From Thermoplasmata archaeon (GTDB taxonomy: Archaea > Thermoplasmatota > Thermoplasmata > Lutacidiplasmatales > UBA184), in contig DATJRX010000005.1 of NCBI GenBank assembly GCA_035504395.1, positions 3,334-67,333 on the forward strand: 64,000 nt of DNA. The letters run 5' to 3'. The translations under genes were made by a program, and so were the position numbers. Below the pieces are notes generated by a model. It saw nothing but the letters and a program-made list of their open reading frames with translations, was not told the origin of the DNA and did no database searches. This document shows, one piece after another, positions 1 to 64,000 of this stretch (position 1 is its first letter; the number at the start of each line of letters is the position of its first letter).

Positions 1-37
1 TTCGAGTGCCGGGCACGGCGATCCGGAAGTGACGCGG

Positions 38-1465
38 TTACGTCGAGATCAATTCGTAGCCGCCGAGGGTCGTGTTGTAGAACGTCTGATCCCAGGTGGG
101 GGGCGAATTCTCCAGGATCGGAGTCATGTACGCCGCCGAGAGGTCCTCGGCGACCGCGCCCACCGGTCGAATCTCGAGGTTCGTCAGCCACCCCGTCATC
201 TTGTACTTCGCAATGGCCGCGCTGAACTGAGGTTGCGCCTCGAACTGCGTCGAGGCCGCCACAAAGGCTGGGCCCGCGTAGGGGATCGCGTGCGTCCAGG
301 TCATCGAGAGGTTGAGATCGACGATCGTGAACACCACCGTGTGGCTGGGCTTCTTGTAGTCGATCGTGAGCTCGAGGACTGTCCCGGCTGGCGTGACCGT
401 ACCGGGCCCCGGCCAGTTGCCGGGCCAATAGTTCGCCTCGCAGTTGTCGGAGCCGTTGCCGTTCACGTACCACGGTGCGATGCGCCCGCCGGCATCCAGG
501 TCCACCCCCAACTGGAAGAACCCCGAGCAACCGTCGTCCCGCGCATTCGAGACGTTCATCGCGTTGATTTGCCAGCTGATGTCGTGCGACTTTGGAACGG
601 ACCAGCTGTCCAGCGTCATGGTCGCGGAGAACTCATCGTAGGTCGGGAGCAACCGCACGTTGGATCCGGAGCCCTCGCCGTAGAGCGTCATGTTGTTCAG
701 CCCCGGAAAGTAACCGGGGATGTAGTCGGTCGTGACCATCAGGTCGGAATAGTACACGGTTCCGCTTGTCGTCTCGACCTGAACGGAAGTGGAGTTGAGC
801 GCGTTGGCGTCGTACGCCACGAACGGCGGGGAACTGCTCCCGTCGACGGAGACGAGGAATCGGTTGGTCGTCGGATAATCCCAGCCCGCGGTAATGTAGA
901 CCCAGCCCGCCGGGTAGGCGCCGTGTGCCGGGACCACTCCGACGACGGTCAGGTTGCTCAGATTCCCTCCCGCCACGACCTTGCCGGATTTGACCCCGAT
1001 CACCAGTCCGAATTGATGACCCGGCACCCCCAGACCGAAGTATCCGGCGGAGTCTCCGGTCGCTCGGATCGCTGCCTCCAGCGACCAGCCGGCGTTCCCG
1101 CGGACGAACCCGCTCTTATCGAACTCGATCTGGGGTGTGGCCGATGTCGCGACCGATCGGAGGGCGGGCTCCCCGGAGTAATTGACACTGGTCTGGATCC
1201 TCGGGGTTGCGCCGCTGGCCTTCTGCCATCCGGCCAGCGACCCATTCTCGAAGTTCGCGACGAATGTGAAGGCGAGGTCCTTATCCAGCGCGGTTCCGGC
1301 AGGATCGGGCAGCGCTTTCCCGGACCCGGCTGGGGAGGTAGTCAGCGCCGTCGAGGCGGGGAACACCCCGAGCCCCAGCAGACCGACTACCGCCAAGGCG
1401 ACGATGGGCCGAAGGTTGCGTTCGAGGCGGGACCCGTGGGTCCCTGACTCCGAACGCGAGGACAC
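38..1465 (-). CDS. secreted hypothetical protein (475 aa), N-terminal signal/TM segment, many N-x-S/T sequons
   Basis: Full-length ORF on the minus strand. Hydrophobic N-terminus (IVALAVVGLLGLGVF) follows a short basic leader; composition is Gly/Ser/Thr/Asn-rich and non-repetitive. No recognisable catalytic motif. Confidence 0.6.
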   Translation of the reverse strand: MSSRSESGTHGSRLERNLRPIVALAVVGLLGLGVFPASTALTTSPAGSGKALPDPAGTALDKDLAFTFVANFENGSLAGWQKASGATPRIQTSVNYSGEPALRSVATSATPQIEFDKSGFVRGNAGWSLEAAIRATGDSAGYFGLGVPGHQFGLVIGVKSGKVVAGGNLSNLTVVGVVPAHGAYPAGWVYITAGWDYPTTNRFLVSVDGSSSPPFVAYDANALNSTSVQVETTSGTVYYSDLMVTTDYIPGYFPGLNNMTLYGEGSGSNVRLLPTYDEFSATMTLDSWSVPKSHDISWQINAMNVSNARDDGCSGFFQLGVDLDAGGRIAPWYVNGNGSDNCEANYWPGNWPGPGTVTPAGTVLELTIDYKKPSHTVVFTIVDLNLSMTWTHAIPYAGPAFVAASTQFEAQPQFSAAIAKYKMTGWLTNLEIRPVGAVAEDLSAAYMTPILENSPPTWDQTFYNTTLGGYELIST

Positions 1466-1662
1466 GCCCTCGGAGCGCGATGCGGGATATTAAGCGGAGT
1501 CGACCGAGGGCACGAACCGGGTAGCGCCGTGGAGCTCCCCGTCGGCGATCCGTCGGTCAAGTGCCCTTGACTTCACGGCCTTGTATGCGCGGGTCGTTCC
1601 CAAGAGCGGCGTGCCGAGACGGCTCGCCGGTCAACGCTGTGCTGAGGACGGTGGAGCGGAAT

Positions 1663-1797
1663 ATGAGCTTCAAGTGCCCGTGGGGATGCGCGGAGGGCGT
1701 CGAGCATGAGGTGGCCTGGGAGTGTCCCAAGTACTCCCAGAAATTTCTCGGAGCGCTTCAGTCGGTAGCACAGAAGTTGGAGAAGAGCAAGGACTGA
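1663..1797 (+). CDS. small Cys-rich (zinc-finger-like) protein, 44 aa (MSFKCPWGCAEGVEHEVAWECPKY...)
   Basis: Internal ATG of ORF 1561..1797. Local GC is lower and codon usage is Lys/Phe-rich, unlike the surrounding DNA. Has a CPxGC...EC spacing. Speculative. Confidence 0.25.
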   Translation: MSFKCPWGCAEGVEHEVAWECPKYSQKFLGALQSVAQKLEKSKD

Positions 1798-1931
1798 ATC
1801 CCGCGGCCCTGCGCTCCCACCGGAGTGCGGCCCATCTGTCCGAAGGCGCCCACGGCGCCAGGTGCTCCGGACGCCCACAGATAGGTCAATCGGAGCGTGT
1901 GACTCCGCGCCCCACCCGAGCGGGCCGATGA

Positions 1932-2993
1932 TCACGCCGGTGGGGGATCGTCCATCTGAAGGAGCTGCTTCCCGAAGCCGGCGCCGGAGTAGAGCCGCGC
2001 CAGCCCGCTTGGGGCGCTCCTAAGTCCCTGCAGCAGATCCTCCTTGGCCTTCAGTCGCCCCGATTGGAGGAGCGGGAGCATGGCCGTGACGGCCTCGTCG
2101 ATCCGGGGGATGTAATCGCGGCCGAGAAGGCCTTCCATCCGACCGTTCACCATGATCAGATTGTAGTAGTTCGGCGGACCCGGCGTGTCGCCCGTGACCG
2201 CGTAGAGCGACGTGATCCCACACAGGACCACCCGCCCGCCCTGGCGGAGTCGTTGCAAGGCCAGGTCCAGGGTAGGTCCGCCCACGTTGTCGAAGTAGAT
2301 GTCGATCCCATCGGGGCAGAGCTCGGTCAGTCGCTTCCCGACGTCCTCCTTTCGGTAGTCGATCGACGCGTCGATGCCGGCCTCCCGCACCAGCCAGTCG
2401 CACTTGGCCGAACTTCCCGCGATGCCGATCACGCGCAGACCGTGGATCTTGGCCACCTGAGCGGCGATCGTGCCGACCCCGCCCGCGGCCCCCGAGATCA
2501 CGAACGTCTCCCCCGGCTTGGGCCGTGCGACCTCGTGGACGCCGAAGTACGCCACGAGGCCCGTGATTCCCAACGCGCCGACCGCCCAGTTCGGGGACAC
2601 GCCGTCGGGAACCCGGTACGTCGGGATGAACCCGCTTCCGTCGGAGACCGAGTAGTCCTCCCAGCCCATGCTGCCATGGACGATGTCGCCCGCCCGGAAT
2701 TTCGGGTGCCGGGACTCGAGTACCTTGGAGACGGCCAGGCCCGTCATCGGCTGGCCGATCGGGATCGCTCCGCCCGCCTCGTCCTGAGGAATGCCCCGTC
2801 CCAACAGGAAGAGCTGGGTGGGGTCGAACGAATACCACAGGTTCCGAGCGAGGAATTGGCCCTCGCCCGGAGACGGGATCGAGCTCTCGGCCCATCGGAA
2901 GCAGTCCTCCGTGATCGCTCCGTTCGACCGCTTGGCGACAAGCCATTGGCGATTGATTCCCGCGGGCATCGGCCCCTTCCCGATCGGCCCCAC
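1932..2993 (-). CDS. NADP-dependent oxidoreductase, medium-chain dehydrogenase/reductase family (leukotriene B4 dehydrogenase/YncB-like)
   Basis: Rossmann motif GAAGGVGTIAAQVAKIHG. An N-terminal GroES-like region and a C-terminal MDR fold are consistent with non-zinc MDR enzymes. Confidence 0.8.
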   Translation of the reverse strand: MGPIGKGPMPAGINRQWLVAKRSNGAITEDCFRWAESSIPSPGEGQFLARNLWYSFDPTQLFLLGRGIPQDEAGGAIPIGQPMTGLAVSKVLESRHPKFRAGDIVHGSMGWEDYSVSDGSGFIPTYRVPDGVSPNWAVGALGITGLVAYFGVHEVARPKPGETFVISGAAGGVGTIAAQVAKIHGLRVIGIAGSSAKCDWLVREAGIDASIDYRKEDVGKRLTELCPDGIDIYFDNVGGPTLDLALQRLRQGGRVVLCGITSLYAVTGDTPGPPNYYNLIMVNGRMEGLLGRDYIPRIDEAVTAMLPLLQSGRLKAKEDLLQGLRSAPSGLARLYSGAGFGKQLLQMDDPPPA

Positions 2994-3133
2994 GGCCGAC
3001 CGTCTCTCGCGATCGCTGGGCTCGGCATATACCTACCAAGGTCGAAATCGGTCGAGACTCGACCGATCGATCAAGATCTGCCGCCTCCGAGAGGAGGTTG
3101 CAATCCGCGTTGCGCCCCCGGCTCCGACCCGGC

Positions 3134-5629
3134 TCACGACGAAGGTGCGCGCCGCGTCACCTCGAGCCCGGCCCGCCGCGCCGCGTCGAGCACGTTCTCG
3201 AACGCGGCGAGCATCCCGAGGCCCTTCTTCGCGCCCTCTTCGCCCTCCCGGATCGGATGATCGGCCACCCACTGGCGAATCTCGGCGGGGCGATCGAGCC
3301 CCGCCACCGGGAGGCTGTACTGGAGGACGAGCGCCATCGTCCCGCCCCCGGTCGCGAGCGAGCTCACGCGGGACTCGAGGTTGCCGGAGAGGAACGCCCA
3401 CAGCGCGTCGCCGCTGGTGGGGTTGAGCCACGTCGCTGCGTAGGCGAGTGCGATCCACGAACTCACCTGCATCTCGCCGGAACCGAGCCGGTTGAGGCAC
3501 TCGAGCAGCCATTCCGTCCGAGAGAGCATGCCGAGGCCGGTCGCGATCATCCGGCCTTCGTGGCCCGGCGGGGCTTCCCGCATCTGGCGGATCAGTCCGG
3601 AATACTCCACCCCGCTCGCCGTCGCGGCGTAGGCCATGTAGATCGCCTGCCGGACCTCGGGGGCCGCCGATCCGATCGCCTCGAATCGATGCCGCATCTC
3701 CAGGCGATAGAGCGGGTCTAGGGCGACCCGGGCTCGGGTCACCATGTCGCGCGCCGTCGTGGTCGCGGGCGACTCTCCGGGGGAGGCCGCCGGTCCGAGT
3801 CGCTCTCCCTGGCTTGTGAACACCCGTCGGAACGCCTCCTCCCACGCGGGGATCCGGTACACGAGCGGCCGGACCCAGGTCAACGCGTCGTACGCCTGTG
3901 AGACGAGCGAGGGATTCGTCTCTGTTTCGCCACGGCGGAGCAGGTCGAGGTACTCAGGGAAGTCCATCTCGCCGGCGAGGAGGAACGCGAGCCCGTCGTC
4001 CTGCAGACCGAGCCGGTCCAGCGGGGCGAGCGCACGATATCGAGCCAGGATCCGCTGTCGTACCGGGCCTTTGTATCGCACGCGAAAGAACCCGGTCCGT
4101 CCCGGCGCTACCAGAACGTCGGCGTCCCGCGAAATCGGGATCTCGGCCGTCGGTTCGTGCATCAGCCGCTCGACGCGGGTGCCGTCGACCTGCACCGTGA
4201 GCGGGATCGGCCACGGTGGATCGTTCGGAGACCCGACCAGCGAGAATCGCCGCTGGTTCAGCACCAGGTTGAGGTCTCGCTGCTCGACGGTGACGACCGG
4301 GTAGCCGGGCCGAAGGATCCACTCCGGCATGACTCGGTCCACCGGTTGACGCGAGGTCCGGGCGACCGCTCCCCAGAGGTCCGTGGCCTCCGCGTTTCCC
4401 CACGCATGCTCGCGCAGGTAGAGGGCAACCCCGTCTCGGAACGCGGCCTCGCCGACGAACCCTTCGAGCATTCGGAGCACCGACGAACCCTTCGCATAGC
4501 TGACGTCGTCGAAGAACTCCGCCGCGCGGGCGGGGTCCGTGACCGAGACTTGGATCGGATGGGTCCCGGGGAGGGAGTCGACCATAAGTCCGGTGCCGGT
4601 CTCGTAGTAGCAGAACTCGGACCAACTGTCCCAGTCGGGATGGAGCGCATCGCGCGCCTTGTACCCGGCGAAGGTCGCGAAGCTTTCGTTGAGCCAAAGG
4701 TCGTCCCACGTTCGCATGGTGACGAGGTTGCCGAACCACTGATGCGCCACCTCATGCGCCGCGATGTTCACGACGACCATCCGGGTCATGACCGAGGTGT
4801 TCTCGTCGACCAGGACGAACGGCTCGGCGAACACGATGGCGCCCCAGTTTTCCATCGCGCCCGAGAGGAATTTCGGCATCCCGACCAGATGCATCTTGGG
4901 AAGAGGGTACGGGATCCCGTAGTAGTCCCCGAAGAACCGGATCGCGCGGGCCGCGGCGTCCGCCACGAATCCCGTCCGCGCCGCCGCACCTCGGGCCGTC
5001 GCGCAGATCGTGCGGATCCCTTCGATCTCGCGCTCCGCTTGCTCGAACGGTCCGATGCCGAGGTAGAACAGGTACGTCGACATCGGGGGCGTGGGATCGA
5101 ACCGGGTCCATCCGCGCCCGTCCGGGGCGCGGTCCTTGGTCCGCGCGGGCGCGTTCGAGATCACCGTGAACTCGTCCGGCGCGACGACCTCGAGTTCGAA
5201 CACCGCCTTGGCGTCGGGTCGATCAAAGCACGGAAAGACCCGCCGCGCCCGGGCGGGTTCCAGGTGGGTGGTCACGGCGACTCCGTCTCCCAACGGGCTC
5301 TGATAGATGCCGATCGGAGCCTCCCGATCGACGGTCGATTCGAAATCGATGGTCAGCCCGGTCGCCGGAGCATCACGGACGATGAGCCGCCCCGGGTCGT
5401 TCTCGACCGTGAACGGCAGCCCTCGTCCGTCGGCTGCCACCGAGAGGACGGTCAGGGCCTCGAGATCGAACGTCACTTCCGGAGTCGGCGGAAGGCCTGT
5501 GACCCGAACACGTCCGCGGTAGACGGATTCGAGATCTGGGAAGTCCAAGTGGAGCTCGTAGCGGAGACCGACCACGGGCCCGGCAACGACGTACGGTGGA
5601 TAACGGATGGCCGAGACCGGCCGGCCCAT
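3134..5629 (-). CDS. pepN: M1-family zinc aminopeptidase (aminopeptidase N-like) with ERAP1-like C-terminal domain
   Basis: GAMEN exopeptidase motif (SGAMENWG), HEXXH zinc motif (HEVAHQWFGN) and the downstream E (WLNESFA). The longest ORF runs to 5785. The start was chosen at the internal M (MGRPVSAIRY...) because the upstream extension is R/A-rich. Confidence 0.9.
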   Translation of the reverse strand: MGRPVSAIRYPPYVVAGPVVGLRYELHLDFPDLESVYRGRVRVTGLPPTPEVTFDLEALTVLSVAADGRGLPFTVENDPGRLIVRDAPATGLTIDFESTVDREAPIGIYQSPLGDGVAVTTHLEPARARRVFPCFDRPDAKAVFELEVVAPDEFTVISNAPARTKDRAPDGRGWTRFDPTPPMSTYLFYLGIGPFEQAEREIEGIRTICATARGAAARTGFVADAAARAIRFFGDYYGIPYPLPKMHLVGMPKFLSGAMENWGAIVFAEPFVLVDENTSVMTRMVVVNIAAHEVAHQWFGNLVTMRTWDDLWLNESFATFAGYKARDALHPDWDSWSEFCYYETGTGLMVDSLPGTHPIQVSVTDPARAAEFFDDVSYAKGSSVLRMLEGFVGEAAFRDGVALYLREHAWGNAEATDLWGAVARTSRQPVDRVMPEWILRPGYPVVTVEQRDLNLVLNQRRFSLVGSPNDPPWPIPLTVQVDGTRVERLMHEPTAEIPISRDADVLVAPGRTGFFRVRYKGPVRQRILARYRALAPLDRLGLQDDGLAFLLAGEMDFPEYLDLLRRGETETNPSLVSQAYDALTWVRPLVYRIPAWEEAFRRVFTSQGERLGPAASPGESPATTTARDMVTRARVALDPLYRLEMRHRFEAIGSAAPEVRQAIYMAYAATASGVEYSGLIRQMREAPPGHEGRMIATGLGMLSRTEWLLECLNRLGSGEMQVSSWIALAYAATWLNPTSGDALWAFLSGNLESRVSSLATGGGTMALVLQYSLPVAGLDRPAEIRQWVADHPIREGEEGAKKGLGMLAAFENVLDAARRAGLEVTRRAPSS

Positions 5630-5778
5630 TCCACCTACGCACGCATGCGCGCCTCGCGCGGCGGCGACACCCGACGCCGGTTCCCTCGGCGGATGCCTTC
5701 TCGGGCTTCGTCGCCGGACCGAGGCCGCGCCCGACGGAGCGCTTAGGTACCAGCGGCGGGCTCCCGCGGTCCGGATCG

Positions 5779-6687
5779 ATGTCAACGTCCGGGGCGAGGG
5801 AGCGCGCGGATCGGGCGAAGACCTCGATTCTCGAGTCGTGGGACCAGCTCGCGGAAGACTGGGACCGCTGGACGCCGGTCGTCAACCGTTGGTTTGCGCC
5901 GGCGTCTCGCCACTTGATCTCCTCCCTCGGGTTGCGGCCCGGGGAACGGGTCGTGGAGTTCGCGGCGGGATCCGGGGGATTCACCCCCGATCTCTCCCGG
6001 GCGGTCGGGCCGTCCGGTCATGTCCTCGCGACGGATGGCGCGCCCGGGATGGCACGGTTGGCCGCGCGAAACGCGCGCCGCGACCGGCTAGAGAACGTCG
6101 AGGTCGTTCCCATCGACGGAGAGCGACCCGACCTTCCCCAGGACTCCTTCGACGCCGTGACGTGCCGTCAGGGGCTGATGTTCTTTCCCCGACCGGCGGA
6201 GACCCTGCGCGCCTGGCGCGATCTACTGAGACCCGGGGGGCGGATCGCCTTCAGCGCGTTCTCCGCGCCGGCGCGCAATGCCTTCCTGGTGCGGCCCGCC
6301 GAAGTGCTGTCTCGCTGGGCCCACCCGGAGGGTGGCCCGCCGGAGCCGCCCGATGCGCCGGGCCCTTTCCGGCTCTCGCGCCCCGGAGAGGCCGCGTCGC
6401 TGCTCGCTGGCGCCGGTCTCGTGGACGTTCGTGTGATCTCGGTCGATTGCCCGCTGGAGCTCCCCGACCTCGGGACCCTGGTTTCGTTCTATCACATGAT
6501 CCTCGGAGGGATCGTCGAGGACCTCTCTCCCGACGAATCCCGCCGAGCGTGGGACGAGGTCGCCGAGCGCTGCGCTGGGTTCGTGACGCCCGAGGGCGTT
6601 CGGGCGCCCTGCGAACTCGTAGTCGCGGCCGGACGCCGAGGCCCGTCGGGCCGATCTCCGGTCCCCTCCCGAGCGGGTCTCAACTGA
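5779..6687 (+). CDS. class I SAM-dependent methyltransferase
   Basis: Motif I VVEFAAGSGGF, an acidic residue after a beta strand (ATDGAP) and a post-I motif (DAVTCRQGLMFF). The start is an internal M of ORF 5596..6687 (MSTSGARERA...). Divergent from pepN. Confidence 0.75.
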   Translation: MSTSGARERADRAKTSILESWDQLAEDWDRWTPVVNRWFAPASRHLISSLGLRPGERVVEFAAGSGGFTPDLSRAVGPSGHVLATDGAPGMARLAARNARRDRLENVEVVPIDGERPDLPQDSFDAVTCRQGLMFFPRPAETLRAWRDLLRPGGRIAFSAFSAPARNAFLVRPAEVLSRWAHPEGGPPEPPDAPGPFRLSRPGEAASLLAGAGLVDVRVISVDCPLELPDLGTLVSFYHMILGGIVEDLSPDESRRAWDEVAERCAGFVTPEGVRAPCELVVAAGRRGPSGRSPVPSRAGLN

Positions 6688-6906
6688 GCGGGGTCTGCCG
6701 GGCGTACGGCGGGGTCGGCCGACTGCCGACCGGGCGCCATCGCACCGCCAACCCCGCCCACCAGCGCGAAGAACATGGGCCGGAGGAGCAGCGGGACGGC
6801 GACCAGAATGGCGACCGGGACTTCGGTGAGGCGGATCACGTACCCGAAGATCGCCGCGATCGGACCCCCACAAGGCCTAACCGAGCGCGCGGCCGTGCGT
6901 CCCGCG

Positions 6907-7197
6907 ATGATCGTTCACGTCGTGCTGATGCAATGGAAGGATCGGGTCGGCCCCTTGGAGATCGAGCGGGCGAAGGCCGCCTACCTCGGATTGGCTTCGA
7001 AAGTACCCGGTATCACGAGCGCATACTGGGGGCGGTCCACCGAGCGGCGGGGAGCGAAGTTCCAGGGAATGGCGATGTTGGTGGCGGAGAGTCGGGCCGC
7101 GCTCGATGCGTACAACGCGCACCCCGACCACGCGGCGCTCGCGAAGATGGTCGACGCGATGGTGAGGAAGTTCGTCGACGCCGACATGGAGACGTAG
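6907..7197 (+). CDS. Dabb-family stress-responsive protein (dimeric alpha/beta barrel)
   Basis: About 96 aa. MIVHVVLMQWKD...AHPDHAAL...MVRKFVDADME is typical of the Dabb (PF07876) architecture. Internal ATG of ORF 6775..7197. Confidence 0.6.
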   Translation: MIVHVVLMQWKDRVGPLEIERAKAAYLGLASKVPGITSAYWGRSTERRGAKFQGMAMLVAESRAALDAYNAHPDHAALAKMVDAMVRKFVDADMET

Positions 7198-7432
7198 GCG
7201 GACACGATCCAGTCCCTGGCTGCCGATCCCGGGCGGGCCAGCGGGGTCCCGCTACGGATCACTCCGCGGCGTCCATTGGATGCGCCCATCCGAACGTTGG
7301 GCAGGATCTCGAGTGCCGCGCCCGCCCGATGCGAAGGTGGTCCCTCGCATGGGGGCCGCCGACTCCCCGGCGGCTCTGCCCCATCGATGTGACGGTCCGT
7401 GCGGACGAAGGGAGGATTCCGGGACGGCGGGG

Positions 7433-8182
7433 CTACGCCCGAAGGAAGTCGTGGGCTCCTTGGATGAGAAATCTCAGGTCGGCTGCGAGCGAGATGAACC
7501 GGAAGCCCATCTCGACGGCCGTCTTCTTTTCCTCGGGGTTCACGACCAACGTGCCCGGGACCTTCCCGTGTCGCTCGCACGCGGTCACGACCTGTCGCAT
7601 GGCCTCGCGCACGCGGGGATCGCCCCGGGCGTCGACGAGCCCGAGGCTCAGCGTCAGATCCTGCGGACCCACGAAGAGCAGATCGACCCCGTCGACTCCG
7701 GCGATCGCTTCGAGATTCTCGAGCGCCTGACGGGTCTCGATCTGCACCCCGACCAGGGTCTCCTCGTTCGCGCGTCGAAGATACGGGCCGAGCTGGTTCC
7801 CGTAGCGCGAGGCCGCCGCGGCCGCCGCGCCTCGCACCCCCTGCGGCGGGTACTTGGCGAACGAGACCGCACTGCGCGCCTGCGCCTCGGAGTTGACGAG
7901 CGGCGCCAGGATGCCGTGGGCCCCGGCGTCCAGCGCCTGCTTGATCAGGTACTGGTCCACGTCGCCGACCCGGACGAGCGGGGTCGGCCCGCCGCGACTT
8001 AGGATCGCGACCATCGCTGCGAGGGTCTCGGAGTTCACCGGCGAGTGCTCCGTGTCGATCATGAACCAATCGAATCCCAGGTCCCGAAGGGCGTCGACGG
8101 CGACGACCGACGCCGAGGAGATCCACGTCCCGAACGATCGGACCGACGCGTCGTGCAGCCGGACCTTCAGGGAGGTCTCCAT
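7433..8182 (-). CDS. HpcH/HpaI-family aldolase (2-keto-3-deoxy-sugar-acid / 2,4-dihydroxyhept-2-enedioate aldolase-like)
   Basis: C-terminal 249 aa of the 558-aa ORF. Start METSLKVRL was confirmed as ATG at 8180-8182 on the minus strand. Family motifs: FMIDTEHSP, LVRV, GILAPLVNSEAQAR, VQIETRQAL, DLLFVGPQDLTLSLG. Confidence 0.85.
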   Translation of the reverse strand: METSLKVRLHDASVRSFGTWISSASVVAVDALRDLGFDWFMIDTEHSPVNSETLAAMVAILSRGGPTPLVRVGDVDQYLIKQALDAGAHGILAPLVNSEAQARSAVSFAKYPPQGVRGAAAAAASRYGNQLGPYLRRANEETLVGVQIETRQALENLEAIAGVDGVDLLFVGPQDLTLSLGLVDARGDPRVREAMRQVVTACERHGKVPGTLVVNPEEKKTAVEMGFRFISLAADLRFLIQGAHDFLRA

Positions 8183-8307
8183 CGACTCCGCGCCTGCCCG
8201 GAGCGGCGAGGGAGGATAAGCGTTCGAGGCCCCTCTGCTTCCCACGGGCGTTCTGCCGCGTGCGATGCGCCGGCGTGAGCTCGGGCCGGGAGCCCCCCAC
8301 GCCACGC

Positions 8308-9435
8308 TCAGCGCTGAAATCGATCCGGCGCAAATGGGGTCAGGTCGAATCCGGGCGCCTCGTGCTGTGCCAGACGCGCGACGATCTCTCCGATCACGCT
8401 CGTGAACTTGAATCCGTGGCCAGAACAGGCGCTCACGACGATCACGTTCGGGTGCCGCGGGTGCACTCCGATCACGAAGTCCCGGTCGGGCGTGTTCGTG
8501 TAGAGGCACGCGACGTGCGCGATCTCGTGAGGCTCGACCCCACGCAGTCGCTGTTCCACGAACGCACGGATCGGCGCCCCGTCCGATTCCCGGTACTCCC
8601 GATCGGCCTCCTCGGGAGACGCCGCGACCTTGCCGTTCCAGGCGCCGACCTTGACCCCGTCGCCGAAGTCCGGCACCCCGTACGTCCGCGCTTCCTCGCC
8701 CCGGTCCCACACGAACACCGGCATCCGATGCGGGCCGACCAGAGCGGCGTTGCGCGCGCGGAACCAGAGCATGAACTGCCGCTCGATCTCGAGCGGCAGC
8801 GCCAGGCCGCCGTCGAATCGCGAGGTCCAGGCGCCCACGGTCAGCACGAGCGTCCTCGCCCGAAGCTCCGCGGACTCGGTGCGCACGGTGACCCCGCTCG
8901 CGTCGGCCGACCACTCCTTGACGCGGGTCCCGTATCGGAGCTCTGCCCCGGCCTCCACCGCACCGGACGCGTGCGCGCGGACGCAGGTCTCCGGGAAGAG
9001 CGCCCCCGCGTTCGGGTCGAACACCGCCATTTCGTCCGGAGCGAGCGCGAACTGGGGGAACCGCCGCTCGACCTGCCAGGGGTCGAGCACCTCGTGGGGA
9101 AGGCGACACTCGATCGCGGTCCGCAAGGACTCCGACGCGAACGAGTTCGTCCGACGGCCGATGACGAGACCCCCGGTGGGACGCAGGACCGACTCGCCGG
9201 AGTCGAGCTCAAGCTGGCGCCAGAGTTCTTGGGCGCGCAGGCACAGCGGGACGTACCGGGCGCCCTCCATGTACGCGGTCCGGTAGATGCGGGTCCTCCC
9301 ATGGGACGACCCATGCCCGTGGACGGGCCCGAACTGCTCGAGGCCCAGTACCCGGCCCCCGCTACGGGCAACGTGGTACGCGGCCGCCGAGCCCGCCCCG
9401 CCGAGCCCCACGACGACGCATTCGATCTCGGTCAA
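8308..9435 (-). CDS. solA: FAD-dependent monomeric sarcosine oxidase / N-methyl-L-tryptophan oxidase family (MSOX/MTOX)
   Basis: N-terminal dinucleotide fold VVVGLGGAGSAAAYHVARSG. C-terminal SACSGHGFKF matches the covalent-FAD Cys region of MSOX-family enzymes. Confidence 0.8.
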   Translation of the reverse strand: MTEIECVVVGLGGAGSAAAYHVARSGGRVLGLEQFGPVHGHGSSHGRTRIYRTAYMEGARYVPLCLRAQELWRQLELDSGESVLRPTGGLVIGRRTNSFASESLRTAIECRLPHEVLDPWQVERRFPQFALAPDEMAVFDPNAGALFPETCVRAHASGAVEAGAELRYGTRVKEWSADASGVTVRTESAELRARTLVLTVGAWTSRFDGGLALPLEIERQFMLWFRARNAALVGPHRMPVFVWDRGEEARTYGVPDFGDGVKVGAWNGKVAASPEEADREYRESDGAPIRAFVEQRLRGVEPHEIAHVACLYTNTPDRDFVIGVHPRHPNVIVVSACSGHGFKFTSVIGEIVARLAQHEAPGFDLTPFAPDRFQR

Positions 9436-9637
9436 CGATCCTTCCGCGGGCGCCCCATCCCGGCGCAGGTCAAAGGGCCACCGCCGCGGGGGGGTCCATC
9501 CGAATCCGAAGGGATCCCAGGGCAGGTCGCCGTGCTACGGCGCGGGGACCCTTCCGCGGCCCCGGGTCGGCCCCGCCCCCGCTCGAGTCGACCGGGCGGT
9601 TCCGGTCGGGAGCGGCCCGGATCCTCCGGACCCAAGC

Positions 9638-10624
9638 CTATGCGATCGAACCGGCGCTCAGGGCGCTCTCGATGAGCTTCCGCTCGATCACCGCGATCCC
9701 CTCGGAGACCGAGGACTTGCTCCGGTCGAGCCGCCGGGCCAGCTCGGTGAGCGTGACGCCGCGGGGGACCGCGAAGTAGCCCGCGGCCATCGCCTCGCTC
9801 AACAGCGACTGCTGGGTCTGGGTGAGCATCGGTAGGTGGCTGCGGAGGGACCGACGCCGGACCGAGACCACTTGGACATCGGAGTCGGCCCGACGAGCGT
9901 GCCGGAGCACTTCCTTGAACTCCGCGTAGCGCGCGACGACCTCCCATGTGATGACCCCGGCCTGAAGTCGAAGGGGAAACTGCAGGGGGAGCCGAAGTCG
10001 CCGGTAGAGAGCGATCACGGGGGGGTTTCGGTACTTGATACGGTAGAGACACCCGTCCGCGACCTCCGCAAGACTGTCGACCTGGAGCACGTCCCGGAAT
10101 CGGCCGATCTCATCGGCCCACTCTCCCGGGCTCCCGCCGCCGATCCAGTAGTCCGAGACCGAGACGTCGGGGGTCACCTCGGTACGGTTGAGCGCCTCCA
10201 GCCTCAGTTGCGGGTGGCGCAGGCTGAACGGGCCCGTCCAGAGTTGCGAGGGGATCCGCACCTTGAGCGTCGCCACGAGGAGCCGTCCGGCCGACTCGTC
10301 CGCGGACTCCCGGAGCTTCCGCAATCGTTCGGAATCGGACCTCGAGGAGCTCGAGCCAGCGCGAGCCTTCGTCGCGCCCGTCCCCCGGGCCCGCTTCGTC
10401 ACATCGATCCCGGCGAGTGGGCCCCATCGGTCGCGCAGGGGATATACCCTCCGAAGCGCCCTCGCCGGCCGCCGCCGACGCGGCACGGGCGTCGCCCTCC
10501 GGCACCCGAACCCGTTCGGTTCGGCGAAGAGGTTCGGTGGAAGCTCATCCCCCGGGGCCAACCTCGCCCGAACCACGCCGATGATGTCTCCGAATGTGCC
10601 GCCGGACCGACGCGAAGCGACCAC
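9638..10624 (-). CDS. Bat-type HTH_10 (bacterio-opsin-activator-like) DNA-binding regulator
   Basis: C-terminal HTH_10 signature LTQTQQSLLSEAMAAGYFAVPRGVTLTELARRLDRSKSSVSEGIAVIERKLIE. Paralog of 11498..12241. Start uncertain; no internal ATG, so GTG/TTG is possible. Confidence 0.75.
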   Translation of the reverse strand: MVASRRSGGTFGDIIGVVRARLAPGDELPPNLFAEPNGFGCRRATPVPRRRRPARALRRVYPLRDRWGPLAGIDVTKRARGTGATKARAGSSSSRSDSERLRKLRESADESAGRLLVATLKVRIPSQLWTGPFSLRHPQLRLEALNRTEVTPDVSVSDYWIGGGSPGEWADEIGRFRDVLQVDSLAEVADGCLYRIKYRNPPVIALYRRLRLPLQFPLRLQAGVITWEVVARYAEFKEVLRHARRADSDVQVVSVRRRSLRSHLPMLTQTQQSLLSEAMAAGYFAVPRGVTLTELARRLDRSKSSVSEGIAVIERKLIESALSAGSIA

Positions 10625-11435
10625 GCCCGACTCCGCGCAGGGCCTCCCGGCCCCGTCGCGCTCCCGGCGGCCGACGACCCCTCCCGCCCGCCCGGCGACC
10701 GGAGTGACCTCCCGCCGTCTCCCGCCTTCCCTCCCCCCGGACCCGGCCTCGGCCCCGGGGACGGACCGCGTGCCCCGCGTCCCCTCGGCGCTGGTGTATG
10801 GGGAGGACCGGGACCTGGTGAACCTCCTCCTCTTCGCGCTGGCCGAGCAGGCGGACCGCGATCTCCACTGGCTGGAGGTACGCGACGACCGGGGGGGCGC
10901 CGACGGATGGGACGCGGCGCGAGCGGGGTGGGTCGATCCCCAGCATGCGTGGACGACCGATCCCGTGCGCGACCTCGTCCCCGATCACGCCCGGGCGAAC
11001 GCCGCGATATTCGAGCTCGTGCGCTCGGACGAACCCCCCGCGATGCTCGCCCGCCTAGCCGATTTCCTCCGCCTGCCGGAGACGATGCAGCGGATCATCG
11101 GGGAGATGGCGCCGGCGGGCGGCGCCCATCTGCTGGCGGTCGCGAACAGCGACCGGATCGCGGGCCGATTCCCCGACTCGGTGCTGGGCCCGATCCTGGA
11201 CGCGTTCGAGTGGGCGCGCTGCTCCCTGTTCGTCGGCTATGCGGGAACGAACCCGCCGAAGAGCTCCCGGTTCACGCACATCGTGCGGATCGAGCGGGGA
11301 TCCCGGGCGGATTGGAGGCAGGCCCGGATCTTCTTCGAGCGGGAGGCGCTCTTCGCCGGCACTCGTACCGGCGGGATCGCCTCCCCTCTCGATCTCCCTC
11401 CGGTCGCCCGGGTCTTCGAACGCGCCGCGCCCTGA
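10581..11435 (+). CDS. hypothetical protein flanked by the two HTH_10 regulators
   Basis: Globular-looking C-terminal approximately 230 aa of ORF 10188..11435 (LVYGEDRDLVNLLLFALAEQ...HWLEV...FVGYAGTNPP). The start was chosen at MMSPN; upstream is low-complexity. Confidence 0.5.
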   Translation: MMSPNVPPDRREATTPDSAQGLPAPSRSRRPTTPPARPATGVTSRRLPPSLPPDPASAPGTDRVPRVPSALVYGEDRDLVNLLLFALAEQADRDLHWLEVRDDRGGADGWDAARAGWVDPQHAWTTDPVRDLVPDHARANAAIFELVRSDEPPAMLARLADFLRLPETMQRIIGEMAPAGGAHLLAVANSDRIAGRFPDSVLGPILDAFEWARCSLFVGYAGTNPPKSSRFTHIVRIERGSRADWRQARIFFEREALFAGTRTGGIASPLDLPPVARVFERAAP

Positions 11436-11497
11436 GCGGAGCGCCGAACCCGAGGACAACTGAAGAGGCCGACCTCCATCCGGCGAGCGGGGGAGAC

Positions 11498-12241
11498 ATG
11501 CCCGGTCCATCACAGGCGGCTCTCGCGTCGGGGCGGGAAGGCGCGGCCCGCGACCGCGACGCGTCCGGGCGGGCGCCGCTCCTCCTCGCGACCCTTCGAT
11601 TGCGCGTCCCCGATCGAACCTGGCCGGGACCCTTCTCGCGGCGGCATCCCGACGTGTTCATCGAGATCCTGGGCCGGAGCGAGATCGATCCGCGCACGAT
11701 GGTCGCGGACGTCTGGATCAGCGGCTCGCGCCCGGGGGTCTGGGCCGCCGAGCTGCGGCGCTTCCCCGACGTACAGGCCGTGGAGGCGCTGGCCGAGGTC
11801 GGAAGCGGGTCCCTCTACCGGATCCGGTTCGTGAGCCCCCCGATCGTCGGATTCTACCGCACGCTCCAGATCCCGCTCCCGTTCCCCGTCCGCATCCACG
11901 CCGGGCACGTGCTCTGGGAAGCCGTGGCGCGCGCGCCCGAGTTCGCCCGGATTCTCGAGTTCACGCGCGGCATCGATCCCTCGACCAAGATCGCCTGGAC
12001 CCGGCGACCGCCCCTGAAGGACCATCTTCCCACGTTCACGCCCTCCCAGCGGGCCCTCCTGCATCGCGCGATCGCGGAGGGCTACTTTGCCGTCCCCCGG
12101 GGGATCAGCCTGAGCGAGCTCGCCCGCCTCTCGAACCGCAGCAAGTCGGCGGTCTCCCAGGCGATGGCCCTCATCGAACAGCGACTGCTGGAGAGCACGC
12201 TTCGACAGCACTCGTTCGTCGTCGGCCCCCACCCGGAGTAG
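11498..12241 (+). CDS. Bat-type HTH_10 DNA-binding regulator (paralog of 9638..10624, opposite strand)
   Basis: C-terminal 247 aa of the 801-aa ORF. Start ATG confirmed at 11498 (MPGPSQ). HTH_10 signature FTPSQRALLHRAIAEGYFAVPRGISLSELARLSNRSKSAVSQAMALIEQRLL. About 40% identity with the paralog across the N-domain. Confidence 0.8.
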   Translation: MPGPSQAALASGREGAARDRDASGRAPLLLATLRLRVPDRTWPGPFSRRHPDVFIEILGRSEIDPRTMVADVWISGSRPGVWAAELRRFPDVQAVEALAEVGSGSLYRIRFVSPPIVGFYRTLQIPLPFPVRIHAGHVLWEAVARAPEFARILEFTRGIDPSTKIAWTRRPPLKDHLPTFTPSQRALLHRAIAEGYFAVPRGISLSELARLSNRSKSAVSQAMALIEQRLLESTLRQHSFVVGPHPE

Positions 12242-12286
12242 TCGACCGAGGGCTTTTGTCCCGCCCCGCCGTCCTCGGTCGGGCCG

Positions 12287-12541
12287 ATGGTCAGCCTGGT
12301 CATCTGGAAGGGCGCCTCGCCGCGCCAGTTCGCCCTGCTCGCGGCCGGGATCGGCTCGCTGATCGCGATCCTCGGAGCGGGCGTGCTGTGGGTCGCGCCG
12401 GGCCTCGCCGACCGGTCCCTCGCCGACGCGCTCGGGATCGGCGCGCTGGTCCTGGGCGCGGTCATCCTCGTTCCCGCCGTCTGGGTGCTGAGGCGACACC
12501 GCGGCGCGGCCGGCACCGCCGACGCTCCAGAGAGCCGATAG
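12287..12541 (+). CDS. small membrane protein (2 TM helices)
   Basis: 84 aa with two hydrophobic segments (LLAAGIGSLIAILGAGVLWVAPG; IGALVLGAVILVPAVWVL). Confidence 0.45.
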   Translation: MVSLVIWKGASPRQFALLAAGIGSLIAILGAGVLWVAPGLADRSLADALGIGALVLGAVILVPAVWVLRRHRGAAGTADAPESR

Positions 12542-12677
12542 ACCGCTCGGGGAGACCGCCGAGCGCGACTCCTCTTCGGCCGCGTTCCAGGGCCCCTTAG
12601 CTCGCTCGGGAGCGCGCCAATGCGCATAATCCTGTATCAGAACCATTTTAGGCTCGGACCGGCCAGTTCGAAGGACC

Positions 12678-14615
12678 ATGCGGCCTCACCTTGCCGTCGG
12701 ACTGACCGTCGTGACGATCGCCCTGCTCCTGCTGTTTGTCCCGGGCTCACTCCCGCGGACGACGGCCGCCCCGGCCTCGGGCCCGGCATTCGCCGTCGTG
12801 GGTCCGGCGGCCGCGGTCGCCCCCAACCCGTTCTGGTCCGGAATGCCGGCCTCGGTCGCGATCGGCCAGCCCAACCTGACCTCAGCCTCCTCCCCCACGC
12901 AAGCGAACCAGTCGAACATCATTCCCGATCCGGAACTGAGCTGCATGGACGCAAGCGGGAACCTGTGGGTCCCGAACTTCGGCGGTGCGCGCGTGACCGA
13001 GTATCTCGCCCCGCTCTCGACGAACGAGTCCGCCTCGCTCGTGATCGGGCAGTCCGGGTTCTACTCCGACCTCGAAGGCATCAACCAGTCGACCTTTGGC
13101 GCGCCCGCGTCGTGTACGTTCGATTCCCATGGCGATCTCTGGGTGCCGGACTTCTTCGGGGGTCGCGTCCTCGAGTTCGTGCCGCCGTTCTCGAACGGCA
13201 TGAACGCGTCGCTCGTGCTGGGCGCGCCGAACTTCAACTCGACGGGCGGTACGGCGACGGCCTCGACCTTCGGTGGCCCGGCGTCGGTCGCCTTTGACGC
13301 GCAGGGGAATCTGTACGTCGCCGACGCGTCCGCCAACCGGATCCTCGAGTTCACTCCGCCGTTCTCGACCGGGATGTCCGCCTCGGCGGTCCTCGGTCAG
13401 ACGACCTTCCTCGGGGTTCAGGGTGGAACGACCGCGGTGAATCTGAGCTTCCCGATCGGGCTCGGCTTCGGCGGCGGCGTGCTCTGGGTCGCCGACGCTG
13501 ACAACGGGCGGGTGCTGGGCTTCCCGACCCCGGCCGTGGCCGGCGAGGGTGCCCGCTACGTCCTGGGCCAGCCGAACTTCACGTCCCTCGCGGGAGTGGG
13601 GGAGTTCTCCCTCAATAGCCCGGAGAGCGTTGCGGTCGACGCCCAAGGGAATCTGTGGGTCTCGGACTCCCGCAACAACCGGGTGCTGGAGTACGTCGCC
13701 CCCCTCGCGACGAACGAATCCCCCTCCGTGGTCATCGGCCAAACCTCCTTCCTCGGAATCGCGCCCGGCACCAGTCCGACCACCCTGTCGTTCCCGCTCG
13801 GCGCCTTCACGTCTCCGACGACCGGCGACCTGATCGTCAGCGACGGGAGCAACGATCGGGTGCTCGAGTACGTCCCCAGTTCCTACCCGGTGAAGTTCGT
13901 GGCCACCGGTCTCCCCGCGAGCGCCGCGTGGTCGGTCACCTTCGCCGGCGCGTCCGAGTCCGGCTCGGCCTCGGGCATCGACCTGATCGAATGGAACGGA
14001 AGCTACGCTTGGAGCGCGGCCCCGGTGGCGGGGTACGTCGTGGCGCCCGCGTCCGGAGTGCTCAACCTCAACGGGACCGGCGCCACGATCACCCTCGCGT
14101 TCACGCCGGTGACCTTCTCCGTGACGTTCAACGCGATCGGCCTGCCCTCCACCGCCACGTGGACCGTGACGCTGGACGGGGTGGCGCACTCGGGGGCCGG
14201 TGACGCCGCGGTCAGCTTCGCCATCGCCAACGGATCGTACTCATACTCGGTCGCGAGCGTCAGCGGCTACACGACGTCGCCGGCGAGCGGGACGGTCTCC
14301 GTCGCCGGGGAGCCCCAGGAGGTCGGGATCGGATTCTTCTCGACGTCCTCGGGGTCGCCGTCCGGCTCGGGCTCGTCCTCCAACGGGATCAGCCCGCTCC
14401 TCGCGGCGTTGCTTGCCGTAGTGGGCCTCATCGTGGGCGCGGTCGTCGGTGTCCTGATCGGACGTCGCCGGGGCGGGAGCCCGCCTCCCCCGCCCTCGCC
14501 GTCGACCCTCTCGCCGCCCGCGAAGGCGACGAGCGTCAGTCCCCCGGCTCCATGGTCGGAGTCCCCCTCTGCTCCGTCGGGCCCCGGAACGCCGCCGCCG
14601 GGCGCGCTCCAGTAG
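12678..14615 (+). CDS. NHL-repeat beta-propeller surface protein with signal peptide, Ig-like region, C-terminal TM anchor and Pro-rich tail
   Basis: Repeated D(A/S)xGNL(W/Y)V(A/S/P)D...NR(V/I)LE(F/Y) units, at least 5. An N-terminal signal-like segment, a C-terminal TM helix (LLAALLAVVGLIVGAVVGVLIG) and an RRRG..PPPPPSP tail. More than 20 N-x-S/T sequons. TATA-like ATTTTA about 28 nt upstream of the ATG. Confidence 0.8.
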   Translation: MRPHLAVGLTVVTIALLLLFVPGSLPRTTAAPASGPAFAVVGPAAAVAPNPFWSGMPASVAIGQPNLTSASSPTQANQSNIIPDPELSCMDASGNLWVPNFGGARVTEYLAPLSTNESASLVIGQSGFYSDLEGINQSTFGAPASCTFDSHGDLWVPDFFGGRVLEFVPPFSNGMNASLVLGAPNFNSTGGTATASTFGGPASVAFDAQGNLYVADASANRILEFTPPFSTGMSASAVLGQTTFLGVQGGTTAVNLSFPIGLGFGGGVLWVADADNGRVLGFPTPAVAGEGARYVLGQPNFTSLAGVGEFSLNSPESVAVDAQGNLWVSDSRNNRVLEYVAPLATNESPSVVIGQTSFLGIAPGTSPTTLSFPLGAFTSPTTGDLIVSDGSNDRVLEYVPSSYPVKFVATGLPASAAWSVTFAGASESGSASGIDLIEWNGSYAWSAAPVAGYVVAPASGVLNLNGTGATITLAFTPVTFSVTFNAIGLPSTATWTVTLDGVAHSGAGDAAVSFAIANGSYSYSVASVSGYTTSPASGTVSVAGEPQEVGIGFFSTSSGSPSGSGSSSNGISPLLAALLAVVGLIVGAVVGVLIGRRRGGSPPPPPSPSTLSPPAKATSVSPPAPWSESPSAPSGPGTPPPGALQ

Positions 14616-14747
14616 CCGCGGTCGGGCCCCCGAGACCAACCCTTTCCCTCGATCCGTCGCGCACGGATCGCCGCAAGCCCCGTGTCGGGTTCGCCGAGGC
14701 GGCGGCGGCTCGGCGCCACGTATATACCTCGGCCCGTTGCCGGCAGC

Positions 14748-14870
14748 ATGCCCGACGCCGGTGAGACCCAGGTCAGGTGCACCCAGTGCAACACGACGTT
14801 CCCGACTTCGGACGCGGCCGCGGCGCAGCAACACGCCGGGCACCCGCTCGAGCACATCCAGCAGGGCTGA
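14748..14870 (+). CDS. small C2H2-like zinc-finger protein (40 aa)
   Basis: MPDAGETQVRCTQCNTTFPTSDAAAAQQHAGHPLEH has C-x2-C...H-x3-H spacing. Internal ATG of ORF 14682..14870. Speculative. Confidence 0.3.
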   Translation: MPDAGETQVRCTQCNTTFPTSDAAAAQQHAGHPLEHIQQG

Positions 14871-14903
14871 CGCCGGGTCGGGCGACCACGAGCCCGCCCG
14901 GGA

Positions 14904-15779
14904 TCAGAAGTGGGCGAGGAGCCAGGCGTGGATCTCGGGAATGCGTTCGCTTAGGAGACCCAGGTGCCCCGCGTCCGGGAGCAGGTGCGGTTCCGCACGG
15001 GGAAGGTGGGCCGCCAGCCACTGGCCGTGCGCGAACGGGACGAACCGGTCATGGGCTCCGTGCCAGATCTGCAGAGGGCAGCGCACGCTGGACAGGTCGA
15101 ATCCCCACGGGATCGTGTCGGAAAGGTTGTCGTCCCTCATGCCGTCCGCCCCGTGGCGCAGGCCCTCGCGCCCCTCCTCGACGAAGAAGCGGACCAGCTC
15201 GGGCGTCAGCGCGGCCCGGTCGACCTCCGAGAGGAGCGTCGTGAGGATGGACTGGAGCTGTTCGGGGGTCGCGCGAGCATACTCGATCGACTCTCGCTGG
15301 AGCTTCGCTTCCCACGCCGCCGGATCTGAGAGCATGAGGTGCACGTCCTCGCGGTTGGCCTCCCCCATCCCCTCGAGCGGGTCGAGCCCCTCCGCCCCCG
15401 GGGGCGCCACGCCCGCCAGACTCGTCGCCGCGACGACCCGCCCGGGCAGCCGGGCCGCGCAGGCGATCGCCGGAGCGCCTCCCCCGGAGTGACCCCAGAC
15501 CGCGAACCGGTCGATCCCGAGCTGATCGGCGACCGCGGCAACGTCCGGAGCGACGTCGCCGACCCGCCGGCCGCGCCGGGCGGTCGATCCTCCGTAGCCG
15601 GGGCGGTCGTAGCCGATCAGCCGGATGCCTCTCCGCCGGGCGTCGGCGACGTGCGGTGGGTACAGCAAGCGGGACCCCGGGGTCCCGTGGAGCCGAAAGA
15701 CCGGCCGACCGTCCGGATCCCCGTCCTCACGCACCGTCAGGCGGCGCCCGTCGTCCCGCCGGACCTCGTGCTCGCGCAT
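14904..15779 (-). CDS. alpha/beta hydrolase fold protein (proline iminopeptidase/epoxide hydrolase-like)
   Basis: C-terminal 291 aa of the 747-aa ORF. ATG confirmed at 15777-15779. Nucleophile elbow GHSGGG, HGTPGS oxyanion region, and C-terminal Asp/His (HGAHDRFVP ... DAGHL). Confidence 0.8.
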   Translation of the reverse strand: MREHEVRRDDGRRLTVREDGDPDGRPVFRLHGTPGSRLLYPPHVADARRRGIRLIGYDRPGYGGSTARRGRRVGDVAPDVAAVADQLGIDRFAVWGHSGGGAPAIACAARLPGRVVAATSLAGVAPPGAEGLDPLEGMGEANREDVHLMLSDPAAWEAKLQRESIEYARATPEQLQSILTTLLSEVDRAALTPELVRFFVEEGREGLRHGADGMRDDNLSDTIPWGFDLSSVRCPLQIWHGAHDRFVPFAHGQWLAAHLPRAEPHLLPDAGHLGLLSERIPEIHAWLLAHF

Positions 15780-15802
15780 GGAGCGAGACGTGGGCAGCGC
15801 CG

Positions 15803-16207
15803 TCAGGTGACCGGCCCTTCCTGCCACAGCATGAGCAGATTGCCCTCGGGGTCCTGGAAGAACGCCAGCGCGCCGATCCGCTCGAAGGCGATGGGCCCCT
15901 CGGTCCGAAGGGTCATCCCTCCGCGCGGCGCCCGCTGGAACTTGGCTCCCGCGCGACGCAGCTGCTTCACCGCCTTGCGGATGTTCTTCACGACGAACGT
16001 CGAGTACGCGAGGCTCCGCTTCTCCCGCTCCGGGGGCGCGATCAGCCAGACCTCGGCGCCTCCGACGCGGATGTGCGCCCAGGAGTTGCGCATCGCGCCA
16101 GCGCCGCGCGCCCGGAGCTTCGCGCCGAGCGCCTGGGTATAGAATCGGAGAGCCCGGGGGAGTTTCCGGACCGGGATCAACGTCACATGCTCGGACTTGA
16201 ATGCCAT
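15803..16207 (-). CDS. VOC-family protein (glyoxalase/bleomycin-resistance/dioxygenase fold)
   Basis: 134 aa. ATG confirmed at 16205-16207. HVTLIPVRKLPRALRFYTQALGAKL is a typical VOC betaalphabetabetabeta start. Immediately upstream of the hydrolase on the same strand. Confidence 0.7.
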   Translation of the reverse strand: MAFKSEHVTLIPVRKLPRALRFYTQALGAKLRARGAGAMRNSWAHIRVGGAEVWLIAPPEREKRSLAYSTFVVKNIRKAVKQLRRAGAKFQRAPRGGMTLRTEGPIAFERIGALAFFQDPEGNLLMLWQEGPVT

Positions 16208-16478
16208 CGTGTTTCCTCTCACCGAGGTCCCGCGGACCCCCGCGCGCCGGGGACTCTCCCGTACCATATCTAGCTGACCGAGCGCCCCGAGGGTGCGTCG
16301 GTCGTGGCCCGCGACTGGGAAACCCCGGGAGCGGCGATCGAGTCTCGACCGCGGGCCCGACGGGCCGGTACCGCCCGAGCGGGGCGGACGCCCCCGGGAC
16401 CGCGTCAACTCCGATTGACTCCGCGCCTAAGTCGTTCCCGCTCCCATGACCACTGGATGTCGGACAGGGGGGAGAACG

Positions 16479-17126
16479 ATGCAACCGGGAGCGCATCTCG
16501 CCGTGTTCGCCACTGTGCTGGTCGTGCTCGCCTTCATCGTCGGCTCGGCCGTGATGTTCGTGGCCGGCTCGATCCACCCCGGGGCCACGGGACCGCAGGG
16601 CACCGGGGGACAGAACGGCACCGCCGGTGCTAGCGGTGCCAACGGGACCAGCGGGGCTCCCGGCACGAACGGTTCCAACGGGCAGAACGGTACGGACGGT
16701 ACCAATGGCACCACGTGGATCAGCCAATGGTACGGATTCAACGCGAGCTTCCTGCCAACGGGGAACCTCACCTACCTCGCGGTGTCGGTCGAGGGCTGCA
16801 CCGGTGTGGGCAGCGGTGCGTACTACTGCACGGTCAATGTCTCGAACACGTGCGGACCCAAGGACACCGCCCTGATCCAGCCGGCGTGGGCCTGTAAGAA
16901 CTACGAGTTCGCGCTCGTGAACGTCTCCTACGCGATCAACGGGTCGTTCTATTTCGCCGGATCCAACCCCAGCCTCGGGTACGCCCTCGGGTGGGGGCAA
17001 TCCATCGAGATCCAGCTCTGGTTCCAAACGATCGTCTGCGGAGTCTACGCGAGCGGGAGTTCGGCGCCCACGGTACCCACCCTGACTCCGGCCGTCGAGC
17101 TGGGGTTCGCTCAGGTGGCGAACTGA
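16479..17126 (+). CDS. membrane-anchored collagen-like (Gly-X-Y)15 repeat protein with Cys-rich C-terminal domain
   Basis: N-terminal TM (LAVFATVLVVLAFIVGSAVMFVAG), then 15 uninterrupted G-X-Y triplets (GATGPQGTGGQNGTAGASGANGTSGAPGTNGSNGQNGTDGTNGT) carrying N-G-T/S sequons, then a 140-aa Cys-containing domain. Preceded by a G-rich SD (GGGGGGAGAACG). Confidence 0.7.
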   Translation: MQPGAHLAVFATVLVVLAFIVGSAVMFVAGSIHPGATGPQGTGGQNGTAGASGANGTSGAPGTNGSNGQNGTDGTNGTTWISQWYGFNASFLPTGNLTYLAVSVEGCTGVGSGAYYCTVNVSNTCGPKDTALIQPAWACKNYEFALVNVSYAINGSFYFAGSNPSLGYALGWGQSIEIQLWFQTIVCGVYASGSSAPTVPTLTPAVELGFAQVAN

Positions 17127-17207
17127 CCGGGAACGGTCCGAGGGCACGCCCTGCCCACGACGCCGCCGGACTCGCGCTCCGAGCGGCGGGCCTTCTCTCG
17201 GCTCGCG

Positions 17208-17603
17208 TCAGCGCGGCGTAGGGCGGAAGCGCCTCCGACCGGCCCTGTAGAGACTGATGCGATGGCCGTCGGGGTCCCGCAGATAGGCGTGCTCCCAGCC
17301 CCACGGCATCCGCTTCGGCGGTTGGTCGAGGTGCACCCCGTTCCTGACCAGAGACCGGCAGAGAGCCCTCAGATCGGCGGTCTCGAAGTACAGGACGACC
17401 GGCCGCCGGCCGGCTTGTCGACCGCGCTCGTCGCTCGCGTGGAGCGCGAGGGTGGCGCTGCCCCGAGGTCCTTTCAACCGAGCGTATCCGGGCATCGACT
17501 CGATCTCCTGGAAGCCGAGCCGATCGCGGTAGAATCGGAGCGCGGGCCCGACTTTCCGGACATAGATGATCACGTGATTCAGCGCCGCCCGAGGACCGGC
17601 CAT
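17208..17603 (-). CDS. VOC-family protein (glyoxalase-like)
   Basis: LNHVIIYVRKVGPALRFYRDRLGFQEI...DPDGHRISLY is a VOC fold signature. Confidence 0.7.
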   Translation of the reverse strand: MAGPRAALNHVIIYVRKVGPALRFYRDRLGFQEIESMPGYARLKGPRGSATLALHASDERGRQAGRRPVVLYFETADLRALCRSLVRNGVHLDQPPKRMPWGWEHAYLRDPDGHRISLYRAGRRRFRPTPR

Positions 17604-17728
17604 GCGACCCGGAAGCCCGGCGCGCGTAAAGGCCGGCCCGTCGAAATGATTCGTGGACCTCGCGGTCGGTTCGCGGTGTCAACTGCCGTTGACGCCGGGG
17701 TTAACCTTGGTCGGGTCCAGTCCCCGTC

Positions 17729-18220
17729 ATGGCGCTGATCCGCACGATCGTGGTGGCCGTCGACGGTTCAAAGAACGCGGACCATGCCTTCGAGACCGCG
17801 GTCGAGCTGGCCCGGATGTCCTCGGCGGCGCTCACCATCCTCGGCGTCGCACCTACCCACCGGGACTACACGGGCACCTATGGCGGGGTGCGGGCGTCCG
17901 ACCCCGAAGAACGCCGATGGTTCCGGGAGCTCCTCAGCCGGTACTCCAAGTCCGCCCGGGAGGGTGGGGTCTCGGAGATCTCGACGGAACAGTTCGAGGG
18001 TTCCCCGGTCGACTGCATCGTCACCTACTTGGAAGGCGCGCATCCGGATCTGGTCATCATGGGCGCGCGAGGACTCTCGACCACGCGTCGTCTCTTCCTC
18101 GGGAGCGTGAGCGAAGGCGTGCTCCACCATAGTACGTGCTCGGTCCTCATCGTCCGGTCGCCTCCGCCGAAGCCGGCCCGCGACCCGAAGCCGAGACGGA
18201 CCAAGTCGCCCAAGACCTGA
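17729..18220 (+). CDS. universal stress protein (UspA family)
   Basis: IVVAVDGS...A...A..LA ... DLVIMGARGLSTTRRLFLGSVSEGVLHHSTCSVLIV is the canonical UspA ATP-binding pattern G-x2-G-x9-G(S/T). Confidence 0.85.
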   Translation: MALIRTIVVAVDGSKNADHAFETAVELARMSSAALTILGVAPTHRDYTGTYGGVRASDPEERRWFRELLSRYSKSAREGGVSEISTEQFEGSPVDCIVTYLEGAHPDLVIMGARGLSTTRRLFLGSVSEGVLHHSTCSVLIVRSPPPKPARDPKPRRTKSPKT

Positions 18221-18247
18221 CCGCGCGACGCGAGAGGGCCCCGCTCC

Positions 18248-18676
18248 CTACGGGCCCACCGCGCGCTTCAGGAGGGCCGCGATCCTCACCTCGTCCGCCG
18301 GAGTGAGGCGCCGGATCGCGTAGGTGACCGGCCACATCTGTCCTTCGTCGAGCTTCGCCTCGTCGCTGAATCCCAAGGTGGCGTAGCGGACCTTGAACTT
18401 GGAGGCGGGCTGAAAGAAGCAGACGATCTCGTCATCCTTGGCATACGCGGGCATCCCGTACCACGTGCGCGACGACAGCGAGGGGACGGTCGACTTGATG
18501 AGGGCGTGGAGGCGCTCCCCGAGGGCTCGATCCGGGGGCGGCATTTCGGCGATCTTCTTGAGGACCTCGCGTTCCGCTTCGGCGCGCGAGGCGTTGGCCT
18601 TCAGCTCCTTCGCGCGCTCGCGCATCGCGGCGCGTTCCTCAGCCGTGAACCCCTGGGTCGACTTGCTTTCCGACAT
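18248..18676 (-). CDS. DUF1801 (YdhG-like) domain protein
   Basis: RTWYGMPAYAKDDEIVCFFQ...KVRYATLGF resembles YdhG/DUF1801-family proteins. Confidence 0.5.
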   Translation of the reverse strand: MSESKSTQGFTAEERAAMRERAKELKANASRAEAEREVLKKIAEMPPPDRALGERLHALIKSTVPSLSSRTWYGMPAYAKDDEIVCFFQPASKFKVRYATLGFSDEAKLDEGQMWPVTYAIRRLTPADEVRIAALLKRAVGP

Positions 18677-18895
18677 CGGCTCGTGCGCCCCGCTCGCGGA
18701 CGGAGGGAGCGCGGTCGGGGCGAGGGTCGACGGAATAGAAATCGTACGTCGTCCCGAACTCGGGGCTATCTGGGGGCGAGGGCGTGACGTGCACCGAGTC
18801 CGTTCGATAGTGGGTGGGCGCGCCCAGCGCGCGCACCTATCTCGAGGGGGCCGGATTCGCGGCCGTCGAGCGCTAAGTGACCGTGGAAGAAGGCT

Positions 18896-19327
18896 CTACG
18901 CGTGTGCCGGCGGTCGTCTCGGATCGTCGGCGGGCTGGACGTAGTCCGTCGAGGTCGGTCCCATGCTGTTGATCTGGATCGTATACCCTTCCGGCCCCGC
19001 GATCCGGAAGTGGGGCTGACGTGCCGGAACCACGAGAACGCTGCCCGGCGCGAAGACGGCTTGCCGGGAGAGATCGAGAGCGTCCGCGAAGCCGAATCGA
19101 AACTCTCCGGTGAGGACGGTATAGACCCGGTCCTCGGGATGGGAATGGGGCATCACGCGGTGTCCCGCCGGCGCCTCCACGCGGAACGTCAACGGGCCCT
19201 CCCCTGACATGTCTCCGACGAGCACGGCGAACCGAGCCCCGGGCGGAAGGGCCGGTTGCGGCTTCCACACAATGTCGCTCGGGCGGACGAAGAGCGGCGT
19301 CGGCATCGATGGGCCTGACCACGCCAC
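18896..19327 (-). CDS. cupin-domain protein
   Basis: Two-motif cupin pattern (HSHPEDRVYTVLTGEF ... PGSVLVVPARQPHF). Confidence 0.6.
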   Translation of the reverse strand: MAWSGPSMPTPLFVRPSDIVWKPQPALPPGARFAVLVGDMSGEGPLTFRVEAPAGHRVMPHSHPEDRVYTVLTGEFRFGFADALDLSRQAVFAPGSVLVVPARQPHFRIAGPEGYTIQINSMGPTSTDYVQPADDPRRPPAHA

Positions 19328-19426
19328 GAATGTCCGGTGAGATGATAGCGGTCGCGGCCGTTCCGGAGCCCGCCCCGACCGGTTCGGCCCCCAGCCTAAA
19401 GCCCTTCCTCGGTCCTCGACCGTCCG

Positions 19427-20497
19427 ATGATCTCGTCCCTGCCTCCCGCCCCCGTCGTCGCTCGGTCGGTTCGCGCCAGCTGGCCGGGGCCCCCGGTGCG
19501 TCGCTTGGTCGTGCGGGAGACGGGCTGGACCAACCTGGTCTTCGAGGCCGACCAGCGCTGGATCATACGGATCCCCCGGCGTCGCGCGGGCGCGGAGTCG
19601 TTGGACCGCGAACTCCGCGTGCTGGAGTTCCTATCGGATCGGCTGCGGGCCGGCATCCCTCGACCGCTCGTCGTCGGCACGCTCGACGCCCCCGACGGGT
19701 GGCCGTTCATGGTGTACGAGAGACTTCGGGGCCGCCCGATCGCGAACGTTCGCGCGATGGGGCGACGATCGCGGGAGCGGCTCGGGCTCTTTCTTGAGGA
19801 CCTTCTCACCGATCTCGCCGCCGTCCCCGTGGATCCGTTGCTGGCCCTCGGCGTCGATCCGGGGCGACCGGCCGACCTTGTGGCCTCCTTCCGGCGTCTT
19901 CGCTCGCGGTACCGTCGGCGCGCGCGCTCGCGGATGCCCCCGTCGGTTCGCTCCGGATTGGACCGAGCGTTTGAGGATCTGCTCTCGACCCTCGCTGTGT
20001 CTCGCTTCCAGCCCGTCGTCGCCCACAACGACCTCTGGCCGAACCACATCATCTGGGACGAGTCGCGCGATCGCGCGACCGGGGTCATTGACTGGGAAGA
20101 CACCCGGGTGGGTGACCCGGCGACCGATCTGGTCATGCTGTCCGATCTCGACCCGGATCTGTGGGACCGGCTGCGCGATCTTCGCCGTCGCGGCTCCGAC
20201 CGGCAGTTCGACGCTCGCCTCGGGCTCTACCGGAAGGTCCTTCCGATCCACGGCTACCTGTATGGTCTCGAATCCGGCGACGCGCGCCTTGCGGCCGACC
20301 ACTTGCATGCGCTCGCCTCCAGGCTGCGCGCGCCGACCCGGAGTCGGCACGGCGGTCGCCTTCGGGGAGGCGTCGGCTTGCCCGTCCGCGGTTCGCTTAG
20401 TTCGACCGAACGGGCGGCCCGCTCGAGCGGTCCGGCGCTGAGTCGAAGAAGCTCGACCCGCACACTCGACAGTACGCGGAGCCCGAACCCCACGTGA
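19427..20497 (+). CDS. aminoglycoside/choline-kinase-like phosphotransferase (APH family)
   Basis: Brenner/catalytic loop VVAHNDLWPNHIIWD and the D-x-E/GD activation segment GVIDWEDTRVGDPATDL. The C-terminal approximately 55 aa is low-complexity and may be read-through. Confidence 0.75.
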   Translation: MISSLPPAPVVARSVRASWPGPPVRRLVVRETGWTNLVFEADQRWIIRIPRRRAGAESLDRELRVLEFLSDRLRAGIPRPLVVGTLDAPDGWPFMVYERLRGRPIANVRAMGRRSRERLGLFLEDLLTDLAAVPVDPLLALGVDPGRPADLVASFRRLRSRYRRRARSRMPPSVRSGLDRAFEDLLSTLAVSRFQPVVAHNDLWPNHIIWDESRDRATGVIDWEDTRVGDPATDLVMLSDLDPDLWDRLRDLRRRGSDRQFDARLGLYRKVLPIHGYLYGLESGDARLAADHLHALASRLRAPTRSRHGGRLRGGVGLPVRGSLSSTERAARSSGPALSRRSSTRTLDSTRSPNPT

Positions 20498-20996
20498 TGA
20501 GTCCGCACCGAAGGCAGGTGGTGATGGAGGAATCCTCGACCTCGCCCGCCAGCCGCGACCCACAACCGCGACAGTAGCTGGATCCGGCTCCCACGGTGGT
20601 GGTCCCGCACTTCCCACAGGAGGTACTTCGACCGACGGGCGATGCGGGCGGGCGCCGGCCCGCGGCCGGGGGCCCGGTGGGAGCGCCTCGCGGGAAGGTG
20701 GACCCCCCGCCGCCCGTCGCTCCGCCCACGGAGCCGAACGCCGAGCCGGGGGGATCGGCGACCACGTTGAACCCGAGAGCGCCCAGGAGCCCGGGCATGG
20801 GAGCCCCCCCAAACTCCGCCACGGCCCGGTTCGCCCACCCCAGCGCGGCGCCGACGATCACGAGCCCGATCACGCCGAGCAGGATCACGAACGCGATCCC
20901 CGTTGGGCCGAGGGCGCCGAGCAGCGCGGCGCTCATGCCGGCCCAGACCACGACGAATCCGACCAGCAGGGTCAGTGCGTACCTCGAGTACCGCAT
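20397..20996 (-). CDS. membrane protein with C-terminal double zinc ribbon
   Basis: 199 aa. ATG confirmed at 20994-20996. Two TM helices, a Gly-rich linker, then two CxxC...CxxC ribbons (CGKCG...YCRGCG and CLRCG...YCRVCG). Confidence 0.6.
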   Translation of the reverse strand: MRYSRYALTLLVGFVVVWAGMSAALLGALGPTGIAFVILLGVIGLVIVGAALGWANRAVAEFGGAPMPGLLGALGFNVVADPPGSAFGSVGGATGGGGSTFPRGAPTGPPAAGRRPPASPVGRSTSCGKCGTTTVGAGSSYCRGCGSRLAGEVEDSSITTCLRCGLITWGSGSAYCRVCGSSFFDSAPDRSSGPPVRSN

Positions 20997-21075
20997 CGTG
21001 CCGTCCCCCCACGCGTCGGCGGCTCTTGGGCGTGTCGACCTCGCCGCGTCCGACCGCACCTGCCCCGGACGCGCG

Positions 21076-21747
21076 TCACGCAAGACCTCGAGCGCGCCGG
21101 CCCGCCCCGTCACCCGCGCGCTCCGGACCCCAGGTCCCCCGCGAGGGTCGGACGCTTGGGAGCGCCGAAACCGAGTCCCAGCTTCGGAGATCGCCGCGGA
21201 GGAGCCCGAAGAGGAGCATGTCCATCGTTCTTCCGCGCACCCGGACCGCGGCGCGCTCGCGTCCCTCGGGGACGAACCCCAGTCGGCGGAGCACGGCGAG
21301 GGAAGCTCGGTTCCCCTCGAGGGCCGAGGAGCCGATGCGTCGGAGGCGAAGGTGACGGAATGCCGCACGGCAGAGGTACCACGACGCCTCGGTCGCGTAG
21401 CCCTGGTTCCAGTACTTCGGGTCGATCCAGTACGAGAGGCTCTCGACCTTGCGCCATTTCCAGTCGAGGCCTCGGAGCCCGATCCGGCCAATGCATGCGC
21501 CGTCGTGCCGGAGAACGACCGAGAGCGATAGATGCTCGCCCGAGCGATACTCTCGGCGCGTGCGAGCGACCATCAGTCCGGGGTCCCGACGTTCGGCCGG
21601 AGAATGAAGCGAAGCCCCGACGGACCGGGCCGTTCGCGGATCTCGAAAGCTGCGCTTCAGCGCGGGCACATCGTCCGGGCGGGGAAGCCGCAGCAGCAGG
21701 CGGGGAGTTCGGATCGGAAGCGCGATCCGCTCGAGCGAGCCCGTCAC
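21076..21747 (-). CDS. GNAT-family N-acetyltransferase (RimJ/RimL-like)
   Basis: Acetyl-CoA motif A region RIGLRGLD...QGYATEA...LRRIGSSALEGNRASLAVLRRLGF. Confidence 0.75.
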   Translation of the reverse strand: MTGSLERIALPIRTPRLLLRLPRPDDVPALKRSFRDPRTARSVGASLHSPAERRDPGLMVARTRREYRSGEHLSLSVVLRHDGACIGRIGLRGLDWKWRKVESLSYWIDPKYWNQGYATEASWYLCRAAFRHLRLRRIGSSALEGNRASLAVLRRLGFVPEGRERAAVRVRGRTMDMLLFGLLRGDLRSWDSVSALPSVRPSRGTWGPERAGDGAGRRARGLA

Positions 21748-22051
21748 GGTCGAGTCTCGACCCGGACTTCGCTTTCAGAGATTCGCCGGTTCGGGGCGCC
21801 CGCCCGGGGCAGCACCTCGCTACCGGGGTCGTCGCGGCCGCCCGGTGCGCGACCCTCGTCGTACGACCCGCCCCGCCGAGTACTCTCCATCGTCCCGCGC
21901 GGCGAACGATCCAGGCGTACCGACCCCACATTCCGGCAGAGCTCCGGCGGGGATGGGTCTAACGGTGGCCCCGTACATCCTCGGGAGGGGACCCGACACC
22001 GGAACGCAACCCGTCTCGAGGCGGTCGCCTCTCCCCTCAGAGGGGACGAGC

Positions 22052-22471
22052 TCAGCGGTTCGAGCCGAAGACGATCATCAGGAGGCCGCCGAGCAGCGCG
22101 AGTCCGCCCAGTCCCTCCATGCCGTACAGCGCCCCGTTGGACTGGCCCCCGAACAGGAAGACGAATCCGGCAGCGACCGCTCCGAGCGAGGACAGGAACG
22201 TCACTCCGGAAGATACCTGGGCCGTCGCCTTCCGAGTGCGCCGGACCGAGAGCCCAAAGGCGTGACCGGTGATGGCAACCAGCAGCAGGCCCACGGCGAT
22301 GTGGATCCCGATCCAACTCCAGGGATATGGGGGTCCGATCACCGCGAGCTCGTTCCCGATCAGGATCTCCGCCAGAACCACGATCAGGATCACGAGCCCC
22401 CGGACTCGGAGGGACGGGTGCACCCCCGGCAACTCGGACACGGCTCCGGCGTTCGTAGGAGAACTCGCCAT
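22052..22471 (-). CDS. small integral membrane protein (4 predicted TM)
   Basis: 139 aa. ATG confirmed at 22469-22471. Four hydrophobic segments. A 7-bp-arm hairpin (22032-22046) lies 6 nt after the stop codon. Confidence 0.55.
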   Translation of the reverse strand: MASSPTNAGAVSELPGVHPSLRVRGLVILIVVLAEILIGNELAVIGPPYPWSWIGIHIAVGLLLVAITGHAFGLSVRRTRKATAQVSSGVTFLSSLGAVAAGFVFLFGGQSNGALYGMEGLGGLALLGGLLMIVFGSNR

Positions 22472-22596
22472 GGATCGTCGGCGCCTCCCTCCCTCGACTC
22501 GACTTGAGGTTAACTCTGTGCTCCGGGGGTGGCCGGCAAGCGGTGGGCCGTGTCGGCGCGCCGCCGACGCTAGCTCGAACAGAGGCGGAACGATCG

Positions 22597-22620
22597 GGGG
22601 ACCGGCGATCGCCGGTCCCC
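22597..22620. promoter_or_regulatory. perfect 24-bp palindrome GGGGACCGGCGATCGCCGGTCCCC in divergent intergenic region; candidate operator
   Basis: Read directly: the 12-nt left arm equals the reverse complement of the right arm, with no spacer. It lies between the start of 22052..22471 (-) and the small ORF at 22729 (+). Confidence 0.5.
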
Positions 22621-22728
22621 GGCTCCGCACAGGTTCCGCGATTGCCGAACCGGCTCCCGTTCCGGGCGAGACCGGCGAGACATCCCTTCATGATGGGCCT
22701 GGCCGGATGGGCCCATCGGTGACGCGGC

Positions 22729-22887
22729 ATGCTCGGTCGGGCGAACCGATGGAACACGCGGGGCGGGCTGCTGCTCGATCTCGTCCTCGCGGCCGGCACC
22801 GTCCTGATCGCCGCCTTCCTTCTCACCCTCCTCGGTCTGAGCTTCGCCGAACTTCTCTCGGGAGCCGGAAGGTTCTTCGGCCTATGA
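22729..22887 (+). CDS. small single-TM peptide (52 aa)
   Basis: Not in the ORF track (<60 aa). ATG at 22729 follows an in-frame TGA. A hydrophobic core (LLLDLVLAAGTVLIAAFLLTLLGLSFA) ends 17 nt before the next gene, which has a GGGGGGAGTGA SD. Confidence 0.3.
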   Translation: MLGRANRWNTRGGLLLDLVLAAGTVLIAAFLLTLLGLSFAELLSGAGRFFGL

Positions 22888-22904
22888 GGGGGGAGTGAGC
22901 CACG

Positions 22905-23321
22905 ATGTCGGGGTACGCGAACGCGCCCGTCGTTCCGGGTCTCCCCCTCGGGGTGGCGGTCCTGGCCGTGCTGACCGGTTTGGTCGGTGCGTTCCTGCTC
23001 TTCGGCGGGATCCTCGTCGTCGCGGTCGCGCTGTTCGGGATCGCTTCGCTGGGCTGGGCGAGCATGTTCGGGACCGGCCTTTTCGCGGGCCTGATCGTGC
23101 TGCTGGTCGGGGCGGTCATTCTGGCCGTCGCATCGGGGCTCTGGGACCAGGAGATGTGGGCGTACGTCCTCGCGGTGATCGTGACGGGGGCCGCCGCGCT
23201 CTGGTTCGTCGCCCGTCCGCTCTGGGACGGAGGCGGGCTGGCGTCGGTCGAGACGCTGCCCGCGCTCGTGTCCGGCGTGCTGTTCGTCTACCTGCTGGCG
23301 GTCAAGAACCACTTCTGGTGA
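22905..23321 (+). CDS. integral membrane protein (4 TM)
   Basis: 138 aa, four long hydrophobic helices, with an SD-like GGGGGGAG 8 nt upstream. Confidence 0.6.
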   Translation: MSGYANAPVVPGLPLGVAVLAVLTGLVGAFLLFGGILVVAVALFGIASLGWASMFGTGLFAGLIVLLVGAVILAVASGLWDQEMWAYVLAVIVTGAAALWFVARPLWDGGGLASVETLPALVSGVLFVYLLAVKNHFW

Positions 23322-23360
23322 GGGACCGAACCGGTCCCTCCTTCCCGCGTTCTCGATGGC

Positions 23361-23849
23361 TCACGTGGGACCCGTACCCGACGCTCGGCTCGGCCGTCGA
23401 CGGCCCCGAGGTCCGACCGGATCGAAGGGGAGGGTCAAGCCCGGAGAGAGTCGTCCGCGCCGTGGCTCGTCCGAGTCTTGCGTCCAGGGGCTCGAAGACT
23501 CTCTCGGGCGTCCCGAGCCTCTCCTCATCGGAGTCCACGCGTGCCGATCCATTCGAACCCGGCCTCCCTCGAACGTGACCCCTTCGATCCGGAGCCGCAA
23601 CCGTTGTTCTTGCGCTTCCGTTCCGGTCAGTGCGATCCGTCCGCCGGCGGCGACCACGCGCTGCCACGGAAGATCTGGGGCGGAGTAGAGAGCTCGGACC
23701 GTAAGGCGCGCCGCGCCCGGAACTCCGGCCAGGGCGGCCACCTGTCCGTAGGTCGCGACCTTGCCTCGCGGGATCGCTCGGATCACACGACGGAGCGACG
23801 CGAGCCGTCCGCCCGATCCGGTGCGTAGGGCGCGCGACGTCCGCCTCAT
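23361..23849 (-). CDS. alkyltransferase-like (ATL) protein: MGMT DNA-binding domain with Trp replacing the acceptor Cys
   Basis: ATYGQVAALAGVPGAARLTVRALYSAPDLPWQRVVAAGG aligns with the MGMT helix-turn-helix plus the PCHRV active site, but reads PWQRV. Start chosen at the internal M (MRRTSRAL...); the 5' extension to 24029 is low-complexity. Confidence 0.6.
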   Translation of the reverse strand: MRRTSRALRTGSGGRLASLRRVIRAIPRGKVATYGQVAALAGVPGAARLTVRALYSAPDLPWQRVVAAGGRIALTGTEAQEQRLRLRIEGVTFEGGRVRMDRHAWTPMRRGSGRPRESSSPWTQDSDEPRRGRLSPGLTLPFDPVGPRGRRRPSRASGTGPT

Positions 23850-23997
23850 CCGGTGGAGGAGCACGGCCGATCCCCACAGGGTCCCCGCTGGGTCGGAGTC
23901 GGCGGTCCGACCGATCGGCATGGCCCCGGTCCCGGACCGATCGGGGGCTCGATCGGATCGGCACGGCCCCCACGGCCTCCGGGGACCCGGCTCTGGC

Positions 23998-25512
23998 TCA
24001 TGAGCGCCCCCGAGCGGGGGGTCCCTCAAGTTCTCGAGCGTCCGGCGGCAAGACGCTCCCGAGACGTCCCCATGCGGCCCATGCCTGCAGCTCGGGCGGC
24101 AGAGGGCGATCCGGATCGGAATTCGACGCGGTCCGAGCCGTTCGGGGCGGGACCTTCGGCCCGCGGAACCGGAGGACCCCGACGACCGCCGCGACCGAAG
24201 CGCCGACGGCGAGGATGGCGAGGCTCGTGGGCAGCCAGAGGAGCGTGGTGAGCACCGAGTAGCTCCCGTGCTGCAGCTGGATCATGAAGCCCGGGAGCGG
24301 CTGAGCGATCAGGTTGTACGCTCCGTAGATCCGATCGGCGCCGGGGACATACGCCCCGGAGCCCTGACGGCCGTCCCCGTAGTCGAAGACGGTCGCCACG
24401 ATCGACAGCGTGGTGAGATTGAGCACGTCGAGCGCGAGGCTCGTCAAGAGGTACGCGTCCCCGTGCAGCGGGTCCACGAGCACTGCCTCGGCGTCGCCCG
24501 CCGCACACGCACCGGGGAGGCACGACGGCAGGGCGATGCGGGCCTCGACGGCGAGAGTGCTCGCGTCCAGGACCTCGACGAAGAACGGACCGCCGGTCGT
24601 AACGAGCACCTCGTTCGTCTGCGGAACATCGGTGATGCTCAGGATCGGCGCTCCGATCGGCACGAAGGATCGGTTCGCCCCGTCGGGCGCGCTGAGCGCG
24701 ACGAGGGAATATCCGCTAAACCTCGCGGAGATGTTCGGGAGGAGGAGCGCGTCGTTCGAGGGGTCGAACGCGAGCAAGTAGCCGTCGCCCGCATCCCCGC
24801 CGCCCGCGACCGCGGCCATCGGGGTGACCAGGACGCGCGTTACGTCGAGCGTGGTAAGGTCGACCTCGCCGAGCATCGGGGATCCGCTCGTGTTCCACCC
24901 CGCCGCGATCAAGGAGTCCGTCTGGGGGTCGAACGTCGTCGCCGAGATCCAGAACGGGAGCGCCACGGTCGCGACCAGCTCGTCCCCCGCCGCCCGCACC
25001 ACCAGGATCGACTGGTTCGAGCATGGAACGTAGACGTTGGGGCCCGATCCCGGGTAGAGCGGCAGTCCAGGGGTGCAGTTGAGGTCGAGTCGGCCGAGCG
25101 GCTGCAGCGACGTCGCATTGAACTCGGCCACCGCCGGCGCCTCGATTCCCGGCAGGGCCAGACCGCCCGTCCAATTGGTCTCGGTCAGCACGAGGGCATT
25201 GTCGGGCGCAACGTACGCGAGCCCCACCGGGTCCGTGCACGGCGAGTCCGGATCGGACGGAGCGCAGTAGGTCTCCCAGTACGGTGTCGCGGCTACCGTC
25301 TGCACGGAGGAGTACCCCGCGAGCCCGTGGGCGAGGCTGGCGGCGCCCCGAACGCTCGCTCCCGACCCCGACGTGGGTCCGAGGTGGGGCGCCGGCCCGA
25401 AGCTCGCCACGCCCGTCGGCAGTGCGAGCACGACGGCAAGCGCCACGACGCCCGCGAGAACCGAACGAGGACGGCGCCGACCCCGGGCGGCGGGATCCGA
25501 TCGCACGCCCAT
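23998..25512 (-). CDS. secreted surface protein with signal peptide, beta-propeller-like repeats and C-terminal TM anchor
   Basis: N-terminal RR...LAGVVALAVVLALP signal and a C-terminal TM (LLWLPTSLAILAVGASVAAVVGVL) followed by a basic stretch. More than 15 N-x-S/T sequons. Repeated LVxT/DP...YL units suggest YVTN/PQQ-like blades. Confidence 0.65.
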   Translation of the reverse strand: MGVRSDPAARGRRRPRSVLAGVVALAVVLALPTGVASFGPAPHLGPTSGSGASVRGAASLAHGLAGYSSVQTVAATPYWETYCAPSDPDSPCTDPVGLAYVAPDNALVLTETNWTGGLALPGIEAPAVAEFNATSLQPLGRLDLNCTPGLPLYPGSGPNVYVPCSNQSILVVRAAGDELVATVALPFWISATTFDPQTDSLIAAGWNTSGSPMLGEVDLTTLDVTRVLVTPMAAVAGGGDAGDGYLLAFDPSNDALLLPNISARFSGYSLVALSAPDGANRSFVPIGAPILSITDVPQTNEVLVTTGGPFFVEVLDASTLAVEARIALPSCLPGACAAGDAEAVLVDPLHGDAYLLTSLALDVLNLTTLSIVATVFDYGDGRQGSGAYVPGADRIYGAYNLIAQPLPGFMIQLQHGSYSVLTTLLWLPTSLAILAVGASVAAVVGVLRFRGPKVPPRTARTASNSDPDRPLPPELQAWAAWGRLGSVLPPDARELEGPPARGRS

Positions 25513-25736
25513 GGGGCTCCGACCGCCCCGAGGTCACCCCGCCGTAAAAGGCAGTGGGAGCACGCCGACCCTCGGCGGAGGTCGGCGGGTCCGCGGCGCC
25601 CGAGGGGTTTCGCTCTACGCCCCGGGCGCGTCCCATCCGAGGGTCGGCCCGCTACGGCCGAGCGAACCCCGACCCAACCCTCAAGACCCCCGGCCGACCT
25701 TGCAATGGTGAGGTCGCAGGGCCTCCGGGTTCTCCA

Positions 25737-27842
25737 GTGTCGCTCCTCCGTCCGGCGGGGCCGCCCGCGGCGATCGCGACCGCGATCGGGATCGCATTCG
25801 TGCTGGTCGTGGCGCTGTTCGCCCCAACCGTCCCGGCTGGCGGGGGCGCCAGTTCCTCCCGGGAGCCGACCGGTCCCGCGTCGGGACCGCCCGACCTGTC
25901 TACGAGCGACCTCGGCACCGGCTACGACGGGAGCGCGCCGGCATCGCCGCCCGTGCGGATCTGCGGGAACGGGTCCGAGCTCGACGGTCCGACCACTCCG
26001 CCCGACGGAGCGGTGGTCCTCCCGGCCGGCGACAACGAGAACATGACCGCGAGCTACGAGCTCGCTCCCAACACGACCTACTGGCTCGCCCCGGGGGCGC
26101 ACACCCTCGGGACCGGACCGTACTCCCAGTTCCAGCCCGACTGGGGCGACACGTTCGTGGGTGGGCCGGGCGCGGTCGTCAACGGTCAGTCCCTCAACCA
26201 GTTCGCCTTCACCGCGAACCCCAACGTCGGGTCGCCGAACGTCACGATCGAGTACCTCACGATCGAGGACTTCGTCTCGGGAGAGGGAGAGGGCGTGGTC
26301 AATCAGGCGAACCAATCCGGCTGGGTCGTCGCGCACAACACCGTCGGTCCGAACGAGTTCAACTGCTCGAACCCCGGGGGAGCCGGCGTCATGCTCGGCT
26401 CGAACACCGAGGTCGAGTACAACTGTCTCGCGAGCAACGGCGAGTACGGGTTCAGCTCGTTCGGCGGGGCGACGAACATCACGCTGTCGGACAACGAGAT
26501 CGCGGACAACGATGCCCTCGGGGGCTACGACCACCCCGACAGCGCGATCCAGTGCGGCTGCTCCGGTGGCGGGAAGTTCTGGATCTCGAGCGACGTCACC
26601 ATCGAGGACAACTACATCCACGATAACGGCGACCCCGGGATCTGGGTCGACACCGACAACACGGGGTTCCTCATCGCGCACAACTTCATCGCGGACAACT
26701 ACGCGGAGGGGATCATCTACGAGATCAGCTACAATGGCCTGATTGAGAACAACACGCTCCTCGGGAACGCGATCGGCGAGGCGCCCGAGGTCGCCGGGTT
26801 CCCGGCGTCCGCGATCTACATCTCCGAGTCCGGGTTCGACGACCGGGTCGCGAACCCGTTCCACGCGACGTCGTTCGAGATCGAGTACAACGTTCTCAGC
26901 GACAACCGGGGCGGGGTCGTCATCTGGGAGAACGCGAACCGATACTGCTCGGACGGCAGCGACCAGGTCTGCACGCTGGTCGATCCGGCCGTCTATACCC
27001 TCGCGAGCTGCGCCACCCACCTGGGCGAGCGAACGCCCGTCGACTATTACGACGGCTGCCGGTGGAAGGCCCAGAACGTGACGGTGGCCCGCAACCAGTT
27101 CTCCTTCACGGCGGCCGCGCTCGGACCCCAGTGCACGGTCGACAACCTCTGCGGGGACAACGGGCTATTCAGCGACTACGGCGAGGCGCCGTACGCGGGT
27201 CCGGCGGTCCCGACGAACATCACCTTCCTCCAGCACGACCAGTTCGAGGACAACAGCTACTCCGGACCGTGGAACTTCGAGGCCTGGAGCCAGGGCAACC
27301 TCGACAACCCGGTCAACTGGACCGTCTGGCGGGCGAACGTGACCGACCGATGCAGCACGGCGGGCGAGAACGAATCGGGCACCTGCGACAGCGGCTTCGG
27401 CCAGGACTCGGGGAGCATCTTCAACGCCTCCGTCGACCCCGAGATCGAGGCGTTCACCGCCGCGCCCGCGAGCGTTCCCGTCGGACATACGAGCCTCCTG
27501 ACCGTCACCGCCGAGGGCGGGATCGGCTCGCTGTCGTTCGCCTACGTCGGGCTTCCGCCCGGGTGCGCATCGGCGAACTTGGCCGAGCTCACCTGCGCCC
27601 CGACCGCTCCGGGCGATTTCACGCCCGCGATCTTCGTCAACGACTCCGAGGATCACTCGTCCGAGGCGAGCACCTCGCTCGCGGTGACGCGCGTCGCTCC
27701 GACGCCTTCTCCTCCGGGCCACTCGAGCGAGGCGCCCGGCGACCTCCTGTTCGGACTCTGGCCCTACCTGCTCGCCGCCGGCCTGGCGCTCGTCGCGGTC
27801 GTGGCCGCTGTGGCTTGGACGGCACGTCGCCGGAAGGTCTAG
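25737..27842 (+). CDS. right-handed parallel beta-helix repeat surface protein with C-terminal TM anchor
   Basis: Multiple pectate-lyase-like turns (NNTLLGNAIG, IADNYAEGIIYEIS, IHDNGDPGIWVD, SDNEIADND). An N-terminal signal-like helix and a C-terminal TM (LWPYLLAAGLALVAVVAAVAW) plus RRRKV. The start was set at the in-frame GTG 25737 before the signal peptide; the ORF extends to 25554. Confidence 0.7.
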   Translation: MSLLRPAGPPAAIATAIGIAFVLVVALFAPTVPAGGGASSSREPTGPASGPPDLSTSDLGTGYDGSAPASPPVRICGNGSELDGPTTPPDGAVVLPAGDNENMTASYELAPNTTYWLAPGAHTLGTGPYSQFQPDWGDTFVGGPGAVVNGQSLNQFAFTANPNVGSPNVTIEYLTIEDFVSGEGEGVVNQANQSGWVVAHNTVGPNEFNCSNPGGAGVMLGSNTEVEYNCLASNGEYGFSSFGGATNITLSDNEIADNDALGGYDHPDSAIQCGCSGGGKFWISSDVTIEDNYIHDNGDPGIWVDTDNTGFLIAHNFIADNYAEGIIYEISYNGLIENNTLLGNAIGEAPEVAGFPASAIYISESGFDDRVANPFHATSFEIEYNVLSDNRGGVVIWENANRYCSDGSDQVCTLVDPAVYTLASCATHLGERTPVDYYDGCRWKAQNVTVARNQFSFTAAALGPQCTVDNLCGDNGLFSDYGEAPYAGPAVPTNITFLQHDQFEDNSYSGPWNFEAWSQGNLDNPVNWTVWRANVTDRCSTAGENESGTCDSGFGQDSGSIFNASVDPEIEAFTAAPASVPVGHTSLLTVTAEGGIGSLSFAYVGLPPGCASANLAELTCAPTAPGDFTPAIFVNDSEDHSSEASTSLAVTRVAPTPSPPGHSSEAPGDLLFGLWPYLLAAGLALVAVVAAVAWTARRRKV

Positions 27843-27955
27843 GCCGTGACCGGAACGTACCGATTCGGCGCGCCGCTCGCGAGGACTTCGGCGCTTCGGC
27901 GCGAGGTGGACCCCCGACCTTCCGGTCGCGGGTCGACGGATCGGACCGTCGCGAG

Positions 27956-27978
27956 AAATTTAATATATATATTTAGTT
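27956..27978 (+). promoter_or_regulatory. AT-only island containing BRE/TATA-like promoter (GAGAAATTTAATATATATATTTAG) for gene at 27995
   Basis: 23 consecutive A/T in a roughly 70% GC genome, 17-39 nt upstream of ATG 27995. It is palindromic (AATATATATATT). T-runs could also terminate the upstream gene. Confidence 0.6.
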
Positions 27979-27994
27979 GCTAGGGGGAACAACG

Positions 27995-28561
27995 ATGCGA
28001 CTGGAGTCGGGGCTGTTTCGGGAACCGGGGGAGCGGCCGCTTCCGTCCGCGCTGCTCGAGCGAGTGGAGCGGCGCCGGGGCCGTCCCCGACTCGAGTACC
28101 GTCCCCGCCTCGAGAACCCCGGGGACGTGGAGCAGCTCCGACGGCTCGGGGTCCCCGCGGTGCTGGTGACCCCCGAGTGGGTCCGCGCGAGCGGCTATCC
28201 GGTCCGCTTCCAGCCCTGGCTCGCCGTCCCCGAGGGGCTCGCGGACAAGTTCGCCACGGCCTATCGGATCCTTCCGGTGCGCGACGCGGACGCCCTGCGG
28301 GCGCCGGGGATCGTCGAGCTGATCGCGCTCCTCCTCCGGTTCGATCCGCTCGCCGCCCGAGTGGTCGCCCGGCGGAACCGCGGACGGATCGACCCGAACG
28401 AGCTCTACCGTCGGGTCCGGAACGAAGGCCTCGAACGCGCCGCAACGCGCGTGCGGTTGCAAGAGATCGCGCCGGCGATACCGGTGGTGGGAGAAGCGCT
28501 GCCCCGCGAGGAGCTCCGGTGGGTCGAACGGAACAACCCGGCCGAGGGCGATCCGCCGTGA
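27995..28561 (+). CDS. hypothetical protein, first gene of a 2-gene cassette
   Basis: 188 aa. Its stop overlaps the start of the next gene (GTGA). Confidence 0.5.
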   Translation: MRLESGLFREPGERPLPSALLERVERRRGRPRLEYRPRLENPGDVEQLRRLGVPAVLVTPEWVRASGYPVRFQPWLAVPEGLADKFATAYRILPVRDADALRAPGIVELIALLLRFDPLAARVVARRNRGRIDPNELYRRVRNEGLERAATRVRLQEIAPAIPVVGEALPREELRWVERNNPAEGDPP

Positions 28562-29136
28562 TCGACCCCGAGATCGCCGCGGCGCGCGAGATCCTCCGCG
28601 CCGCGGGCGTCCCGTTCGTCGTGGTCGGGGGCCAGGCGATCGCCCGGCGCGCGGCGACCGCCACCCGCGACATTGACGTGATGGTCGCGACGCGCGACTA
28701 CGCGAAGGCGCTCGTCGCCCTGCATCGAGTTCCCGGACTCGCGTTCGACTGGGACGACGGGAAGCTCGCCCGGTTCCGGATCCTCGCTCTCGGCGGGGTG
28801 CCGCTCGACATCATCAACTCGGGCGCGTTCGCGGGCGCTCACGGGGAGGGGGAGTTCTTCGACTTCCTGCTCCGCGAGGCGTCGACCGAGGAGGACGGGG
28901 TCTCGTACGGGACCCCCGAAGCGGTCTGGTACACCCGGCTCCTGACCAAGCGGTGGCGGTCGTACGCCGAGAAGATCGTCACGAACGTGATCGACGGCGT
29001 CACGCCCGACACCCTGACCGGGGTCGAGGGGATCGCCGAGCGGTTCGGCACCGACGGGACGCTGGCGGAGAGGATCCAGCTCGTCCGGGACGAACTGGCC
29101 CGGCCCGAGGTGGCGGCGCTCGTGCGCCGCCGGTGA
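28558..29136 (+). CDS. nucleotidyltransferase-fold protein (minimal NTase motif near N-terminus)
   Basis: GTG start overlaps the upstream stop. VVGGQAIARRAATATRDIDVMV fits the G(G/S)-x9-13-DxD polymerase-beta-type NTase signature. Confidence 0.5.
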   Translation: MIDPEIAAAREILRAAGVPFVVVGGQAIARRAATATRDIDVMVATRDYAKALVALHRVPGLAFDWDDGKLARFRILALGGVPLDIINSGAFAGAHGEGEFFDFLLREASTEEDGVSYGTPEAVWYTRLLTKRWRSYAEKIVTNVIDGVTPDTLTGVEGIAERFGTDGTLAERIQLVRDELARPEVAALVRRR

Positions 29137-29149
29137 GCGCGCGGGGGAT

Positions 29150-29671
29150 CTACTTCGCTCCCGTGGCGGCGTCCGGGACGAACTCCTCGGTCCACTTCTG
29201 GGACAGGGCGTCCCGCCGGGGCTTGTACACCTGCGCGTAGAAGGCGTTGGGAGACTCGAGCGTCCGCCGGTCCGAGGCGCGGACGATCGACTCCGCTTCC
29301 TTCCACGCCGCGTCGAACTGGCGCTTCCCGCCGAACCGGGCGGCGATCTGCCGCTCGAACTCGACCTCCGTCTGGGTGTCGTCCCCGATCGTGAAGTACA
29401 GCTTCGACCGGGACGTATCCCGGAACGCCTCGTCCTGGCCGAGGTGGTAGAGCTCCCGGCCCGGGTGTTCCGCCGGGGCCCCGCCCTCTCCTCCGCCCCC
29501 GCCTCCGCTGCGGCCGCCGAACCCGCGCTTCGCGGCGGCGTAGAAGATCGCCCGGTTGAGGCCCCAGGAGTAGGCCGACTCGAGCGGGAGCCCCAGGGCC
29601 CTCGCTCGGGCGGCCTGGAGCATCGCCATGACGATGAAGCGCGAGATCGCGAGGCGCTTCCGCCCCGGCAT
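29150..29671 (-). CDS. hypothetical protein with internal poly-Gly linker
   Basis: 173 aa. ATG confirmed at 29669-29671. The rest of the 640-aa ORF upstream is non-coding or other genes. Confidence 0.5.
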   Translation of the reverse strand: MPGRKRLAISRFIVMAMLQAARARALGLPLESAYSWGLNRAIFYAAAKRGFGGRSGGGGGGEGGAPAEHPGRELYHLGQDEAFRDTSRSKLYFTIGDDTQTEVEFERQIAARFGGKRQFDAAWKEAESIVRASDRRTLESPNAFYAQVYKPRRDALSQKWTEEFVPDAATGAK

Positions 29672-29682
29672 CGCCCGCCCCG

Positions 29683-30234
29683 CTACGCGTCGGACTCGGG
29701 CGGCTCGTGCGACGGGTGCTCGCCCCGGTCGAACATCGCCATCGCCGCGCGCCGCTTCTCCTCGCGTTCCTTTCGGCTCATCCGGATCGGCATCGAGAGC
29801 GACCAGTGGTGACCGAACGGATCGCGCAGGTGACCGTACCGCTCGCCCCAGAACTGATCCTCGAGGGGCATCGTGACCGTCGCCCCGGCGGCGACCGCGC
29901 GGTTCCAGAGCGTCTCGACGTCGGTCGTGTAGACGTGGAGCGCGACCGTGGTCGTCTCGAGGGTCGACGGGGCCGTGCGGTCCGACCCCTGGAACACGTC
30001 CGAGAGGAACAGCATCGAGTCGCCGATCTTGAGCCGCCCGTGGATCAGCTTGCCGTCCGGCGTCAGCTGTCGGAGCAGCTCTCGGGCGCCGAACGCCTTC
30101 TTGTAGAAGTCCATCGCCGCGGCGCCGCCGACCACCGCGAGATACGGGGTGATCGTGTGGAAGCCGGCCGGGATCCGGGGCTTGGGTTTCGTTCGGCGGC
30201 GGCGCGCGGTGCGAGGCTTCCTGCGAGTGGGCAT
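29683..30234 (-). CDS. VOC-family protein (PhnB/glyoxalase-like)
   Basis: ITPYLAVVGGAAAMDFYKKAFGA...DQFWGERYGHLRDPFGHHWSL is a VOC fold. A basic N-terminal tail precedes it. Confidence 0.7.
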   Translation of the reverse strand: MPTRRKPRTARRRRTKPKPRIPAGFHTITPYLAVVGGAAAMDFYKKAFGARELLRQLTPDGKLIHGRLKIGDSMLFLSDVFQGSDRTAPSTLETTTVALHVYTTDVETLWNRAVAAGATVTMPLEDQFWGERYGHLRDPFGHHWSLSMPIRMSRKEREEKRRAAMAMFDRGEHPSHEPPESDA

Positions 30235-30297
30235 GCGGATACCGCCGGGTCGAGCCGGCGGACCTACATAATGGGCGGGACGCCCGTTCGCTTCCGC

Positions 30298-30933
30298 TCA
30301 GGGAAGGGAGATCGAGACCTCGCCCGAGTACCCGTCCACCCCGAGCACCTCGAGCGTGTGGCCCTGGCCGAACGGGGAGGTCTTCGTGCTCCCGAACTGG
30401 ATCCAGATCGTGTCCTGGTTGGACACGAGCGAGCTCGCGGTGACCCCGCCGCCGTACCGCTCCCAGGCCGTGGTCTCGAACGCCTTGTTCTTCGCGATCG
30501 TCGAGGAGGCAAGGACCGAGTTCGTCGAGCCCACGAGCGAGATCAGCGCGGAGTTCATGCTGACCGTGTGGACGCGCCCGGTCGAGTCCGTCACCTGGAA
30601 CGCGAGGTTCGAGACCTTGAGCCCGTCCGACGCCTCGTCCACCGGGATGGCGTAGCAGTAGCGGCCCTCGGCGCAGTACGTCGACGGGTGTGCGCTGCCC
30701 GACACCTGCTCGGCCGGGCCGGCGTAGAAGGAGGACTCGAGCGGCTGGGACGCTCCCGAATGGACGTCCCCGACGATGAGCACGTAGAGCACCGCGGCCA
30801 GGACGACGGTGATCGCGACCAGCAGGAGCGTCGCGATGATGGGGGCGACGGCCCGTCCCCGAGCGTGGGGCCGGGCGAGCCCCCCCGATCGGCGGCCTCG
30901 GCGTGGGCGCTCGGCTGCGGCGGTCCCGGTCAT
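30298..30933 (-). CDS. archaeal type IV pilin-like protein (class III signal peptide)
   Basis: ATG confirmed at 30931-30933. RGRAVAPIIATLLLVAITVVLAAVLYVLI matches the archaeal pilin N-terminal motif ((R/K)G-x-S/A-P-V-I...L-x-x-I-T-V). A beta-rich Ser/Thr globular domain follows. Confidence 0.7.
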   Translation of the reverse strand: MTGTAAAERPRRGRRSGGLARPHARGRAVAPIIATLLLVAITVVLAAVLYVLIVGDVHSGASQPLESSFYAGPAEQVSGSAHPSTYCAEGRYCYAIPVDEASDGLKVSNLAFQVTDSTGRVHTVSMNSALISLVGSTNSVLASSTIAKNKAFETTAWERYGGGVTASSLVSNQDTIWIQFGSTKTSPFGQGHTLEVLGVDGYSGEVSISLP

Positions 30934-31022
30934 GCCGTTGGATTGGTCCGGCCCCCATCTTATACGCTTCGATTTCGGGGATTCCGGCCCGCCCGGGAAG
31001 GGGTGCGTTCCCGGTCGCGCGC

Positions 31023-32987
31023 TCAGCCGCTCGAACGCGCCGGACGCACCAGGGGTCGCGTCGGGAGCCCATACTTTCGCAGCAGGTCCACGAACCGCGG
31101 GTCGGTGCGGATCGAGTCGAACGTGGCCGACCGGTAGTAGAGCCACAGCGTCGGATCCCCTTCGCGGTACTCCTTCTCGAGCAGGTCGAGGGCGATCGAT
31201 CCTTCGCCGAGGGCCGCGTGCAGCATCGCGAGGTGGGAGTCCGAGGTGTACGACTGGGTCTCGCCCCGGGCCGCCTCGGCGAGGATCTCGCGGGCGACCT
31301 TGGGCCGGCCGAGCACCGCGTTCAGCATGGCGTGATCGAACCGCTCGTTGTCGTCTGCCGGGGCGATCGCGACGTCGGCTTCGCGCGTCGCCTCGTCGCG
31401 GCGGCCGAGCTCGAGCAGCGTGAGGCCGAGCATCGTGTGCGGGGAGAGCGAGGTGGGTTCCCGCGCGATCCGGGCCCGGCCATGACGAACGCTCGCCTCG
31501 GGGTCGTCGGACGCCGACTCGGCCCACGCGAGGGTCCCCTCGTGCTCGCCGGCCGGGTCCAGGCGTACCGCAAGAGCCAGCTCGGCGCGCGCCTCGGCGA
31601 ACCGCTCGAGGGCGATCAGCATCAGCCCAAAGAACGTGTGCGCGTCGATGTTGCTGGGATTCAGCTCGATCGCCCGGCGGAACTCCCGCTCCGCGGTCGC
31701 CCAGTCATGATCGTACTGCATCGCGATGTTGCCGAGCGCGGCGTGGGCCTCCGCCGAGTCCGGGTCGAGCGCGAGGGCCTTCGCGGCGAGCTCGCGGGCG
31801 CGGGGGATCGCCTCCCGGAACGACAGGTGGTCGCCCGCCGCTCGCACGTAGAGGTTCGCCCACGAGGCGAACGCCTCGGCGAACTTGGGGTCGAGGCGGG
31901 TGGCGGCCTCGAACGAGCGCACCGCCTCGATGTGGTGCGCCGCGTCGAACCCGGACGAGGCGGCGAGTCCACGGAGGTAGAGGTCGTACGCCTCGAGGCT
32001 GGTGGTCGGCGGCCGGCGCGCGCGGGCCGGCTCCGACCGGGCCAGCTGCAATCGAAGCGCCTCGGCGGTCCGTTCGGCGATGTCCGACTGCACCTCGAAG
32101 ACGTCGGTGAGCTCCCGATTGTAGGTCCCGGCCCAGACATGCCGCTGGGTGCTCACGTCGATGAGCTGGAGCGTGATCCGGATCTTCTGTCCGGACTTCC
32201 GGACGCTGCCTTCGAGGACCGTGTCGACCCCGAGCTCCTGGCCGACCTGGGCGATCGACTTCGGCGCGGTCTTGTACGGCAGGATCGACGTCCGGGCGGT
32301 CACGCTGAGGCCCGGCACCTGGGAGAGGACCGCGATCAGCTCCTCCGTCAGCCCGTCGGCGAAGTACTCGTCGTGCGGATCCGGGCTGATGTTGGCGAGC
32401 GGCAGCACCGCGAGCTGGCGCCCCAACGACTCGGCCGCCATCCGACCCTCCTTGCGTACGGCCGCCCACGGGGGGACGACCCGGTACACCCCCATCGGCA
32501 CGCGGATGTTCTTGAGCGCGACGGGCGGCAGCCGGGTGAAGGTCGCCTCGAGCTTGTTCTGGATCTGGTCGTAGACCTGCTGGGTCACGCTGATCCCGCC
32601 CGGCTCGGAGAGCGGTTCCACGCGCGACGCGATGTTGACGGCATCCCCCAGCACGTCGCCGTCCGCCTGCACCACGTCCCCGACATGCAGCCCGATGCGC
32701 ACGAGGATCCGCTCGGAGGCGGGCAGCGCGGCGTTCCGCTCGTGGAGCGCTTTCTGCACGTCGAGCGCGCACTGGCCCGCGTCCAGGGCACTCTCGAACT
32801 CGATGAGGAACGCGTCCCCGACCGTCTTGATCTCGCGTCCGTGGTGGCGGGCGAAGATCGGGCGGAGCAGCGCGTTGTGCGTTTCGAGCGCCGAGAGCGC
32901 GGCGGCCTCGTCGGTCTGGGCGAGAGCCGAGTACCCCACCATGTCCGTGAACATGATGGCAGCCAAGCGGCGGTGCGAAGCGGCCAC
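31023..32987 (-). CDS. class III adenylyl/guanylyl cyclase (CHD) fused to TolB-N-like region and TPR repeats
   Basis: CHD metal-binding Asp residues in AIMFTDMVGYS and KTVGDAFL. Middle region LAVLPLANISPDPHDEYFADGLTEELI. C-terminal TPR-like helices. Start chosen at the GTG 24-30 nt downstream of the TTTATTT element; the ORF extends to 33119. Confidence 0.8.
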   Translation of the reverse strand: MAASHRRLAAIMFTDMVGYSALAQTDEAAALSALETHNALLRPIFARHHGREIKTVGDAFLIEFESALDAGQCALDVQKALHERNAALPASERILVRIGLHVGDVVQADGDVLGDAVNIASRVEPLSEPGGISVTQQVYDQIQNKLEATFTRLPPVALKNIRVPMGVYRVVPPWAAVRKEGRMAAESLGRQLAVLPLANISPDPHDEYFADGLTEELIAVLSQVPGLSVTARTSILPYKTAPKSIAQVGQELGVDTVLEGSVRKSGQKIRITLQLIDVSTQRHVWAGTYNRELTDVFEVQSDIAERTAEALRLQLARSEPARARRPPTTSLEAYDLYLRGLAASSGFDAAHHIEAVRSFEAATRLDPKFAEAFASWANLYVRAAGDHLSFREAIPRARELAAKALALDPDSAEAHAALGNIAMQYDHDWATAEREFRRAIELNPSNIDAHTFFGLMLIALERFAEARAELALAVRLDPAGEHEGTLAWAESASDDPEASVRHGRARIAREPTSLSPHTMLGLTLLELGRRDEATREADVAIAPADDNERFDHAMLNAVLGRPKVAREILAEAARGETQSYTSDSHLAMLHAALGEGSIALDLLEKEYREGDPTLWLYYRSATFDSIRTDPRFVDLLRKYGLPTRPLVRPARSSG

Positions 32988-33006
32988 GATCCCCGGACGG
33001 CGCTCC

Positions 33007-33025
33007 GGCGAAATAAACGCTCGCC
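33007..33025. promoter_or_regulatory. GGCGA-AATAAACGC-TCGCC palindromic TATA-like element between divergent cyclase genes
   Basis: 5-bp inverted arms flank an AT-rich core. It sits 24-30 nt upstream of the candidate GTG start (32987) of the minus-strand cyclase. Confidence 0.4.
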
Positions 33026-33128
33026 GGGATGCTGAAACGGGGCGGGACCCGGCCGTCCGGCCGGCGCGGGCTCCGGTCGCCCGGGGGAGGTCGTCGCCCC
33101 GCGGGAGACGTCGGCGCACGCACGCCTA

Positions 33129-35147
33129 ATGAGGCCGGGTTCGGTCCCCCGATCCGTGGCGCGGGAGTCCCGTCGGCTCGCCGCGATCATGTTCACCGAC
33201 CTCGTGGGGTTCACGTCCCTCGGCCAGCGCAACGAGGGAGAGGCGCTCCGCCTCCGTCGGGAGCATCAGGAGATCGTCCGACCCCTCCTCGCGGCGCACG
33301 GCGGTCGGGAGGTCAAGACGACCGGCGATGGGTTCCTCGTCGAGTTCCCGAGCGCCGTGGAGTCGGTCCGCTGCGCGGTCGAGATCCAGGGCGCCGTCGG
33401 GCGACGGAACGCGCTCGCCGGATCCGCAGAGCCGATCCGGCTCCGCATCGGCATCCACGTGGGCGACGTCGTGGACGACGCCGGCGACATCGTCGGCGAC
33501 GCGGTGAACGTCGCGTCCCGGATCGAACCGCTCGCGGAACCGGGCGGCGTCTGCGTCTCGGGCTCGGTGTACGACCAGGTGCGCAACAAGCTCGAGGTGC
33601 CGCTCGAGCGGGTCGGCACGCGCGAGCTGAAGCACGTGGAGTTCCCGGTCGACATCTACCGGGTCCGGCTCGGCGAGACGTTCGAGCCGCGAGAGCGGGT
33701 CGTCGAGCCGGGACCGGACGCGCGCCCGCGCCTGGCCGTGCTTCCGATGGCCAACTTGAGCCCGGATACCGCGGACGATTACTTCGCGGACGGGCTCACC
33801 GAGGAACTGATCTCCCAGACCTCGAGGATCCCGGACCTCCGCGTCATCGCCCGGACCTCGGTACTGCAGTACAAGGGGTCGACGAAGCCGCTCCGCACCG
33901 TGGCCCACGAGCTCGGCGTGGGGCTCGCGCTCGAGGGGTCGGTGCGCAAGTCCGGCGACCGCCTCCGCGTGACCGTCCAGCTGGTCGACGCGCGCTCCGA
34001 GGAACATCTCTGGTCGTCGCGCTACGACCGGCCGCTCGGCGACATCTTCGCGATCCAGGACGATATCGCGCAGCAGGTCGCCGCCTCGATGGCCGCCCAC
34101 ATGACCGGGCGGGGCGCTGCTCCGGGGCGCCGGGTCCTCCCGGCGGTCCGCGACACGACGGACCTTCGGGCGTACACCGCCTACCTGCACGGCCGCAAGC
34201 TCCTCTCCGAGAAGGATTCGGAGACGACCGTGGCGCGGGCCGTCGAACTGTTCGAGGAAGCGGAGCGCATCGATCCGAATTTCGCGCGCGCCCGCGTCGC
34301 CCGGGCCGAGGCCCTGATGTGGCTCATGAACGAGGGCGCGGTCCCGTTGCTCGACGGCGAGAAGGAGGTGCGCACGGAGCTCGCCCGGGCCATCGAGCTC
34401 GACGCCTCGCTGGCGGAGGCGCACGCCGCGCTCGCCGGCCTCCTCCTCGGGACCGACGAGCTCGCGGCGTCCGAGCGCGAGAGCCGCCGGGCGATGGAGC
34501 TCAACCCGAACGTCATCGACTCGTACCGGTGGCTCGCCCAGATCGCGGCGGGTGATGGGCGCCTGGACGAGGCGGCGCGGCTGCTCGAGACCGCGGTCCA
34601 GATCGACCCCCTCGACATCAACATCCTCGCCTTCCTCGGCCGGATCTACTTCTACGCCGGGCACATCGATCGCGCGCTCGAGCATTGGAAGCGCACGGAG
34701 ACGCTCGTGCCGTACCGGACGCAAGCACACCGGGCGGAGTACGCGCTCTCGATCGGGGACCTCGACGCGGCGCAGACCTACGTCCGCGACCTGGAGCGGC
34801 TGCGACCGGAGAGCGTGTGGACCGAGGTCTACCGCGGGGCGCTCGCGGCCCGCCGCGGCCGTCCGGAGGAGACGCGCGCCGCGATCGAGCGCCTCGAACG
34901 CCGGGGCCAGACGGGCGAGATGACCGCGCTGTTCACCGGCGCGCTCTACCACGCCCTCGGGGAGGACGACGCGTTCGTGCGCTGCATGGAGGAAGCGTTC
35001 GACCAACACTCGTTGCCGTTCCTGGAGCTCCTGTACTCGCCCCTCTACGAGCGCGCCCGCGCCGACCCCCGGATCCGCGCCCTGATCGAGCGCCAGCGGG
35101 CGCTGCGCACGGCCGAGGGGGATACCCCCCCGCGCCGAACGCCTTAA
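33129..35147 (+). CDS. class III adenylyl/guanylyl cyclase-TolB-N-like-TPR protein (paralog of 31023..32987, divergent)
   Basis: AIMFTDLVGFTS, KTTGDGFLVEF and LAVLPMANLSPDTADDYFADGLTEELI, then C-terminal TPRs. About 45% identity to the neighbour across the cyclase domain. Confidence 0.85.
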   Translation: MRPGSVPRSVARESRRLAAIMFTDLVGFTSLGQRNEGEALRLRREHQEIVRPLLAAHGGREVKTTGDGFLVEFPSAVESVRCAVEIQGAVGRRNALAGSAEPIRLRIGIHVGDVVDDAGDIVGDAVNVASRIEPLAEPGGVCVSGSVYDQVRNKLEVPLERVGTRELKHVEFPVDIYRVRLGETFEPRERVVEPGPDARPRLAVLPMANLSPDTADDYFADGLTEELISQTSRIPDLRVIARTSVLQYKGSTKPLRTVAHELGVGLALEGSVRKSGDRLRVTVQLVDARSEEHLWSSRYDRPLGDIFAIQDDIAQQVAASMAAHMTGRGAAPGRRVLPAVRDTTDLRAYTAYLHGRKLLSEKDSETTVARAVELFEEAERIDPNFARARVARAEALMWLMNEGAVPLLDGEKEVRTELARAIELDASLAEAHAALAGLLLGTDELAASERESRRAMELNPNVIDSYRWLAQIAAGDGRLDEAARLLETAVQIDPLDINILAFLGRIYFYAGHIDRALEHWKRTETLVPYRTQAHRAEYALSIGDLDAAQTYVRDLERLRPESVWTEVYRGALAARRGRPEETRAAIERLERRGQTGEMTALFTGALYHALGEDDAFVRCMEEAFDQHSLPFLELLYSPLYERARADPRIRALIERQRALRTAEGDTPPRRTP

Positions 35148-35173
35148 CTCGGCCCGCCATCGGTGGGACAGCC

Positions 35174-35878
35174 ATGTACGGGCGGGGCGAGGGAGGGACC
35201 TTCTCGATCGCGGCGTCGGACGTCGACGCGGGATTCTGGGGCGTCGCGGTCTCCACGATGCCGATCGCCGTCGGGGCGATCGTCCCTTGGGCCGAGTGGA
35301 AGGTCGGGGCCGTTGCGACCCAGGCCGACGCGAACTACTGGCTCGGTCCCCGCGGTCTCGAGCTGCTCCGGGCCGGGCGGTCCGCGGAGGCGACGCTCGC
35401 CCGGCTGCTCCGCGCGGACGCGCGACGGGCCCACCGACAGGTCGGCGTCGTCGACCGGAAGGGTCGGGCGGCGGCCTGGACGGGCGCGAAGTGCATGGAG
35501 AGCGCGACCCACGTCGTCGGCGACGGCTTCACCTGCCAGGGGAACATCGTCGCCAGCGACGAGGTCGTCCGCGCGATGGCCTCGGCGTTCGAGTCGAGCC
35601 GGGGCTCGCTCGCGGCCCGGATGATGAGGGCGCTCCGGGCCGGGGAGCGGAAGGGCGGCGACCGGCGCGGCATCCGATCGGCGGCGATCCTGATCGTGCA
35701 TCGGGAACCCTGGTTCCTGTCGTCGTGGGGGAACCACTGGATCGACCTTCGGGTCGACATGCACGCGCACCCGATCCGGGAGCTCGACCGGATTGTGCGA
35801 TACGACGAAGCGCAGACCGAGAAGTTCCTCCGGTCGAAGATGGCCCGCGACCTTCGTCGCAAGGCCGCGCGACGCTGA
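35174..35878 (+). CDS. DUF1028-family (Ntn-hydrolase-like) protein
   Basis: 234 aa. ATG confirmed at 35174. N-terminal TFSIAASD...GVAVST is typical of DUF1028. Confidence 0.6.
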   Translation: MYGRGEGGTFSIAASDVDAGFWGVAVSTMPIAVGAIVPWAEWKVGAVATQADANYWLGPRGLELLRAGRSAEATLARLLRADARRAHRQVGVVDRKGRAAAWTGAKCMESATHVVGDGFTCQGNIVASDEVVRAMASAFESSRGSLAARMMRALRAGERKGGDRRGIRSAAILIVHREPWFLSSWGNHWIDLRVDMHAHPIRELDRIVRYDEAQTEKFLRSKMARDLRRKAARR

Positions 35879-35897
35879 TGCCGAGCGCGGGGGCCGG

Positions 35898-36680
35898 CTA
35901 CGGCTTGCGGACCTGCCAGACCATCTCCGCGGGGAAGCGATGCGCCCACCGCTCGTCCCGCTCGGCGAGGTAGCGGGACCGGTCGCCGGGACGGGGTCGG
36001 GTCTCCGACAGGTGCTCGACGACGAGGCCGCTCGCGGCGAAGATCTCGATCCACTCGCCGGCCGACGGTCGGTACTCGAACATGTTCCCGACCTCCCGAC
36101 GCAGCGGGCCGAAGTAGGGGGTCCGCAGGCGACGGGAGAAGTGGTCCGCCCGGCGGTCGAGCGTGAGCAGGCTCAGCAGCGTCCCGGTCACGAAGACGAG
36201 GCGCCCTCCCCGGCGGAGCACCCGGGCGCACTCCGGGATGGAGCGCTCCGGATCGGAGAAGGAGAGCGCGCCCCAATCGCAGAAGGCGAGGTCGAAGTGG
36301 CCGTCGCGAAACGGAAGACGTTCGGCGTTCGCGCACACGAGCGGGACCCGGACCCGGGCCCCTCGGGCGAGTCGGTTCGCCTTGGAGAGCTGAGCGCCGG
36401 ACTGGTCGATCCCGACGACCCGCGCGCCCGCCCGGCGCAGCGCGATCGCCCATCGACCCGCACCGCAGCCGACCTCGAGGATGCGGCGGCCCCGAACGGG
36501 GCCGAGCCAACGGGCCCGGGACTCGGGGATCCTCCAGAGCCCCCACGCCCGCGCGTACGGCCCGCCGAGGATCGGTTCGAACCGCCGGTCGTAGGCGTCG
36601 CTCTGCCGGTCCCAGGCGTGGCGATTGTGGACCGCCGGCGGGAGGGTCGGCCGCGACGCGGAGCGGCGGGAGGTCGTCAT
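35898..36680 (-). CDS. class I SAM-dependent methyltransferase
   Basis: Motif I ILEVGCGAGRWAIAL and an acidic residue in VVGIDQS, then post-I LVCANAERLPFRDGHFDLAF. The internal M (MTTSRR) was taken as the start. Confidence 0.75.
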   Translation of the reverse strand: MTTSRRSASRPTLPPAVHNRHAWDRQSDAYDRRFEPILGGPYARAWGLWRIPESRARWLGPVRGRRILEVGCGAGRWAIALRRAGARVVGIDQSGAQLSKANRLARGARVRVPLVCANAERLPFRDGHFDLAFCDWGALSFSDPERSIPECARVLRRGGRLVFVTGTLLSLLTLDRRADHFSRRLRTPYFGPLRREVGNMFEYRPSAGEWIEIFAASGLVVEHLSETRPRPGDRSRYLAERDERWAHRFPAEMVWQVRKP

Positions 36681-36845
36681 CGGTCCGGTCGCCCGGCAAA
36701 GCGCCGATAAGTCGGTTGCGTCCCCCTCCGGCCCCGGAACTCTCCCACTGCGGAGGGATGCCGGCGGCATTCGGGAGCGATTCCGGGGGCTTCTCGGAAA
36801 ATCCGCATCCCCCGTCCGACCCTCGTCCTCCCAAGGAGGTGAACC

Positions 36846-37229
36846 ATGCGTCGAAGCAACGCGCTGATGCTCGGCGCGGCGGTCCTGGGCGGGCTTCTGG
36901 TCCTTTCGGTCGTCGCGTTCGGGGTGCTCAGCACGGCGTCGGCCTTCCCGGCAACGGGGAGCGACTCGGCGGTCGCGTCGAGCTCCGGCTCCAACAACAC
37001 GACGAACGGCACCGCGCTCCCGCCCCCGTGCCCGGGTCCGGGCCTGCCGCCGCCGCCGAACCCAGTCGGGAATGCCACGGGCAACGCCACCGCGGCCGGG
37101 AACGGTACGGGTCTTCCGCCGCCGCCCTGCGGCGGACCCCGCGGACCGCCGCCGATCGGGTCGGGCGGCTGCCCCAACATGACGGCCGTGTCGAACTCGA
37201 CCACCAGCGGGGACGGAACGGAGGACTGA
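36846..37229 (+). CDS. small secreted Pro/Gly/Asn-rich protein with signal peptide
   Basis: Strong SD GGAGGTGA 6 nt upstream. A hydrophobic signal, then NxT-rich and PPPP segments containing 4 Cys. Confidence 0.55.
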   Translation: MRRSNALMLGAAVLGGLLVLSVVAFGVLSTASAFPATGSDSAVASSSGSNNTTNGTALPPPCPGPGLPPPPNPVGNATGNATAAGNGTGLPPPPCGGPRGPPPIGSGGCPNMTAVSNSTTSGDGTED

Positions 37230-37283
37230 CGTCCCCCTTCGCCCCCCCGCCGGACGCCCAACCCTTTCCCCCGCGCGCGCCGG

Positions 37284-37715
37284 CTATTCCAGGCTCAGGT
37301 AGAGGAATACCGCGAACGCGACGGCCTCGAAGAACCCGCCGAGCAGGAAGAAGAAGCCGAGGTTTCCCGGGGCGTACCCGAGCGCGCCGAAGACCGCGGG
37401 GGATGCGACCACGGTCTCGAAGAAGAGGGCGAACAGGACGACCAACAGTCCGAGCGCGAATCGGGCGTGCGTCTCCGAGTAGGTGCGGACGTACACTCCG
37501 ATGAGGGCCACGACCAGGACCAGGTCGAGCCCGGACACGAACAACGGCGCCCGGTAGGGAACGGCAGGCGCCGGTCCGGGGTGCGGCCCCGGGGGCGACG
37601 CCGGCGCCGGTCCGAGCGCCGCGAGGGCCACTCCCGCGAGGAGCCCGATCGCGAGGACGACCAGCACCCAGACCCAGGGAGGGATCCGGGGCCCGGCCGG
37701 TGGGGCCTCGCTCAT
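37284..37715 (-). CDS. integral membrane protein (4 TM)
   Basis: 143 aa, four hydrophobic helices. Its start overlaps the stop of the upstream ArsR-like gene (ATGA). Confidence 0.55.
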   Translation of the reverse strand: MSEAPPAGPRIPPWVWVLVVLAIGLLAGVALAALGPAPASPPGPHPGPAPAVPYRAPLFVSGLDLVLVVALIGVYVRTYSETHARFALGLLVVLFALFFETVVASPAVFGALGYAPGNLGFFFLLGGFFEAVAFAVFLYLSLE

Positions 37716-38116
37716 CGCGGTCTCCTCGGCGACCGGTGGCGGTCAAGGATCGTCTCGAGCTCGCTCCACCGCGCTTCGGCGGACGGCGCAAGCGAGTACA
37801 CCTGGCCATAGTGCTCGCCGGTCGAGTCGATGAGTCCGTTCTCGCGCAGGACCTTGAGGTGGTGTCGGATCGTCGTGTAGTCGAGGGCCAGTTCGGTGGC
37901 GAGCTGCTGCGCGTTCCTCGGCTCGGCCCGGAGCGTCGTTACGATCCGCCCCCGGGTGGCCGCACCGGCGCTGCTGGCGAAGAGCCACCACAGCACGCGG
38001 GAGAAGCTGTCCACGTTGGCCGGACGGAGGGCCGCGCCCGCATTAGCGTTCGCCGCGGGCGGGCGCGCCCCGGGCCCGGCCCGCCCGCGTGCGAGGGACG
38101 GCGGTCGGACGGTCAC
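37712..38116 (-). CDS. ArsR/winged-helix transcriptional regulator
   Basis: RIVTTLRAEPRNAQQLATELALDYTTIRHHLKVLRENGLI is an ArsR-type HTH. Co-oriented and overlapping with the membrane-protein gene. Confidence 0.65.
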   Translation of the reverse strand: MTVRPPSLARGRAGPGARPPAANANAGAALRPANVDSFSRVLWWLFASSAGAATRGRIVTTLRAEPRNAQQLATELALDYTTIRHHLKVLRENGLIDSTGEHYGQVYSLAPSAEARWSELETILDRHRSPRRPR

Positions 38117-38190
38117 CGATCGGAAGGAGGCCGACGTTCCTTTTGGGAATCCTCCGAGATCGTTCCCAAATCTCCGTCCCCTGGCCCGTC

Positions 38191-38940
38191 CTACTCATCC
38201 GACGGGCCGAAACCGGTCCGGTCGATGCGCTGGAGGATGCCCGCGAGCACGGTCCGGTGCTCGAACGGCACGCCGTGCCGTGCGAAGAACCGCTCGAGAA
38301 GCTCAAGCGAGCGGGCCAGGGTCCGGTGGGCGTCCTCGAGGCGCTGCAGCGGGTCCCCGCCCAGCCGGTCGACCCTCAGCCCCCGGCCAAGGTCGATGAT
38401 CCACGGGTGTCCCCGGTGGACCAGCACGTTGAACGGACTGAGGTCCGTGTGCACGATCCCCCCGGCGGCGAGGGTATCGATCGCGTCGAGCAGCTCCCGG
38501 GCGATCCGCGCGGGATCGTCGAGCGGGGCTCGGCGCAGCTGCGGCGCGGGCCCGTCCTCGGTGCCCAGAAACTCCATGGAGAACGCGTTCGCCTCGCGCC
38601 GGATCGGTTCGGGGACCGGCGCGCGGTACGCCCACGCGTACCCGAGGAGGTTGAACTCGCGCATCGCGAGCTGTCCCATCCCGTCGGCCTTGACCGCCCC
38701 GCGAGACCGATTCGAGGTCCGGTAGAGTCGATACGCCTTCGCCGCGACCAGCCGTGCACCGTCGCGTGCGAGAAAGACGTCGGCCTCCTTGCCGGCGCCG
38801 ATCGGGCGCAGGACCTCGGTCACGAGTCCGGCATCGAGCAGGCCGGCGGCCACCTCGGCGACGCGGGGCTCGCGGGTCTCGAGCTGGCCCGTCGAGACCT
38901 TCCAGCGTACGCTGGCGTCGAGGTACGGCGTGTTGGGCAT
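38191..38940 (-). CDS. RIO-type atypical serine protein kinase
   Basis: Catalytic loop IVHTDLSPFNVLV and metal-binding IIDLGRG. N-terminal lysine region GAGKEADVF...VAAKAY. Confidence 0.75.
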   Translation of the reverse strand: MPNTPYLDASVRWKVSTGQLETREPRVAEVAAGLLDAGLVTEVLRPIGAGKEADVFLARDGARLVAAKAYRLYRTSNRSRGAVKADGMGQLAMREFNLLGYAWAYRAPVPEPIRREANAFSMEFLGTEDGPAPQLRRAPLDDPARIARELLDAIDTLAAGGIVHTDLSPFNVLVHRGHPWIIDLGRGLRVDRLGGDPLQRLEDAHRTLARSLELLERFFARHGVPFEHRTVLAGILQRIDRTGFGPSDE

Positions 38941-39134
38941 CCGGTGCTTCGGTGGTGTTCCGCAGGGGTTCGTTCTCTCGGCGGCGCTCCCGCGCCGGCA
39001 GCCGAGCGATTACCCGGTTCCCGGCGCGTCGCGGAGTTCGATCTCGACCTGCATTTCCGGGAACCTCCTGGCCCAAGGCCGAACGCACCGAGAGCCCTAC
39101 TCGAGGTAAACCTTGCGGCCGATGGGAGAGCCGC

Positions 39135-39509
39135 TCAGAAGAACTCGATCCAGTTATTGTCGGGGTCGAGCACGTAGTAGACCCCCCGCACCCCGTGGGC
39201 GTCTTCGGGGGCGAGGGCCGGGCGCGCGCCGCCCCGCAGCAGGCGTCGGTAGGCCGCCCGCGGATTCGTCACATGGAACCCGATGTGGTCGAGGCCATCT
39301 CCGGGAGCGAACGGGGTCGCGAAGGGGTGGTCCGGCGGGTACCAGTTCAACTCGAGCCGCTGGCGGGTCCGCGGATCCTCGAGCAGGACCCAGTATCCCC
39401 CGTGATGCATCCGGCCCCGTCGCGCTTCCTTGAGCCCGAGGAGCTCCGAGTAGAACCGAACCGAACGCCCGAGGTCCGTGACCCGAATGCCGACGTATCG
39501 AAGTCCCAT
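39135..39509 (-). CDS. VOC-family protein (glyoxalase-like)
   Basis: YVGIRVTDLGRSVRFYSELLGL ... HIGFHV ... DPDNNWIEF. Confidence 0.75.
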   Translation of the reverse strand: MGLRYVGIRVTDLGRSVRFYSELLGLKEARRGRMHHGGYWVLLEDPRTRQRLELNWYPPDHPFATPFAPGDGLDHIGFHVTNPRAAYRRLLRGGARPALAPEDAHGVRGVYYVLDPDNNWIEFF

Positions 39510-39757
39510 GTAGATTCCGCCGATCGGGAGGGATCCGGCTCAGCCGAACCCGCGGGCCGCGCGCGTCCGAGGGCCGCTCCCCCTCGCCGTCCGGGAGGGG
39601 GCCGGGAGGCCCGATTTCGATCGCGCGGTCGGCCGGCGGCCCAACGTCATGAGACGTTCCGCCCCTCGCAGTGGATCCCATCGGATGAACCCGGGGGCGT
39701 GGGCCCGAACGCCCTTGGGACCACCGAACCCCGGCGGCCGCTCGAACCGCAAGGGAG

Positions 39758-40375
39758 ATGACCCGCCTGCGGTCTCGCGCCGACGTGTCGGCCCAGTTCT
39801 GCTCCGGCTGCGGCGCGCCGGTCTCCCCGGGATCCCAGTTCTGCGCCTACTGCGGCCAGGCGGTCGCCTCGGGACCGGGAGGGGCCGCCGGGGGCGTGCC
39901 GCTCCCACCCGCCGGACCGACACCGCCGCCCTATCCCGCCGCGCCGGGGATGGGGATGCCAGCCCCGCGCGGGCGGCCGCGTCGATGGCTCGTGGTCGCG
40001 GTGGTCGTGATCCTGGTGATCGCGGTCGTCGGCGTCCTGCTCTACTACGAGGCGAACCAGGACAACGTCGACGTGAACGTCTTCATCGTCTGGGCGCCGG
40101 ACAATGTCTGCGGCCTGAACGAGCCGGACAACCTGCTGGCCTACAGCGGGCTCAACGATACCCCGGGGAACACCGATTACATCCAGTTCCCCGTGCCGAA
40201 CTACAACGCCACCGCGTGCTCGCTCGAATCGGTCTCGACGAACACGAGCGGGTTCACCGCGGTCCCCTCGAGCCTCCCGGTGGTCGTGCCGGTGAACGGC
40301 ACGGGCATTCTCAACCTGAACCTCACACTGCCCGGCAGCCCATGGTCGGGCGACGTGAACCTGGTCTTCGGTTGA
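39758..40375 (+). CDS. zinc-ribbon membrane protein with N-glycosylation-sequon-rich extracellular domain
   Basis: N-terminal CSGCG...CAYCG ribbon, a Pro-rich linker, a TM helix (WLVVAVVVILVIAVVGVLLYY), then an NxS/T-rich domain. Confidence 0.6.
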   Translation: MTRLRSRADVSAQFCSGCGAPVSPGSQFCAYCGQAVASGPGGAAGGVPLPPAGPTPPPYPAAPGMGMPAPRGRPRRWLVVAVVVILVIAVVGVLLYYEANQDNVDVNVFIVWAPDNVCGLNEPDNLLAYSGLNDTPGNTDYIQFPVPNYNATACSLESVSTNTSGFTAVPSSLPVVVPVNGTGILNLNLTLPGSPWSGDVNLVFG

Positions 40376-40472
40376 CCCGGACCCCCGGGCGGGGTCCGGA
40401 CCGCTCCCCTCGGGCGCCGCGAGCCCCCGCGCGAGGCTATCTCCCGTCCGGACTCTCGGCCCTCGGGACCGC

Positions 40473-41546
40473 GTGACCGGAACGACGGCCGACGCCCGCT
40501 CCTTCTTCGCCGACCTCGCGCGATTCCGCTTCGACCGGCTCGACCTGCCCCTCGGGGTCGGCGGCGCGATCCTCATCGTCGGGCCGCTCCTCGTCTCCAA
40601 CGCCCTCCACCTGGGGTCGCCGGCGGTCATCGCGACGTTCGGACTGCTCAACCTCTTCCTGGTGATTCTGCCCCGACCCCAGAGGTCCCGGGCTAAGATC
40701 GCGGCCCTCGCGGTCGGTACGAACGCCCTCGGGTTCGGAGTCGGGAGCCTCATCGTGCTCCTGCCGGATCCGCTCGAGGTCGCGGTCGTGGCCATCGCGA
40801 CCACCGTCGCGTTGGTCGCGGGGCGCGATCCGCGGTGGGAGAATCTGGGAACCTTCTCGGTGATCCTGATGGTCGTCGGCGTCGGGATCCCGTCGGCGGG
40901 ACTCCCCGGCGTCCCGTTCCGGATGTTCTACGTCCTGGTGGGCGGGGCCATCGCCTGGGCCGGTTGGATGGTCCTGGTCCGCTGGCTCCCGCCGCTGGTG
41001 ACACGGGACCCGCCGCCGGCGCCCCCCGACCTCACGACGCGCGTGCCCGTCCGCAGCGAGCTCCCGTACGCCGCGGTCACGGGGATCACGGCCGCGGTCG
41101 GCCTCGCGATCGGGCTCGGACTCGGCCTCGAGCGCGACTACTGGGTGATGCTCACGGTCGTGGTCGCGCTGCGGATGCAGCTGAGCGCGACGATCACCAC
41201 GTCGACGGCGCGGGTCCTCGGGACGGTGATCGGCGCGGGCCTGGGATCGGTGCTGACCCTGGTCGTCACAGATCCGTGGGTCCTCGCCACCGTCCTCGGC
41301 ATCAGCGCCGCCCTCACGCTGGCGACCCGGACGGTCAACGGAACGTTCTACGTGGTGTGGGTCACGCTGTTCATCGTGGGGCTGCTCAACCTGCTCTACT
41401 CGGGCGGCCCGGCCTACGCGTACATCCGCGTGCTGGACACGCTGATCGGGGGAGCGCTCGCGCTCACCGCGGCCCTCGTCGTGACCCAGGTCGTTCCCGC
41501 GGTGCGGTCGCGGCTCGCGCCGAGGCGGCTCGCTCCACGGACGTAA
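40473..41546 (+). CDS. FUSC-family (fusaric acid resistance/ArAE-like) integral membrane protein
   Basis: Multi-helix hydrophobic protein with the central YWVMLTVVVALRMQLSATITTS...RVLGTVIGAGLG pattern typical of FUSC/ArAE. Confidence 0.6.
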   Translation: MTGTTADARSFFADLARFRFDRLDLPLGVGGAILIVGPLLVSNALHLGSPAVIATFGLLNLFLVILPRPQRSRAKIAALAVGTNALGFGVGSLIVLLPDPLEVAVVAIATTVALVAGRDPRWENLGTFSVILMVVGVGIPSAGLPGVPFRMFYVLVGGAIAWAGWMVLVRWLPPLVTRDPPPAPPDLTTRVPVRSELPYAAVTGITAAVGLAIGLGLGLERDYWVMLTVVVALRMQLSATITTSTARVLGTVIGAGLGSVLTLVVTDPWVLATVLGISAALTLATRTVNGTFYVVWVTLFIVGLLNLLYSGGPAYAYIRVLDTLIGGALALTAALVVTQVVPAVRSRLAPRRLAPRT

Positions 41547-41583
41547 TGTTATGAACCCGGCCCCGGTCGGAGGGGCGATCGTA

Positions 41584-42051
41584 ATGGCGAGCGCGACCCC
41601 GACCCCGAACGACAACCCCGAGGCCGAGGTCCAGGAGGACCTGATGCGCCTCGATGCGTACCGCAATCAGCTCAACGCGATGCTCCAGCAGTTCCAGATC
41701 CTCTCCGCGTCGCGCACGGAGCATGCTCGGGCCCGCGAGAGCCTCGAGGGGATCGACCGCGCGGACCCGGCGACCGAGATGCTGCTGCCGCTCGGTGGCG
41801 AAGCCTACGTGCGGGGCGCGATCGCGCGCGACGTGCCCGTGCTCATCGGCATGGGGTCGGGCGTCGTGGTCGAGATGGAGCGCGCCAAGGTCACCGAGCT
41901 CCTCGCCGAGCGGCTCGTTCGGATCGACCAGGCGCTCCGGGAGACCGAGGGTCAGATGGCCGCCCTCGACGAACGGATCCAGATCCTCTCCCGCCGCCTC
42001 GACGACCTCGCCCGGGCGGCCTCGACGGGGCCGGATGTGGGCCGCGTTTAA
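41584..42051 (+). CDS. pfdA: prefoldin alpha subunit
   Basis: Coiled-coil/beta-hairpin/coiled-coil layout (LDAYRNQLNAMLQQFQIL ... LLPLGGEAYVRGAI ... VEMERAKVTELLAERL...LDERIQIL). Sits immediately upstream of ftsY as in many archaea. Start at M12 of the ORF. Confidence 0.75.
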   Translation: MASATPTPNDNPEAEVQEDLMRLDAYRNQLNAMLQQFQILSASRTEHARARESLEGIDRADPATEMLLPLGGEAYVRGAIARDVPVLIGMGSGVVVEMERAKVTELLAERLVRIDQALRETEGQMAALDERIQILSRRLDDLARAASTGPDVGRV

Positions 42052-43135
42052 GGCGCGGCTCCGCCGCCGCGAAGAGCCCGAAGCCCCGGGAACTCCCGCG
42101 TCGAAGGCCTCGCCGCCGGCGTCCTCGGCCGCCCCCCCGGGCGTTCCCTCGGCGGCGCGATCCTCGCCTCCGGCGGCCCCGGCGTCGGGCCCGACGGGCA
42201 AGGCGCCCTCGATCACCCGCGCCGCGGTGCGAAGCGCCGCGGACGATTCCTCGATGTTCACGGACGGGTTCCTCGGCCACCGGCTCACCGAAGGGACGGT
42301 CGACGAGGTGCTCGACGACCTCGAGATCGCGCTCCTGCAGTCCGATGTGGCCCTGCCCGTCGTGGAGCGGCTCCGGCGGGACCTGCGGAAGGAGCTCGCC
42401 GGTCGGAAGCTCCGCTTCGGGGTGGACGCGGAGGCCGCGATCAAGACGTGCCTCGAGCGGTCGACGCGCGCGATGCTGGCCCGCCCGACCTTCGACCTCG
42501 CCGCCGCGATCCGGGCCCACCAGCCGAAGCCGTACGTGATCCTCTTCGTCGGGGTCAACGGCACGGGCAAGACCACCACGGTCGCGAAGTTCGCGGGCTG
42601 GCTCCGCCGGCAGGGCCTCACGAGCGTCATCGCCGCCGGCGATACGTTCCGGGCCGGCGCGATCGAGCAGCTCCTCGTGCACGGGGAACGGCTCGGGATC
42701 CGGGTGGTCCGCCAGCAGGAAGGGAGCGATCCCGCGGCGGTCGCGTTCGATGCGGTCGAGCACGCGAAGGCGAAGCACTTGGACGTGGTGCTCGTCGACA
42801 CGGCGGGGCGCCAGCACACGAACGAGAACTTGATCGACGAGGCGAAGAAGATCCGTCGGGTGGCCCAGCCCGCCCTGACGCTGTTCGTCGGGGACGCGCT
42901 GAGCGGGAACGATCTCCTCGAGCAGGCGCGGCTGTTCGACCAGGCCCTGGGCCTCGACGGCCTGGTCCTCAACAAGCTCGACGCGGACACCAAGGGCGGA
43001 GGGGCCCTCAGCGTCACGTACGTGACGAAGAAGCCGATCCTGTTCGTCGGGGTCGGACAGGGGTACGAGGACTTCCGTGCGTTCGACCCCGACTGGATGG
43101 TCGGTCGCCTCTTCGCGGAGGGGACCGCCGCGTGA
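42035..43135 (+). CDS. ftsY: signal recognition particle receptor FtsY
   Basis: SRP-GTPase motifs: GVNGTGKTTT (G1), DTFRAGA (G2), DTAGR (G3), LNKLD (G4). Begins MWAAFKARL; coordinate taken from the ORF-track frame. Confidence 0.9.
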   Translation: MWAAFKARLRRREEPEAPGTPASKASPPASSAAPPGVPSAARSSPPAAPASGPTGKAPSITRAAVRSAADDSSMFTDGFLGHRLTEGTVDEVLDDLEIALLQSDVALPVVERLRRDLRKELAGRKLRFGVDAEAAIKTCLERSTRAMLARPTFDLAAAIRAHQPKPYVILFVGVNGTGKTTTVAKFAGWLRRQGLTSVIAAGDTFRAGAIEQLLVHGERLGIRVVRQQEGSDPAAVAFDAVEHAKAKHLDVVLVDTAGRQHTNENLIDEAKKIRRVAQPALTLFVGDALSGNDLLEQARLFDQALGLDGLVLNKLDADTKGGGALSVTYVTKKPILFVGVGQGYEDFRAFDPDWMVGRLFAEGTAA

Positions 43136-43899
43136 CGGCGCGGATCGACGTCGTCCTCGTCCGGCCGAAGGAGGACGGCAACGTCGGCGCCGTGGCCCGG
43201 CTCGCCCGGAACTTCGGGGCCACCCGCCTGGCGTTGGTCGCCCCGCGCGCGACCCTGGGTCCCGAGGCGCGCCGGCGCGCCATGGCCGGGCTCCCGTTCC
43301 TCGAGGCCGCTCGGCGGTTCCCGACGGTCGCCAAGGCGACCGCGGACGCGGACCTGGTGATCGGCACCACGGACCTGTCGACCGGACGGTCGACCGCCTA
43401 CCTTCGGCGGTCCGTGAGCCCGGAGCGCCTCGGCGAGATGCTGCTCCCGGTCGAGGGGCGGATCGCCCTCCTGTTCGGCCCCGAGGACAACGGCCTCTCG
43501 CGGGACGAGCTCAACGCCTGTGACCTGCTGGTCCACATTCCGGCCCGGCGGGAGTTCCCGACCCTGAACCTGTCGCACGCGGTCGCCATTCTCCTGTACG
43601 CGATCCACCGCGCGAAGGGGGAGGCCGACCCGGAGACGACCCCCGCCCCGCTCCCGATCGCCCTCAACGGGACCGAGAAGGAGCTGTTCCTCGCCCGCGG
43701 GGGGGAGCTGTTGCGGCGGATCGGCTACCCGGCCCACAAACGGAGGGGTTTAATCCTCCTCCTTCGTCGCCTTCTGGGCCGGTCTACGCCGTCCGAGGCG
43801 GAGTACCGGATGATGCTCGGGCTGTTTCGCAGCCTCGCGCACACGATGGACCGGGAAGTACATGTCCGAAGGGAACGGCAACGGCGGCGGCACGGGTGA
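43132..43899 (+). CDS. SpoU/TrmH-family RNA 2'-O-methyltransferase (SPOUT)
   Basis: The GTG start overlaps the ftsY stop (GTGA). N-terminal IDVVLVRPKEDGNVGAVARLARNFG and C-terminal LLFGPEDNGLS...LNLSHAVAILLYA are SPOUT motifs. Confidence 0.75.
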   Translation: MTARIDVVLVRPKEDGNVGAVARLARNFGATRLALVAPRATLGPEARRRAMAGLPFLEAARRFPTVAKATADADLVIGTTDLSTGRSTAYLRRSVSPERLGEMLLPVEGRIALLFGPEDNGLSRDELNACDLLVHIPARREFPTLNLSHAVAILLYAIHRAKGEADPETTPAPLPIALNGTEKELFLARGGELLRRIGYPAHKRRGLILLLRRLLGRSTPSEAEYRMMLGLFRSLAHTMDREVHVRRERQRRRHG

Positions 43900-44302
43900 C
43901 TGGCTACGGGCCCGCGGCATCGGGCGGGAGCGGTTCGCCGGGTACCTCGCCGACTACCTGACCACGCTCGGCTACGCGGTCGAGCGGGTCGACTCGACCG
44001 AGCCGTCGCAGAGCCGCGTCACCGGCAAGCTCGAGCGGATGAACCCGGCGGTCCCCCCGGTGGCAGCGGATCTGGCCTTCCGCCTGTATCCGACGAGCGG
44101 GGGCGCGGCGCTCGTCTGGGTCGCCCCGACCGAGATCCCGGCGGACCAGCGCGCGCGGATGGACCGGCTCGTCGCCGAGATCTCGAGCCACCTCGTCCGG
44201 GCGGTCGCGACCGAGAGCCATGCGACCGCCAAGGTCACCGCCCCGTCCGACTCCCGCCTGCCGTGGCAGGGGAACGGGACCGCGACGACGGCGAAGCCGT
44301 AG
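43862..44302 (+). CDS. hypothetical protein
   Basis: 146-aa ORF with no recognisable motif. Overlaps the upstream gene by about 38 nt. Confidence 0.4.
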   Translation: MSEGNGNGGGTGDWLRARGIGRERFAGYLADYLTTLGYAVERVDSTEPSQSRVTGKLERMNPAVPPVAADLAFRLYPTSGGAALVWVAPTEIPADQRARMDRLVAEISSHLVRAVATESHATAKVTAPSDSRLPWQGNGTATTAKP

Positions 44303-44345
44303 CGCGAGGCCGGGACGCCTTCTCGGCGAGCGCCGACCCTCACGC

Positions 44346-44352
44346 TTATAAT
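44346..44352 (+). promoter_or_regulatory. TATA box (TTATAAT) about 29 nt upstream of rpl15e ATG; leaderless-type promoter
   Basis: Only AT-rich heptamer in the GC-rich intergenic region, at the canonical archaeal -26/-30 distance from the start codon. Confidence 0.5.
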
Positions 44353-44380
44353 CCGGACCCGGGTCGGGGCCCCGCTTTCC

Positions 44381-44995
44381 ATGGGCAGTTCGGCCTACCG
44401 CTACATGGCCCGTTCGTTCCGGCAGACCCTCGGCGCCGAGGGGGCCGCGCTCCGTCATGAGCGGCTGCTCACCTGGCGCGGCGAGCACACGGTCCAGCGC
44501 CTCGAGCACCCGACCCGGCTCGACCGGGCGCGGGCCCTCGGCTTCAAGGCGAAGGGCGGGTTCGTCGTGGTCCGCGTCCGGGTCCGGCGCGGCGGCCAGC
44601 GCAAGCGCGCGATCATCGCGGGGCGCCGCCCGAAGCACAAGGGGGTGCTCCGGATGACCCTCAAGAAGAGCCTGCGACGCATCGCCGAGGAGCGCGCGCA
44701 GAAGCACTTCCCGAACCTCGAGGTCCTGAACTCCTACTGGGTCGGCGAGGACGGGAAGCAGAAGTTCTTCGAAGTGCTGCTCCTCGACCCGTCCCACCCC
44801 GAGGTCCGCGCGGATCCCGCGCTCTCGTGGATCACCGCGCCGGCGCAGACGCGCCGGGTCTACCGCGGGCTCACGAGCGCGGGCAAGGAAGGCCGGGGCC
44901 TCCGCTGGAAGGGCAAGGGCACGGAGCGGTTCCGCCCGTCGTACCAGCGCAACCGGCGCGACACGCGGCGCACGCAGTCGAAGGTCATCCCGTAG
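44381..44995 (+). CDS. rpl15e: 50S ribosomal protein L15e
   Basis: SAYRY...RLLTWR...PTRLDRARALGFKAKGGFVVVRVRVRRGG...SLRRIAEERAQKHFPNLEVLNSYWVGEDGKQKFFEVLLLDPSHP is highly conserved across L15e. Confidence 0.95.
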   Translation: MGSSAYRYMARSFRQTLGAEGAALRHERLLTWRGEHTVQRLEHPTRLDRARALGFKAKGGFVVVRVRVRRGGQRKRAIIAGRRPKHKGVLRMTLKKSLRRIAEERAQKHFPNLEVLNSYWVGEDGKQKFFEVLLLDPSHPEVRADPALSWITAPAQTRRVYRGLTSAGKEGRGLRWKGKGTERFRPSYQRNRRDTRRTQSKVIP

Positions 44996-45001
44996 GCCGG
45001 C

Positions 45002-45460
45002 TCACGGGCCCGGGAACCGGTCGAGGCGCTCCTCGATCGAGTCGCCGCACACCTCGGCGAGCCGTCGGGCCCATCCGTAGAGGCCCTCGACGTGGACGAG
45101 CTCGCCGCGCACGATCCGCGCGAGGCGCCGGCGGTACTCGAGGTCGAGCGACGGCCGGTCCGCTTCGAGGAACTCCTTGAGCCGCCGGGCGAAGTGTCCT
45201 CCTTCGGTGTCCCAGTCCGTGAGCACGATCACGCGCGCGGCCCGGTCGACGAGGTCGTGCGCGGTCCCGCTCAGCGGCCGCCCGCGGTGCAGCGCGACGA
45301 TACGGCCGTCGATCCCGAGGCGGCGGAGCGAACGTCGGTCCCGTTCGCCTTCCACGACGACGACCGTGCCGGGCTCGCCGGACTCCGCGCGGAGATCGTG
45401 CCAGAGCTTCAGGAACTCCTCGAGCGTGTCGCGGGCGGTCGGACGGACGCGGAGCGGCAT
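45002..45460 (-). CDS. small Toprim-domain protein
   Basis: The conserved Glu of VVVVEGERD and the DxD of VIVLTDWDTEGG match the Toprim signature. Internal M (MPLRVRP) taken as the start. Confidence 0.55.
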   Translation of the reverse strand: MPLRVRPTARDTLEEFLKLWHDLRAESGEPGTVVVVEGERDRRSLRRLGIDGRIVALHRGRPLSGTAHDLVDRAARVIVLTDWDTEGGHFARRLKEFLEADRPSLDLEYRRRLARIVRGELVHVEGLYGWARRLAEVCGDSIEERLDRFPGP

Positions 45461-45662
45461 CGGTGCGGACCGGGGGCCTCGCCCTCCGCCGGGGACCGAC
45501 GGGAGGGCGAAGATAACCCCGCCGACCCTCGGTCCGCTCGCGGACGCCCCGAGCGACCCGCCGCGTCCGACCGTCGTCGCCGCCATTCCCGGGCGCGTCC
45601 CCGGCGCGACCGCGAAGTTCCTATACGCGCGCGCGTCTCGCGCCTCTCCCCGAAGGTCTCGG

Positions 45663-46328
45663 ATGCCCGACCACTACACGCAGCTGCTGGAGTGGCGACG
45701 CACCGAGGCGTCCGTGCGGGGCCTCGCGAAGCTCCCGCACGACTTCTACCGGACCACGACGGCCTACCTCACCGAGATGCGGGCGAGCTACGAGGCCGAG
45801 CTCCGGGAGAACCCATCGAGCCGCAAGGGCGAGATCCTCCGGCAGACCTACCAGCGGGCGACGCAGGTCGCGCGGGACGTGATCGAGGCGCGCGCGCAGA
45901 AGGTGATGACCGCGGCGTTCCAGGCGTCGATCGGGGGCGCGAAGGAGCTGCCGAACGCCCTCCCCGAGGAGCGCGCGATCTTCGACGCGATGCTCGGGAC
46001 GCTCTCCGACCATCGTCGCGCGTCCGCGCCGTATCTCGAGCCGCACGCGCCCGCCGCCGCGGGCCCCGCGCCCCGCAAGCCCGAGCCGGCGGCCGTCGCC
46101 GCCCCGGCGCCCCCGCCGGGCGCCCCGAGCGCGCGGCCCCCCCGGGCGCCGGGACCGTCGACCTGGGTGCGCATCCTGCAGGGGGGCCGCCGCGTCGAGC
46201 TCGGTTCCGAGACGATCGATCTCCGGACGGACGATGTGCTCTCCCTGCCCGCCGAGCAGGCGAAGCTCCTGATCGACGCGAAGGTCGCCGAACCGGTGCA
46301 GGCGTCCGCGCCCGTCCCCGCTACGTAG
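45663..46328 (+). CDS. putative GINS subunit (Gins51/Gins15-like) DNA replication protein
   Basis: N-terminal LLEWRRTE..L..LPHDFYRTTTAYLTEMR resembles the archaeal Gins51 A-domain. A small C-terminal beta domain follows an Ala/Pro-rich linker. TATA-like TTCCTATAC lies about 37 nt upstream. The assignment is tentative. Confidence 0.45.
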   Translation: MPDHYTQLLEWRRTEASVRGLAKLPHDFYRTTTAYLTEMRASYEAELRENPSSRKGEILRQTYQRATQVARDVIEARAQKVMTAAFQASIGGAKELPNALPEERAIFDAMLGTLSDHRRASAPYLEPHAPAAAGPAPRKPEPAAVAAPAPPPGAPSARPPRAPGPSTWVRILQGGRRVELGSETIDLRTDDVLSLPAEQAKLLIDAKVAEPVQASAPVPAT

Positions 46329-47316
46329 CCGGCGGGCGCGCCGCGAGCTCGAGCACCCGGAACCGCTCGAAGCCGAACAGCAGATTCTTCGCGGCGAGCC
46401 GCAGGCGGACCTCGGCTTCCGCCGAGCCGGCGCTCTTCAGCGCCGCGTCGAGCAGCGCGGGGAATCCCCACTCCCCGAGCGCCTCGGCCTGGGAGCGGAA
46501 CGCGATCTCGGTGAGGCCGCTGCCCCGGGCGACCGCCCGGACCCGGGAGAAGTTCACGAACATCGATAGGTCCGAGGTGCCGGGCGCCTCGAACGGGGCC
46601 TCGAGCGACCGATGCCCCCGGACGGCGGCGAGGGTGCCGCGGGGATGCGCCGCGAGCAGCTCGGGTTCCTCGAGGCCGTAGTCGATAAGGATCGCGACCC
46701 CCGCGGCGAGGTGATCGCCGATCTCGCGCACGGCCGCCTCCGCCCCCGCGGAGACCTCGACGACCGTCCCCGCCTCGAGGTGGATCGGCAGCGCGGGACC
46801 GGGCACGGCCCGGTCCATCGGCCGGTCCGCGGGCCCGAGGCCGTCCCCTCGCAGTTCCACGCCGAGCTCGCGCCAGTAGCTCCCGTCCCAGAGGAGCCGC
46901 CGGGCGGGTTGCGCATCGAGGTACTCGTTGGCGATCACGGCGCCGGCGAACGGCCCGTCGGCTCCGAGCGACGGGAGTCGCACCACCCGAACCGTTGCGG
47001 AGGTCGCGCGGATCCGATGCGCCGCCTCCGCCGCCCGGGCCTCCGAGCGCTCGACGAGGGCGTACTCGAGCTCCGCCTCCTCGGGCCGAAGGGCGGAGAC
47101 GATCCCGGCGGCGAGGGTGCCATCGCCCGGCCCGAGCTCGACGATGCGGAACGGGCGGGCGGCGATCGACGCGCGAACCGCCCCGATCCGCTGGGCGAGC
47201 GACCGCGCGAACAGCGGCGAGACGTGGGCCGCCGTGTAGTAGTCGCCCATCGGCCCGAGCGGCGAGCGGGCCGCCGAGTAGTAGCCCGCGACCGGGTCGT
47301 AGAGGGCGATCTCCAT
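46321..47316 (-). CDS. DUF185/MidA-family (NDUFAF7-like) SAM-dependent methyltransferase
   Basis: FMEIALYDPVAGYY, IVELGPGDGTLAA and ANEYLDAQP are hallmarks of DUF185. ATG confirmed at 47314-47316; a possible GTG extension reaches 47427. Confidence 0.75.
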   Translation of the reverse strand: MEIALYDPVAGYYSAARSPLGPMGDYYTAAHVSPLFARSLAQRIGAVRASIAARPFRIVELGPGDGTLAAGIVSALRPEEAELEYALVERSEARAAEAAHRIRATSATVRVVRLPSLGADGPFAGAVIANEYLDAQPARRLLWDGSYWRELGVELRGDGLGPADRPMDRAVPGPALPIHLEAGTVVEVSAGAEAAVREIGDHLAAGVAILIDYGLEEPELLAAHPRGTLAAVRGHRSLEAPFEAPGTSDLSMFVNFSRVRAVARGSGLTEIAFRSQAEALGEWGFPALLDAALKSAGSAEAEVRLRLAAKNLLFGFERFRVLELAARPPAT

Positions 47317-47444
47317 GAACCGGTCGAACGGGACGAAGCCCGAACCGTCCTGGGCCGCGCGCAGCCGCGCGCGGATCCGGTCCGTCCGCGACGCGCGGTC
47401 CGGGTCCGGGGAAGGGACGGCCGCCACGCGCGTCCGCTCCCCGA

Positions 47445-48227
47445 TCAGCCGATGTAGCCCAGGTCCTCGCGGGCCGCCGGGCCCGGCGAGGTCGTGCCCT
47501 CGGAGTGCTGCTCGGCCTCGTGGATCTTCTGGGCGATGCGGTCGATCTCCTGGGCCTTGGCCTGGAGCGCCGCGAAGTCGATCGGAAGCTGGAGCGCCTG
47601 GGTCAGGACCTTGAGGACCGCTTCCGCGGCCCGGGGGTCGACGAAGTAGCCGCTCGTCTCGCCCATGAGGCAGACCCCCTCCATGCCGAACAGCCGGCCG
47701 AGCCCGAGGAAGAGGCCGCTCGCGCCGATGAGGCCGCCGCCCGGGTCGTTCCGCGAGAAGACGACGTTGAACTTCTTCATCGCCTCGACCTGGGCCGGCG
47801 CGGTGGCCGCGCCGAGGACCCGCGGGGCGTCGACGATCCGGCCCTGTGCGAACCCGGCGAGCGTGAAGACGGTGCGGACGCCGAGGCCGCGGCAGAAGTC
47901 GAGCACGCGCTCGGTGATCTCGTACTGGCCCTCGGGGCTGATCCCCTGGTAGTCGCCCCCCAGGATCAGGAGGTCGTGCTCGGCGGTCGCGGGCGCCCTC
48001 CAGTACGCGAGCTCGTTCGAGACCAGGCGGATGATGCCGGTCTCGGAGACGTACACCTGCGGCGGGAAGAACTTCGAGAAGATCGTGGCGAGCGGCTTCG
48101 CGGCGAGCTGGTCGCGGAGGTAGTCGGCGGCGAGCTTTCCGACGTTGCCGACGCCCGGCAGTCCCTCGATCAGGATCGGGTCGCGCAGCGCGACCTTCTC
48201 CAGCGGCCGGATGACGACGTCCTCCAC
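47445..48227 (-). CDS. PAC2-family proteasome assembly chaperone-like protein
   Basis: LIEGLPGVGNVGKLAADYL ... LLILGGDYQ is the PAC2/DUF75 pattern. Confidence 0.7.
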   Translation of the reverse strand: MEDVVIRPLEKVALRDPILIEGLPGVGNVGKLAADYLRDQLAAKPLATIFSKFFPPQVYVSETGIIRLVSNELAYWRAPATAEHDLLILGGDYQGISPEGQYEITERVLDFCRGLGVRTVFTLAGFAQGRIVDAPRVLGAATAPAQVEAMKKFNVVFSRNDPGGGLIGASGLFLGLGRLFGMEGVCLMGETSGYFVDPRAAEAVLKVLTQALQLPIDFAALQAKAQEIDRIAQKIHEAEQHSEGTTSPGPAAREDLGYIG

Positions 48228-48290
48228 GGTGGCTCCTCCGTTCCGAGCGGACCGGCGAGGATAAAGCCTCGCTGGCGGCCGGGTAGGCCG

Positions 48291-49055
48291 CTATCCCGGG
48301 CTCCGCTCGCCCGGTCCGGTCGCCCAGCCGTTCTCCGCTACGTGGAGGCGGACGATCCGGCCGAGATCGGGGCGGTTCGCGACCTTCTGGATCTGCAGCT
48401 CGTGCTCGTAGCGCTCGCCTCGCGGCTCGCTCTTCAGCTCGAAGACGAGATCCGAGAGGTCGTGGAGGAGGCCGTACATCGCCCGGTCGTGGCCGATCGA
48501 GTGCGCGGTGAGCAGCGCCTGGCCGCCGATCGTGCGGCACCGGTGCCGGATCTGGCGGGCGACGGTCGTCACGTCGTGGGGCTCGAGGACCTCGAGGAAG
48601 AAGTCGACCGAGTCGAGCACCAGCCGGAACGGGTGGTCGATCTCGGCGAGGTCGCTCAGCATGCGGTTCGTGAGGCTGAACGATTTCGGCGGCGTCGCCT
48701 GGTTGCGCGCGACGACCAGCTCGTCGAGCGAGATCCCCTTCTCGCGCGCCCGGGCGATGTCGAGCCCGTGGACGAGCACGCGCTCGTAGTACTCGTCGGC
48801 GAGGTTCACCACCTTGATCTCGGACGGGTCCCAGCCGAAGTCGGTGAACGCCTTCGTGACGTCCTCGGTCCGCTCGAACGTCGTGTAGAACAGGACCGGG
48901 ACGCTGCCGACGCCGGCGTGCGCGAACTGCTTGGCGAGCAGCGGCGCCCCCGAGCCGGACGAGCCGGTGAGGAGCGCGAGCCATCCCGGAGGGAGCGCCG
49001 GCCACAGCGCGCCGTCGATCTCGGGCATCCCGAGGATGCGCTCGTCGTCCCCCAC
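48291..49055 (-). CDS. KaiC-like RecA-superfamily protein with degenerate Walker A (GSSGSGAP)
   Basis: KaiC-like features FGWD and LVLDSVDFF (Walker B) are present, but the P-loop reads LLTGSSGSGAPLL and lacks Lys-Thr/Ser. Confidence 0.65.
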   Translation of the reverse strand: MGDDERILGMPEIDGALWPALPPGWLALLTGSSGSGAPLLAKQFAHAGVGSVPVLFYTTFERTEDVTKAFTDFGWDPSEIKVVNLADEYYERVLVHGLDIARAREKGISLDELVVARNQATPPKSFSLTNRMLSDLAEIDHPFRLVLDSVDFFLEVLEPHDVTTVARQIRHRCRTIGGQALLTAHSIGHDRAMYGLLHDLSDLVFELKSEPRGERYEHELQIQKVANRPDLGRIVRLHVAENGWATGPGERSPG

Positions 49056-49057
49056 GG

Positions 49058-49636
49058 CTAGCGGCCCCGCCCGACGTCGATCGTCTCGTCGACCAGGAGG
49101 TTCAGCATCTGCTCGATCCCCGTCGCCTCCTCGTCCGAGGTCTCGAGGACGACCGCGAGCACGTTGCGGCTCTTCAGGTTCGTCAGGAAGATGTGGAAGA
49201 ACTCGTTGAGGAGGTCGACCGGGTTGTGAATCGCGAGGGCGTTCACGCTGTCGATCACCACGATCGAGCGGGGGTGCGGGAACTTCCGCAGCAGGTAGTC
49301 GACCCGCAGCATGATCTCCTCGAGCGCCCGCGGGGTCTCGATGTACGTCGAGTTCGGGAGCGGGTTCGAGTAGTTCATCATGATGTGGCTGATCGCGTCG
49401 ACGAACGAGATCCGGTCCGCCGGCACGTCGAGCGCCTGCGCGAGCGACCAGACGAACGCGGCCGGGTTCGTCACGGTGACGTAGATCGTGTGCGCGTTGG
49501 TCTCGCTGCCGACGTCCCGCAACGTCGCGTTCAGGACCGCGAAGTAGTGGTCCGCGTACTCGCGGGGATCCAGCTTGAGCGCGACCGCGCTCCCGCCGGG
49601 CAACGACCGCAGCCGGTCCCCGATGTCCGCCGGCAT
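49058..49636 (-). CDS. KaiC-like RecA-superfamily protein lacking the P-loop
   Basis: Aligns with the neighbouring KaiC-like genes (IYVTVTNPAAF...ADRISFVDAIS...IVVIDSVNALAI), but the Walker A segment is replaced by LDPREYADHY. Confidence 0.55.
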   Translation of the reverse strand: MPADIGDRLRSLPGGSAVALKLDPREYADHYFAVLNATLRDVGSETNAHTIYVTVTNPAAFVWSLAQALDVPADRISFVDAISHIMMNYSNPLPNSTYIETPRALEEIMLRVDYLLRKFPHPRSIVVIDSVNALAIHNPVDLLNEFFHIFLTNLKSRNVLAVVLETSDEEATGIEQMLNLLVDETIDVGRGR

Positions 49637-49645
49637 CGAGCGACC

Positions 49646-50449
49646 CTACTCCTCCGGGTTCTGGCCCTTGAGGTGCGGCGCCATCAACATCCCGATCGGC
49701 GTCAGCTCGATGACGTACTGGGCCCGCGAGTGCGTCGTCCCGCGCATCTTCACGATCTGGAGCACGCGCAGGATGTCGCCCTGCCGCCGGGTGTTCCAGA
49801 GGAGGATCACGCCGTCGACGATCGCTTCCTCGACCCCGTGGAGCGAGTAGCGGCCGGCCTGCGGTCCGATCTCCGACACGAGGAGCGAGGTGCAGCCGAG
49901 CTCGGTCAGCGTCTGGCCGAGGCGGAGCATGAAGTCCCGGATCCGCTCGTCCCGACGGATCCGGTAGCAGACCGACGTCAGCGAGTCGAGGACGAGCCGC
50001 TTCACGCCGAGCGAGGCGACCAGGTCCCGGATCGTCCGGATCAGGATGTCGATCTCGTCGGCCGTGAGCTCCTCGTGCTCGAGGCCGAGCTTGTCGTAGA
50101 TCGCGGGGAGATCGACGAACACGAGCGAGCCGATGTCGATCAGGTCCCGCCGGAAGAACTCGAACGTCGAGAGGTTCTGGATCAGCTTCGCGGACGCCTC
50201 GGTCACGGAGAGGAAGAGCGAACGCTCCCCCCGTTCCGCGCCGCGGACCAGGAACTCGAGGCTCAGCGTCGTTTTCCCCGTCCCGACCGACCCGGCGACC
50301 AGGACCATGTTCCCGCGCGGGATCCCGCCGCCCAGCACGTTGTCGAGGCCCTCGATGCCGGTGGCGCAGCGCTCCAGCACCGCGGCCGGCGCGAGCAGCG
50401 GCCGGGGGGGACCGTCGGGCGGGGCGGCCGTCTCCGGCGGAGCCTCCAT
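49646..50449 (-). CDS. KaiC-like RecA-superfamily ATPase with intact Walker A/B
   Basis: TGIEGLDNVLGGGIPRGNMVLVAGSVGTGKTTLSLEF (Walker A) and RLVLDSLTSV (Walker B). Internal M (MEAPPET) taken as the start; the ORF extends to 50620. Confidence 0.8.
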   Translation of the reverse strand: MEAPPETAAPPDGPPRPLLAPAAVLERCATGIEGLDNVLGGGIPRGNMVLVAGSVGTGKTTLSLEFLVRGAERGERSLFLSVTEASAKLIQNLSTFEFFRRDLIDIGSLVFVDLPAIYDKLGLEHEELTADEIDILIRTIRDLVASLGVKRLVLDSLTSVCYRIRRDERIRDFMLRLGQTLTELGCTSLLVSEIGPQAGRYSLHGVEEAIVDGVILLWNTRRQGDILRVLQIVKMRGTTHSRAQYVIELTPIGMLMAPHLKGQNPEE

Positions 50450-50489
50450 CGAGAAAACGAGCGAGCCCGAGCCTAAGAGCGTATCGTTT

Positions 50490-52940
50490 CTATCCGCGGT
50501 CGGGACCGTCGTCCGACCGCCCCTCCGCCCCCGGCTCCGGGGGCCCGACGAGGCGCGCGGGATCGATCCACCAGCACGCGCCCCGCGCGTCGCGACCGGT
50601 CGAGAGGAGCGCCCCTTCACGGCGGAGCGCGTCGCCCGTCGCCCGCACCGCCGCGCCGGTCGGGTCGACCTCGTGGCGCAGCTCGGCCAGCGAGATCTTC
50701 AGCGGACGGTCCCGCGGAGCCGCGCGCGCGCGCTCCGCGAGGGCTCGCCGCACGCGATCCTCGGGCGCGTCCGCCGACGCGGCGGAGCCGGGGGCCAGGA
50801 CGCCAGGGTCGGCCGCCGCCGTCGCGCCGGGGGATGGGGCCGGAGCGGGGGGCCCACCCGCCGGAGCCGGTCGGCGGGCGGTGCGGAGTCGGAGGACCTC
50901 CTGTCCCTTCCCGAGCAGAACCACGGCCTCTCCGCGGGGCAACGACACGAGGGCTCCCGGCTCGGCCCCCCGGACCGAACGCGCGAGCTCGCGCGCCTCC
51001 CCGGGGGAACCCCGGAACGCGACGAAGTCCGCGACGTTCGTCCAGATCGCCTCGGCGACGCCCTCCGGCAGCGATCCGATCGACTGCGTGGCGAGCACGA
51101 CGTGCACGTTGCGACGGCGGGCGAGGCGCAGCATTTCGGCGAGGCTCTCGTGACCGAACCACTGCGCTTCGTCGAGCACGACCCAGGTCTTCGGGGTCCC
51201 GGGGCGTGCCAGCAGCTCGTTCCAGACCAGGGCGAGGTACACCGACATGAGGTAGCGCGCGGTCGACTCTCCGACGTCGCGCGCGTCTCCGGCGATCAGG
51301 ACGACCCGGCCCTCACCGACCAGGTCCTCGGCCCAGAGCTCAGGGGACCGCGCGCACAGCATGCGAACGAGCGTGGGGCTGCGGACCACCTCGTGGAGGA
51401 GGCGCCGGGCGCCATCGGCGTCCTCGGGACGGTGTCGGATGCGGTCGGCGAGCTCCCGAACGGCCTCCATCGCCTCGGGCGGCACTCCGCGAGTTCCGCG
51501 GCCCTCGGCGGCGAGCAGCGCGTGCGCGTCGACGAGCGTTCCGTCGGGCATCGCCGCCGCCGCCCGAAGGGCCCTCGTCAGCATCTCGTCGAGGCGGGGT
51601 CCCCAGAACGCCCCGCTGGAATACCGGCCTTCCCGCACGAGGCGCAGGGCGTGCACCAGGTCGTTGACCTGGCGCTCGGCCCGGCCTCCGTCCGCGGCGT
51701 CGCGGACCAACGAGCGGCCGAGCGCGTTCAGCCCCCCCACCGACCGAGTGTCGATCCAGGTCAGCCGGTCCCGCGCGGCCGGGGGGAGGTCGTCCCGCAC
51801 GGCCCGCGCGGTCTCCCCGAGCGGGTCGAGCAGCACCAGGCCTCCCCGGCTCGCGGCTCGCCGGGCGAGCACGACGAGCAGGGAACTCTTGCCCATCCCC
51901 GTCTCCCCCACGATCGCCAGGTGCCGACCCTGGTGAGGCTCGGAGGGAGCGCGCACGATCTGGCCGTCCGAGGTCCGCCCGAGCGGAAGGCCGTCGGCCT
52001 CGGAGAGGTCGGCGCCGAGTCCGGGGCATCGATCCGTGGGGAACGTCGCGAGCAGGTCGACCTCGGGAAGGGGGAACGCCGGACCTCGGCGGCCATGCCA
52101 GGGTCGGAATCGGGAGAACCGGAGCCCGTTCCCTTCGGCGGTCCGGGTGGCCGACTCCCAGGAGCGCGCGGAGGCCCGGAGCTCGAGCGGGGACCGCGCC
52201 GGGTCGGTGCGCCGAAGCCGAAGCCGGCTCTCCCACACCGGGCGCAGGTCCGGCGCCGGCTCGGGCCGGGCCATCGACGGGCGGGGGATCGGGCGGGTCC
52301 CGGGCGGCAGCGTTCGGTGATCGATCGAACCGACCGGTTCCGGTCTCGACGGGCTGGCCGCCAGCCGCGTCGGCCGGCTCGACCACGCGAGCTCGAGTCC
52401 CGGCGGCAGGAGCGACGCCTGCTGCACGACGGCGTCCATCAGCGCGACGACCCCGGCCGACCGGCCGATCAGCGGCTCGGGCCAGGCGCGGGCAGGGGTC
52501 GCGAACCACTCCCACGGACCCGGCGCATCCCGCTCACCTGACGGCGCCGGTTTCCACTGGCCGGGGGGATACACCGGCAGCAGCACCCGGATCCACCATC
52601 GGGCGGCCGCGGCGTCGCCGGGCCGGAAGGTGAGGCCGGCGGGTCGGCCGGACCGGATCCTCCACTCGAACGAGACCCCCGCCCCGTGCGCGGCCCGAAC
52701 GGCGAGCGCGAGCTCCCGCGGATACGGTTCGCGGTCCGACGGCCGGCGATCGTCCGAGGGCAGCGATCGGAACCGCCAGGCCGGGACCGATGTCGTGCGA
52801 GGACCGGTGTCCGGGTCCACGCCGCTCGCTGACGGCCGGCTCGAAGAATCCGTCGGGGTGGGCGGACGGTGAAGCGTGCCCATCGCCACCCTCAAGTGGC
52901 CGCCCGCGTGGGACCGGCTTCGGGTCCGGTCGCATGTCAT
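50490..52940 (-). CDS. HerA/FtsK-like (DUF87) P-loop ATPase with long N-terminal extension
   Basis: HLAIVGETGMGKSS (Walker A), LLDPLGE (HerA DPxGE motif), VVLDEAQWF (Walker B) and VLATQS (sensor). Coordinates are the maximal ORF. The true start must be internal, because the first ATG would overlap the divergent DRG gene; candidates are M168 at 52439 and M223 at 52274. Confidence 0.65.
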   Translation of the reverse strand: MTCDRTRSRSHAGGHLRVAMGTLHRPPTPTDSSSRPSASGVDPDTGPRTTSVPAWRFRSLPSDDRRPSDREPYPRELALAVRAAHGAGVSFEWRIRSGRPAGLTFRPGDAAAARWWIRVLLPVYPPGQWKPAPSGERDAPGPWEWFATPARAWPEPLIGRSAGVVALMDAVVQQASLLPPGLELAWSSRPTRLAASPSRPEPVGSIDHRTLPPGTRPIPRPSMARPEPAPDLRPVWESRLRLRRTDPARSPLELRASARSWESATRTAEGNGLRFSRFRPWHGRRGPAFPLPEVDLLATFPTDRCPGLGADLSEADGLPLGRTSDGQIVRAPSEPHQGRHLAIVGETGMGKSSLLVVLARRAASRGGLVLLDPLGETARAVRDDLPPAARDRLTWIDTRSVGGLNALGRSLVRDAADGGRAERQVNDLVHALRLVREGRYSSGAFWGPRLDEMLTRALRAAAAMPDGTLVDAHALLAAEGRGTRGVPPEAMEAVRELADRIRHRPEDADGARRLLHEVVRSPTLVRMLCARSPELWAEDLVGEGRVVLIAGDARDVGESTARYLMSVYLALVWNELLARPGTPKTWVVLDEAQWFGHESLAEMLRLARRRNVHVVLATQSIGSLPEGVAEAIWTNVADFVAFRGSPGEARELARSVRGAEPGALVSLPRGEAVVLLGKGQEVLRLRTARRPAPAGGPPAPAPSPGATAAADPGVLAPGSAASADAPEDRVRRALAERARAAPRDRPLKISLAELRHEVDPTGAAVRATGDALRREGALLSTGRDARGACWWIDPARLVGPPEPGAEGRSDDGPDRG

Positions 52941-54055
52941 CGCTCGAAGAGCAGATCACCGCGGTCGAGGACGAGATCCGGAACACCGCGTACAACAAGG
53001 CGACCAGCGGCCACATCGGGCGGCTCAAGGCGAAGCTCGCGGTGCTCCGCCTCGAGCGCGAGACCCGGGCGAAGGGGAAGGGCGGTGGGGTCGGCTACGG
53101 CGTCCGGAAGAGCGGCCACGCCACGGTCGGGCTCGTCGGGTACCCGTCGGTCGGAAAGTCGACGTTGCTCAACCGGTTGACCGCGGCGGAGAGCGAGACC
53201 GGGGCCTACGACTTCACGACGGTCTCGATCATTCCCGGGATGCTCCGCTGGGGCGGAGCCTCGATCCAGATCCTCGACATGCCCGGGCTCGTGCCGGGGG
53301 CGGCCAAGGGACGTGGTCGCGGGCGGGAGGTGCTGTCGGTCGTGCGCTCGGTCGACCTGATCCTGTTCATGATCGACCCGGAGCACACCAACCTGCGCGC
53401 CCTGGTCACGGAACTCGAGGGGGCCGGGGTCCGCATCAACGGGCGACCGCCCAAGATCGTCGTGACGAAGGCGGATCGGGGCGGGCTCACGATCTCGAGC
53501 ACCGTTCGGCTCACGCATCTCGCCGGCGGGCTCGCGAGCCAGATCGCCCGGGAGTTCGGGATGCACAACGGCTCGATCGTGTTCCGCGAGGACGCGACGG
53601 CCGACCAGCTCATCGACGTCCTCGCCGGGAATCGCGTCTACGTGCCGGCGTTGCTCTCGGTCAACAAGAGCGAGCTCCTGACGCCCGCCGACCGGGCGCG
53701 CATGGTGCTGGAGCAGCGACCCTTCGATCCGATCTTCGTCTCGGCGCGGGACCGGCTCGGCCTGGACGCGCTGGTCGACCGCATCGGCCACGCGCTGCGC
53801 TTCATCCGGGTGTACGTCAAGCCGCCCGGGCTGCCGCCCGACAAGGACGAGCCGGTGATCCTTCGGGAAGGGGACACGATCCAGTCGCTGCTCGGGCGGC
53901 TCCCCACGGACCTCGATCGGGGGTTCCGAACCGCGCTCGTGTGGGGGAAGAGCGCCCGATTCCCGGGTCAGACCGTCGGTCGGGAGCACGTCCTCGCGGA
54001 CGAGGACATCGTCACGATCATCATCGCGCGCGGGGCGGCCCGCGCAGCGGTCTAA
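52934..54055 (+). CDS. developmentally regulated GTP-binding protein (DRG/Rbg1-family Obg-like GTPase with TGS domain)
   Basis: N-terminal [38 protein letters not shown]. G1 [9 protein letters not shown], G3 DMPG, G4 TKAD. C-terminal TGS ([10 protein letters not shown]...GDTI). Confidence 0.9.
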   Translation: [373 protein letters not shown]

Positions 54056-54782
54056 CGCGGAGCGTCCCCCGCCCGCCGAACAGCTCCGCGCGGGCGAGGC
54101 CCCCGACGAGGTAGTGGCCCCGGTGGAACGGGTCAAGGCGAACCGAGGGCGCGAGGTCGACCCACGAACGGAGCGCCCGCTCGGCGTCCGCGAGGTGCTC
54201 GGACGCCTCCCGCCCGCGTCCCATGCTGGCCGTCTTGAGCGCGACCACGACCGAGGCCCCGGGACCGGCGAGGAACAGCTCCGCGTTCGCCCGGACGATC
54301 GCGACCTGATCCGGTTGGGCGATGTCCGCGTAGACCCCTCGAACCTCGGGGACGAACGGGGCGTACTCCCGGGGCACGCGCGCGTCCCCCAGGATCGGCA
54401 GGAGTCCGGGCCAGCGCTGCGCGAGGGCGAGCAACCGGGCGAACGATCGGGGACTGCGCTCCACCGCGTAGACCCGGCCCGAGGGAGCGATGAGGTCGGC
54501 CGCGTGGGACGCCGTCGTCCCCGTGGCCGCCCCGAGGTAGAGCCAGTCCTCCCCGCTCGCCGGGACCGGTCCCTTCCAGTCGTGGACGAGGGCGGCGGCG
54601 AGCTTGCTCCGCCCCGGCTCGAACGAGCGGTAGGTGCGATCCTCTCGGTGGATCCATCGCTCGCCGTAGACCGGTGGGAGGCTCCCGGCGGTCTCGGTGA
54701 CGAGCTCGATCCGCTCGGCGGAGGCGATCCGAGCGAGCCGGGGCGAGCGAGCGTCCGGGACAGGGCGACGACGCTCCCTCAT
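54021..54782 (-). CDS. flpA: fibrillarin-like rRNA/tRNA 2'-O-methyltransferase
   Basis: LYLGAATGTTASHAADLIAPSGRVYAVERSPR ... ILGDARVP ... VYADIAQPDQ matches the fibrillarin SAM motifs. Follows nop5 on the same strand. Confidence 0.8.
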   Translation of the reverse strand: MRERRRPVPDARSPRLARIASAERIELVTETAGSLPPVYGERWIHREDRTYRSFEPGRSKLAAALVHDWKGPVPASGEDWLYLGAATGTTASHAADLIAPSGRVYAVERSPRSFARLLALAQRWPGLLPILGDARVPREYAPFVPEVRGVYADIAQPDQVAIVRANAELFLAGPGASVVVALKTASMGRGREASEHLADAERALRSWVDLAPSVRLDPFHRGHYLVGGLARAELFGGRGTLRVRPLRGPPRAR

Positions 54783-55675
54783 CGGCCCTGCCGCCGGAGT
54801 TGTTCGATCCGTCGATCGCGACGAGCGACGAGCCGGCGGGCGAGATCGGCGTGGGTGAGCGCGTCGGCGCGCACCGCGATCGCGGCGATCGCGGCGAGGC
54901 TCCGGGCGTACGCGCCGCGGCGGTCCGCCGGCACATCGCCCATCCGGTCCGCGCGGTAGATCGCTCCGTACCGGGGTCCGCGCTCGGGGGAGGGTCGGCG
55001 ACGGCTGCCCAGGAGCTGGATCCTCGGAGCCCGCATCCGGGCGAGCGCCCCGACCCCGCCGGCCGCCGCGACCAGACGGGCGGCGACGGTGGGACCTACG
55101 ACCGCTCCGAGGTTCGGGACGACCTCACGGACCTGCTGCCGCATCCGCTCGACGAGCGCCGTGCGATGCCGCTCGAGAACGTTCCGTACCTCCGTCCAGG
55201 AACGGGCATACTCCTCCAGCGGCGAACCGGCCGGTGCGAGGAACGCCTCGGAGGCGCGCGCCTCGCGACCGACCGCGCGCTCGAGGCGCTCGTCCTCCCG
55301 CGCGAGCGAGATCAGGATCTCCTCGGGAGAGGCGAGGACCCGTTCGAGGGTCGCGGAGGCCACGGCGAGGAGGACGCGCCGCTCGGTCGCCGGATCCGGC
55401 GCGGGGAGCCGTCGGCGGGCCGCCCGCAGCTCGGCGATCGATGCGACCTCCACCCGGGCTCGCCCGAACGAGCGCGCGAGGGCCGCGCGCGTGGGGGTGT
55501 CCGCCCGAACCTCCGAATCCTCCGGAAGACTCCGGATCGCGCGCTCGAGCCCTACGGGGATCGCCTCGGCGTCGGTCGGGTCCCGGCGCGGGGGGATCGG
55601 GAATCGCTGCGGCGGGACGTCGCCCGCGAGCAGGTAGAGGTCCCCGAGACGTCCGACGACCAGGGCCGTCGCCAC
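54779..55675 (-). CDS. nop5: Nop5/Nop56/Nop58-family C/D box snoRNP protein
   Basis: Nop domain VVPNLGAVVGPTVAARLVAAAGGVGALARMRAPRIQLLG...RGPRYGAIY. Its stop overlaps the flpA start. Confidence 0.8.
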   Translation of the reverse strand: MATALVVGRLGDLYLLAGDVPPQRFPIPPRRDPTDAEAIPVGLERAIRSLPEDSEVRADTPTRAALARSFGRARVEVASIAELRAARRRLPAPDPATERRVLLAVASATLERVLASPEEILISLAREDERLERAVGREARASEAFLAPAGSPLEEYARSWTEVRNVLERHRTALVERMRQQVREVVPNLGAVVGPTVAARLVAAAGGVGALARMRAPRIQLLGSRRRPSPERGPRYGAIYRADRMGDVPADRRGAYARSLAAIAAIAVRADALTHADLARRLVARRDRRIEQLRRQGR

Positions 55676-55678
55676 ACC

Positions 55679-57085
55679 CTAGAACTCCTCGAGCAGCTTC
55701 TGGAACCGGTGGTGCTCCTCGGGCACCTCCACCGGGTAGCGACCGGTGAGGCAGCCGAGGCAGAGGCTCTCCGCGGGCATCGTGATCGCCTCGACCAGGC
55801 CGTCGATCGAGAGGTAGTGCACGGAGTCGGCCCCCACGATCTTCGCGACCTCGGCCTCGTCGCGCCCGTGGGCCACGAGATCGCGTCGGTCCTTCATGTC
55901 AATCCCGAAGTAGCAGGGGGCGCGGATCGGGGGGCATCCGACGCGCACGTCGACCCGGGTCGCGCCGGCGCCCCGCACCATCTGGACGATCTCCCGGAGG
56001 GTGGTGCCGCGGACGATCGAGTCGTCGATCAGGACGACGCGCTTTCCCTTGAGCAGTCCCGGGACGGGATGGAGCTTCACGCGGACCTCGAACTCCCGTC
56101 GCCGCTGGTCCGGCAGGATGAACGTGCGCTCGACGAACCGGTTCTTGATCAGGGCCTCGGCGTACGGGATCTTCGACTCCTCGGCGAAGCCGAGCGCCTG
56201 CGGACGGGCCGAGTCCGGGACGGGGACGATCAGGTCGGCCTCGATCGGGCTCTCGCGCGCGAGTCGCTGGCCGATGCGGTGGCGGACCTCGTAGATCGGG
56301 ACGTTCTCCGCGATCGAGTCCGGTCGGGAGAAGTAGACCCACTCGAACATGCAGTGCGCGCGGTCCCCCGAGCTCGGGATGCGCGAGGAGCGAGCGAGCT
56401 GGCCCTTCTCGAGGACCAGGACCTCCCCGGGCAGTACGTCGCGGACGAGCTTCCCGCCCATCAGCTCGAGCGCGACCGACTCACTCGCGACCGCGACGCC
56501 GCCCTCGACCGTGCCGAAGACCATCGGTCGGATCCCGAGCGGGTCCCGGAACGCGTAGACGCGGTTGCCGACGAGGAGCACGACCGCGTAGCCGCCGATC
56601 AGCTCGGCGCACGCGCGCCGGATCGACGCCTCGAGGTCCCGGGTGTGGGAGTGCTCGATCGCGATCGCCTGCGCCATCGACTCGGTGTCGGCGTTCCCGA
56701 GCAGCTCGATCCCCTGCGTCTGGATGCGGCGCCGGATCCGCTCGTAGTTGACGAGGTCGCCGTTCGCGCCCAGCGCGGCGTCCTCCTCCCGCAGCTTGAA
56801 GACGATCGGCTGCGCGTTCTCGAGGTCCGAGTCGCCGGTGGTCGGGTAGCGGACGTGCCCGATCCCGGTCGAGCCGCGAAGCGCGTCTAGCATCTCCTGC
56901 GTGAAGATCTCGTGGACGAGCCCCATCCCCTTGCGGTGGTGGAGCGTGCCGTGGCTGGTGGTCGCGATCCCGGCGGACTCCTGCCCTCGGTGCTGGAGGG
57001 CGCGCAGCCCGCGGAAGAGGTACGGGGCGGCGCCCTTTCCCTGGAGCGAGACCCCTACCACGCCGCAGCGATCCCGGGCCGGCAT
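55679..57085 (-). CDS. purF: amidophosphoribosyltransferase
   Basis: Ntn Cys in CGVVGV. PRTase motif VVLIDDSIVRGTTL. Conserved YFSRPDS and 4Fe-4S Cys ligands (PCYFGID...CLGCLTGRYP). Confidence 0.95.
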   Translation of the reverse strand: MPARDRCGVVGVSLQGKGAAPYLFRGLRALQHRGQESAGIATTSHGTLHHRKGMGLVHEIFTQEMLDALRGSTGIGHVRYPTTGDSDLENAQPIVFKLREEDAALGANGDLVNYERIRRRIQTQGIELLGNADTESMAQAIAIEHSHTRDLEASIRRACAELIGGYAVVLLVGNRVYAFRDPLGIRPMVFGTVEGGVAVASESVALELMGGKLVRDVLPGEVLVLEKGQLARSSRIPSSGDRAHCMFEWVYFSRPDSIAENVPIYEVRHRIGQRLARESPIEADLIVPVPDSARPQALGFAEESKIPYAEALIKNRFVERTFILPDQRRREFEVRVKLHPVPGLLKGKRVVLIDDSIVRGTTLREIVQMVRGAGATRVDVRVGCPPIRAPCYFGIDMKDRRDLVAHGRDEAEVAKIVGADSVHYLSIDGLVEAITMPAESLCLGCLTGRYPVEVPEEHHRFQKLLEEF

Positions 57086-57169
57086 CCGAGGAACCTGGGC
57101 GAGAGTAGGCCTCCCGCCCGGTCCACTCGGCCCCGCTTCTTAAGCGGTGCGCACGCGGTTACGCGGGGT

Positions 57170-57487
57170 TCAGCCGAAGAGGGCGGAAAGTCCCTCGGCC
57201 GCCTCTTCCTCGGAGACGCCCTTCTCTTCCTTCTTTTCCTCTTCCTTCTTCTCGCCCTTGCCGTCCTTCTTGTCGGACGGCGGGGCGGCGGCCGGCGCCG
57301 GCGCGGCGAACGTCTCGGCCTTCGCCAGGACCTCGGTCAGGTTCACGCCTTCGAGCGACGCGAGGAGGCCCTTGACGCGGGCGGCGTCCGGGGAGAACCC
57401 GGCTGCGGTCAGGACGCCCGTGAGTCCCTTCTCGTCGATCGGCTTTCCGGCGGCGTTGAGCAGCAGCGCACCATACACGTACTCCAT
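57170..57487 (-). CDS. rpl12: 50S ribosomal protein L12 (P1 stalk protein)
   Basis: [10 protein letters not shown]...[27 protein letters not shown], an Ala/Pro hinge, an acidic KEEEKKEEK tail and C-terminal GLSALFG. Confidence 0.95.
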
Positions 57488-57518
57488 CTTTCTCACTCCG
57501 TGGACTTTCGGGGGAACC

Positions 57519-58379
57519 TCAAGTGCCTGTAAGCTTGGCGACCGCGGCCGCCTCGCGCACGGCCTTCGCGAACAGCGGCTCGATCGTCTCGGGCGTAGCG
57601 AACCCGGCGGCGATCGCGAGCCCGAGCGCGCGGCGGTGCGCCTTTGTCAGGAGCAGCGGGGCGGTCTCCTTCGTCGCGTACCCGACCTCGACCGCGAGAC
57701 CGAGCGCCGCGCGCGCGGCCCGCGCGAGCGCGGCGCGCTGGGCGTCGAGATCGATCGAAAGGACCTCGGGCGGGTAGAACGTGTCGCCGTCGACCACCGC
57801 GCGCAGATCGAGGCCGACCTCGAGCGGGAAGACCTCGAGGCGGGTCAGCATCCCCGCGACCTCGCGCGAAATAACGCCGCCGGCCTTCACGATCGTCGTG
57901 TCCTTCTTGAGGACGACCTTCCCCTTCTCGATCGCCGCCGGGAAGCCGGCGTGCTGGAGCTCGCCGACGATCGGACCCGGCTTGAAGTTGGTCGTGCCCG
58001 CGGGGACCGTGATGTCGCTGGGCGCGATCTCGCCCCCGCGCGCCGGGGTCGGCGAGCGCGTCCTCCGGAGCTCCTGGTAGAGCGCGAACGGATTCCCCTC
58101 GGCCGACATCACCGCGGTCTGGTCCTCGACCTTCTCGAGGAGCGGGCGCAGCGACGGACGCTTCTTCGACGCGTTCTCGACCGCGTGGCGGATCGAGCTG
58201 TTGGTCGCGACCCGGATCGGGTGGCCGCGCTGGCGGAGCTCGCGGCGCATCGACTGGAGGGCCGACGCGGGAACCCCTCGGATCCCGATCAACGCCGTCA
58301 TGGGGTGGCCGACGAGCACCTCCTCGAGCTCGGCGACGAGCTGGAGGCGCTCGGGCGGTACGGACCCTCGACCCGGCAT
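57519..58379 (-). CDS. rpl10: 50S ribosomal protein L10 (P0 homolog, uL10)
   Basis: Position in the L1-L10-L12 operon. N-terminal rRNA-binding domain ([21 protein letters not shown]). The C-terminal helices resemble the L12-binding region. Confidence 0.9.
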
Positions 58380-58386
58380 CGCGACC

Positions 58387-59025
58387 TCACCACATCCGGA
58401 CGGCCGGGCCCATGGTGGTCTTGAGGTAGACCGACTCGATGTTCGTGCGGCCGCGTTCGAGCTTGCCCACGATGCGGTTGAGCACCGCGTCGACGTTCTG
58501 GGCGATCAGTTCCGGCGCCATCGACTGGGTCCCGACCGGGGCGTGGAACGTGCGGTTGCCCTTCGAGCGGACGCGGATCGACCGCTTGAGCGCGTTGACG
58601 AGGTTCGTGGGGTCGCTGCCCGGTGGGACCGGCCGCGGCATCTTGCCGCGGGGACCGAGGACCACGCCGAGCCGCTTGCCGATCGTGGGCATGAGCGGCG
58701 CCTCGGCGAGGAAGAAGTCGATCGAGTTGACGGCCTTCTTCGCGGCCTTCTTGTCCTTCGCGAACTCGTCGAGCTCGTTCGCCGGGACGACGAGGTCGGC
58801 CACTCCGCGGACCTTCTGGAGCAGCTCGGGCGATCCGAACACGGCGACCTTCACGGTCTTCCCGCGGCCGTTCGGCAGCTGGACCTCGTCCTCGAGGCGG
58901 TTCTTCGGGACCGTGAGGTCAAGGTCCTTGAGATTGACCGCGAGCTCGAGCGTTTGCCCGAAGTGGCGCTCGGGCGACTTCCCGAGCACCTCGTTGACGA
59001 CCTCGAGCGACGGACGGTCGGCCAT
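58387..59025 (-). CDS. rpl1: 50S ribosomal protein L1 (uL1)
   Basis: FGQTLELAVNLK...KVAVFG ... GPRGKMP..GS are conserved uL1 motifs. Confidence 0.95.
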   Translation of the reverse strand: MADRPSLEVVNEVLGKSPERHFGQTLELAVNLKDLDLTVPKNRLEDEVQLPNGRGKTVKVAVFGSPELLQKVRGVADLVVPANELDEFAKDKKAAKKAVNSIDFFLAEAPLMPTIGKRLGVVLGPRGKMPRPVPPGSDPTNLVNALKRSIRVRSKGNRTFHAPVGTQSMAPELIAQNVDAVLNRIVGKLERGRTNIESVYLKTTMGPAVRMW

Positions 59026-59151
59026 GAACCCCTCGCGGGCGCGGCGGCCGAGCCAGCCCCTCTACATAAGGCTTAGCGACTCGTCCGTCAGAGCGGCGCC
59101 GCCCGACGCTCCGTTCCCGAGCCGGGGTCGTGAGGACCCCCGGGCTCGCCC

Positions 59152-59469
59152 CTATCCGGCCCGCAACTCGGCCCGCAAGACGCGCAGTCCGTTGCGAAAC
59201 TCCTCGGCGTCCAGCAACGCTCCCGCGGGAACCGAGTCTGCGAACTCGATCGCTTCGAGGAGAAAGGCGTCGGCGCACTGCGCGGTGCAGAACCCGCGTC
59301 CGAGGAACAGGGTCGCGATCGCCTCGGGCGCGCCCCGGAACTCGCTTCGGGGTCCGCCGGCCCGGAAGTCCGTTCCGCACGAGCAGCGCTCGGGGCCACT
59401 CGGCGGCCGCGCCACGAAGGCGAACGGGTTCGGCCGCGATCCCGGGGGTGACGAACCTGGTGCGGCCAT
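59152..59469 (-). CDS. small Cys-containing protein with TRASH-like (C-x-C ... FC-x3-C) arrangement
   Basis: RCSCGTDF...LFLGRGFCTAQCADAFL resembles YHS/TRASH metal-binding domains (the FCSxxC ending). Upstream of the L1 operon, where L11 would normally sit. Speculative. Confidence 0.3.
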   Translation of the reverse strand: MAAPGSSPPGSRPNPFAFVARPPSGPERCSCGTDFRAGGPRSEFRGAPEAIATLFLGRGFCTAQCADAFLLEAIEFADSVPAGALLDAEEFRNGLRVLRAELRAG

Positions 59470-59521
59470 ACCGCGCTGCCGGAAGTAGCAGCGAGCCCAT
59501 CGCGTATCTACGTTCCGTCGA

Positions 59522-60070
59522 TTATCGTCGCCGCCGGTCTCCGTCCAGGATCGGGTGATCCGAGCCGAGGTCGCCGACCGGCTTCTCGAACAGGGTACAG
59601 TCGAGTCCCCCGACGCGGAGGGTCCCGACCGGCCGGAAGCCGAATTCCTGATAGTACCGGTGCAGACGCGCCCGGGCCGTCAAGGTGTCGAGCCGCAGCC
59701 ACGCCCGACCCCGCCGTCGCACCTCTCCCTCCGCCCAGCCGAGGATCGCATAGCCCACTCCGTGGCCGGCGAACTCCCGCCGGACCGCAAGCCGATGGAT
59801 GTAGCCGGCGTCCGGCGGGCGGTTCCCCCAGAAGGGGGTGTCCTCCCACTGGAGGGTCACCGTGGCCAGCGACCGACCGTCCGGGTCGACGGCGACGTAG
59901 AGGTCGCCGCGGTCCAGCGAGGGTCGCACGCGCTCCGCCGGGAACGGGATCGGCCACGGACTCTCGAGCCCCCGGTCGACCTCCCATCGGGCCGCCTCCG
60001 TCAGGATCTCGAGGGCGGAGTCCAACTCGGCCGGCGAGGCTCGGAGGATCCGGAGCGTAGGGGTCGTCAT
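59522..60070 (-). CDS. GNAT-family N-acetyltransferase
   Basis: RLAVRREFAGHGVGYAILGWAEGEVRRRG is a Q/RxxGxG/A acetyl-CoA loop. Confidence 0.7.
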   Translation of the reverse strand: MTTPTLRILRASPAELDSALEILTEAARWEVDRGLESPWPIPFPAERVRPSLDRGDLYVAVDPDGRSLATVTLQWEDTPFWGNRPPDAGYIHRLAVRREFAGHGVGYAILGWAEGEVRRRGRAWLRLDTLTARARLHRYYQEFGFRPVGTLRVGGLDCTLFEKPVGDLGSDHPILDGDRRRR

Positions 60071-60174
60071 CCGCGGGCCGAGCGAACGCCCAAGGATACG
60101 GCTGACCCCGGCGGGTCCCGGCCGGGGGTCCGCAGCGCGCGTGGACCCGTCCTTCGAGGAGCCGCGCCCCCAAG

Positions 60175-60185
60175 CCTATATATGG
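60175..60185 (+). promoter_or_regulatory. TATA box (CCTATATATGG) 22-32 nt upstream of rpl44e ATG; leaderless-type promoter
   Basis: Isolated AT-rich element in a GC-rich spacer. Supports the rpl44e start at 60207 rather than the ORF-track start at 60141. Confidence 0.5.
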
Positions 60186-60206
60186 GACCCGCCTCGGCGG
60201 CCGCCG

Positions 60207-60491
60207 ATGCACTATCCAAAGGTCGTGTCCACGTATTGCCCGAAGTGCAAGACGCACACGGATCACGAAGTCGAGAAGGGGAAGAAGCGCCCCGCCTCCG
60301 AGCTCAAGTGGGGGCAGCGCCGATTCCGCCGCGCGACCAGCGGCTACGGGGGCTTTCCCCGGCCGAAGCCGGAGGGACGCGCGAAGGCCGTCCGCCGAGT
60401 CTACCTGAAGTACCGCTGCAAGAAATGCAAGTACACCGTCCAGCCCGCCAGCTGGCGCGCCACGACGCTCGAGCTCGTGGAGAAGCACTAG
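60207..60491 (+). CDS. rpl44e: 50S ribosomal protein L44e (eL42)
   Basis: YCPKCKTHTDHEVEK ... KYRCKKCKY zinc-ribbon pattern and the basic composition typical of L44e. Confidence 0.9.
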   Translation: MHYPKVVSTYCPKCKTHTDHEVEKGKKRPASELKWGQRRFRRATSGYGGFPRPKPEGRAKAVRRVYLKYRCKKCKYTVQPASWRATTLELVEKH

Positions 60492-60498
60492 GGGAACC

Positions 60499-60675
60499 AT
60501 GCGCGGTCCCTCCCCTTTCTGGGTCGTCAAGTGCCCCGATTGCTCCACGGAGCAGACGATCTTCAGCCGGCCCGCCACGACCGTGAACTGCGGCGTCTGC
60601 GGCGCGACGCTCGCGACCCCGACCGGGGGCCGCGCGAAGTTGCGCGGCGAGGTCGTCCGGACGCTCGGCGCCTAG
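60499..60675 (+). CDS. rps27e: 30S ribosomal protein S27e
   Basis: 58-aa ORF missing from the supplied track. Translated by hand: MRGPSPFWVVKCPDCSTEQTIFSRPATTVNCGVCGATLATPTGGRAKLRGEVVRTLGA. C4 zinc ribbon (CPDC...CGVC) and a conserved position after rpl44e. Confidence 0.85.
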   Translation: MRGPSPFWVVKCPDCSTEQTIFSRPATTVNCGVCGATLATPTGGRAKLRGEVVRTLGA

Positions 60676-60695
60676 GGTGAGGGTCGTCCGAACGG

Positions 60696-61472
60696 ATGCC
60701 GCTCAGGGCCGAATATCCCGAGGAGGGCGACCTCGTCATCGGGACCGTAACGTCGATCCGGAACTTCGGCGCGTTCGTCACGCTCGACGAGTACGCCGGG
60801 CGCGAGGCGTTCATCCACCTCTCGGAGGTCGCGACGGGCTGGGTCAAGTACATCCGCGACCACATCCGCGAGGGCCAGAAGATCGTCGCCCGGGTGCTCC
60901 GCGTCGACCCCGGGAAGAACCAGATCGACCTGTCGCTCAAGCGCATCAACGACCACCAGCGGCGCGAGAAGACGCAGCAGTGGAAGAACGAGGGCCGGGC
61001 GCTCCGACTGGTCGAGCAGGTCGCGCTGGCCCTGAAGGTCACCGCGGACCAGGGGGCCGACCTGTTCGGCACCTCGCTGATCGAGAAGTACGGGTCGCTG
61101 TTCGCCGCGTTCGAGATCGCCTCGGCCGATCCGAAGCGGTTCCAGAAGGAGAACGAGAAGGCGCCGTGGGTGACGGCGTTCCTCAAGGTCGCGCGCGAGA
61201 ACATCGTGCCGCCGCAGGTCACCATCCTCGGCACGCTCGAGATCACCGACCCCGGGCCGGACGGCGTCGACGGGGTCCGCGCGGCGCTCGCCGCGGCGGA
61301 GAAGGTCGACCCGGCCGCCGTGGAGGTCCACTACGTGGGCGCGCCGAAGTACCGGCTGCGCGTCGTGGCCGGCCAGTACAAGCAGGCCGAGGAGACGTTG
61401 AAGCGGGCCACCGAGGCCGCGATCCAGGCGATCACCGCCGCGGGCGGGGAGGGCTCGTTCGCCCGCGCGTGA
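60696..61472 (+). CDS. eif2a: translation initiation factor 2 alpha subunit (aIF2-alpha)
   Basis: N-terminal S1 domain (PEEGDLVIGTVTSIRNFGAFVTLDEY...EAFIHLSEV) then helical and alpha-beta domains. Conserved eif2a-nop10 adjacency. Confidence 0.9.
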   Translation: MPLRAEYPEEGDLVIGTVTSIRNFGAFVTLDEYAGREAFIHLSEVATGWVKYIRDHIREGQKIVARVLRVDPGKNQIDLSLKRINDHQRREKTQQWKNEGRALRLVEQVALALKVTADQGADLFGTSLIEKYGSLFAAFEIASADPKRFQKENEKAPWVTAFLKVARENIVPPQVTILGTLEITDPGPDGVDGVRAALAAAEKVDPAAVEVHYVGAPKYRLRVVAGQYKQAEETLKRATEAAIQAITAAGGEGSFARA

Positions 61473-61657
61473 CCGAGTCGATCCTCCGCCTGTGCCGTGG
61501 CTGCGGGCGCTACACGCTCGCCGAGAAGTGCCCGGCGTGCCGGGGCGCGACCCGCACGCCGCATCCCGCTCGCTTCAGCCCGGGAGACCGGTACGGCAAG
61601 TACCGGCGCATGCTGACCGACGCGACCGCGCCGGCGACGGGGGCCGGCCCGGAATGA
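61469..61657 (+). CDS. nop10: H/ACA ribonucleoprotein complex subunit Nop10
   Basis: The GTG start overlaps the eif2a stop. CRGCGRYTLAEKCPACRG...HPARFSPGDRYGKYRR matches the Nop10 zinc ribbon and the PxRFSPxDxY motif. Confidence 0.8.
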   Translation: MTESILRLCRGCGRYTLAEKCPACRGATRTPHPARFSPGDRYGKYRRMLTDATAPATGAGPE

Positions 61658-62184
61658 GCATGTCCGCCGCGATGCACCGCATCAAGGTCGTCAACGACGT
61701 GAGCGACCTCGTCTCGATCCTGCGGGCCGTCGACTCTCCCGTGAAGCTCAAGCTCGTGCAGCGTCTCGGCGAGAGCTGGCTCACCGGCGAGGACGTCGAG
61801 CGGGAGTTCGGGAAGGAAGGGCTCGCCGCGCTCGCGACGTTCGAGAAGCTGCGGCTGATCGACACGCGCTGGGTCGCGCGGGAGGGCCGCAAGCAGCCCG
61901 AGAAGAGCTACCACTTCTACTACTCCACGATCAACATCAACACGACCAGCCCGATCGCCGAGGCGAGCGAGGTGCTCGCGATCGCGATGATGAGCCCGAG
62001 GGAGTACGCGAAGCTCGAGCAGAAGATCCACGAGGCCGTCGGCCCCGAGGGCCGATTCTTCTCGGACGTCGCCGAGGAGCTGGGGATGTCGCCGACCCGG
62101 CTCAAGGGCCTCGTCAAGCGGTCGGACAAGCTGGAGTACCGTGGCCACCGGATCGAGCGGTTCCAGGCGGAAGCGACCCCGTAA
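61654..62184 (+). CDS. hypothetical protein (possible winged-helix)
   Basis: 176 aa. ATGA overlap with the nop10 stop. No diagnostic motif. Confidence 0.45.
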   Translation: MSMSAAMHRIKVVNDVSDLVSILRAVDSPVKLKLVQRLGESWLTGEDVEREFGKEGLAALATFEKLRLIDTRWVAREGRKQPEKSYHFYYSTININTTSPIAEASEVLAIAMMSPREYAKLEQKIHEAVGPEGRFFSDVAEELGMSPTRLKGLVKRSDKLEYRGHRIERFQAEATP

Positions 62185-62197
62185 CCGGCCGCCCCGC

Positions 62198-62713
62198 GTC
62201 TCGGTCCTGCGCGTCGGCCACCGCGCCGGACGGGATCCCCGTCTGACGACCCACCTCGCGCTTGCGGCCCGGGCGCTCGGCGCCGAGCGGATGTTCCTCC
62301 ACCCCGCGGACCCCGACCTCTCCGCCCGCCTCGCCGAGGTCGTGGCCGACTGGGGCGGGACCTTCGAGGTCGTCGGGGTACCCGACTGGAAGTCGGTGGT
62401 GCGCGCGGCTCCGGGCCCGGTCGTCCACCTCACGATGTACGGGCTGCCGCTCGACCGCGTTCTCCCGCGGATCCGCGGCGCGTCGGACCTCCTCGTCGTC
62501 GTCGGGGGCGCCAAGGTCCCCCCGGATCTCTACCGGCTCGCGGACGCGAACGTCGCGGTGAGCCACCAGCCCCACAGCGAGGTGGCGGCGCTGGCGGTGC
62601 TGCTCGACCGGGTGCTGGGCGTTCCCGGACCGGGCCGCCTCGCCGGCGGCCGACTTGCGGTCGTCCCGCGGGCACGCGGCAAGAAGGTCCGCGAAGTGCG
62701 GAGGTCGCGGTGA
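62198..62713 (+). CDS. trm56: tRNA (cytidine56-2'-O)-methyltransferase aTrm56 (SPOUT)
   Basis: VLRVGHRAGRDPRLTTHLALAARALGAE...WGG.F...W...VHLTMYG...VVVGGAKVP..LY.LAD.NVAVSHQPHSEVAALAVLLD closely matches the aTrm56 family. GTG start chosen; the ORF extends to 62141. Confidence 0.8.
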   Translation, partial: VSVLRVGHRAGRDPRLTTHLALAARALGAERMFLHPADPDLSARLAEVVADWGGTFEVVGVPDWKSVVRAAPGPVVHLTMYGLPLDRVLPRIRGASDLLVVVGGAKVPPDLYRLADANVAVSHQPHSEVAALAVLLDRVLGVPGPGRLAGGRLAVVPRARGKKVREVRRSR

Positions 62714-63696
62714 GCGAGACCCTCCCGCCGATACCGGCCCACGGGCTTCCGGTCGCCGCGCGCGCCCCCGGCAAGTGCATCGTCTTCGGCGAGCACGGGG
62801 TCGTCCACGGGACGCCCGAGCTGCTGTTCGCGCTGGACCTCGAGACGCAGGTGTTCGTTCAGCCAGCGAAGGAGACCCGCCTCAACGGCGACGTCGGCGC
62901 GGCCCGATCGAACGGGTACTTCGCCCGGGCCCTGGAAGCGATGTGGGCCGGTGGGTCGCCGGTCGAGGTTCGCAGCGTCTCGCGCATCCCTCGGGCGGCC
63001 GGGCTCGGGTCGTCGGCCGCGTTCGTCGCGGCGCTCACCGCGGCCCTCGGCGCGGCGACCGGCGGGATCGATCGGGCCACGCTCGCGGAGCGCAGCTTCG
63101 AGATCGAGCGGGGGGCCCAGGGCGTCGGGAGCCCGGGCGATACGACCGCCGTCGTCGGGGGCGGCTTCCTCACGGTGAACGGGCCCGACGGGGCCCCGCT
63201 CTGGACCGTGCGCGACGGCGACCGCCACTGGGACGTGCGCCGCGTCACGGACCCGGGATGGACGTGGGTCGTCGCCCACTCCGGGATCCCGCGCTCGACC
63301 GCCGACGCCGTGAGAGCGGTCGGCGAGCGGCTCGCCCGGCCGGACGGCCCGTCCGTCCTCGACCGGTTCCGACGGGTCGCGACGGACGGCATCTCGGCCG
63401 TCGAGCGCGCGGACCGGGCGGCGACCGCGGAGCTGATGGGCGAGAACCAGCGTCTGCTCCGGGAGGTCGGCGTCTCGCATCCCCGCCTAGAGGCCCTCCT
63501 CCGGGCGGGCGCGCCGGCGGCCGAGGGAGCGAAGTTGACCGGCGCCGGCGCCGGCGGATCGATCGTCGCTCTTCCGCGGCCGGGAAAGGAAGTGGAGCTC
63601 GTGCGACGCCTCGCCCGAGCGGGCGGGCTCGCGTTCGCCGTCCGTCCGGTGCCCGACGGGGCCCGACTGCTGACCGCGTCGGACCCCCGCGGGTGA
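62710..63696 (+). CDS. mvk: mevalonate kinase (GHMP kinase family)
   Basis: N-terminal APGKCIVFGEHGVVHG and the GHMP motif PRAAGLGSSAA. The C-terminal GAGGS lid is archaeal MVA-pathway-like. GTGA overlap with trm56. Confidence 0.85.
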   Translation: MSETLPPIPAHGLPVAARAPGKCIVFGEHGVVHGTPELLFALDLETQVFVQPAKETRLNGDVGAARSNGYFARALEAMWAGGSPVEVRSVSRIPRAAGLGSSAAFVAALTAALGAATGGIDRATLAERSFEIERGAQGVGSPGDTTAVVGGGFLTVNGPDGAPLWTVRDGDRHWDVRRVTDPGWTWVVAHSGIPRSTADAVRAVGERLARPDGPSVLDRFRRVATDGISAVERADRAATAELMGENQRLLREVGVSHPRLEALLRAGAPAAEGAKLTGAGAGGSIVALPRPGKEVELVRRLARAGGLAFAVRPVPDGARLLTASDPRG

Positions 63697-63702
63697 CGCG
63701 GA

Positions 63703-64000
63703 TCACTTGCGGGCGACGATCCGGATCACGGCGTTCGGTTCGACCGGATGGTCCGCCGCCATCGCACGGTGCGTCCGGCCGTCGACCGCGCGGATGAAGT
63801 TCTTGCCGAGATCGGTGTGGACGCGATAGGCGACCGCGCTCGCCGTGGTCCCCGCGGGGACGAGGAGGGCGTCCGGGAGCACGCGGCCCTGGCCGTCGGT
63901 CCAGTGCGTCTCGTCCTCGACCGGGTAGACCACGATGTAGTGCAACCGCTCGAACACCATCGCCTCGAGGGCCTGCTGGACGCCGGTCGAGCCCCACGTC
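63703..64000 (-). CDS. partial CDS: C-terminal TGS/beta-grasp-like domain of a GTPase-like protein (5' part outside window)
   Basis: The frame stays open to the window edge. The tail HYIVVYPVEDETHWTDGQGRVLPDALLVPAGTTASAVAYRVHTDLGKNFIRA resembles C-terminal TGS/YchF-type domains. Confidence 0.4.
   Translation of the reverse strand, partial: TWGSTGVQQALEAMVFERLHYIVVYPVEDETHWTDGQGRVLPDALLVPAGTTASAVAYRVHTDLGKNFIRAVDGRTHRAMAADHPVEPNAVIRIVARK

Follow-up and report, generated by a model that had tools for sequence, protein, structure and literature searches.

An archaeal open reading frame in which glycine recurs at every third residue raises the question of whether it encodes a genuine collagen-like surface protein or a low-complexity artefact and, if genuine, how its product would be built and what it might do outside the cell. 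The frame lies in a window of 64 kb, by which we mean the whole stretch of DNA that was analysed, and its coding sequence and the signal just ahead of it are as follows.

Positions 16479..17126, plus strand: coding sequence of the collagen-like protein, 215 amino acids plus stop, with a product identical to NCBI HTW76239.1
Positions 16467..16474, plus strand: Shine-Dalgarno-like run GGGGGGAG, 4 nt before the ATG, read from the sequence

The translation of this ORF agrees with the original prediction and the gene is real. GC contents at codon positions 1, 2 and 3 are 0.56, 0.56 and 0.85, most differences from two orthologues fall at third codon positions and 47-65 codons differ synonymously; because of this GC3 bias and this pattern of synonymous substitution, the frame is taken to be truly coding. 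Together with conserved homologues, the same evidence rules out a 747-amino acid antisense ORF (14904..17147), which is a shadow of the high GC content, as well as the reading of the repeat as a low-complexity artefact. The original prediction had allowed for such an artefact, lacking a conserved C-terminal domain and orthologues in related genomes, and this objection falls because the head is conserved and related genomes contain orthologues. The ATG at 16479, with GGGGGGAG just upstream, coincides in alignment with the starts of the orthologues, in which the motif GAGA(A/G)(A/C)(C/G)ATG is conserved, and the NCBI record also has a length of 215 amino acids. An in-frame ATG at 16446, which would bring in two extra arginines, was rejected as the start since it is not conserved, unlike the ATG at 16479 with its Shine-Dalgarno-like run. 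The protein is laid out as MQPGAHLAVFATVLVVLAFIVGSAVMFVAGSIHP-(GXY)15-WISQWYGF...LGFAQVAN. Tandem Repeats Finder found no repeat in the DNA, so the periodicity exists at the protein level only.

The exact protein is recorded at NCBI as "MAG TPA: collagen-like protein [Thermoplasmata archaeon]" on a 69-kb contig, and two more exact window proteins bear the Thermoplasmata archaeon label. Archaeal or eukaryotic-type markers in the window comprise ribosomal proteins L15e, P0 with its insertion domain and L1, fibrillarin, Nop5, aIF2-alpha and PAC2. The contig is archaeal and the host is a Thermoplasmata archaeon of roughly 70% GC.

Searches of 5.8 billion proteins combined with genome and metagenome scans gave about 17 distinct homologues in total; those with a taxon label all belong to Thermoplasmata and the remainder lie on unlabelled metagenome contigs. 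With the head alone as query, a word-indexed search of the 5.8 billion proteins returned, besides the protein itself, a single homologue at 58% identity. HMMER, run exhaustively over 1.84 billion representatives, gave 7 relatives and a profile search 11, and the genome and metagenome scans, the latter queried with the alignment of the close subfamily, added L005 (Thermoplasmata MAG JOPF076), L011 and L013. Two subfamilies can be distinguished, with ~30-35% identity between them. Members of the close subfamily are 55-65% identical to the window protein, begin with a conserved MQxGxHL and carry a 136-amino acid head with a 15-residue insertion that contains a second Cys pair (TCGP...WAC), whereas the head of the distant subfamily has roughly 110 amino acids. 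In the 90% identity cluster, 7/7 members are 215 amino acids long. In all full-length members a hydrophobic helix at the N-terminus is followed by 10-23 uninterrupted G-X-Y triplets and then by a head. We infer topology, trimerisation, triple-helix formation, glycosylation, disulfides and any binding function, and together these would make the protein, probably, an N-in/C-out trimeric N-glycosylated stalk of ~13 nm that displays the head.

The stalk of this model corresponds to the repeat.

Positions 16581..16715, plus strand: (Gly-X-Y)15 collagen-like region, residues 35-79, with 5 N-G-T/S sequons, from the sequence and Pfam; disordered in the AlphaFold2 monomer

The fifteen perfect triplets announced by the original prediction are indeed present at residues 35-79 without interruption, and the runner-up run anywhere in the 64 kb window, in six frames, has 6 triplets. 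The Pfam search that it had proposed gave a match to Collagen PF01391 (29.5 bits against a gathering cut-off of 27.2, E 6.2e-7, residues 34-77); the protein falls within this generic collagen-repeat definition, and PF01391 is also on record for most homologues. Uninterrupted runs of 10-23 triplets, all above the minimum of 6 adopted here for collagen triple-helix repeat proteins, occur in 14/14 family members examined, and indels between orthologues in the repeat are whole triplets only. At ~30-35% identity, such strict Gly periodicity argues for a structure requiring Gly every third residue. Three chains would come together, and the C-terminal head would most likely nucleate this step, as happens in other collagens that carry their head at the C-terminus; trimerisation of BclA, for instance, starts at its C-terminal domain. 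Their 45-residue Gly-X-Y segments would then wind into a collagen-type triple helix of ~13 nm (0.286 nm per residue), and the 10-23 triplets of the family imply stalk lengths of 8.6-20 nm. In the AlphaFold2 monomer the repeat is disordered (pLDDT 32-36) with no alternative compact fold, and on this ground an intramolecular polyproline-II bundle of the snow-flea antifreeze type was rejected.

The composition of the repeat bears on how such a helix would hold. The window repeat contains 2 Pro and 1 charged residue among 30 X/Y positions, and over 13 family sequences Asn is found at 102/202 Y positions and Thr or Ser at 85/202 X positions. According to the host-guest data of Persikov et al. from 2000, Asn at Y and Thr at X are reportedly poor triple-helix formers. 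An unmodified triple helix could for this reason be only marginally stable, and glycosylation may matter for its stability. These features also agree with another reading, in which the G-X-Y segment is a flexible, heavily N-glycosylated mucin-type spacer on a monomeric membrane protein and the Gly periodicity merely spaces exposed sequons: Pro is very scarce, charge pairs are almost absent from the window repeat, Asn(Y) and Thr(X) are said to be weak helix formers, AlphaFold2 leaves the segment unstructured and the Pfam score is barely over its cut-off. A glycosylated linker, however, needs no Gly every third residue, and the unbroken triplets of all 14 members at ~30% identity, together with the whole-triplet indels, speak against it. 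Most family repeats are moreover Pro-rich in their membrane-proximal (N-terminal) triplets in the classic collagen manner, as in GPPGLPGPVGPPG. We consider the flexible spacer unlikely; were it correct, the finding would reduce to a lineage-specific surface glycoprotein.

At least 5 N-G-T/S sequons had been claimed for the repeat and exactly 5 were counted (N46, N55, N64, N70, N76), while the head holds 5 N-X-S/T sequons (N88, N96, N120, N148, N154). The total of 10 compares with 2.5 +/- 1.4 in composition-preserving shuffles, of which 0/20,000 reached 10. Sequon density is 4.7 per 100 amino acids, against 0-0.7 in 16 cytosolic-type window proteins (7-30 times) and about 2 in three other predicted secreted window proteins. 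Within the repeats of 14 sequences, the next X is Ser or Thr after Asn(Y) in 80/117 cases and after other Y residues in 10/95 (odds ratio 18), and in the Asn-containing block alone the counts are 80/117 against 7/52 (odds ratio 14), a large effect for which p-values overstate independence as the sequences are related. The motif N-G-[ST]-N-G-[ST], formed by the last two triplets before the head, is invariant in both subfamilies. Such a pattern is predicted by selection for N-X-S/T sequons and goes beyond a simple abundance of Asn. Sequon selection and a predicted extracellular location thus find statistical support, and the sequons are enriched over chance on the segment predicted to be extracellular, as for archaeal N-glycoproteins (AglB substrates); among the ORFs scanned in the window no AglB gene was found. 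The Asn residues at Y, each followed by Gly-Ser/Thr, would be N-glycosylated by the archaeal oligosaccharyltransferase to give a sugar-coated stalk, and this coat may compensate for the very low proline content. The N-glycans reported for animal collagens sit on the C-propeptide and not in the helix (PMC11012932), and N-glycans at such density on a triple helix would be unusual. A bolder proposal, which we advance tentatively and regard as somewhat doubtful, is that dense N-glycosylation of Asn at Y replaces hydroxyproline or charge pairs as the stabiliser, so that an archaeal cell would bear a sugar-sheathed triple helix capped by a beta-sandwich without library match.

This cap is the third part of the protein.

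Positions 16716..17123, plus strand: all-beta head, residues 80-215, with 5 sequons, from family alignments and AlphaFold2

The Cys-containing head, which had been put at ~140 amino acids, has 136 and contains 5 Cys. Its invariant positions are C107, G111, G113, C117, G161, P164, the LWFQ of residues 180-183, G193 and L208, and Cys125/Cys139 lie within the subfamily-specific insertion. The AlphaFold2 head model, built from a 14-sequence alignment, is confident and all-beta (pLDDT 87.5, pTM 0.79, nine strands) except for one low-confidence loop at the site of the subfamily insertion, and a full-length run reproduces the fold. An invariant G-x-G hairpin turn is flanked by C107/C117 and the second Cys pair occurs only with the insertion, an arrangement that suggests disulfides at both pairs. 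The original expectation of a C1q-like or BclA-like head did not hold: such a head, like a TNF-like one, is ruled out by the lack of Pfam, PDB-sequence and Foldseek support (best TM-score 0.40), no C1q, TNF or BclA chain is among the Foldseek matches, and the head matches none of the jelly-roll domains PF18573 BclA_C, PF00386 C1q and PF00229 TNF. Pfam searches with 14 heads gave no family at E <= 1 except three single-member weak matches (E 0.007-0.18), and NCBIfam and PHROG gave no family match for the head, their matches being essentially limited to the repeat. A PDB sequence profile search with the head found nothing at E < 0.02 and Foldseek against PDB and BFVD no match at E <= 1e-3. The best Foldseek TM-scores, 0.3-0.4, fall on generic beta-sandwiches (mu-adaptin subdomain, CBM2, cupredoxin); judging from the model, the head would be a new beta-sandwich with no match in the libraries searched. 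The resemblance to the CBM2-type sandwich is weak and non-significant and is mentioned as a lead only.

Under the stalk model, the triple helix would hold a disulfide-stabilised beta-sandwich off the membrane and toward a partner, for which polysaccharides, substrate surfaces, other cells and an outer layer of the envelope are candidates. The simplest guess is that the protein adheres to cells, surfaces or polymers, and our confidence in any specific ligand is much lower than in the stalk itself. A serious alternative to adhesion is that the same trimeric stalk acts as a structural spacer or anchor that ties an outer layer (S-layer, glycocalyx) to the membrane, like SlaB of the Sulfolobales. 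Archaeal pseudoperiplasm widths span the range of stalk lengths implied for the family, and the protein is small, simple and fixed at 215 amino acids across the population. Seven loci, however, all lack an adjacent S-layer-like gene, repeat number differs between close relatives, and the family is confined to a narrow clade where an essential envelope component should be more widespread. An envelope spacer is for us a distinctly unlikely role.

Whichever its partner, the stalk would depend on the N-terminal segment for its attachment.

Positions 16497..16568, plus strand: single hydrophobic helix, predicted signal-anchor, residues 7-30, Kyte-Doolittle maximum 2.74, AlphaFold2 helix at residues 6-23

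The N-terminal transmembrane anchor of the original prediction is borne out by one hydrophobic helix, with a Kyte-Doolittle 19-residue mean of 2.74 at residues 7-25 against 0.93 for the next best segment of the protein, and an N-terminal hydrophobic segment is found in every full-length family member. The C-terminus (...LGFAQVAN) has no LPXTG and no transmembrane segment. The helix would insert in the cytoplasmic membrane with the N-terminus inside and the rest outside (type-II-like). In the close subfamily, window protein included, no charged residue stands on either side of the helix, and the positive-inside rule is therefore silent for the window protein. In the distant subfamily and L013, Lys or Arg precedes the helix (MAASNRRGG-, MAGWFPRAESAR-, MADSTK-, MMSGTK-), which points to an N-in orientation. 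The collagen-like protein contains no Arg and 7% Asn, against 6-18% Arg and about 1-2% Asn in its cytosolic neighbours, and three other predicted secreted ORFs in the window (2-3% Arg) have the same low-Arg, high-Asn signature. Four indirect lines, namely sequons, composition, conserved Cys pairs and the Lys/Arg of the distant subfamily, favour a predicted N-in/C-out topology.

The same N-terminus could in principle be a pilin-type (class III) signal or a signal peptide that is cleaved off, in which case the protein would be set free or incorporated into a fibre. The hydrophobic stretch is indeed followed by a motif of small residues (VAG|S) and the MQxGxHL start of the close subfamily is conserved, but a hydrophobic run of ~24 residues has transmembrane length, compared with an h-region of 7-15 residues, and the N-termini of the distant subfamily have no common cleavage motif. 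Judged by eye, the N-terminus (MQPGAHLAVF...) contains no Lys or Arg and lacks the positively charged n-region and the [KR]-[GA] prepilin motif, and no cleavage motif of a type IV pilin-like signal runs through the family. We regard cleavage as improbable, and an uncleaved signal-anchor is favoured because of the ~24-residue run and the missing n-region.

Gene neighbourhoods of the family differ in every lineage, so no operon partner can be assigned. A zinc-ribbon membrane protein was considered and rejected as such a partner, as it lies convergent downstream only in L006 and L008, and the window, L001, L005 and L007 lack it. The window neighbours are of housekeeping type (glyoxalases, Usp, alpha/beta hydrolase), and two metagenome contigs, L009 and L010, are 98.6-99.5% identical to the window across 4.3-4.8 kb with gene order kept. 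That the gene is part of an integrated virus or mobile element, for which it would encode a virion fibre or spike, as a tyrosine recombinase directly downstream of the orthologues in L001/L002/L004 and L011 and PHROG tail-fibre matches at E about 1e-7 might suggest, is barely credible and was ruled out by the IMG/VR, PHROG and BFVD results: no relatives of the family occur in 2.9 million IMG/VR contigs, the PHROG matches are essentially limited to the G-X-Y region (the longest reaches residue 95), BFVD gave no significant fold match, no tRNA or att-like feature was found, and the housekeeping-type neighbourhood is kept in the two strain-level contigs. The recombinase beside the L001 and L011 genes also raised the idea of an invertible promoter and phase variation; a check for inverted repeats found none in the window and, elsewhere, weak and imperfect ones (70-76%) as expected in 70% GC DNA.

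Two candidate regulatory elements precede the gene.

Positions 16404..16419, unstranded: palindrome GTCAAC-N4-ATTGAC, candidate operator or promoter element, 75 nt upstream of the ATG, kept in L001 and L005
Positions 16426..16432, plus strand: TATA-like CCTAAGT (CCTATAGT in L001), ~49 nt upstream of the ATG, from alignment of three upstream regions

In L001 and L005 as in the window, the form GTCAAC-N4-(A/G)TTGAC precedes the ATG at a distance of 74-76 nt despite different flanking genes, and it is absent upstream of distant-subfamily genes. Downstream of it, CCTAAGT or CCTATAGT may serve as a promoter element. The shorter GTCAA-N6-TTGAC has three exact copies in the window, against 0.45 expected even when one mismatch is allowed, and 1/100 shuffles reached 3. 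The second copy (17678-17693) is 36 nt upstream of the Usp gene and the third (1556-1571) is upstream of another sequon-rich secreted ORF; the palindrome looks like a shared operator.

Work on prokaryotic collagen-like proteins has dealt almost exclusively with those of bacteria and viruses, and to our knowledge, as in the literature searched, no archaeal one has been characterised so far. The statement that they are rare in archaea is fair, but their occurrence there is not new: NCBI machine-names two members of this family "collagen-like protein" (the window protein HTW76239.1 and P0009), and archaeal collagen-like proteins as a class, machine-annotated as InterPro IPR008160 / Pfam PF01391, have already been counted and their triplet statistics analysed (PMC11923368). 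That bulk analysis stresses KGD/KGE, TGA/TGP and QGP triplets, whereas the window family has NGT/NGS (PMC11923368). The literature searched held no description of the family, its head domain or the Asn-Gly-Ser/Thr (NGT/NGS) pattern. The family is a compact archaeal example, of about 215 amino acids, with a clear anchor-stalk-head anatomy, and the coupling of Asn(Y) with Ser/Thr predicts N-glycans directly on the triple helix. If true, this would be a new route to triple-helix stabilisation, relevant to recombinant collagen design, and would give initial access to the cell surface in a high-GC Thermoplasmata lineage from soil that is uncultured.

Among known systems, streptococcal Scl1/Scl2 and Legionella Lcl are also prokaryotic collagen stalks, trimeric and showing a globular domain on the cell surface. 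Their polarity is opposite, with the head at the N-terminus and an LPXTG cell-wall anchor at the C-terminus, their repeats are rich in Pro and charged residues and their hosts are bacterial pathogens. NCBIfam Scl/Lcl models (including NF038329/NF038330) match the window protein at 20-23 bits over the G-X-Y region only, against curated cut-offs of 325-500, those of NF038329/NF038330 being 325-400; with such a score and no LPXTG, it does not belong to the LPXTG-anchored collagen-like adhesins (Scl1/Scl2).

Eukaryotic type II transmembrane collagens (ectodysplasin A, collagens XIII/XVII/XXIII/XXV, MARCO, SR-A) have the same order of parts and likely the same topology. Such proteins have a short cytoplasmic N-terminus, a signal-anchor helix, an extracellular triple helix and a C-terminal globular head, and in ectodysplasin A a short G-X-Y run is followed by a beta-sandwich trimer. 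Their helices are stabilised by Pro/Hyp, whereas the archaeal protein is much smaller (215 amino acids) and Asn-rich. The likeness is one of convergence, with no sequence or fold relationship.

In BclA and related collagen-like glycoproteins of the Bacillus/Clostridioides exosporium, a G-X-Y stalk that is glycosylated and varies in length likewise links an N-terminal anchor to a globular head at the C-terminus (PMC12357932). This head is a beta domain, and BclA-type stalks share Ser/Thr-rich glycosylatable triplets with the archaeal protein. The BclA head is a C1q/TNF-type jelly roll (PF18573), a match that the archaeal head lacks, and BclA is attached to the exosporium of a bacterial spore by a leader peptide, whereas here a predicted transmembrane helix would anchor the protein to an archaeal cell. 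The sugars of BclA are O-linked on Thr, and O-glycosylated Thr is thought to stabilise BclA-type stalks (the Thr case is discussed in PMC11923368), whereas the archaeal signal consists of N-linked sequons with Asn at Y. By analogy, the archaeal protein appears closest to BclA in function and to the eukaryotic type II transmembrane collagens in topology, while being a member of neither group.

The collagen-like gene sits in a stress/detoxification-type neighbourhood, in which the two glyoxalase-fold genes listed below, one on either flank, are followed by Usp and then by DUF1801 and cupin genes. The orthologue loci lack this setting. An antisense ORF covering the entire collagen-like gene was rejected as a full-length gene, being a high-GC shadow ORF, and the real gene within it is confined to the 3' part (14904-15764), which encodes an alpha/beta-hydrolase.

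15803-16408, minus strand: glyoxalase/bleomycin-resistance-fold gene, one flank
17208-17603, minus strand: glyoxalase/bleomycin-resistance-fold gene, other flank
14904-17147, minus strand: antisense ORF, 747 aa

Three copies of the palindrome GTCAA-N6-TTGAC lie in the window, each within an intergenic promoter region, and two orthologue loci keep the palindrome at -75 (L001, about 9927-9942; L005, about 1106-1121). It is probably a transcription-factor site common to several genes.

1556-1571: palindrome copy 5' of a secreted ORF
16404-16419: copy 5' of the collagen-like gene
17678-17693: copy 5' of the Usp gene

Within the protein's 90% cluster, codon 43 (window 16605-16607), a Y position, encodes Gly in the window (GTG-GQN) and Ala in the cluster representative (GTA-GQN), which comes from a different sample; the difference is a strain-level polymorphism within the Gly-X-Y repeat. 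Repeat number is constant within the population, since the seven cluster members share a single length of 215 aa.

Three other proteins of the window are predicted to be secreted: one falls in no Pfam family, another carries NHL repeats and another is right-handed beta-helix/NosD-like. All contain 2-3% Arg, 4.5-6.8% Asn and about 2 sequons per 100 aa, and this low-Arg, high-Asn, sequon-rich signature sets surface apart from cytosolic proteins in this organism.

38-1465, minus strand: predicted secreted ORF
12678-14615, plus strand: predicted secreted ORF
25554-27842, plus strand: predicted secreted ORF

In L001 and L011 a convergent tyrosine recombinase gene (Phage_integrase) lies directly 3' of the collagen-like orthologue, in L011 with a 4-nt overlap with its stop codon. 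The arrangement belongs to one lineage; the window's gene has no adjoining tyrosine recombinase gene, and a search for inverted repeats near the collagen-like gene and recombinase returned weak ones only. In the distant subfamily, at L006 and L008, a conserved convergent 3' gene encodes a membrane protein of about 250 aa with a C-terminal Cys-rich zinc-ribbon-like motif (39% identity between L006 and L008), with no homologue in the window, L001, L005 or L007.

L001 10735-11679, minus strand: tyrosine recombinase
L011 943-1935, minus strand: tyrosine recombinase
L006 8626-9378, minus strand: zinc-ribbon-like membrane protein
L008 3171-3905, minus strand: zinc-ribbon-like membrane protein

Elsewhere in the window, two adenylate/guanylate cyclase + TPR proteins are encoded divergently, head to head, across a 9-nt gap. 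L001 carries a relative (71% identical at the DNA level) about 4 kb 5' of its collagen-like orthologue, and L011 carries another. The contig is chromosomal, because genes of core archaeal information processing are clustered on it (L15e, fibrillarin, Nop5, an amidophosphoribosyltransferase-like gene, P0, L1 and aIF2-alpha). A large AAA ATPase, HerA/DUF87- and TrwB-like, may form a DNA-translocation or secretion module.

31023-33119, minus strand: cyclase + TPR protein
33129-35147, plus strand: cyclase + TPR protein
44381-44995 and 54021-61472: information-processing cluster
50490-52940, minus strand: HerA/DUF87- and TrwB-like AAA ATPase, 816 aa

Follow-up and report, generated by a model that had tools for sequence, protein, structure and literature searches.

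The two divergent genes described here are probably paralogues that separated long ago, within a family of soluble class III (IIIc-like) adenylyl cyclases that has resided in soil archaea for a long time. The evidence comes from the domain architecture and catalytic residues of the encoded proteins, from the relatives of each gene, and from the promoters in the spacer between the two genes. As a genome feature the pair is ordinary, and its architecture is common in bacteria.

A divergent cyclase gene pair in an archaeal genome

The pair lies in a 64,000 nt stretch of DNA (hereafter, the window) from a Thermoplasmata archaeon. An earlier reading made from the DNA alone (hereafter, the sequence-only reading) described two head-to-head genes of about 650–670 aa; ORFs are found at these coordinates, encoding proteins of 654 aa (minus strand) and 663 aa (plus strand; Table 1). 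Both genes are already called adenylate cyclases in automatic annotation.

For the minus gene, GTG 32987 is the most likely start; the same start is found on an independent ENA contig, and the resulting N-terminus, VAASHRRLAAIMFTD, agrees with the N-termini of the family. For the plus gene, the start is most likely GTG 33156 rather than ATG 33129, from which the longest ORF runs. Family N-termini begin 4–5 residues ahead of the motif RRLAAIMFTD, and the TATA-like box of the plus gene overlaps ATG 33129. With the starts revised in this way, the spacer between the genes is 168 bp, and not the shared promoter region of roughly 140 bp initially described.

Table 1. Coordinates of the features of the divergent cyclase locus (positions are those of the window).
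Feature	Positions	Strand	Basis and remarks
Minus-strand cyclase gene	31023–32987	-	ORF; GTG start 32987; stop codon included
TPR-like region, minus protein	31050–31997 (approximate)	-	Pfam TPR; NCBIfam TPR_END_plus, residues 586–636
TolB-N-like domain, minus protein	32034–32420 (approximate)	-	Alignment to plus module; weak Pfam LpoB match (E 0.007), below cut-off
Cyclase homology domain, minus protein	32511–32963	-	PF00211, E 5e-19; residues 53–203 of 698-aa ORF
Inverted repeat CCGGCGA / TCGCCGG	33005–33011 / 33021–33027		Perfect, 7 nt; surrounds minus TATA box; judged incidental
TATA box TTTATTT, minus gene	33011–33017	-	30 nt upstream of GTG 32987
TATA-like box TAATGA, plus gene	33127–33132	+	29 nt upstream of GTG 33156
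Plus-strand cyclase gene	33156–35147	+	ORF; probable GTG start 33156; longest ORF from ATG 33129
Cyclase homology domain, plus protein	33177–33632	+	PF00211, E 1e-16
TolB-N-like alpha/beta domain, plus protein	33726–34112	+	Residues ~200–328 (672-aa numbering); AF2
TPR-like all-helical region, plus protein	34164–35123	+	Pfam TPR; AF2 helices 346–665

The host is an archaeon, a soil member of the Thermoplasmata. Its archaeal nature, already proposed in the sequence-only reading, is borne out by marker genes across the window: ribosomal L15e, prefoldin, RIO1, archaeal Pilin_N, Nop, P0/L10, a 60S acidic protein, aIF2-alpha and PAC2. Scans of the window for tRNAs and Rfam families found none, and hence provide no taxonomic anchor.

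Most members of the cyclase family come from metagenome bins, and two bacterial-labelled loci (L055 and L060) look misassigned, which raises the question of whether a bacterial fragment has been wrongly joined to archaeal sequence during assembly or binning. Such an artefact is extremely improbable, and is excluded by the contiguity evidence: (i) archaeal markers lie on both sides of the pair in the window, with an archaeal pilin gene immediately adjacent, (ii) the identical arrangement is found on the independent ENA contig, which is 40 kb long, and (iii) archaeal contigs of 1–2.3 Mb carry members of the family.

Both proteins combine a cyclase domain with TolB-N-like and TPR modules

In both proteins a class III cyclase domain is followed by a TolB-N-like domain and then by TPR repeats, the order that had been read from the sequence. 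Pfam identifies the outer two parts (Guanylate_cyc, PF00211, at 69 and 61 bits against a cut-off of 21.9; TPR_11, TPR_17, TPR_2 and TPR_19 above their cut-offs), while the TolB-N-like fold is recognized by Foldseek. The cyclase domain of the minus protein carries the motifs FTD, KTVGD and GDVLGDAVNIASR.

The middle module bears the signature LAVLP(L/M)AN...YFADGLTEELI. Its AF2 model (pLDDT 86) matches the TolB N-domain with a Foldseek probability of 1.0 (TM 0.65–0.68, rmsd 2.6–3.3); other matches of the plus module are GNA1162, LpoB, PelC and the periplasmic domain of CadC. Pfam TolB_N (PF04052 / COG5616) matches neither window protein, the only hit being the sub-threshold one to LpoB (Table 1). 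TolB_N is, on the other hand, matched in a distant relative of 2837 aa, and JGI names some homologues "TolB-like protein". The TPR-like region of the plus protein is modelled as ~19 helices with a conserved C-terminal cap (pLDDT mostly >85). The maximum 19-residue hydropathy is 1.2; membrane segments are therefore absent, and the proteins soluble.

The same architecture had been attributed to alphaproteobacteria, and a search of plasmid sequences agrees: 608 records match, mostly from Rhizobium and Sinorhizobium, at 32–38% identity and with coverage of up to 99%. Soluble rhizobial cyclases such as WP_037380981.1 (Sinorhizobium americanum plasmid A) and WP_064994087.1 (Mesorhizobium pWSM1497) show the same domain order in ~580–635 aa, align at this level of identity over 80–99% of the protein, and are likewise found as adjacent paralogues. 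They differ from the window genes in being bacterial and often plasmid-borne, in having Shine-Dalgarno sites, and in falling outside the archaeal clan described below.

To our knowledge, no protein of this architecture has been characterized biochemically, and a literature search found no paper that characterizes it. Two partial parallels are available. Firstly, Rv0386-type multidomain cyclases of mycobacteria (cyclase, ATPase, TPR, LuxR) are also soluble, with an N-terminal class III cyclase and then TPRs; unlike the window proteins, they contain an ATPase of the NB-ARC/AAA kind as well as a DNA-binding domain, and have no TolB-N-like domain. Secondly, in the sensor regions at the C-termini of CadC (periplasmic) and HilA, helical repeats likewise follow a TolB-N-like alpha/beta subdomain. 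The plus module is matched by Foldseek to CadC (3ly7/3ly8); NCBIfam similarity to CadC and HilA extends over both subdomains but is weak, with scores far under the cut-offs of those families. The output domain joined to the module in these two proteins is a winged-helix DNA-binding one, and the CadC copy is periplasmic, whereas the window module is cytoplasmic and fused to a cyclase.

Catalytic residues predict adenylyl cyclase activity

Residues D24, K63, D67, D120, N127 and R131 are invariant across 22 relatives, and these six catalytic and adenine-specifying residues are kept in 81–82 of the 82 archaeal-labelled family members. The class III assignment of the sequence-only reading holds up under inspection of the alignment: the metal-binding Asp residues are aligned (D24 in FTD, 81 of 82 members; D67 in GDGF, 82 of 82), and the purine-specifying pair is of the Lys/Asp and not the Glu/Cys type, K63 and D120 being in place in every one of the 82. 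The transition-state residues N127 and R131 lie within GDAVNVASR (81/82 and 82/82, respectively). An Asn at +7 and an Arg at +11 from D120, together with a Lys at -4 from the second metal-binding Asp, is the canonical spacing of class III adenylyl cyclases, as in the C1 and C2 domains of the mammalian enzymes. K63 and D120 also align to the K and D of Ma1120, for which the PDB lists a "KDA to EGY" mutant.

The nearest solved relatives, in sequence as well as in fold, are 3MR7 from Ruegeria/Silicibacter pomeroyi (E 4.5e-37 with the plus cyclase domain), Ma1120, Rv1900c/LipJ and Rv1264. These share the fold and the catalytic motifs of the window domains at 31–40% identity, and the AF2 model of the plus cyclase domain superposes on 3MR7, Rv1900c and Ma1120 with TM 0.87–0.91 and rmsd 1.6–2.3. 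They also share a short loop from HxGD to the specificity Asp; only 10 residues separate H110 from D120. A shortened arm between beta4 and beta5 marks the IIIc subclass, to which these four relatives are assigned; the best PDB matches are Rv1900c, Ma1120 and Rv1264, and the window domains may be IIIc-like as well. The partner domains differ: LipJ has an alpha/beta hydrolase and Rv1264 a pH-sensing domain, and none of the four carries the TolB-N-like/TPR module.

Given that all six residues are conserved, both proteins are predicted to be active adenylyl cyclases; some class III domains with a full catalytic set are inactive on their own. Each protein would most likely dimerize through its N-terminal cyclase domain, and the dimer would then turn ATP into 3',5'-cAMP at two symmetric active sites. 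To judge from the architecture, the dimer is most likely tuned by its C-terminal part, in which the TolB-N-like and TPR domains would form a regulatory or partner-binding module.

It is improbable that the cyclase domains are instead anti-phage (Pycsar) pyrimidine cyclases, guanylyl cyclases or inactive scaffolds. PADLOC does return weak PycC matches (~30–32 bits), but such similarity is expected from any cyclase homology domain. The purine-specifying pair and all catalytic residues are conserved, and the proteins that match best in structure and in sequence are genuine adenylyl cyclases. Furthermore, no typical Pycsar effector gene lies adjacent to the pair, whose neighbours are a pilin-like gene and a DUF1028 gene.

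Separate clades for the two genes within a largely archaeal clan

Homologues of the plus gene form more than 120 clusters at 57–66% identity, and all taxon-named ones are Thermoplasmata; the minus gene has orthologues at loci L061, L058 and L067 (60–64% identity). Among the best 80 GTDB species-level loci, 74 are labelled archaeal. In a neighbour-joining tree (simple distance correction, 100 bootstraps, a sparse sample of 13 bacterial sequences), the plus and minus genes fall into separate clades with 100% support each, inside larger clades supported at 85% and 98%. The clan that holds both is mostly archaeal—Thermoplasmata, Nitrososphaerales and Bathyarchaeota—with low support for the deep nodes within it, and bacterial sequences (Binatia, Chthoniobacterales, rhizobia) branch outside it. 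Upstream signals suggest that L074 and L078 are truly bacterial, and that the bacterial-labelled L055 and L060 are misbinned archaeal contigs. Pfam scans of the genes flanking the bacterial-labelled L044 and L060 returned no domain-specific markers.

At a threshold of E<=1e-30, the whole family comprises 36,337 clusters (50% identity). Only one of ten distant cluster representatives carries a taxon name (Nitrososphaerota), and of the 150 closest 50%-identity representatives, compared by BLAST with labelled sequences, most are only 45–55% identical to any of these.

No divergent partner was found at the orthologous loci. In L058, a DUF1028 gene directly adjoins the minus-type gene, in the place that the plus gene occupies in the window; this synteny indicates that the pair arose by juxtaposition rather than by tandem duplication. 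That the two genes stand side by side reflects a rearrangement specific to this lineage; they do not make up a functional unit.

The sequence-only reading had suggested another history, a horizontal acquisition with later duplication; in its recent form, this would mean that a cyclase gene of bacterial type entered the genome not long ago and gave rise to the divergent pair by duplication on the spot. Several observations point towards bacteria: the abundance of the architecture there, including on rhizobial plasmids, the bacterial sequences outside the archaeal clan, and the structural relatives of the TolB-N-like fold, which are bacterial envelope proteins. As a recent event, however, horizontal acquisition is contradicted, and we consider it quite unlikely. 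The phylogeny places both genes inside a well-populated archaeal clade; the paralogues are only 44% identical to each other (over 500 aa; E 6e-117), less than each is to its own Thermoplasmata orthologues; the GC content of the pair, 0.71, equals that of the flanks; the promoters are of the archaeal TATA type, as opposed to the Shine-Dalgarno sites of bacterial members; and the pair itself is unconserved. On the strength of the separate orthologues, the separate supported clades, the flank-like GC and the lineage-specific adjacency, we conclude that the duplication is old, and that there is no sign of a recent transfer. It is plausible that the archaeal clan as a whole derives from bacteria in the distant past.

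Each gene has its own promoter

The spacer was initially read as containing a palindromic AATAAA element that might co-regulate both genes. The element is present (33010–33019), as is a flanking inverted repeat, but a role as a shared operator is unsupported: AATAAA corresponds to the minus gene's own TATA box, and the repeat is neither above chance nor conserved. Inverted repeats of >=7 nt occur twice in the GC-rich spacer (shuffle mean, 2.1), and the downstream arm is unconserved in orthologues. The plus gene has a box of its own.

Both boxes have counterparts in relatives. The minus orthologues L058, L061 and L067 carry TTTAAT, TTAATTT and TTAACTT, respectively, at equal distance from the start, and the plus-type orthologues L002–L008 carry ccTTAA(T/C) ~25–30 nt upstream of the start codon. 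Family-wide, AT content peaks at -28 to -24, and a T[TA]A[AT] box is found at that position in 61 of 73 archaeal members, as compared with 3–6 of 73 in control windows. Each gene thus has its own archaeal TATA-type promoter, ~30 nt upstream of the GTG; the two promoters would stand back to back, ~110 bp apart. With the promoters this close to the start codons, the transcripts are probably leaderless.

These results also bear on how the two proteins might work together. Class III cyclases act as dimers, the two genes are adjacent and divergent, and L013 contains another divergent pair of cyclase genes; the proteins could hence form an obligate heterodimer similar to mammalian C1/C2, co-regulated through the spacer palindrome. 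We regard this arrangement as unlikely. Both proteins have the full catalytic residue set, such that homodimers suffice, and orthologues of each gene are found without the partner. In addition, the L013 pair belongs to other subfamilies, and the palindrome coincides with a TATA box.

Candidate readers of cAMP and implications

Stand-alone cNMP-binding proteins, raised in the sequence-only reading as possible effectors elsewhere in the genome, do occur in related Thermoplasmata genomes, while none was found within the 64-kb window. Those of 144 aa form at least 120 clusters, and all organism-named ones are Thermoplasmata. Proteins with PF00027 adjoin family cyclases in L011 and L070, and on one 655-kb Lutacidiplasmatales contig a cNMP-binding gene lies ~20–30 kb from a family cyclase. 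A general adjacency of the two gene types was considered and rejected (two adjacent cases versus four non-adjacent).

Measurements have detected cAMP in archaea; a 2023 review (PMC10249747) states that none of the archaeal proteins for its synthesis, breakdown or binding had been characterized, and that the archaeal CYTH "class IV" candidates proved not to be cyclases. No publication on cyclases from Lutacidiplasmatales or Gagatemarchaeaceae turned up in our literature search. We tentatively propose that an expanded set of canonical class III adenylyl cyclases, exchanged between phyla, may be common to soil archaea from at least three of these (Thermoplasmatota, including Lutacidiplasmatales; Nitrososphaerota; and Bathyarchaeia), and that in Thermoplasmata it occurs alongside the 144-aa cNMP-binding proteins. 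If true, this would amount to a complete cAMP writer-and-reader system in archaea, and would provide the first plausible candidates for the enzymes that produce archaeal cAMP, uncharacterized as of that review. The archaeal cyclase family and the small cNMP-binding proteins are concrete candidates for tests of cAMP signalling in uncultured soil archaea.

The cyclase gene pair and its archaeal host

Both members of the head-to-head pair (the minus and plus genes; see the table) are matched well above threshold by Pfam Guanylate_cyc, and by several TPR models. Pairwise comparison gives 44% identity over 500 residues between the two proteins, and no third copy was found across the 64-kb window. 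The pair has an identical arrangement in an independent 40-kb ENA contig, where the minus gene is annotated from GTG 32987. For the plus gene, family N-termini, which begin 4–5 residues ahead of the strand RRLAAIMFTD (alignment with 20 relatives), make GTG 33156 the most likely start, rather than ATG 33129. Annotation pipelines name the closest homologues adenylate cyclases.

The host of the pair is an archaeon, because the window and the ENA contig carry genes for (i) ribosomal L15e, L1, P0/L10 with its insertion domain and a 60S acidic protein, (ii) prefoldin, RIO1, Nop and aIF2-alpha, and (iii) an archaeal Pilin_N protein, together with PAC2 and KaiC-like ATPases. The sequence-only reading, which had proposed a divergent pair of cyclase–TolB-N-like–TPR genes in an archaeon, is thus confirmed by the two ORFs, their Pfam matches and the archaeal markers. 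GC content is ~0.71 across the window, with neither a dip nor a rise at the cyclase locus. The order Lutacidiplasmatales, with a GC content of about 69% (PMC9287336), fits the window's high GC and acid-soil relatives.

The window also encodes four glyoxalase/VOC-family proteins, a universal stress protein, and two adjacent KaiC-like ATPase ORFs (with overlapping calls) beside a large HerA/AAA-type ATPase ORF. A collagen-like repeat match may reflect low-complexity sequence in a GC-rich frame.

Features of the window, the cyclase model and related loci
Location	Feature	Coordinates	Strand	Remark
Window	Minus cyclase gene	31023–32987	-	654 aa
Window	Plus cyclase gene	33156–35147	+	663 aa
Window	Minus gene TATA box TTTATTT	33017 to 33011	-	30 nt upstream of GTG
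Window	Plus gene box TAATGA	33127–33132	+	29 nt upstream of GTG
Window	DUF1028 gene	35174–35878	+	starts 27 bp past plus cyclase end
Window	Archaeal pilin-like gene	30298–30933	-	Pilin_N, class III signal peptide motif; directly downstream of minus cyclase
Window	Glyoxalase/VOC genes	15803–16426, 17208–17678, 29683–30234, 39135–39509
Window	Universal stress protein gene	17705–18220
Window	KaiC-like and HerA/AAA-type ATPase ORFs	49058–50698, 50490–52955	-
Window	Collagen-like repeat match	16431–17126	+	Pfam Collagen, E 6.5e-7
AF2 full-length model	Cyclase domain	residues 14–180
AF2 full-length model	Alpha/beta domain	residues 200–328
AF2 full-length model	~19 helices	residues 346–665
L011	Stand-alone PF00027 protein	5362–5853	-	E 9e-22
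L070	Stand-alone PF00027 protein	5358–5819	-	E 7e-20
L089	cNMP-binding and AMP-binding genes	5001–7286
L091	cNMP-binding and AMP-binding genes	5001–7103

Domain architecture and predicted activity

The full-length AF2 model (pLDDT 83) consists of three units with disordered linkers between them. For the cyclase domain, structural superposition gives TM scores of 0.87–0.91 against 3mr7, Rv1900c and Ma1120, which are also its best PDB sequence matches. Six residues (numbered as in the plus protein) are invariant across 22 relatives: metal-binding D24 and D67, adenine-recognition K63 and D120, and transition-state N127 and R131. All six are kept in 81–82 of the 82 archaeal-labelled members, the substrate-specifying Lys/Asp pair included; K63 and D120 occupy the same alignment columns as the corresponding Lys and Asp of Ma1120, and the spacing of the six is that of canonical class III motifs. 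On these grounds, both proteins are predicted to be adenylyl cyclases that act as homodimers, each dimer having two complete active sites. A role in Pycsar is unlikely, since the pocket is purine-type and PADLOC returned weak PycC matches.

The middle domain, modelled separately (AF2, pLDDT 86), has Foldseek matches to GNA1162, the TolB N-terminal domain (TM 0.65–0.68), LpoB, PelC and the CadC periplasmic domain. The earlier label "TolB-N-like" is therefore correct at the level of the fold; it does not extend to the Pfam TolB_N model, which matches neither window protein. An NCBIfam scan yielded no family at or above its cut-off, with CadC and HilA matching weakly over the middle domain and first TPRs. 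No hydrophobic segment is present in either window cyclase (hydropathy over 19 residues peaks at 1.2), so both are predicted to be cytoplasmic in their entirety, in contrast to the bacterial envelope proteins with this fold. The TolB-N-like and TPR unit behaves as a mobile module.

Among metagenomic relatives (P0131, P0140, P0160, P0129/P0130, P0121), a TolB-N-like and TPR module with as much as 57% identity to that of the window is joined to a GAF domain, an AAA_16 ATPase, a KaiC-like ATPase plus cyclase, or two cyclase domains. One metagenomic relative of 2837 aa matches the query in eight stretches, and two close relatives of the plus protein (P0002 and P0003; 1129–1132 aa; 60–61% identity) are almost double its length, with additional TPR-type Pfam matches.

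Distribution and phylogeny

Homologues of the plus protein at 57–66% identity form more than 120 clusters (90% identity); among the closest, every taxon-named cluster is "Thermoplasmata archaeon". Separate orthologues of the minus protein lie at three loci (L061, L058 and L067; 60–64% identity). In a search that took one genome for each GTDB species, at least 589 relatives came up. The best 80 comprise 74 with archaeal labels (Thermoplasmata, Nitrososphaerales/Thaumarchaeota, Bathyarchaeota, Conexivisphaerales) and six with bacterial ones; some lie on contigs of 1–2.3 Mb, and several genomes have 2–4 loci. The wider family comprises 36,337 clusters at E≤1e-30 (50%-identity library), with plasmid relatives of identical architecture common in rhizobia (32–38% identity).

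A neighbour-joining tree (95 full-length sequences, 641 columns, 100 bootstraps) splits rhizobia and Binatia/Chthoniobacterales from an 86-sequence clan (84% support) that is archaeal except for four bacterial-labelled contigs. Among bacterial-labelled contigs (Anaerolineales and Acidiferrales), L055 and L060 have family genes that fall inside archaeal clades behind archaeal-type TATA upstream regions; these two are probably misbinned archaeal contigs. Family genes also lie on the bacterial-labelled contigs L076 and L044. The plus gene's clade (eight Thermoplasmata sequences) and the minus gene's clade (four sequences), each with 100% support, are nested in separate larger clades (85% and 98% support). 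Horizontal acquisition followed by duplication, as first proposed for this bacterial-type pair, is not supported as a recent event, given these separate supported clades, the archaeal relatives and the even GC. Thermoplasmata and Nitrososphaerales clades are intermingled, a pattern suggestive of gene exchange between soil archaea, or else of some misbinning.

Gene neighbourhood

Among the loci compared, divergent cyclase pairs occur only in the window and L013, where the pair comes from other subfamilies; no divergent partner accompanies the plus-type orthologue at loci where 5.5 kb or more of upstream sequence is available. The minus-type orthologue in L058 is directly adjoined by a DUF1028 gene that shares 71% identity with the window's, so the plus gene's position between the two is specific to the window's lineage. 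The DUF1028 gene could be co-transcribed with the plus cyclase. Elsewhere in Bathyarchaeota, Nitrososphaerales and Thermoplasmata, family genes stand in tandem in groups of two or three (L048, L050, L019, L031, L042), which points to repeated local duplication; such arrays occur in bacteria too.

Promoters

Across 73 archaeal members, AT content peaks between positions -28 and -24 relative to the start codon (AT fraction 0.66–0.89 vs ~0.35 background), and a T[TA]A[AT] box is found there in 61 (vs 3–6 of 73 in control windows). Both window genes have a TATA-like box 29–30 nt ahead of the GTG, and boxes resembling TTAAT occur at this spacing in their orthologues. This geometry would fit TATA promoters of archaeal type that give leaderless transcripts; in true bacterial members (L074, L078, rhizobia), Shine-Dalgarno sequences are found in their place. 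The palindromic AATAAA element reported earlier is real (7-nt arms, 9-nt loop), but a role as a shared operator is not supported: similar inverted repeats occur in this spacer at chance frequency, and conservation of the arm does not extend to orthologues.

cNMP-binding proteins and implications

Candidate cNMP-binding effectors are present in related Thermoplasmata genomes, while none was found within the 64-kb window. In L011 and L070 (both Thermoplasmata), a stand-alone PF00027 protein with a canonical FGE...RTA cassette is encoded immediately upstream of, and divergent from, a family cyclase. In SubAcS15-31, a near-complete Lutacidiplasmatales genome, one such cNMP-binding gene and a family cyclase lie ~20–30 kb apart on one 655-kb contig. 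Adjacency is not general, as four other copies have no cyclase inside 5 kb. The cNMP-binding protein, mostly 144 aa, forms at least 120 clusters at 52–82% identity, and all organism-named clusters are Thermoplasmata. Downstream of the 144-aa cNMP-binding gene at two Thermoplasmata loci (L089, L091), within ~60–130 bp, comes a co-oriented AMP-binding (acyl-CoA synthetase-like) gene, which is a candidate partner; in L088, cNMP-binding genes are paired in tandem.

Class III cyclases in archaea were reportedly surveyed as early as 2004, and the window genes are further members of an already known cyclase family. No mention of a cyclase was found in papers on the relevant soil archaeal lineages. 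According to a 2023 review, proteins for making, degrading or binding 3',5'-cAMP have yet to be characterised in archaea, and the CYTH proteins of archaea are not cyclases (PMC10249747). What makes the window pair of interest is how large and well conserved the archaeal clan is, and that it co-occurs with cNMP-binding proteins.

Follow-up and report, generated by a model that had tools for sequence, protein, structure and literature searches.

The window, a 64,000-nucleotide stretch of a soil Thermoplasmata metagenome-assembled genome (MAG; ca. 71% GC), carries six minus-strand genes in one orientation between positions 46321 and 52940, encoding a HerA/FtsK-superfamily P-loop ATPase (here 'HerAL'), three KaiC-like proteins (KaiC1, KaiC2 and KaiC3), a PAC2-family protein and a SAM-dependent methyltransferase (Table 1). 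Gene calls and profile searches confirm the layout and domains proposed in an earlier reading of the letters alone (the sequence-only reading). From the ATPase to the methyltransferase, the intergenic gaps are 40, 9, 2, 63 and 17 nt, the last placing the methyltransferase start directly after PAC2. The cluster lies among housekeeping and information-processing genes, with Toprim and replication-type genes near the KaiC trio. Public pipelines give HerAL its tabulated length, and the alternative 816-aa open reading frame (to 52940) overlaps the start of the divergent DRG GTPase gene at 52934.

Table 1. Positions of genes and predicted promoter elements in the window.
Feature	Position	Strand	Remarks
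HerA/FtsK-superfamily P-loop ATPase (HerAL)	50490..52883	-	797 aa
Predicted TATA-like box of KaiC1-2-3	50472..50479	-	CTCTTAGG, 23-30 nt upstream of KaiC1 ATG
KaiC1	49646..50449	-	267 aa; Pfam KaiC 1e-55
KaiC2	49058..49636	-	192 aa; KaiC 23.3 bits
KaiC3	48291..49055	-	254 aa; KaiC 3e-11
Predicted TATA box of PAC2-methyltransferase	48259..48266	-	CTTTATCC, 32-39 nt before PAC2 GTG
PAC2-family gene (proteasome assembly chaperone-like, PbaA/PbaB type)	47445..48227	-	Pfam, NCBIfam
Methyltransf_28/DUF185 (NDUFAF7/MidA-type SAM-dependent methyltransferase)	46321..47427	-	Pfam PF02636
Lone type IV pilin precursor	30298..30933	-	pilin HMM, Pfam Pilin_N

KaiC1 scores 189 bits against the Pfam KaiC family (PF06745; cutoff 26.6), has intact Walker A (GSVGTGKT) and Walker B motifs, and matches KaiC (1.8e-54) and PH0186 (5e-38) among PDB sequences. 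KaiC3 also exceeds the cutoff (43.6 versus 26.6 bits), and its hhalign alignment with KaiC1 (probability 98%, E 1.8e-13) extends over the full length and pairs a degenerate P-loop, GSSGSGAP, from which Lys-Thr has been lost, with GSVGTGKT; on this alignment, KaiC3 is a full-length KaiC1 paralogue. KaiC2 is a truncated RecA/KaiC-fold pseudo-ATPase that has no P-loop, retains a Walker-B-like DS, carries the family motifs ESPxxLE, DSxNxLxIHN and EFxHI, and aligns with KaiC1 at an hhalign E of 3.7e-4. Its KaiC score stays under the cutoff, no Pfam or NCBIfam family matches it above its own cutoff, and 605 relatives are found among 1.84 billion representative proteins. The AF2 model of KaiC2 (pLDDT 92) resembles, by Foldseek, PH0284 (TMq 0.71-0.73) and SSO2452 (0.66), with KaiC-CI and RecA also matched.

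The canonical Walker A motif (GxxGxGK[ST]) is present in 145 of 146 KaiC1 orthologues, compared with 1 of 167 for KaiC2 and 1 of 118 for KaiC3, and judged by these motifs KaiC1 is the sole catalytic member of the trio. The sequence-only reading had described one active and two decayed KaiC genes; the restriction of Walker A to KaiC1 bears this description out at the level of motifs. Median in-lineage identity is 81% for KaiC1, 83% for KaiC2 (80 species) and 68% for KaiC3, and that of ribosomal protein L15e is 81%. Because KaiC2 is about as well conserved as L15e, and because the loss of the P-loop in KaiC2 and KaiC3 is common to orthologues from other lineages, the sequence comparison identifies both as conserved pseudo-ATPases rather than decaying genes. 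Inactivated KaiC homologues are reportedly a recognised theme. The trio does not reach the NCBIfam cutoffs for archaeal KaiC subfamilies. It was also considered and rejected as ArlH/FlaH (NF052589, 38.5 bits versus a cutoff of 215; no arl genes in the cluster neighbourhood) and as a circadian KaiC of the KaiABC clock, since its KaiC domains are single, the scores are 151 versus 408 bits for NF006799 and 101 versus 546 for TIGR02655, and the genes called within ca. 10 kb do not include a KaiB-type gene.

HerAL comprises an N-terminal alpha/beta region (residues ca. 35-290), a motor domain (ca. 300-668) with Walker A GETGMGKSS at 326 and Walker B VVLDEAQ at 568, a disordered linker (675-703) and a C-terminal helix/strand domain (707-779) that is winged-helix-like as assigned by eye. 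The motor fold and the Walker motifs place it in the FtsK-HerA superfamily, as the label 'HerA-like' had implied, whereas HerA proper is ruled out by the NF040937 score (15.5 bits versus a cutoff of 800) and by the lack, already remarked upon in the sequence-only reading, of NurA, Mre11 or Rad50 among the called genes within ca. 10 kb of the cluster. Fold similarity is at the superfamily level only, with HerA, VirB4, TrwB and DndH matching equally and DndH-C as the best structural match. Compared with the HerA/VirB4/VirD4(TrwB)/DndH branch, HerAL differs in having no type IV secretion genes and no Dnd/MADS partners beside it, and in the N-terminal alpha/beta region and C-terminal winged-helix-like domain, which are unique to it. 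The distinct N-terminal domain that had been proposed is upheld by structure prediction, with pLDDT values mostly above 80 at residues 60-170 and 215-290, and by the invariant residues W96, R99, W110 and P135; in the model, the N-terminal ca. 300 aa form a genuine folded region, conserved in part. HerAL would thus be a lineage-restricted, active ATPase of the HerA/VirB4/TrwB/DndH type, located upstream of the trio and equipped with its own N-terminal domain, that probably moves DNA or another polymer.

The resemblance to DndH, together with a PADLOC mad8 match (3.7e-19), could point to a gene of defence or mobile-element origin, now domesticated, that arrived next to the trio in the lineage's ancestor. 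HerAL has no sequence homologues that could be found outside this Thermoplasmata lineage, evolves fast (median in-lineage identity 47%) and has a lower GC3 than the KaiC trio (0.88 versus 0.94-0.99), all of which fit such an origin. Defence genes are usually patchy in distribution, but the position of HerAL is fixed in every species of the lineage, and an effector and other mad or dnd genes are absent from its housekeeping surroundings, so that we regard this origin as improbable. An extant MADS/Dnd anti-phage system at the locus is rejected on the same absence and context; PADLOC applied to the five neighbours of HerAL returns a single match, again to mad8, which is weak (0.0015) and confined to the P-loop region of KaiC1.

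The two remaining proteins pass curated family cutoffs as an archaeal PAC2 protein of the PbaA/PbaB kind (NCBIfam TIGR00162, 262.6 bits versus 200; Pfam PAC2, 1.1e-52, 179 bits) and as an NDUFAF7/MidA-type methyltransferase (PF02636, 135.4 bits versus 23.3, 3e-39; median in-lineage identity 56%). Apart from this lineage, their pairing and their place beside the KaiC trio are seen in its sister alone.

The sequence-only reading had suggested that the six genes, or at least HerAL and the KaiC trio, could form one heteromeric ATPase machine acting in DNA processing, defence or proteostasis and expressed from a single operon. In addition to the shared strand and short gaps, the gene order recurs outside this genome, in all 80 related species-level MAG loci; the order from DRG to the methyltransferase is preserved in each of the 52 in-lineage loci of sufficient length, and the HerAL stop codon lies only ca. 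23 nt from the KaiC1 start in most species. However, the whole 13-gene block PurF-Nop5-fibrillarin-DRG-ATPase-KaiC1-2-3-PAC2-MTase-orf221-Toprim-L15e is equally syntenic across the 80 species loci, and in-lineage synteny therefore says little and cannot single out six genes. A sister-lineage locus (L092) also keeps the order, but with a 3.3-kb gene for an 1103-aa beta-helix protein inserted between HerAL and KaiC1, and HerAL and the trio differ strongly in evolutionary rate and codon bias.

Also at odds with a single operon are promoter-like boxes at two of the gene boundaries. Before KaiC1, an element ...CTCTTAGG-N-GGCTCGTTT-N-CG-ATG abuts or overlaps the HerAL stop codon and is conserved across 71 loci of the lineage, including those in which its TAG is not that stop codon, and KaiC1 in other lineages is preceded, at a similar distance, by the equivalent BRE/TATA boxes GAAACAATAATATG and AAAACCCTAAAGGG; we infer that this element is the promoter of a KaiC1-2-3 unit. 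Before PAC2, a BRE-like purine-rich stretch precedes the TATA box and a GGAGG Shine-Dalgarno sequence follows at ca. 48233-48239, and nearly all of the ca. 75 in-lineage loci examined have AACCGA(A/G)CCTTTATCG at the same place, followed by GAGG. This box is the putative promoter of PAC2 and the methyltransferase, which would form a separate downstream unit. Since conserved BRE/TATA-like boxes precede both KaiC1 and PAC2, the sequence suggests three transcription units at the locus, though some read-through from the HerAL gene may occur.

In Thermoplasmata outside this lineage, two of them named Methanomassiliicoccales, only KaiC1-KaiC2(-KaiC3) stays linked, with 4-nt start/stop overlaps (L088, L090, L091, L093, L174 and L176). 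Neither HerAL, PAC2 nor the methyltransferase occurs within 8 kb of the KaiC module in any of the 62 metagenome loci whose downstream sequence is long enough, and none partners the trio in about 90 loci overall. Instead, 56 of the 62 carry one to three same-strand Pilin_N genes within 900 nt downstream of the module, although most of these loci share a wider synteny, which leaves many of them non-independent. The neighbours thus have unrelated conserved contexts outside this lineage, an outcome that the sequence-only reading had itself named beforehand as evidence against a common system, and one machine encoded by all six genes is unlikely. A HerAL-KaiC trio partnership is not supported; the adjacency of the two, kept at every in-lineage locus and in the sister lineage as well, could still reflect a lineage-specific functional link. 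On the sequence comparison, the KaiC trio is the only unit conserved beyond this lineage, and HerAL, PAC2 and the methyltransferase are lineage-specific neighbours.

The reading we favour, with reasonable though not high confidence, is that of three adjacent units rather than one machine, in which the trio encodes a regulatory complex of KaiC-like proteins that is probably heteromeric and associated with filaments resembling type IV pili. KaiC1-KaiC2-KaiC3 would constitute an ancient, tightly coupled Thermoplasmata operon for one catalytic ATPase and two pseudo-ATPase paralogues, whose products may assemble into a single RecA-fold heteromer, a ring being the simplest form. In such a ring, ATP would be bound and hydrolysed by KaiC1 only, while KaiC2 and KaiC3 would act as adaptors or have a structural part. 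At archaeal loci for type IV pili and for the archaellum, KaiC-family ATPases are known to act as regulators. Because of this, and because pilins directly follow the operon in most other lineages sampled, the trio would most likely serve in regulation or signalling that depends on nucleotides and is connected with surface filaments of the type IV pilus kind. A strong association of KaiC arCOGs with the type IV pili loci of archaea has been reported (Makarova, Koonin & Albers 2016; PMC4858521), and the KaiC-like CirA of Haloferax is genetically tied to the control of pilin-mediated motility (PMC10983859).

The pilins adjacent to the trio are genuine class III signal-peptide proteins and recur in at least three different flanking contexts (L091; L115/L162/L173; and the majority context OMPdecase-RraA...RDD-Tsr3-MCM). 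It is possible, but distinctly less probable, that the trio is instead a KaiC-type hub for general signalling, or a housekeeping regulator, that has nothing to do with pili, and that the pilin adjacency elsewhere is inherited synteny of no functional significance. The module is conserved like ribosomal proteins and lies among information-processing genes, one wider context is common to most pilin-positive loci, the pilin genes, which lie 100-260 nt downstream, may be transcribed from promoters of their own, and KaiC2-like domains also terminate giant TPR/Ig-like sensor-type proteins; moreover, an adjacent pilin is absent from this window and its whole lineage and from the more divergent loci L174 and L176. 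The recurrence in several contexts and the agreement with the published association of KaiC with type IV pili (PMC4858521) nevertheless argue for a pilus link.

Rad55-Rad57, BCDX2 and Shu also combine active and inactive RecA folds, and the trio might by comparison be a RadA/Rad51-paralogue-type recombination mediator, acting on DNA with the adjacent HerAL in this lineage. The KaiC2 fold (similar to SSO2452, PH0284 and RecA), weak RadA/RadB/RecA profile matches of KaiC1, the DNA-translocase fold group and winged-helix-like domain of HerAL, and the nearby Toprim and replication-type genes are consistent with this role, but KaiC, rather than RadA or RadB, is the best match both by profile and in the PDB, and it is pilins, not repair genes, that are conserved beside the module in other lineages, which makes such a mediator very doubtful. 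Eukaryotic Elp456 and the Rad51-paralogue complexes share with the proposed assembly the idea that one complex combines several paralogues of RecA fold, the majority of which have a degenerate nucleotide site. Homology to Elp456 itself is rejected, as the PAXNEB/Elp4 matches (40 bits for the KaiC1 orthologue of L088) are confined to the P-loop region, Iki1/Elp5 is marginal (E 0.097), and Elp456 ranks 38th among structural matches of the KaiC2 model (TMq 0.53, versus the values for PH0284 above); the likeness is one of analogy, not specific homology.

Compared with the KaiC ATPases associated with type IV pili and the archaellum (arCOG01171/01174/01175; ArlH/FlaH; Haloferax CirA; PMC4858521), KaiC1 likewise has a single-domain KaiC/RecA fold with intact Walker motifs, and orthologous modules lie directly upstream of pilin genes in other Thermoplasmata. 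The trio differs in its three translationally coupled paralogues at a fixed ratio of one active to two inactive, in the truncated form of KaiC2 (ca. 190 aa, claimed by no curated family), and in that no pilus assembly ATPase or platform gene adjoins the module at any locus examined. To call the genes an undescribed system was therefore an overstatement, KaiC-family ATPases at archaeal type IV pili loci having been reported in 2016; what is new here is the conserved three-paralogue KaiC module, of a kind already known (PMC4858521). The only pilin-like gene found in the window, 17 kb from the trio, encodes a protein with a visible class III signal peptide (pilin HMM 3.6e-10; Pfam Pilin_N 26.7 bits versus a cutoff of 25.2) that resembles the trio-adjacent pilins of other lineages mostly in the N-terminal helix only.

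Within the six-gene minus-strand stretch, KaiC1, KaiC2 and KaiC3 constitute a conserved heterotrimeric-type KaiC module, and the genes that flank it, a lineage-specific HerA-superfamily ATPase and a PAC2-methyltransferase pair, are probably functionally separate from it. The DNA is archaeal, with a GC content of ca. 71%. Proteins identical to KaiC2 are encoded on metagenome contigs from soil and peat as well as by MAGs that NCBI names 'Thermoplasmata archaeon'. All six genes described in the sequence-only reading are present at 46321-52883, with intergenic gaps of 40, 9, 2, 63 and 17 nt in order from the ATPase to the methyltransferase; the 816-aa maximum ORF of the ATPase would overrun the DRG start. 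The surrounding genes are of the housekeeping type, with ribosomal L1/L10/P1, PurF, Nop5, fibrillarin and a divergent DRG GTPase on one flank and an unannotated 221-aa gene, a Toprim protein, L15e, SpoU methylase, FtsY and prefoldin on the other.

Features of the window, with median identities of in-lineage loci to the window proteins.
Feature	Coordinates	Strand	Median identity	Remarks
HerA/FtsK-superfamily ATPase	50490-52883	(-)	47%	797 aa in public pipelines
ATPase-KaiC1 intergenic element	50450-50489			BRE/TATA-like
KaiC1	49646-50449	(-)	81%	Pfam 1e-55
KaiC2	49058-49636	(-)	83%	below all curated family cutoffs (Pfam/NCBIfam)
KaiC3	48291-49055	(-)	68%	hhalign to KaiC1
KaiC3-PAC2 intergenic element	48228-48290			BRE/TATA-like
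PAC2	47445-48227	(-)	80%
Methyltransf_28 (DUF185)	46321-47427	(-)	56%
221-aa gene	45663-46328	(+)	59%	kept across lineage; no Pfam family matched; convergent with methyltransferase gene 3' end, overlap 8 nt
Small Toprim-domain gene	45002-45586			adjoins 221-aa gene
DRG			80%
L15e			81%
Cyclase-TPR gene	33129-35147	(+)		Pfam Guanylate_cyc 1e-16
Cyclase-TPR gene	31023-33119	(-)		Pfam Guanylate_cyc 5e-19
Lone type IV pilin precursor	30298-30933	(-)		Pilin_N above Pfam cutoff
Beta-helix/NosD-type gene	25554-27842	(+)		762 aa

KaiC1 is an ordinary KaiC-like ATPase with a single domain; its PDB sequence matches include KaiC (1.8e-54) and PH0186 (5e-38). KaiC3 can be aligned with KaiC1 over its full length (hhalign probability 98%, E 1.8e-13), with GSSGSGAP standing where KaiC1 has GSVGTGKT. 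The P-loop is absent from KaiC2, for which AF2 predicts a compact KaiC/RecA fold (pLDDT 92; TMq 0.71-0.73 to PH0284); no curated Pfam/NCBIfam model claims either the KaiC2 or the HerA-like ATPase family. Among orthologues from within and outside the lineage, a canonical Walker A motif is present in 145 of 146 KaiC1, 1 of 167 KaiC2 and 1 of 118 KaiC3 sequences, so that the design of one active and two inactive paralogues is old and maintained rather than the result of recent decay. The earlier description of the trio as one active and two decayed genes thus holds for the activity pattern by motif, but not for the decay. KaiC1-KaiC2 forms the invariant core of the module, mostly with 4-nt start/stop overlaps, an arrangement typical for subunits that are produced at a fixed ratio.

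A scan with one genome per GTDB species returned 102 KaiC2 relatives, all of them Thermoplasmata MAGs by name (UBA184 and UBA61 among them) bar one deposited as 'bacterium'. When the best 80 of these 102 loci were compared by tblastn with 13 window proteins, the same gene order was found in every one as far as the contig extends, with 52 loci containing DRG through methyltransferase, so that the order reaches well beyond a single genome. The 13-gene block from PurF to L15e is as conserved in order as the six genes, and in-lineage synteny, which for this reason reflects shared descent, cannot single out a six-gene system; as operon evidence it was rejected, the entire block being syntenic. Conservation differs sharply from gene to gene in terms of the in-lineage median identities, and at third codon positions the GC fraction is 0.94-0.99 in the trio and in PAC2 versus 0.88 in the ATPase. 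The nearest outgroup, locus L092 of a sister lineage, keeps the window arrangement, but with a 1103-aa beta-helix/NosD-type gene (5852-9163) between the ATPase and KaiC1. A few in-lineage loci have far more DNA separating the ATPase match from KaiC1 (ca. 1.7 kb in L067, 5519-7227, and >200 nt in L039), which hints at more insertions at this junction. The window encodes a right-handed beta-helix/NosD-type protein of its own, with a hydrophobic C-terminal stretch.

The spacers that precede KaiC1 and PAC2 carry BRE/TATA-like elements that are strongly conserved in the compared loci (L007-L086). Between KaiC3 and PAC2, 'AACCGA(A/G)CCTTTATCG' is conserved in ca. 75 in-lineage loci, some 32-40 nt upstream of the PAC2 start codon and with GAGG after it, which reads as a textbook archaeal BRE/TATA and Shine-Dalgarno combination. 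Upstream of KaiC1, the conserved element is 'CC(T/A)C(T/A)TAGGG...GGCTCGTTT..CG-ATG', with a TATA-like box ca. 23-30 nt from the ATG. In most species this element and the ATPase stop codon overlap. The window still has the element, although its ATPase gene ends 17 nt further upstream; equivalent boxes ('GAAACAATAATATG' and 'AAAACCCTAAAGGG') occur at about the same distance before KaiC1 in other lineages. In place of the single operon proposed in the sequence-only reading, these promoter-like boxes point to three likely units, namely the ATPase, KaiC1-KaiC2-KaiC3 and PAC2-methyltransferase, with read-through possible.

Outside the lineage, the module is found in different company. Among loci that encode stand-alone KaiC2 relatives, the order is KaiC1-KaiC2-Pilin_N in Methanomassiliicoccales and related loci (L088, L089 and L090), and in L091 and L093 KaiC1-KaiC2-KaiC3 is followed by two Pilin_N genes. 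A metagenome scan using a profile that excluded the window's lineage gave 80 further loci, annotated by means of HMMs made from the loci already collected, and nearly all of these have one to three same-strand pilin genes after KaiC1-KaiC2(-KaiC3). A pilin lies ≤900 nt downstream of the module in 56 of the 62 metagenome loci having ≥700 nt downstream, and the module-adjacent pilins possess classical class III signal peptides. Most of these pilin-positive loci are not independent, since they have the same wider surroundings (M48 peptidase, PHP, OMPdecase-RraA, module, RDD, Tsr3, MCM); pilins adjoin the module in at least two further contexts as well (L091; L115/L162/L173). In the more divergent loci L174, L175 and L176 the trio or the KaiC1-KaiC2 pair persists with no pilin beside it. 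The ATPase, PAC2 and methyltransferase are all absent within 8 kb of the module in the metagenome loci outside the lineage. The proposed six-gene heteromeric machine is not supported; what other lineages keep is the KaiC module. This removes a tempting but false 'new six-gene machine' and leaves a better-defined entity: an operon of one active and two pseudo-ATPase KaiC paralogues, highly conserved and translationally coupled, which is widespread among uncultured Thermoplasmata and mostly located beside pilin genes. In locus L088, from a Methanomassiliicoccales MAG, a type III-A (Csm) CRISPR effector cluster (12634-18570) lies ca. 3 kb downstream of the module and is probably unrelated to it.

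A full HMMER search with the KaiC2 profile returned 605 relatives in two groups, the first consisting of stand-alone proteins of ca. 190 aa with the motifs ESPTMLE, DSxNxLxIHN and EFLHI, and the second, more remote, of degenerate KaiC domains (DUF7504 and DUF835 types) that end giant TPR/SNAP and Ig-like proteins. In protein matches P0163, P0174 and P0180 and in locus L177, a DUF7504-type domain is the C-terminal module of proteins of 900-1800 aa that carry SNAP/TPR repeats and Ig-like domains (CARDB, NPCBM_assoc, BatD); one such giant protein is from a Candidatus Altiarchaeota MAG, and another relative is fused to DUF835. The idea that the giant protein of L177 acts as a docking adaptor is unsupported because this locus has no KaiC1-like neighbour. 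In a profile search with distant KaiC2 relatives, the best 120 matches were all uncultured MAG/metagenome proteins, with no cultured host among them.

A regulatory role linked to the type IV pilus is favoured for the trio by the recurrent pilin adjacency, by the strong association of KaiC arCOGs with archaeal type IV pili and archaellum loci (PMC4858521), and by the genetic tie between the KaiC-like CirA and pilin-dependent motility control in Haloferax (PMC10983859). Counted against this role are the absence of a pilin next to the trio in the window's lineage, the absence of a pilus ATPase or platform gene beside the module anywhere examined, and the housekeeping-level conservation of the trio, which is also compatible with a broader function in signalling or in some other core process. 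A more ambitious combination, which we consider improbable, would have the trio as an obligate hetero-hexameric RecA-fold ring in which one subunit type is catalytic and the other two are pseudo-ATPases, conserved like ribosomal proteins as a core regulator across much of Thermoplasmata. Its nucleotide state would be coupled to type IV pilus-like surface filaments, and in the window's lineage the ring would be rewired to a lineage-specific HerA/VirB4-like translocase instead of adjacent pilins. In its design, such a ring would be the archaeal equivalent of the Elp456 or Rad51-paralogue complexes. Homology with Elp456, prompted by PAXNEB and Iki1 Pfam hits, was rejected, the similarity being confined to the P-loop region and Elp456 standing low in the structural ranking; the likeness is no more than analogy. 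For archaea, the part of the literature consulted held no biochemical characterisation of heteromeric KaiC-type complexes with fixed pseudo-enzyme subunits. A heteromeric KaiC complex, if true, would offer a concrete test of KaiC-like ATPases as signalling hubs, reportedly the subject of a 2017 mBio paper by Makarova.

For the ATPase, a sequence search found 231 homologues; the 120 listed are all from Thermoplasmata MAGs or soil metagenomes and are labelled 'DUF87 domain-containing' by NCBI, and the search for distant relatives gave, among the matches listed, only members of the same Thermoplasmata MAG group. Its AF2 model (36-sequence alignment, pLDDT 81) comprises an N-terminal alpha/beta region, the motor domain, a disordered linker and a C-terminal helix/strand domain, which looks winged-helix-like by eye from the predicted secondary structure. 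A defence system was considered and rejected: only the ATPase is mad8/DndH-like, the partner genes are absent, and the locus is fixed and of housekeeping character.

The window also contains a lone archaeal type IV pilin precursor, 17 kb from the trio, with the class III signal peptide RGRAVAPIIATLLLVAITVVLAAVLYVLI; it lies between a cyclase-TPR gene and a small gene that is glyoxalase-like by eye. This cyclase-TPR gene belongs to a divergent pair encoding proteins of ca. 700 aa, both of which combine an adenylate/guanylate cyclase catalytic domain at the N-terminus with TPR repeats behind it, an architecture that seemed unusual for an archaeon.
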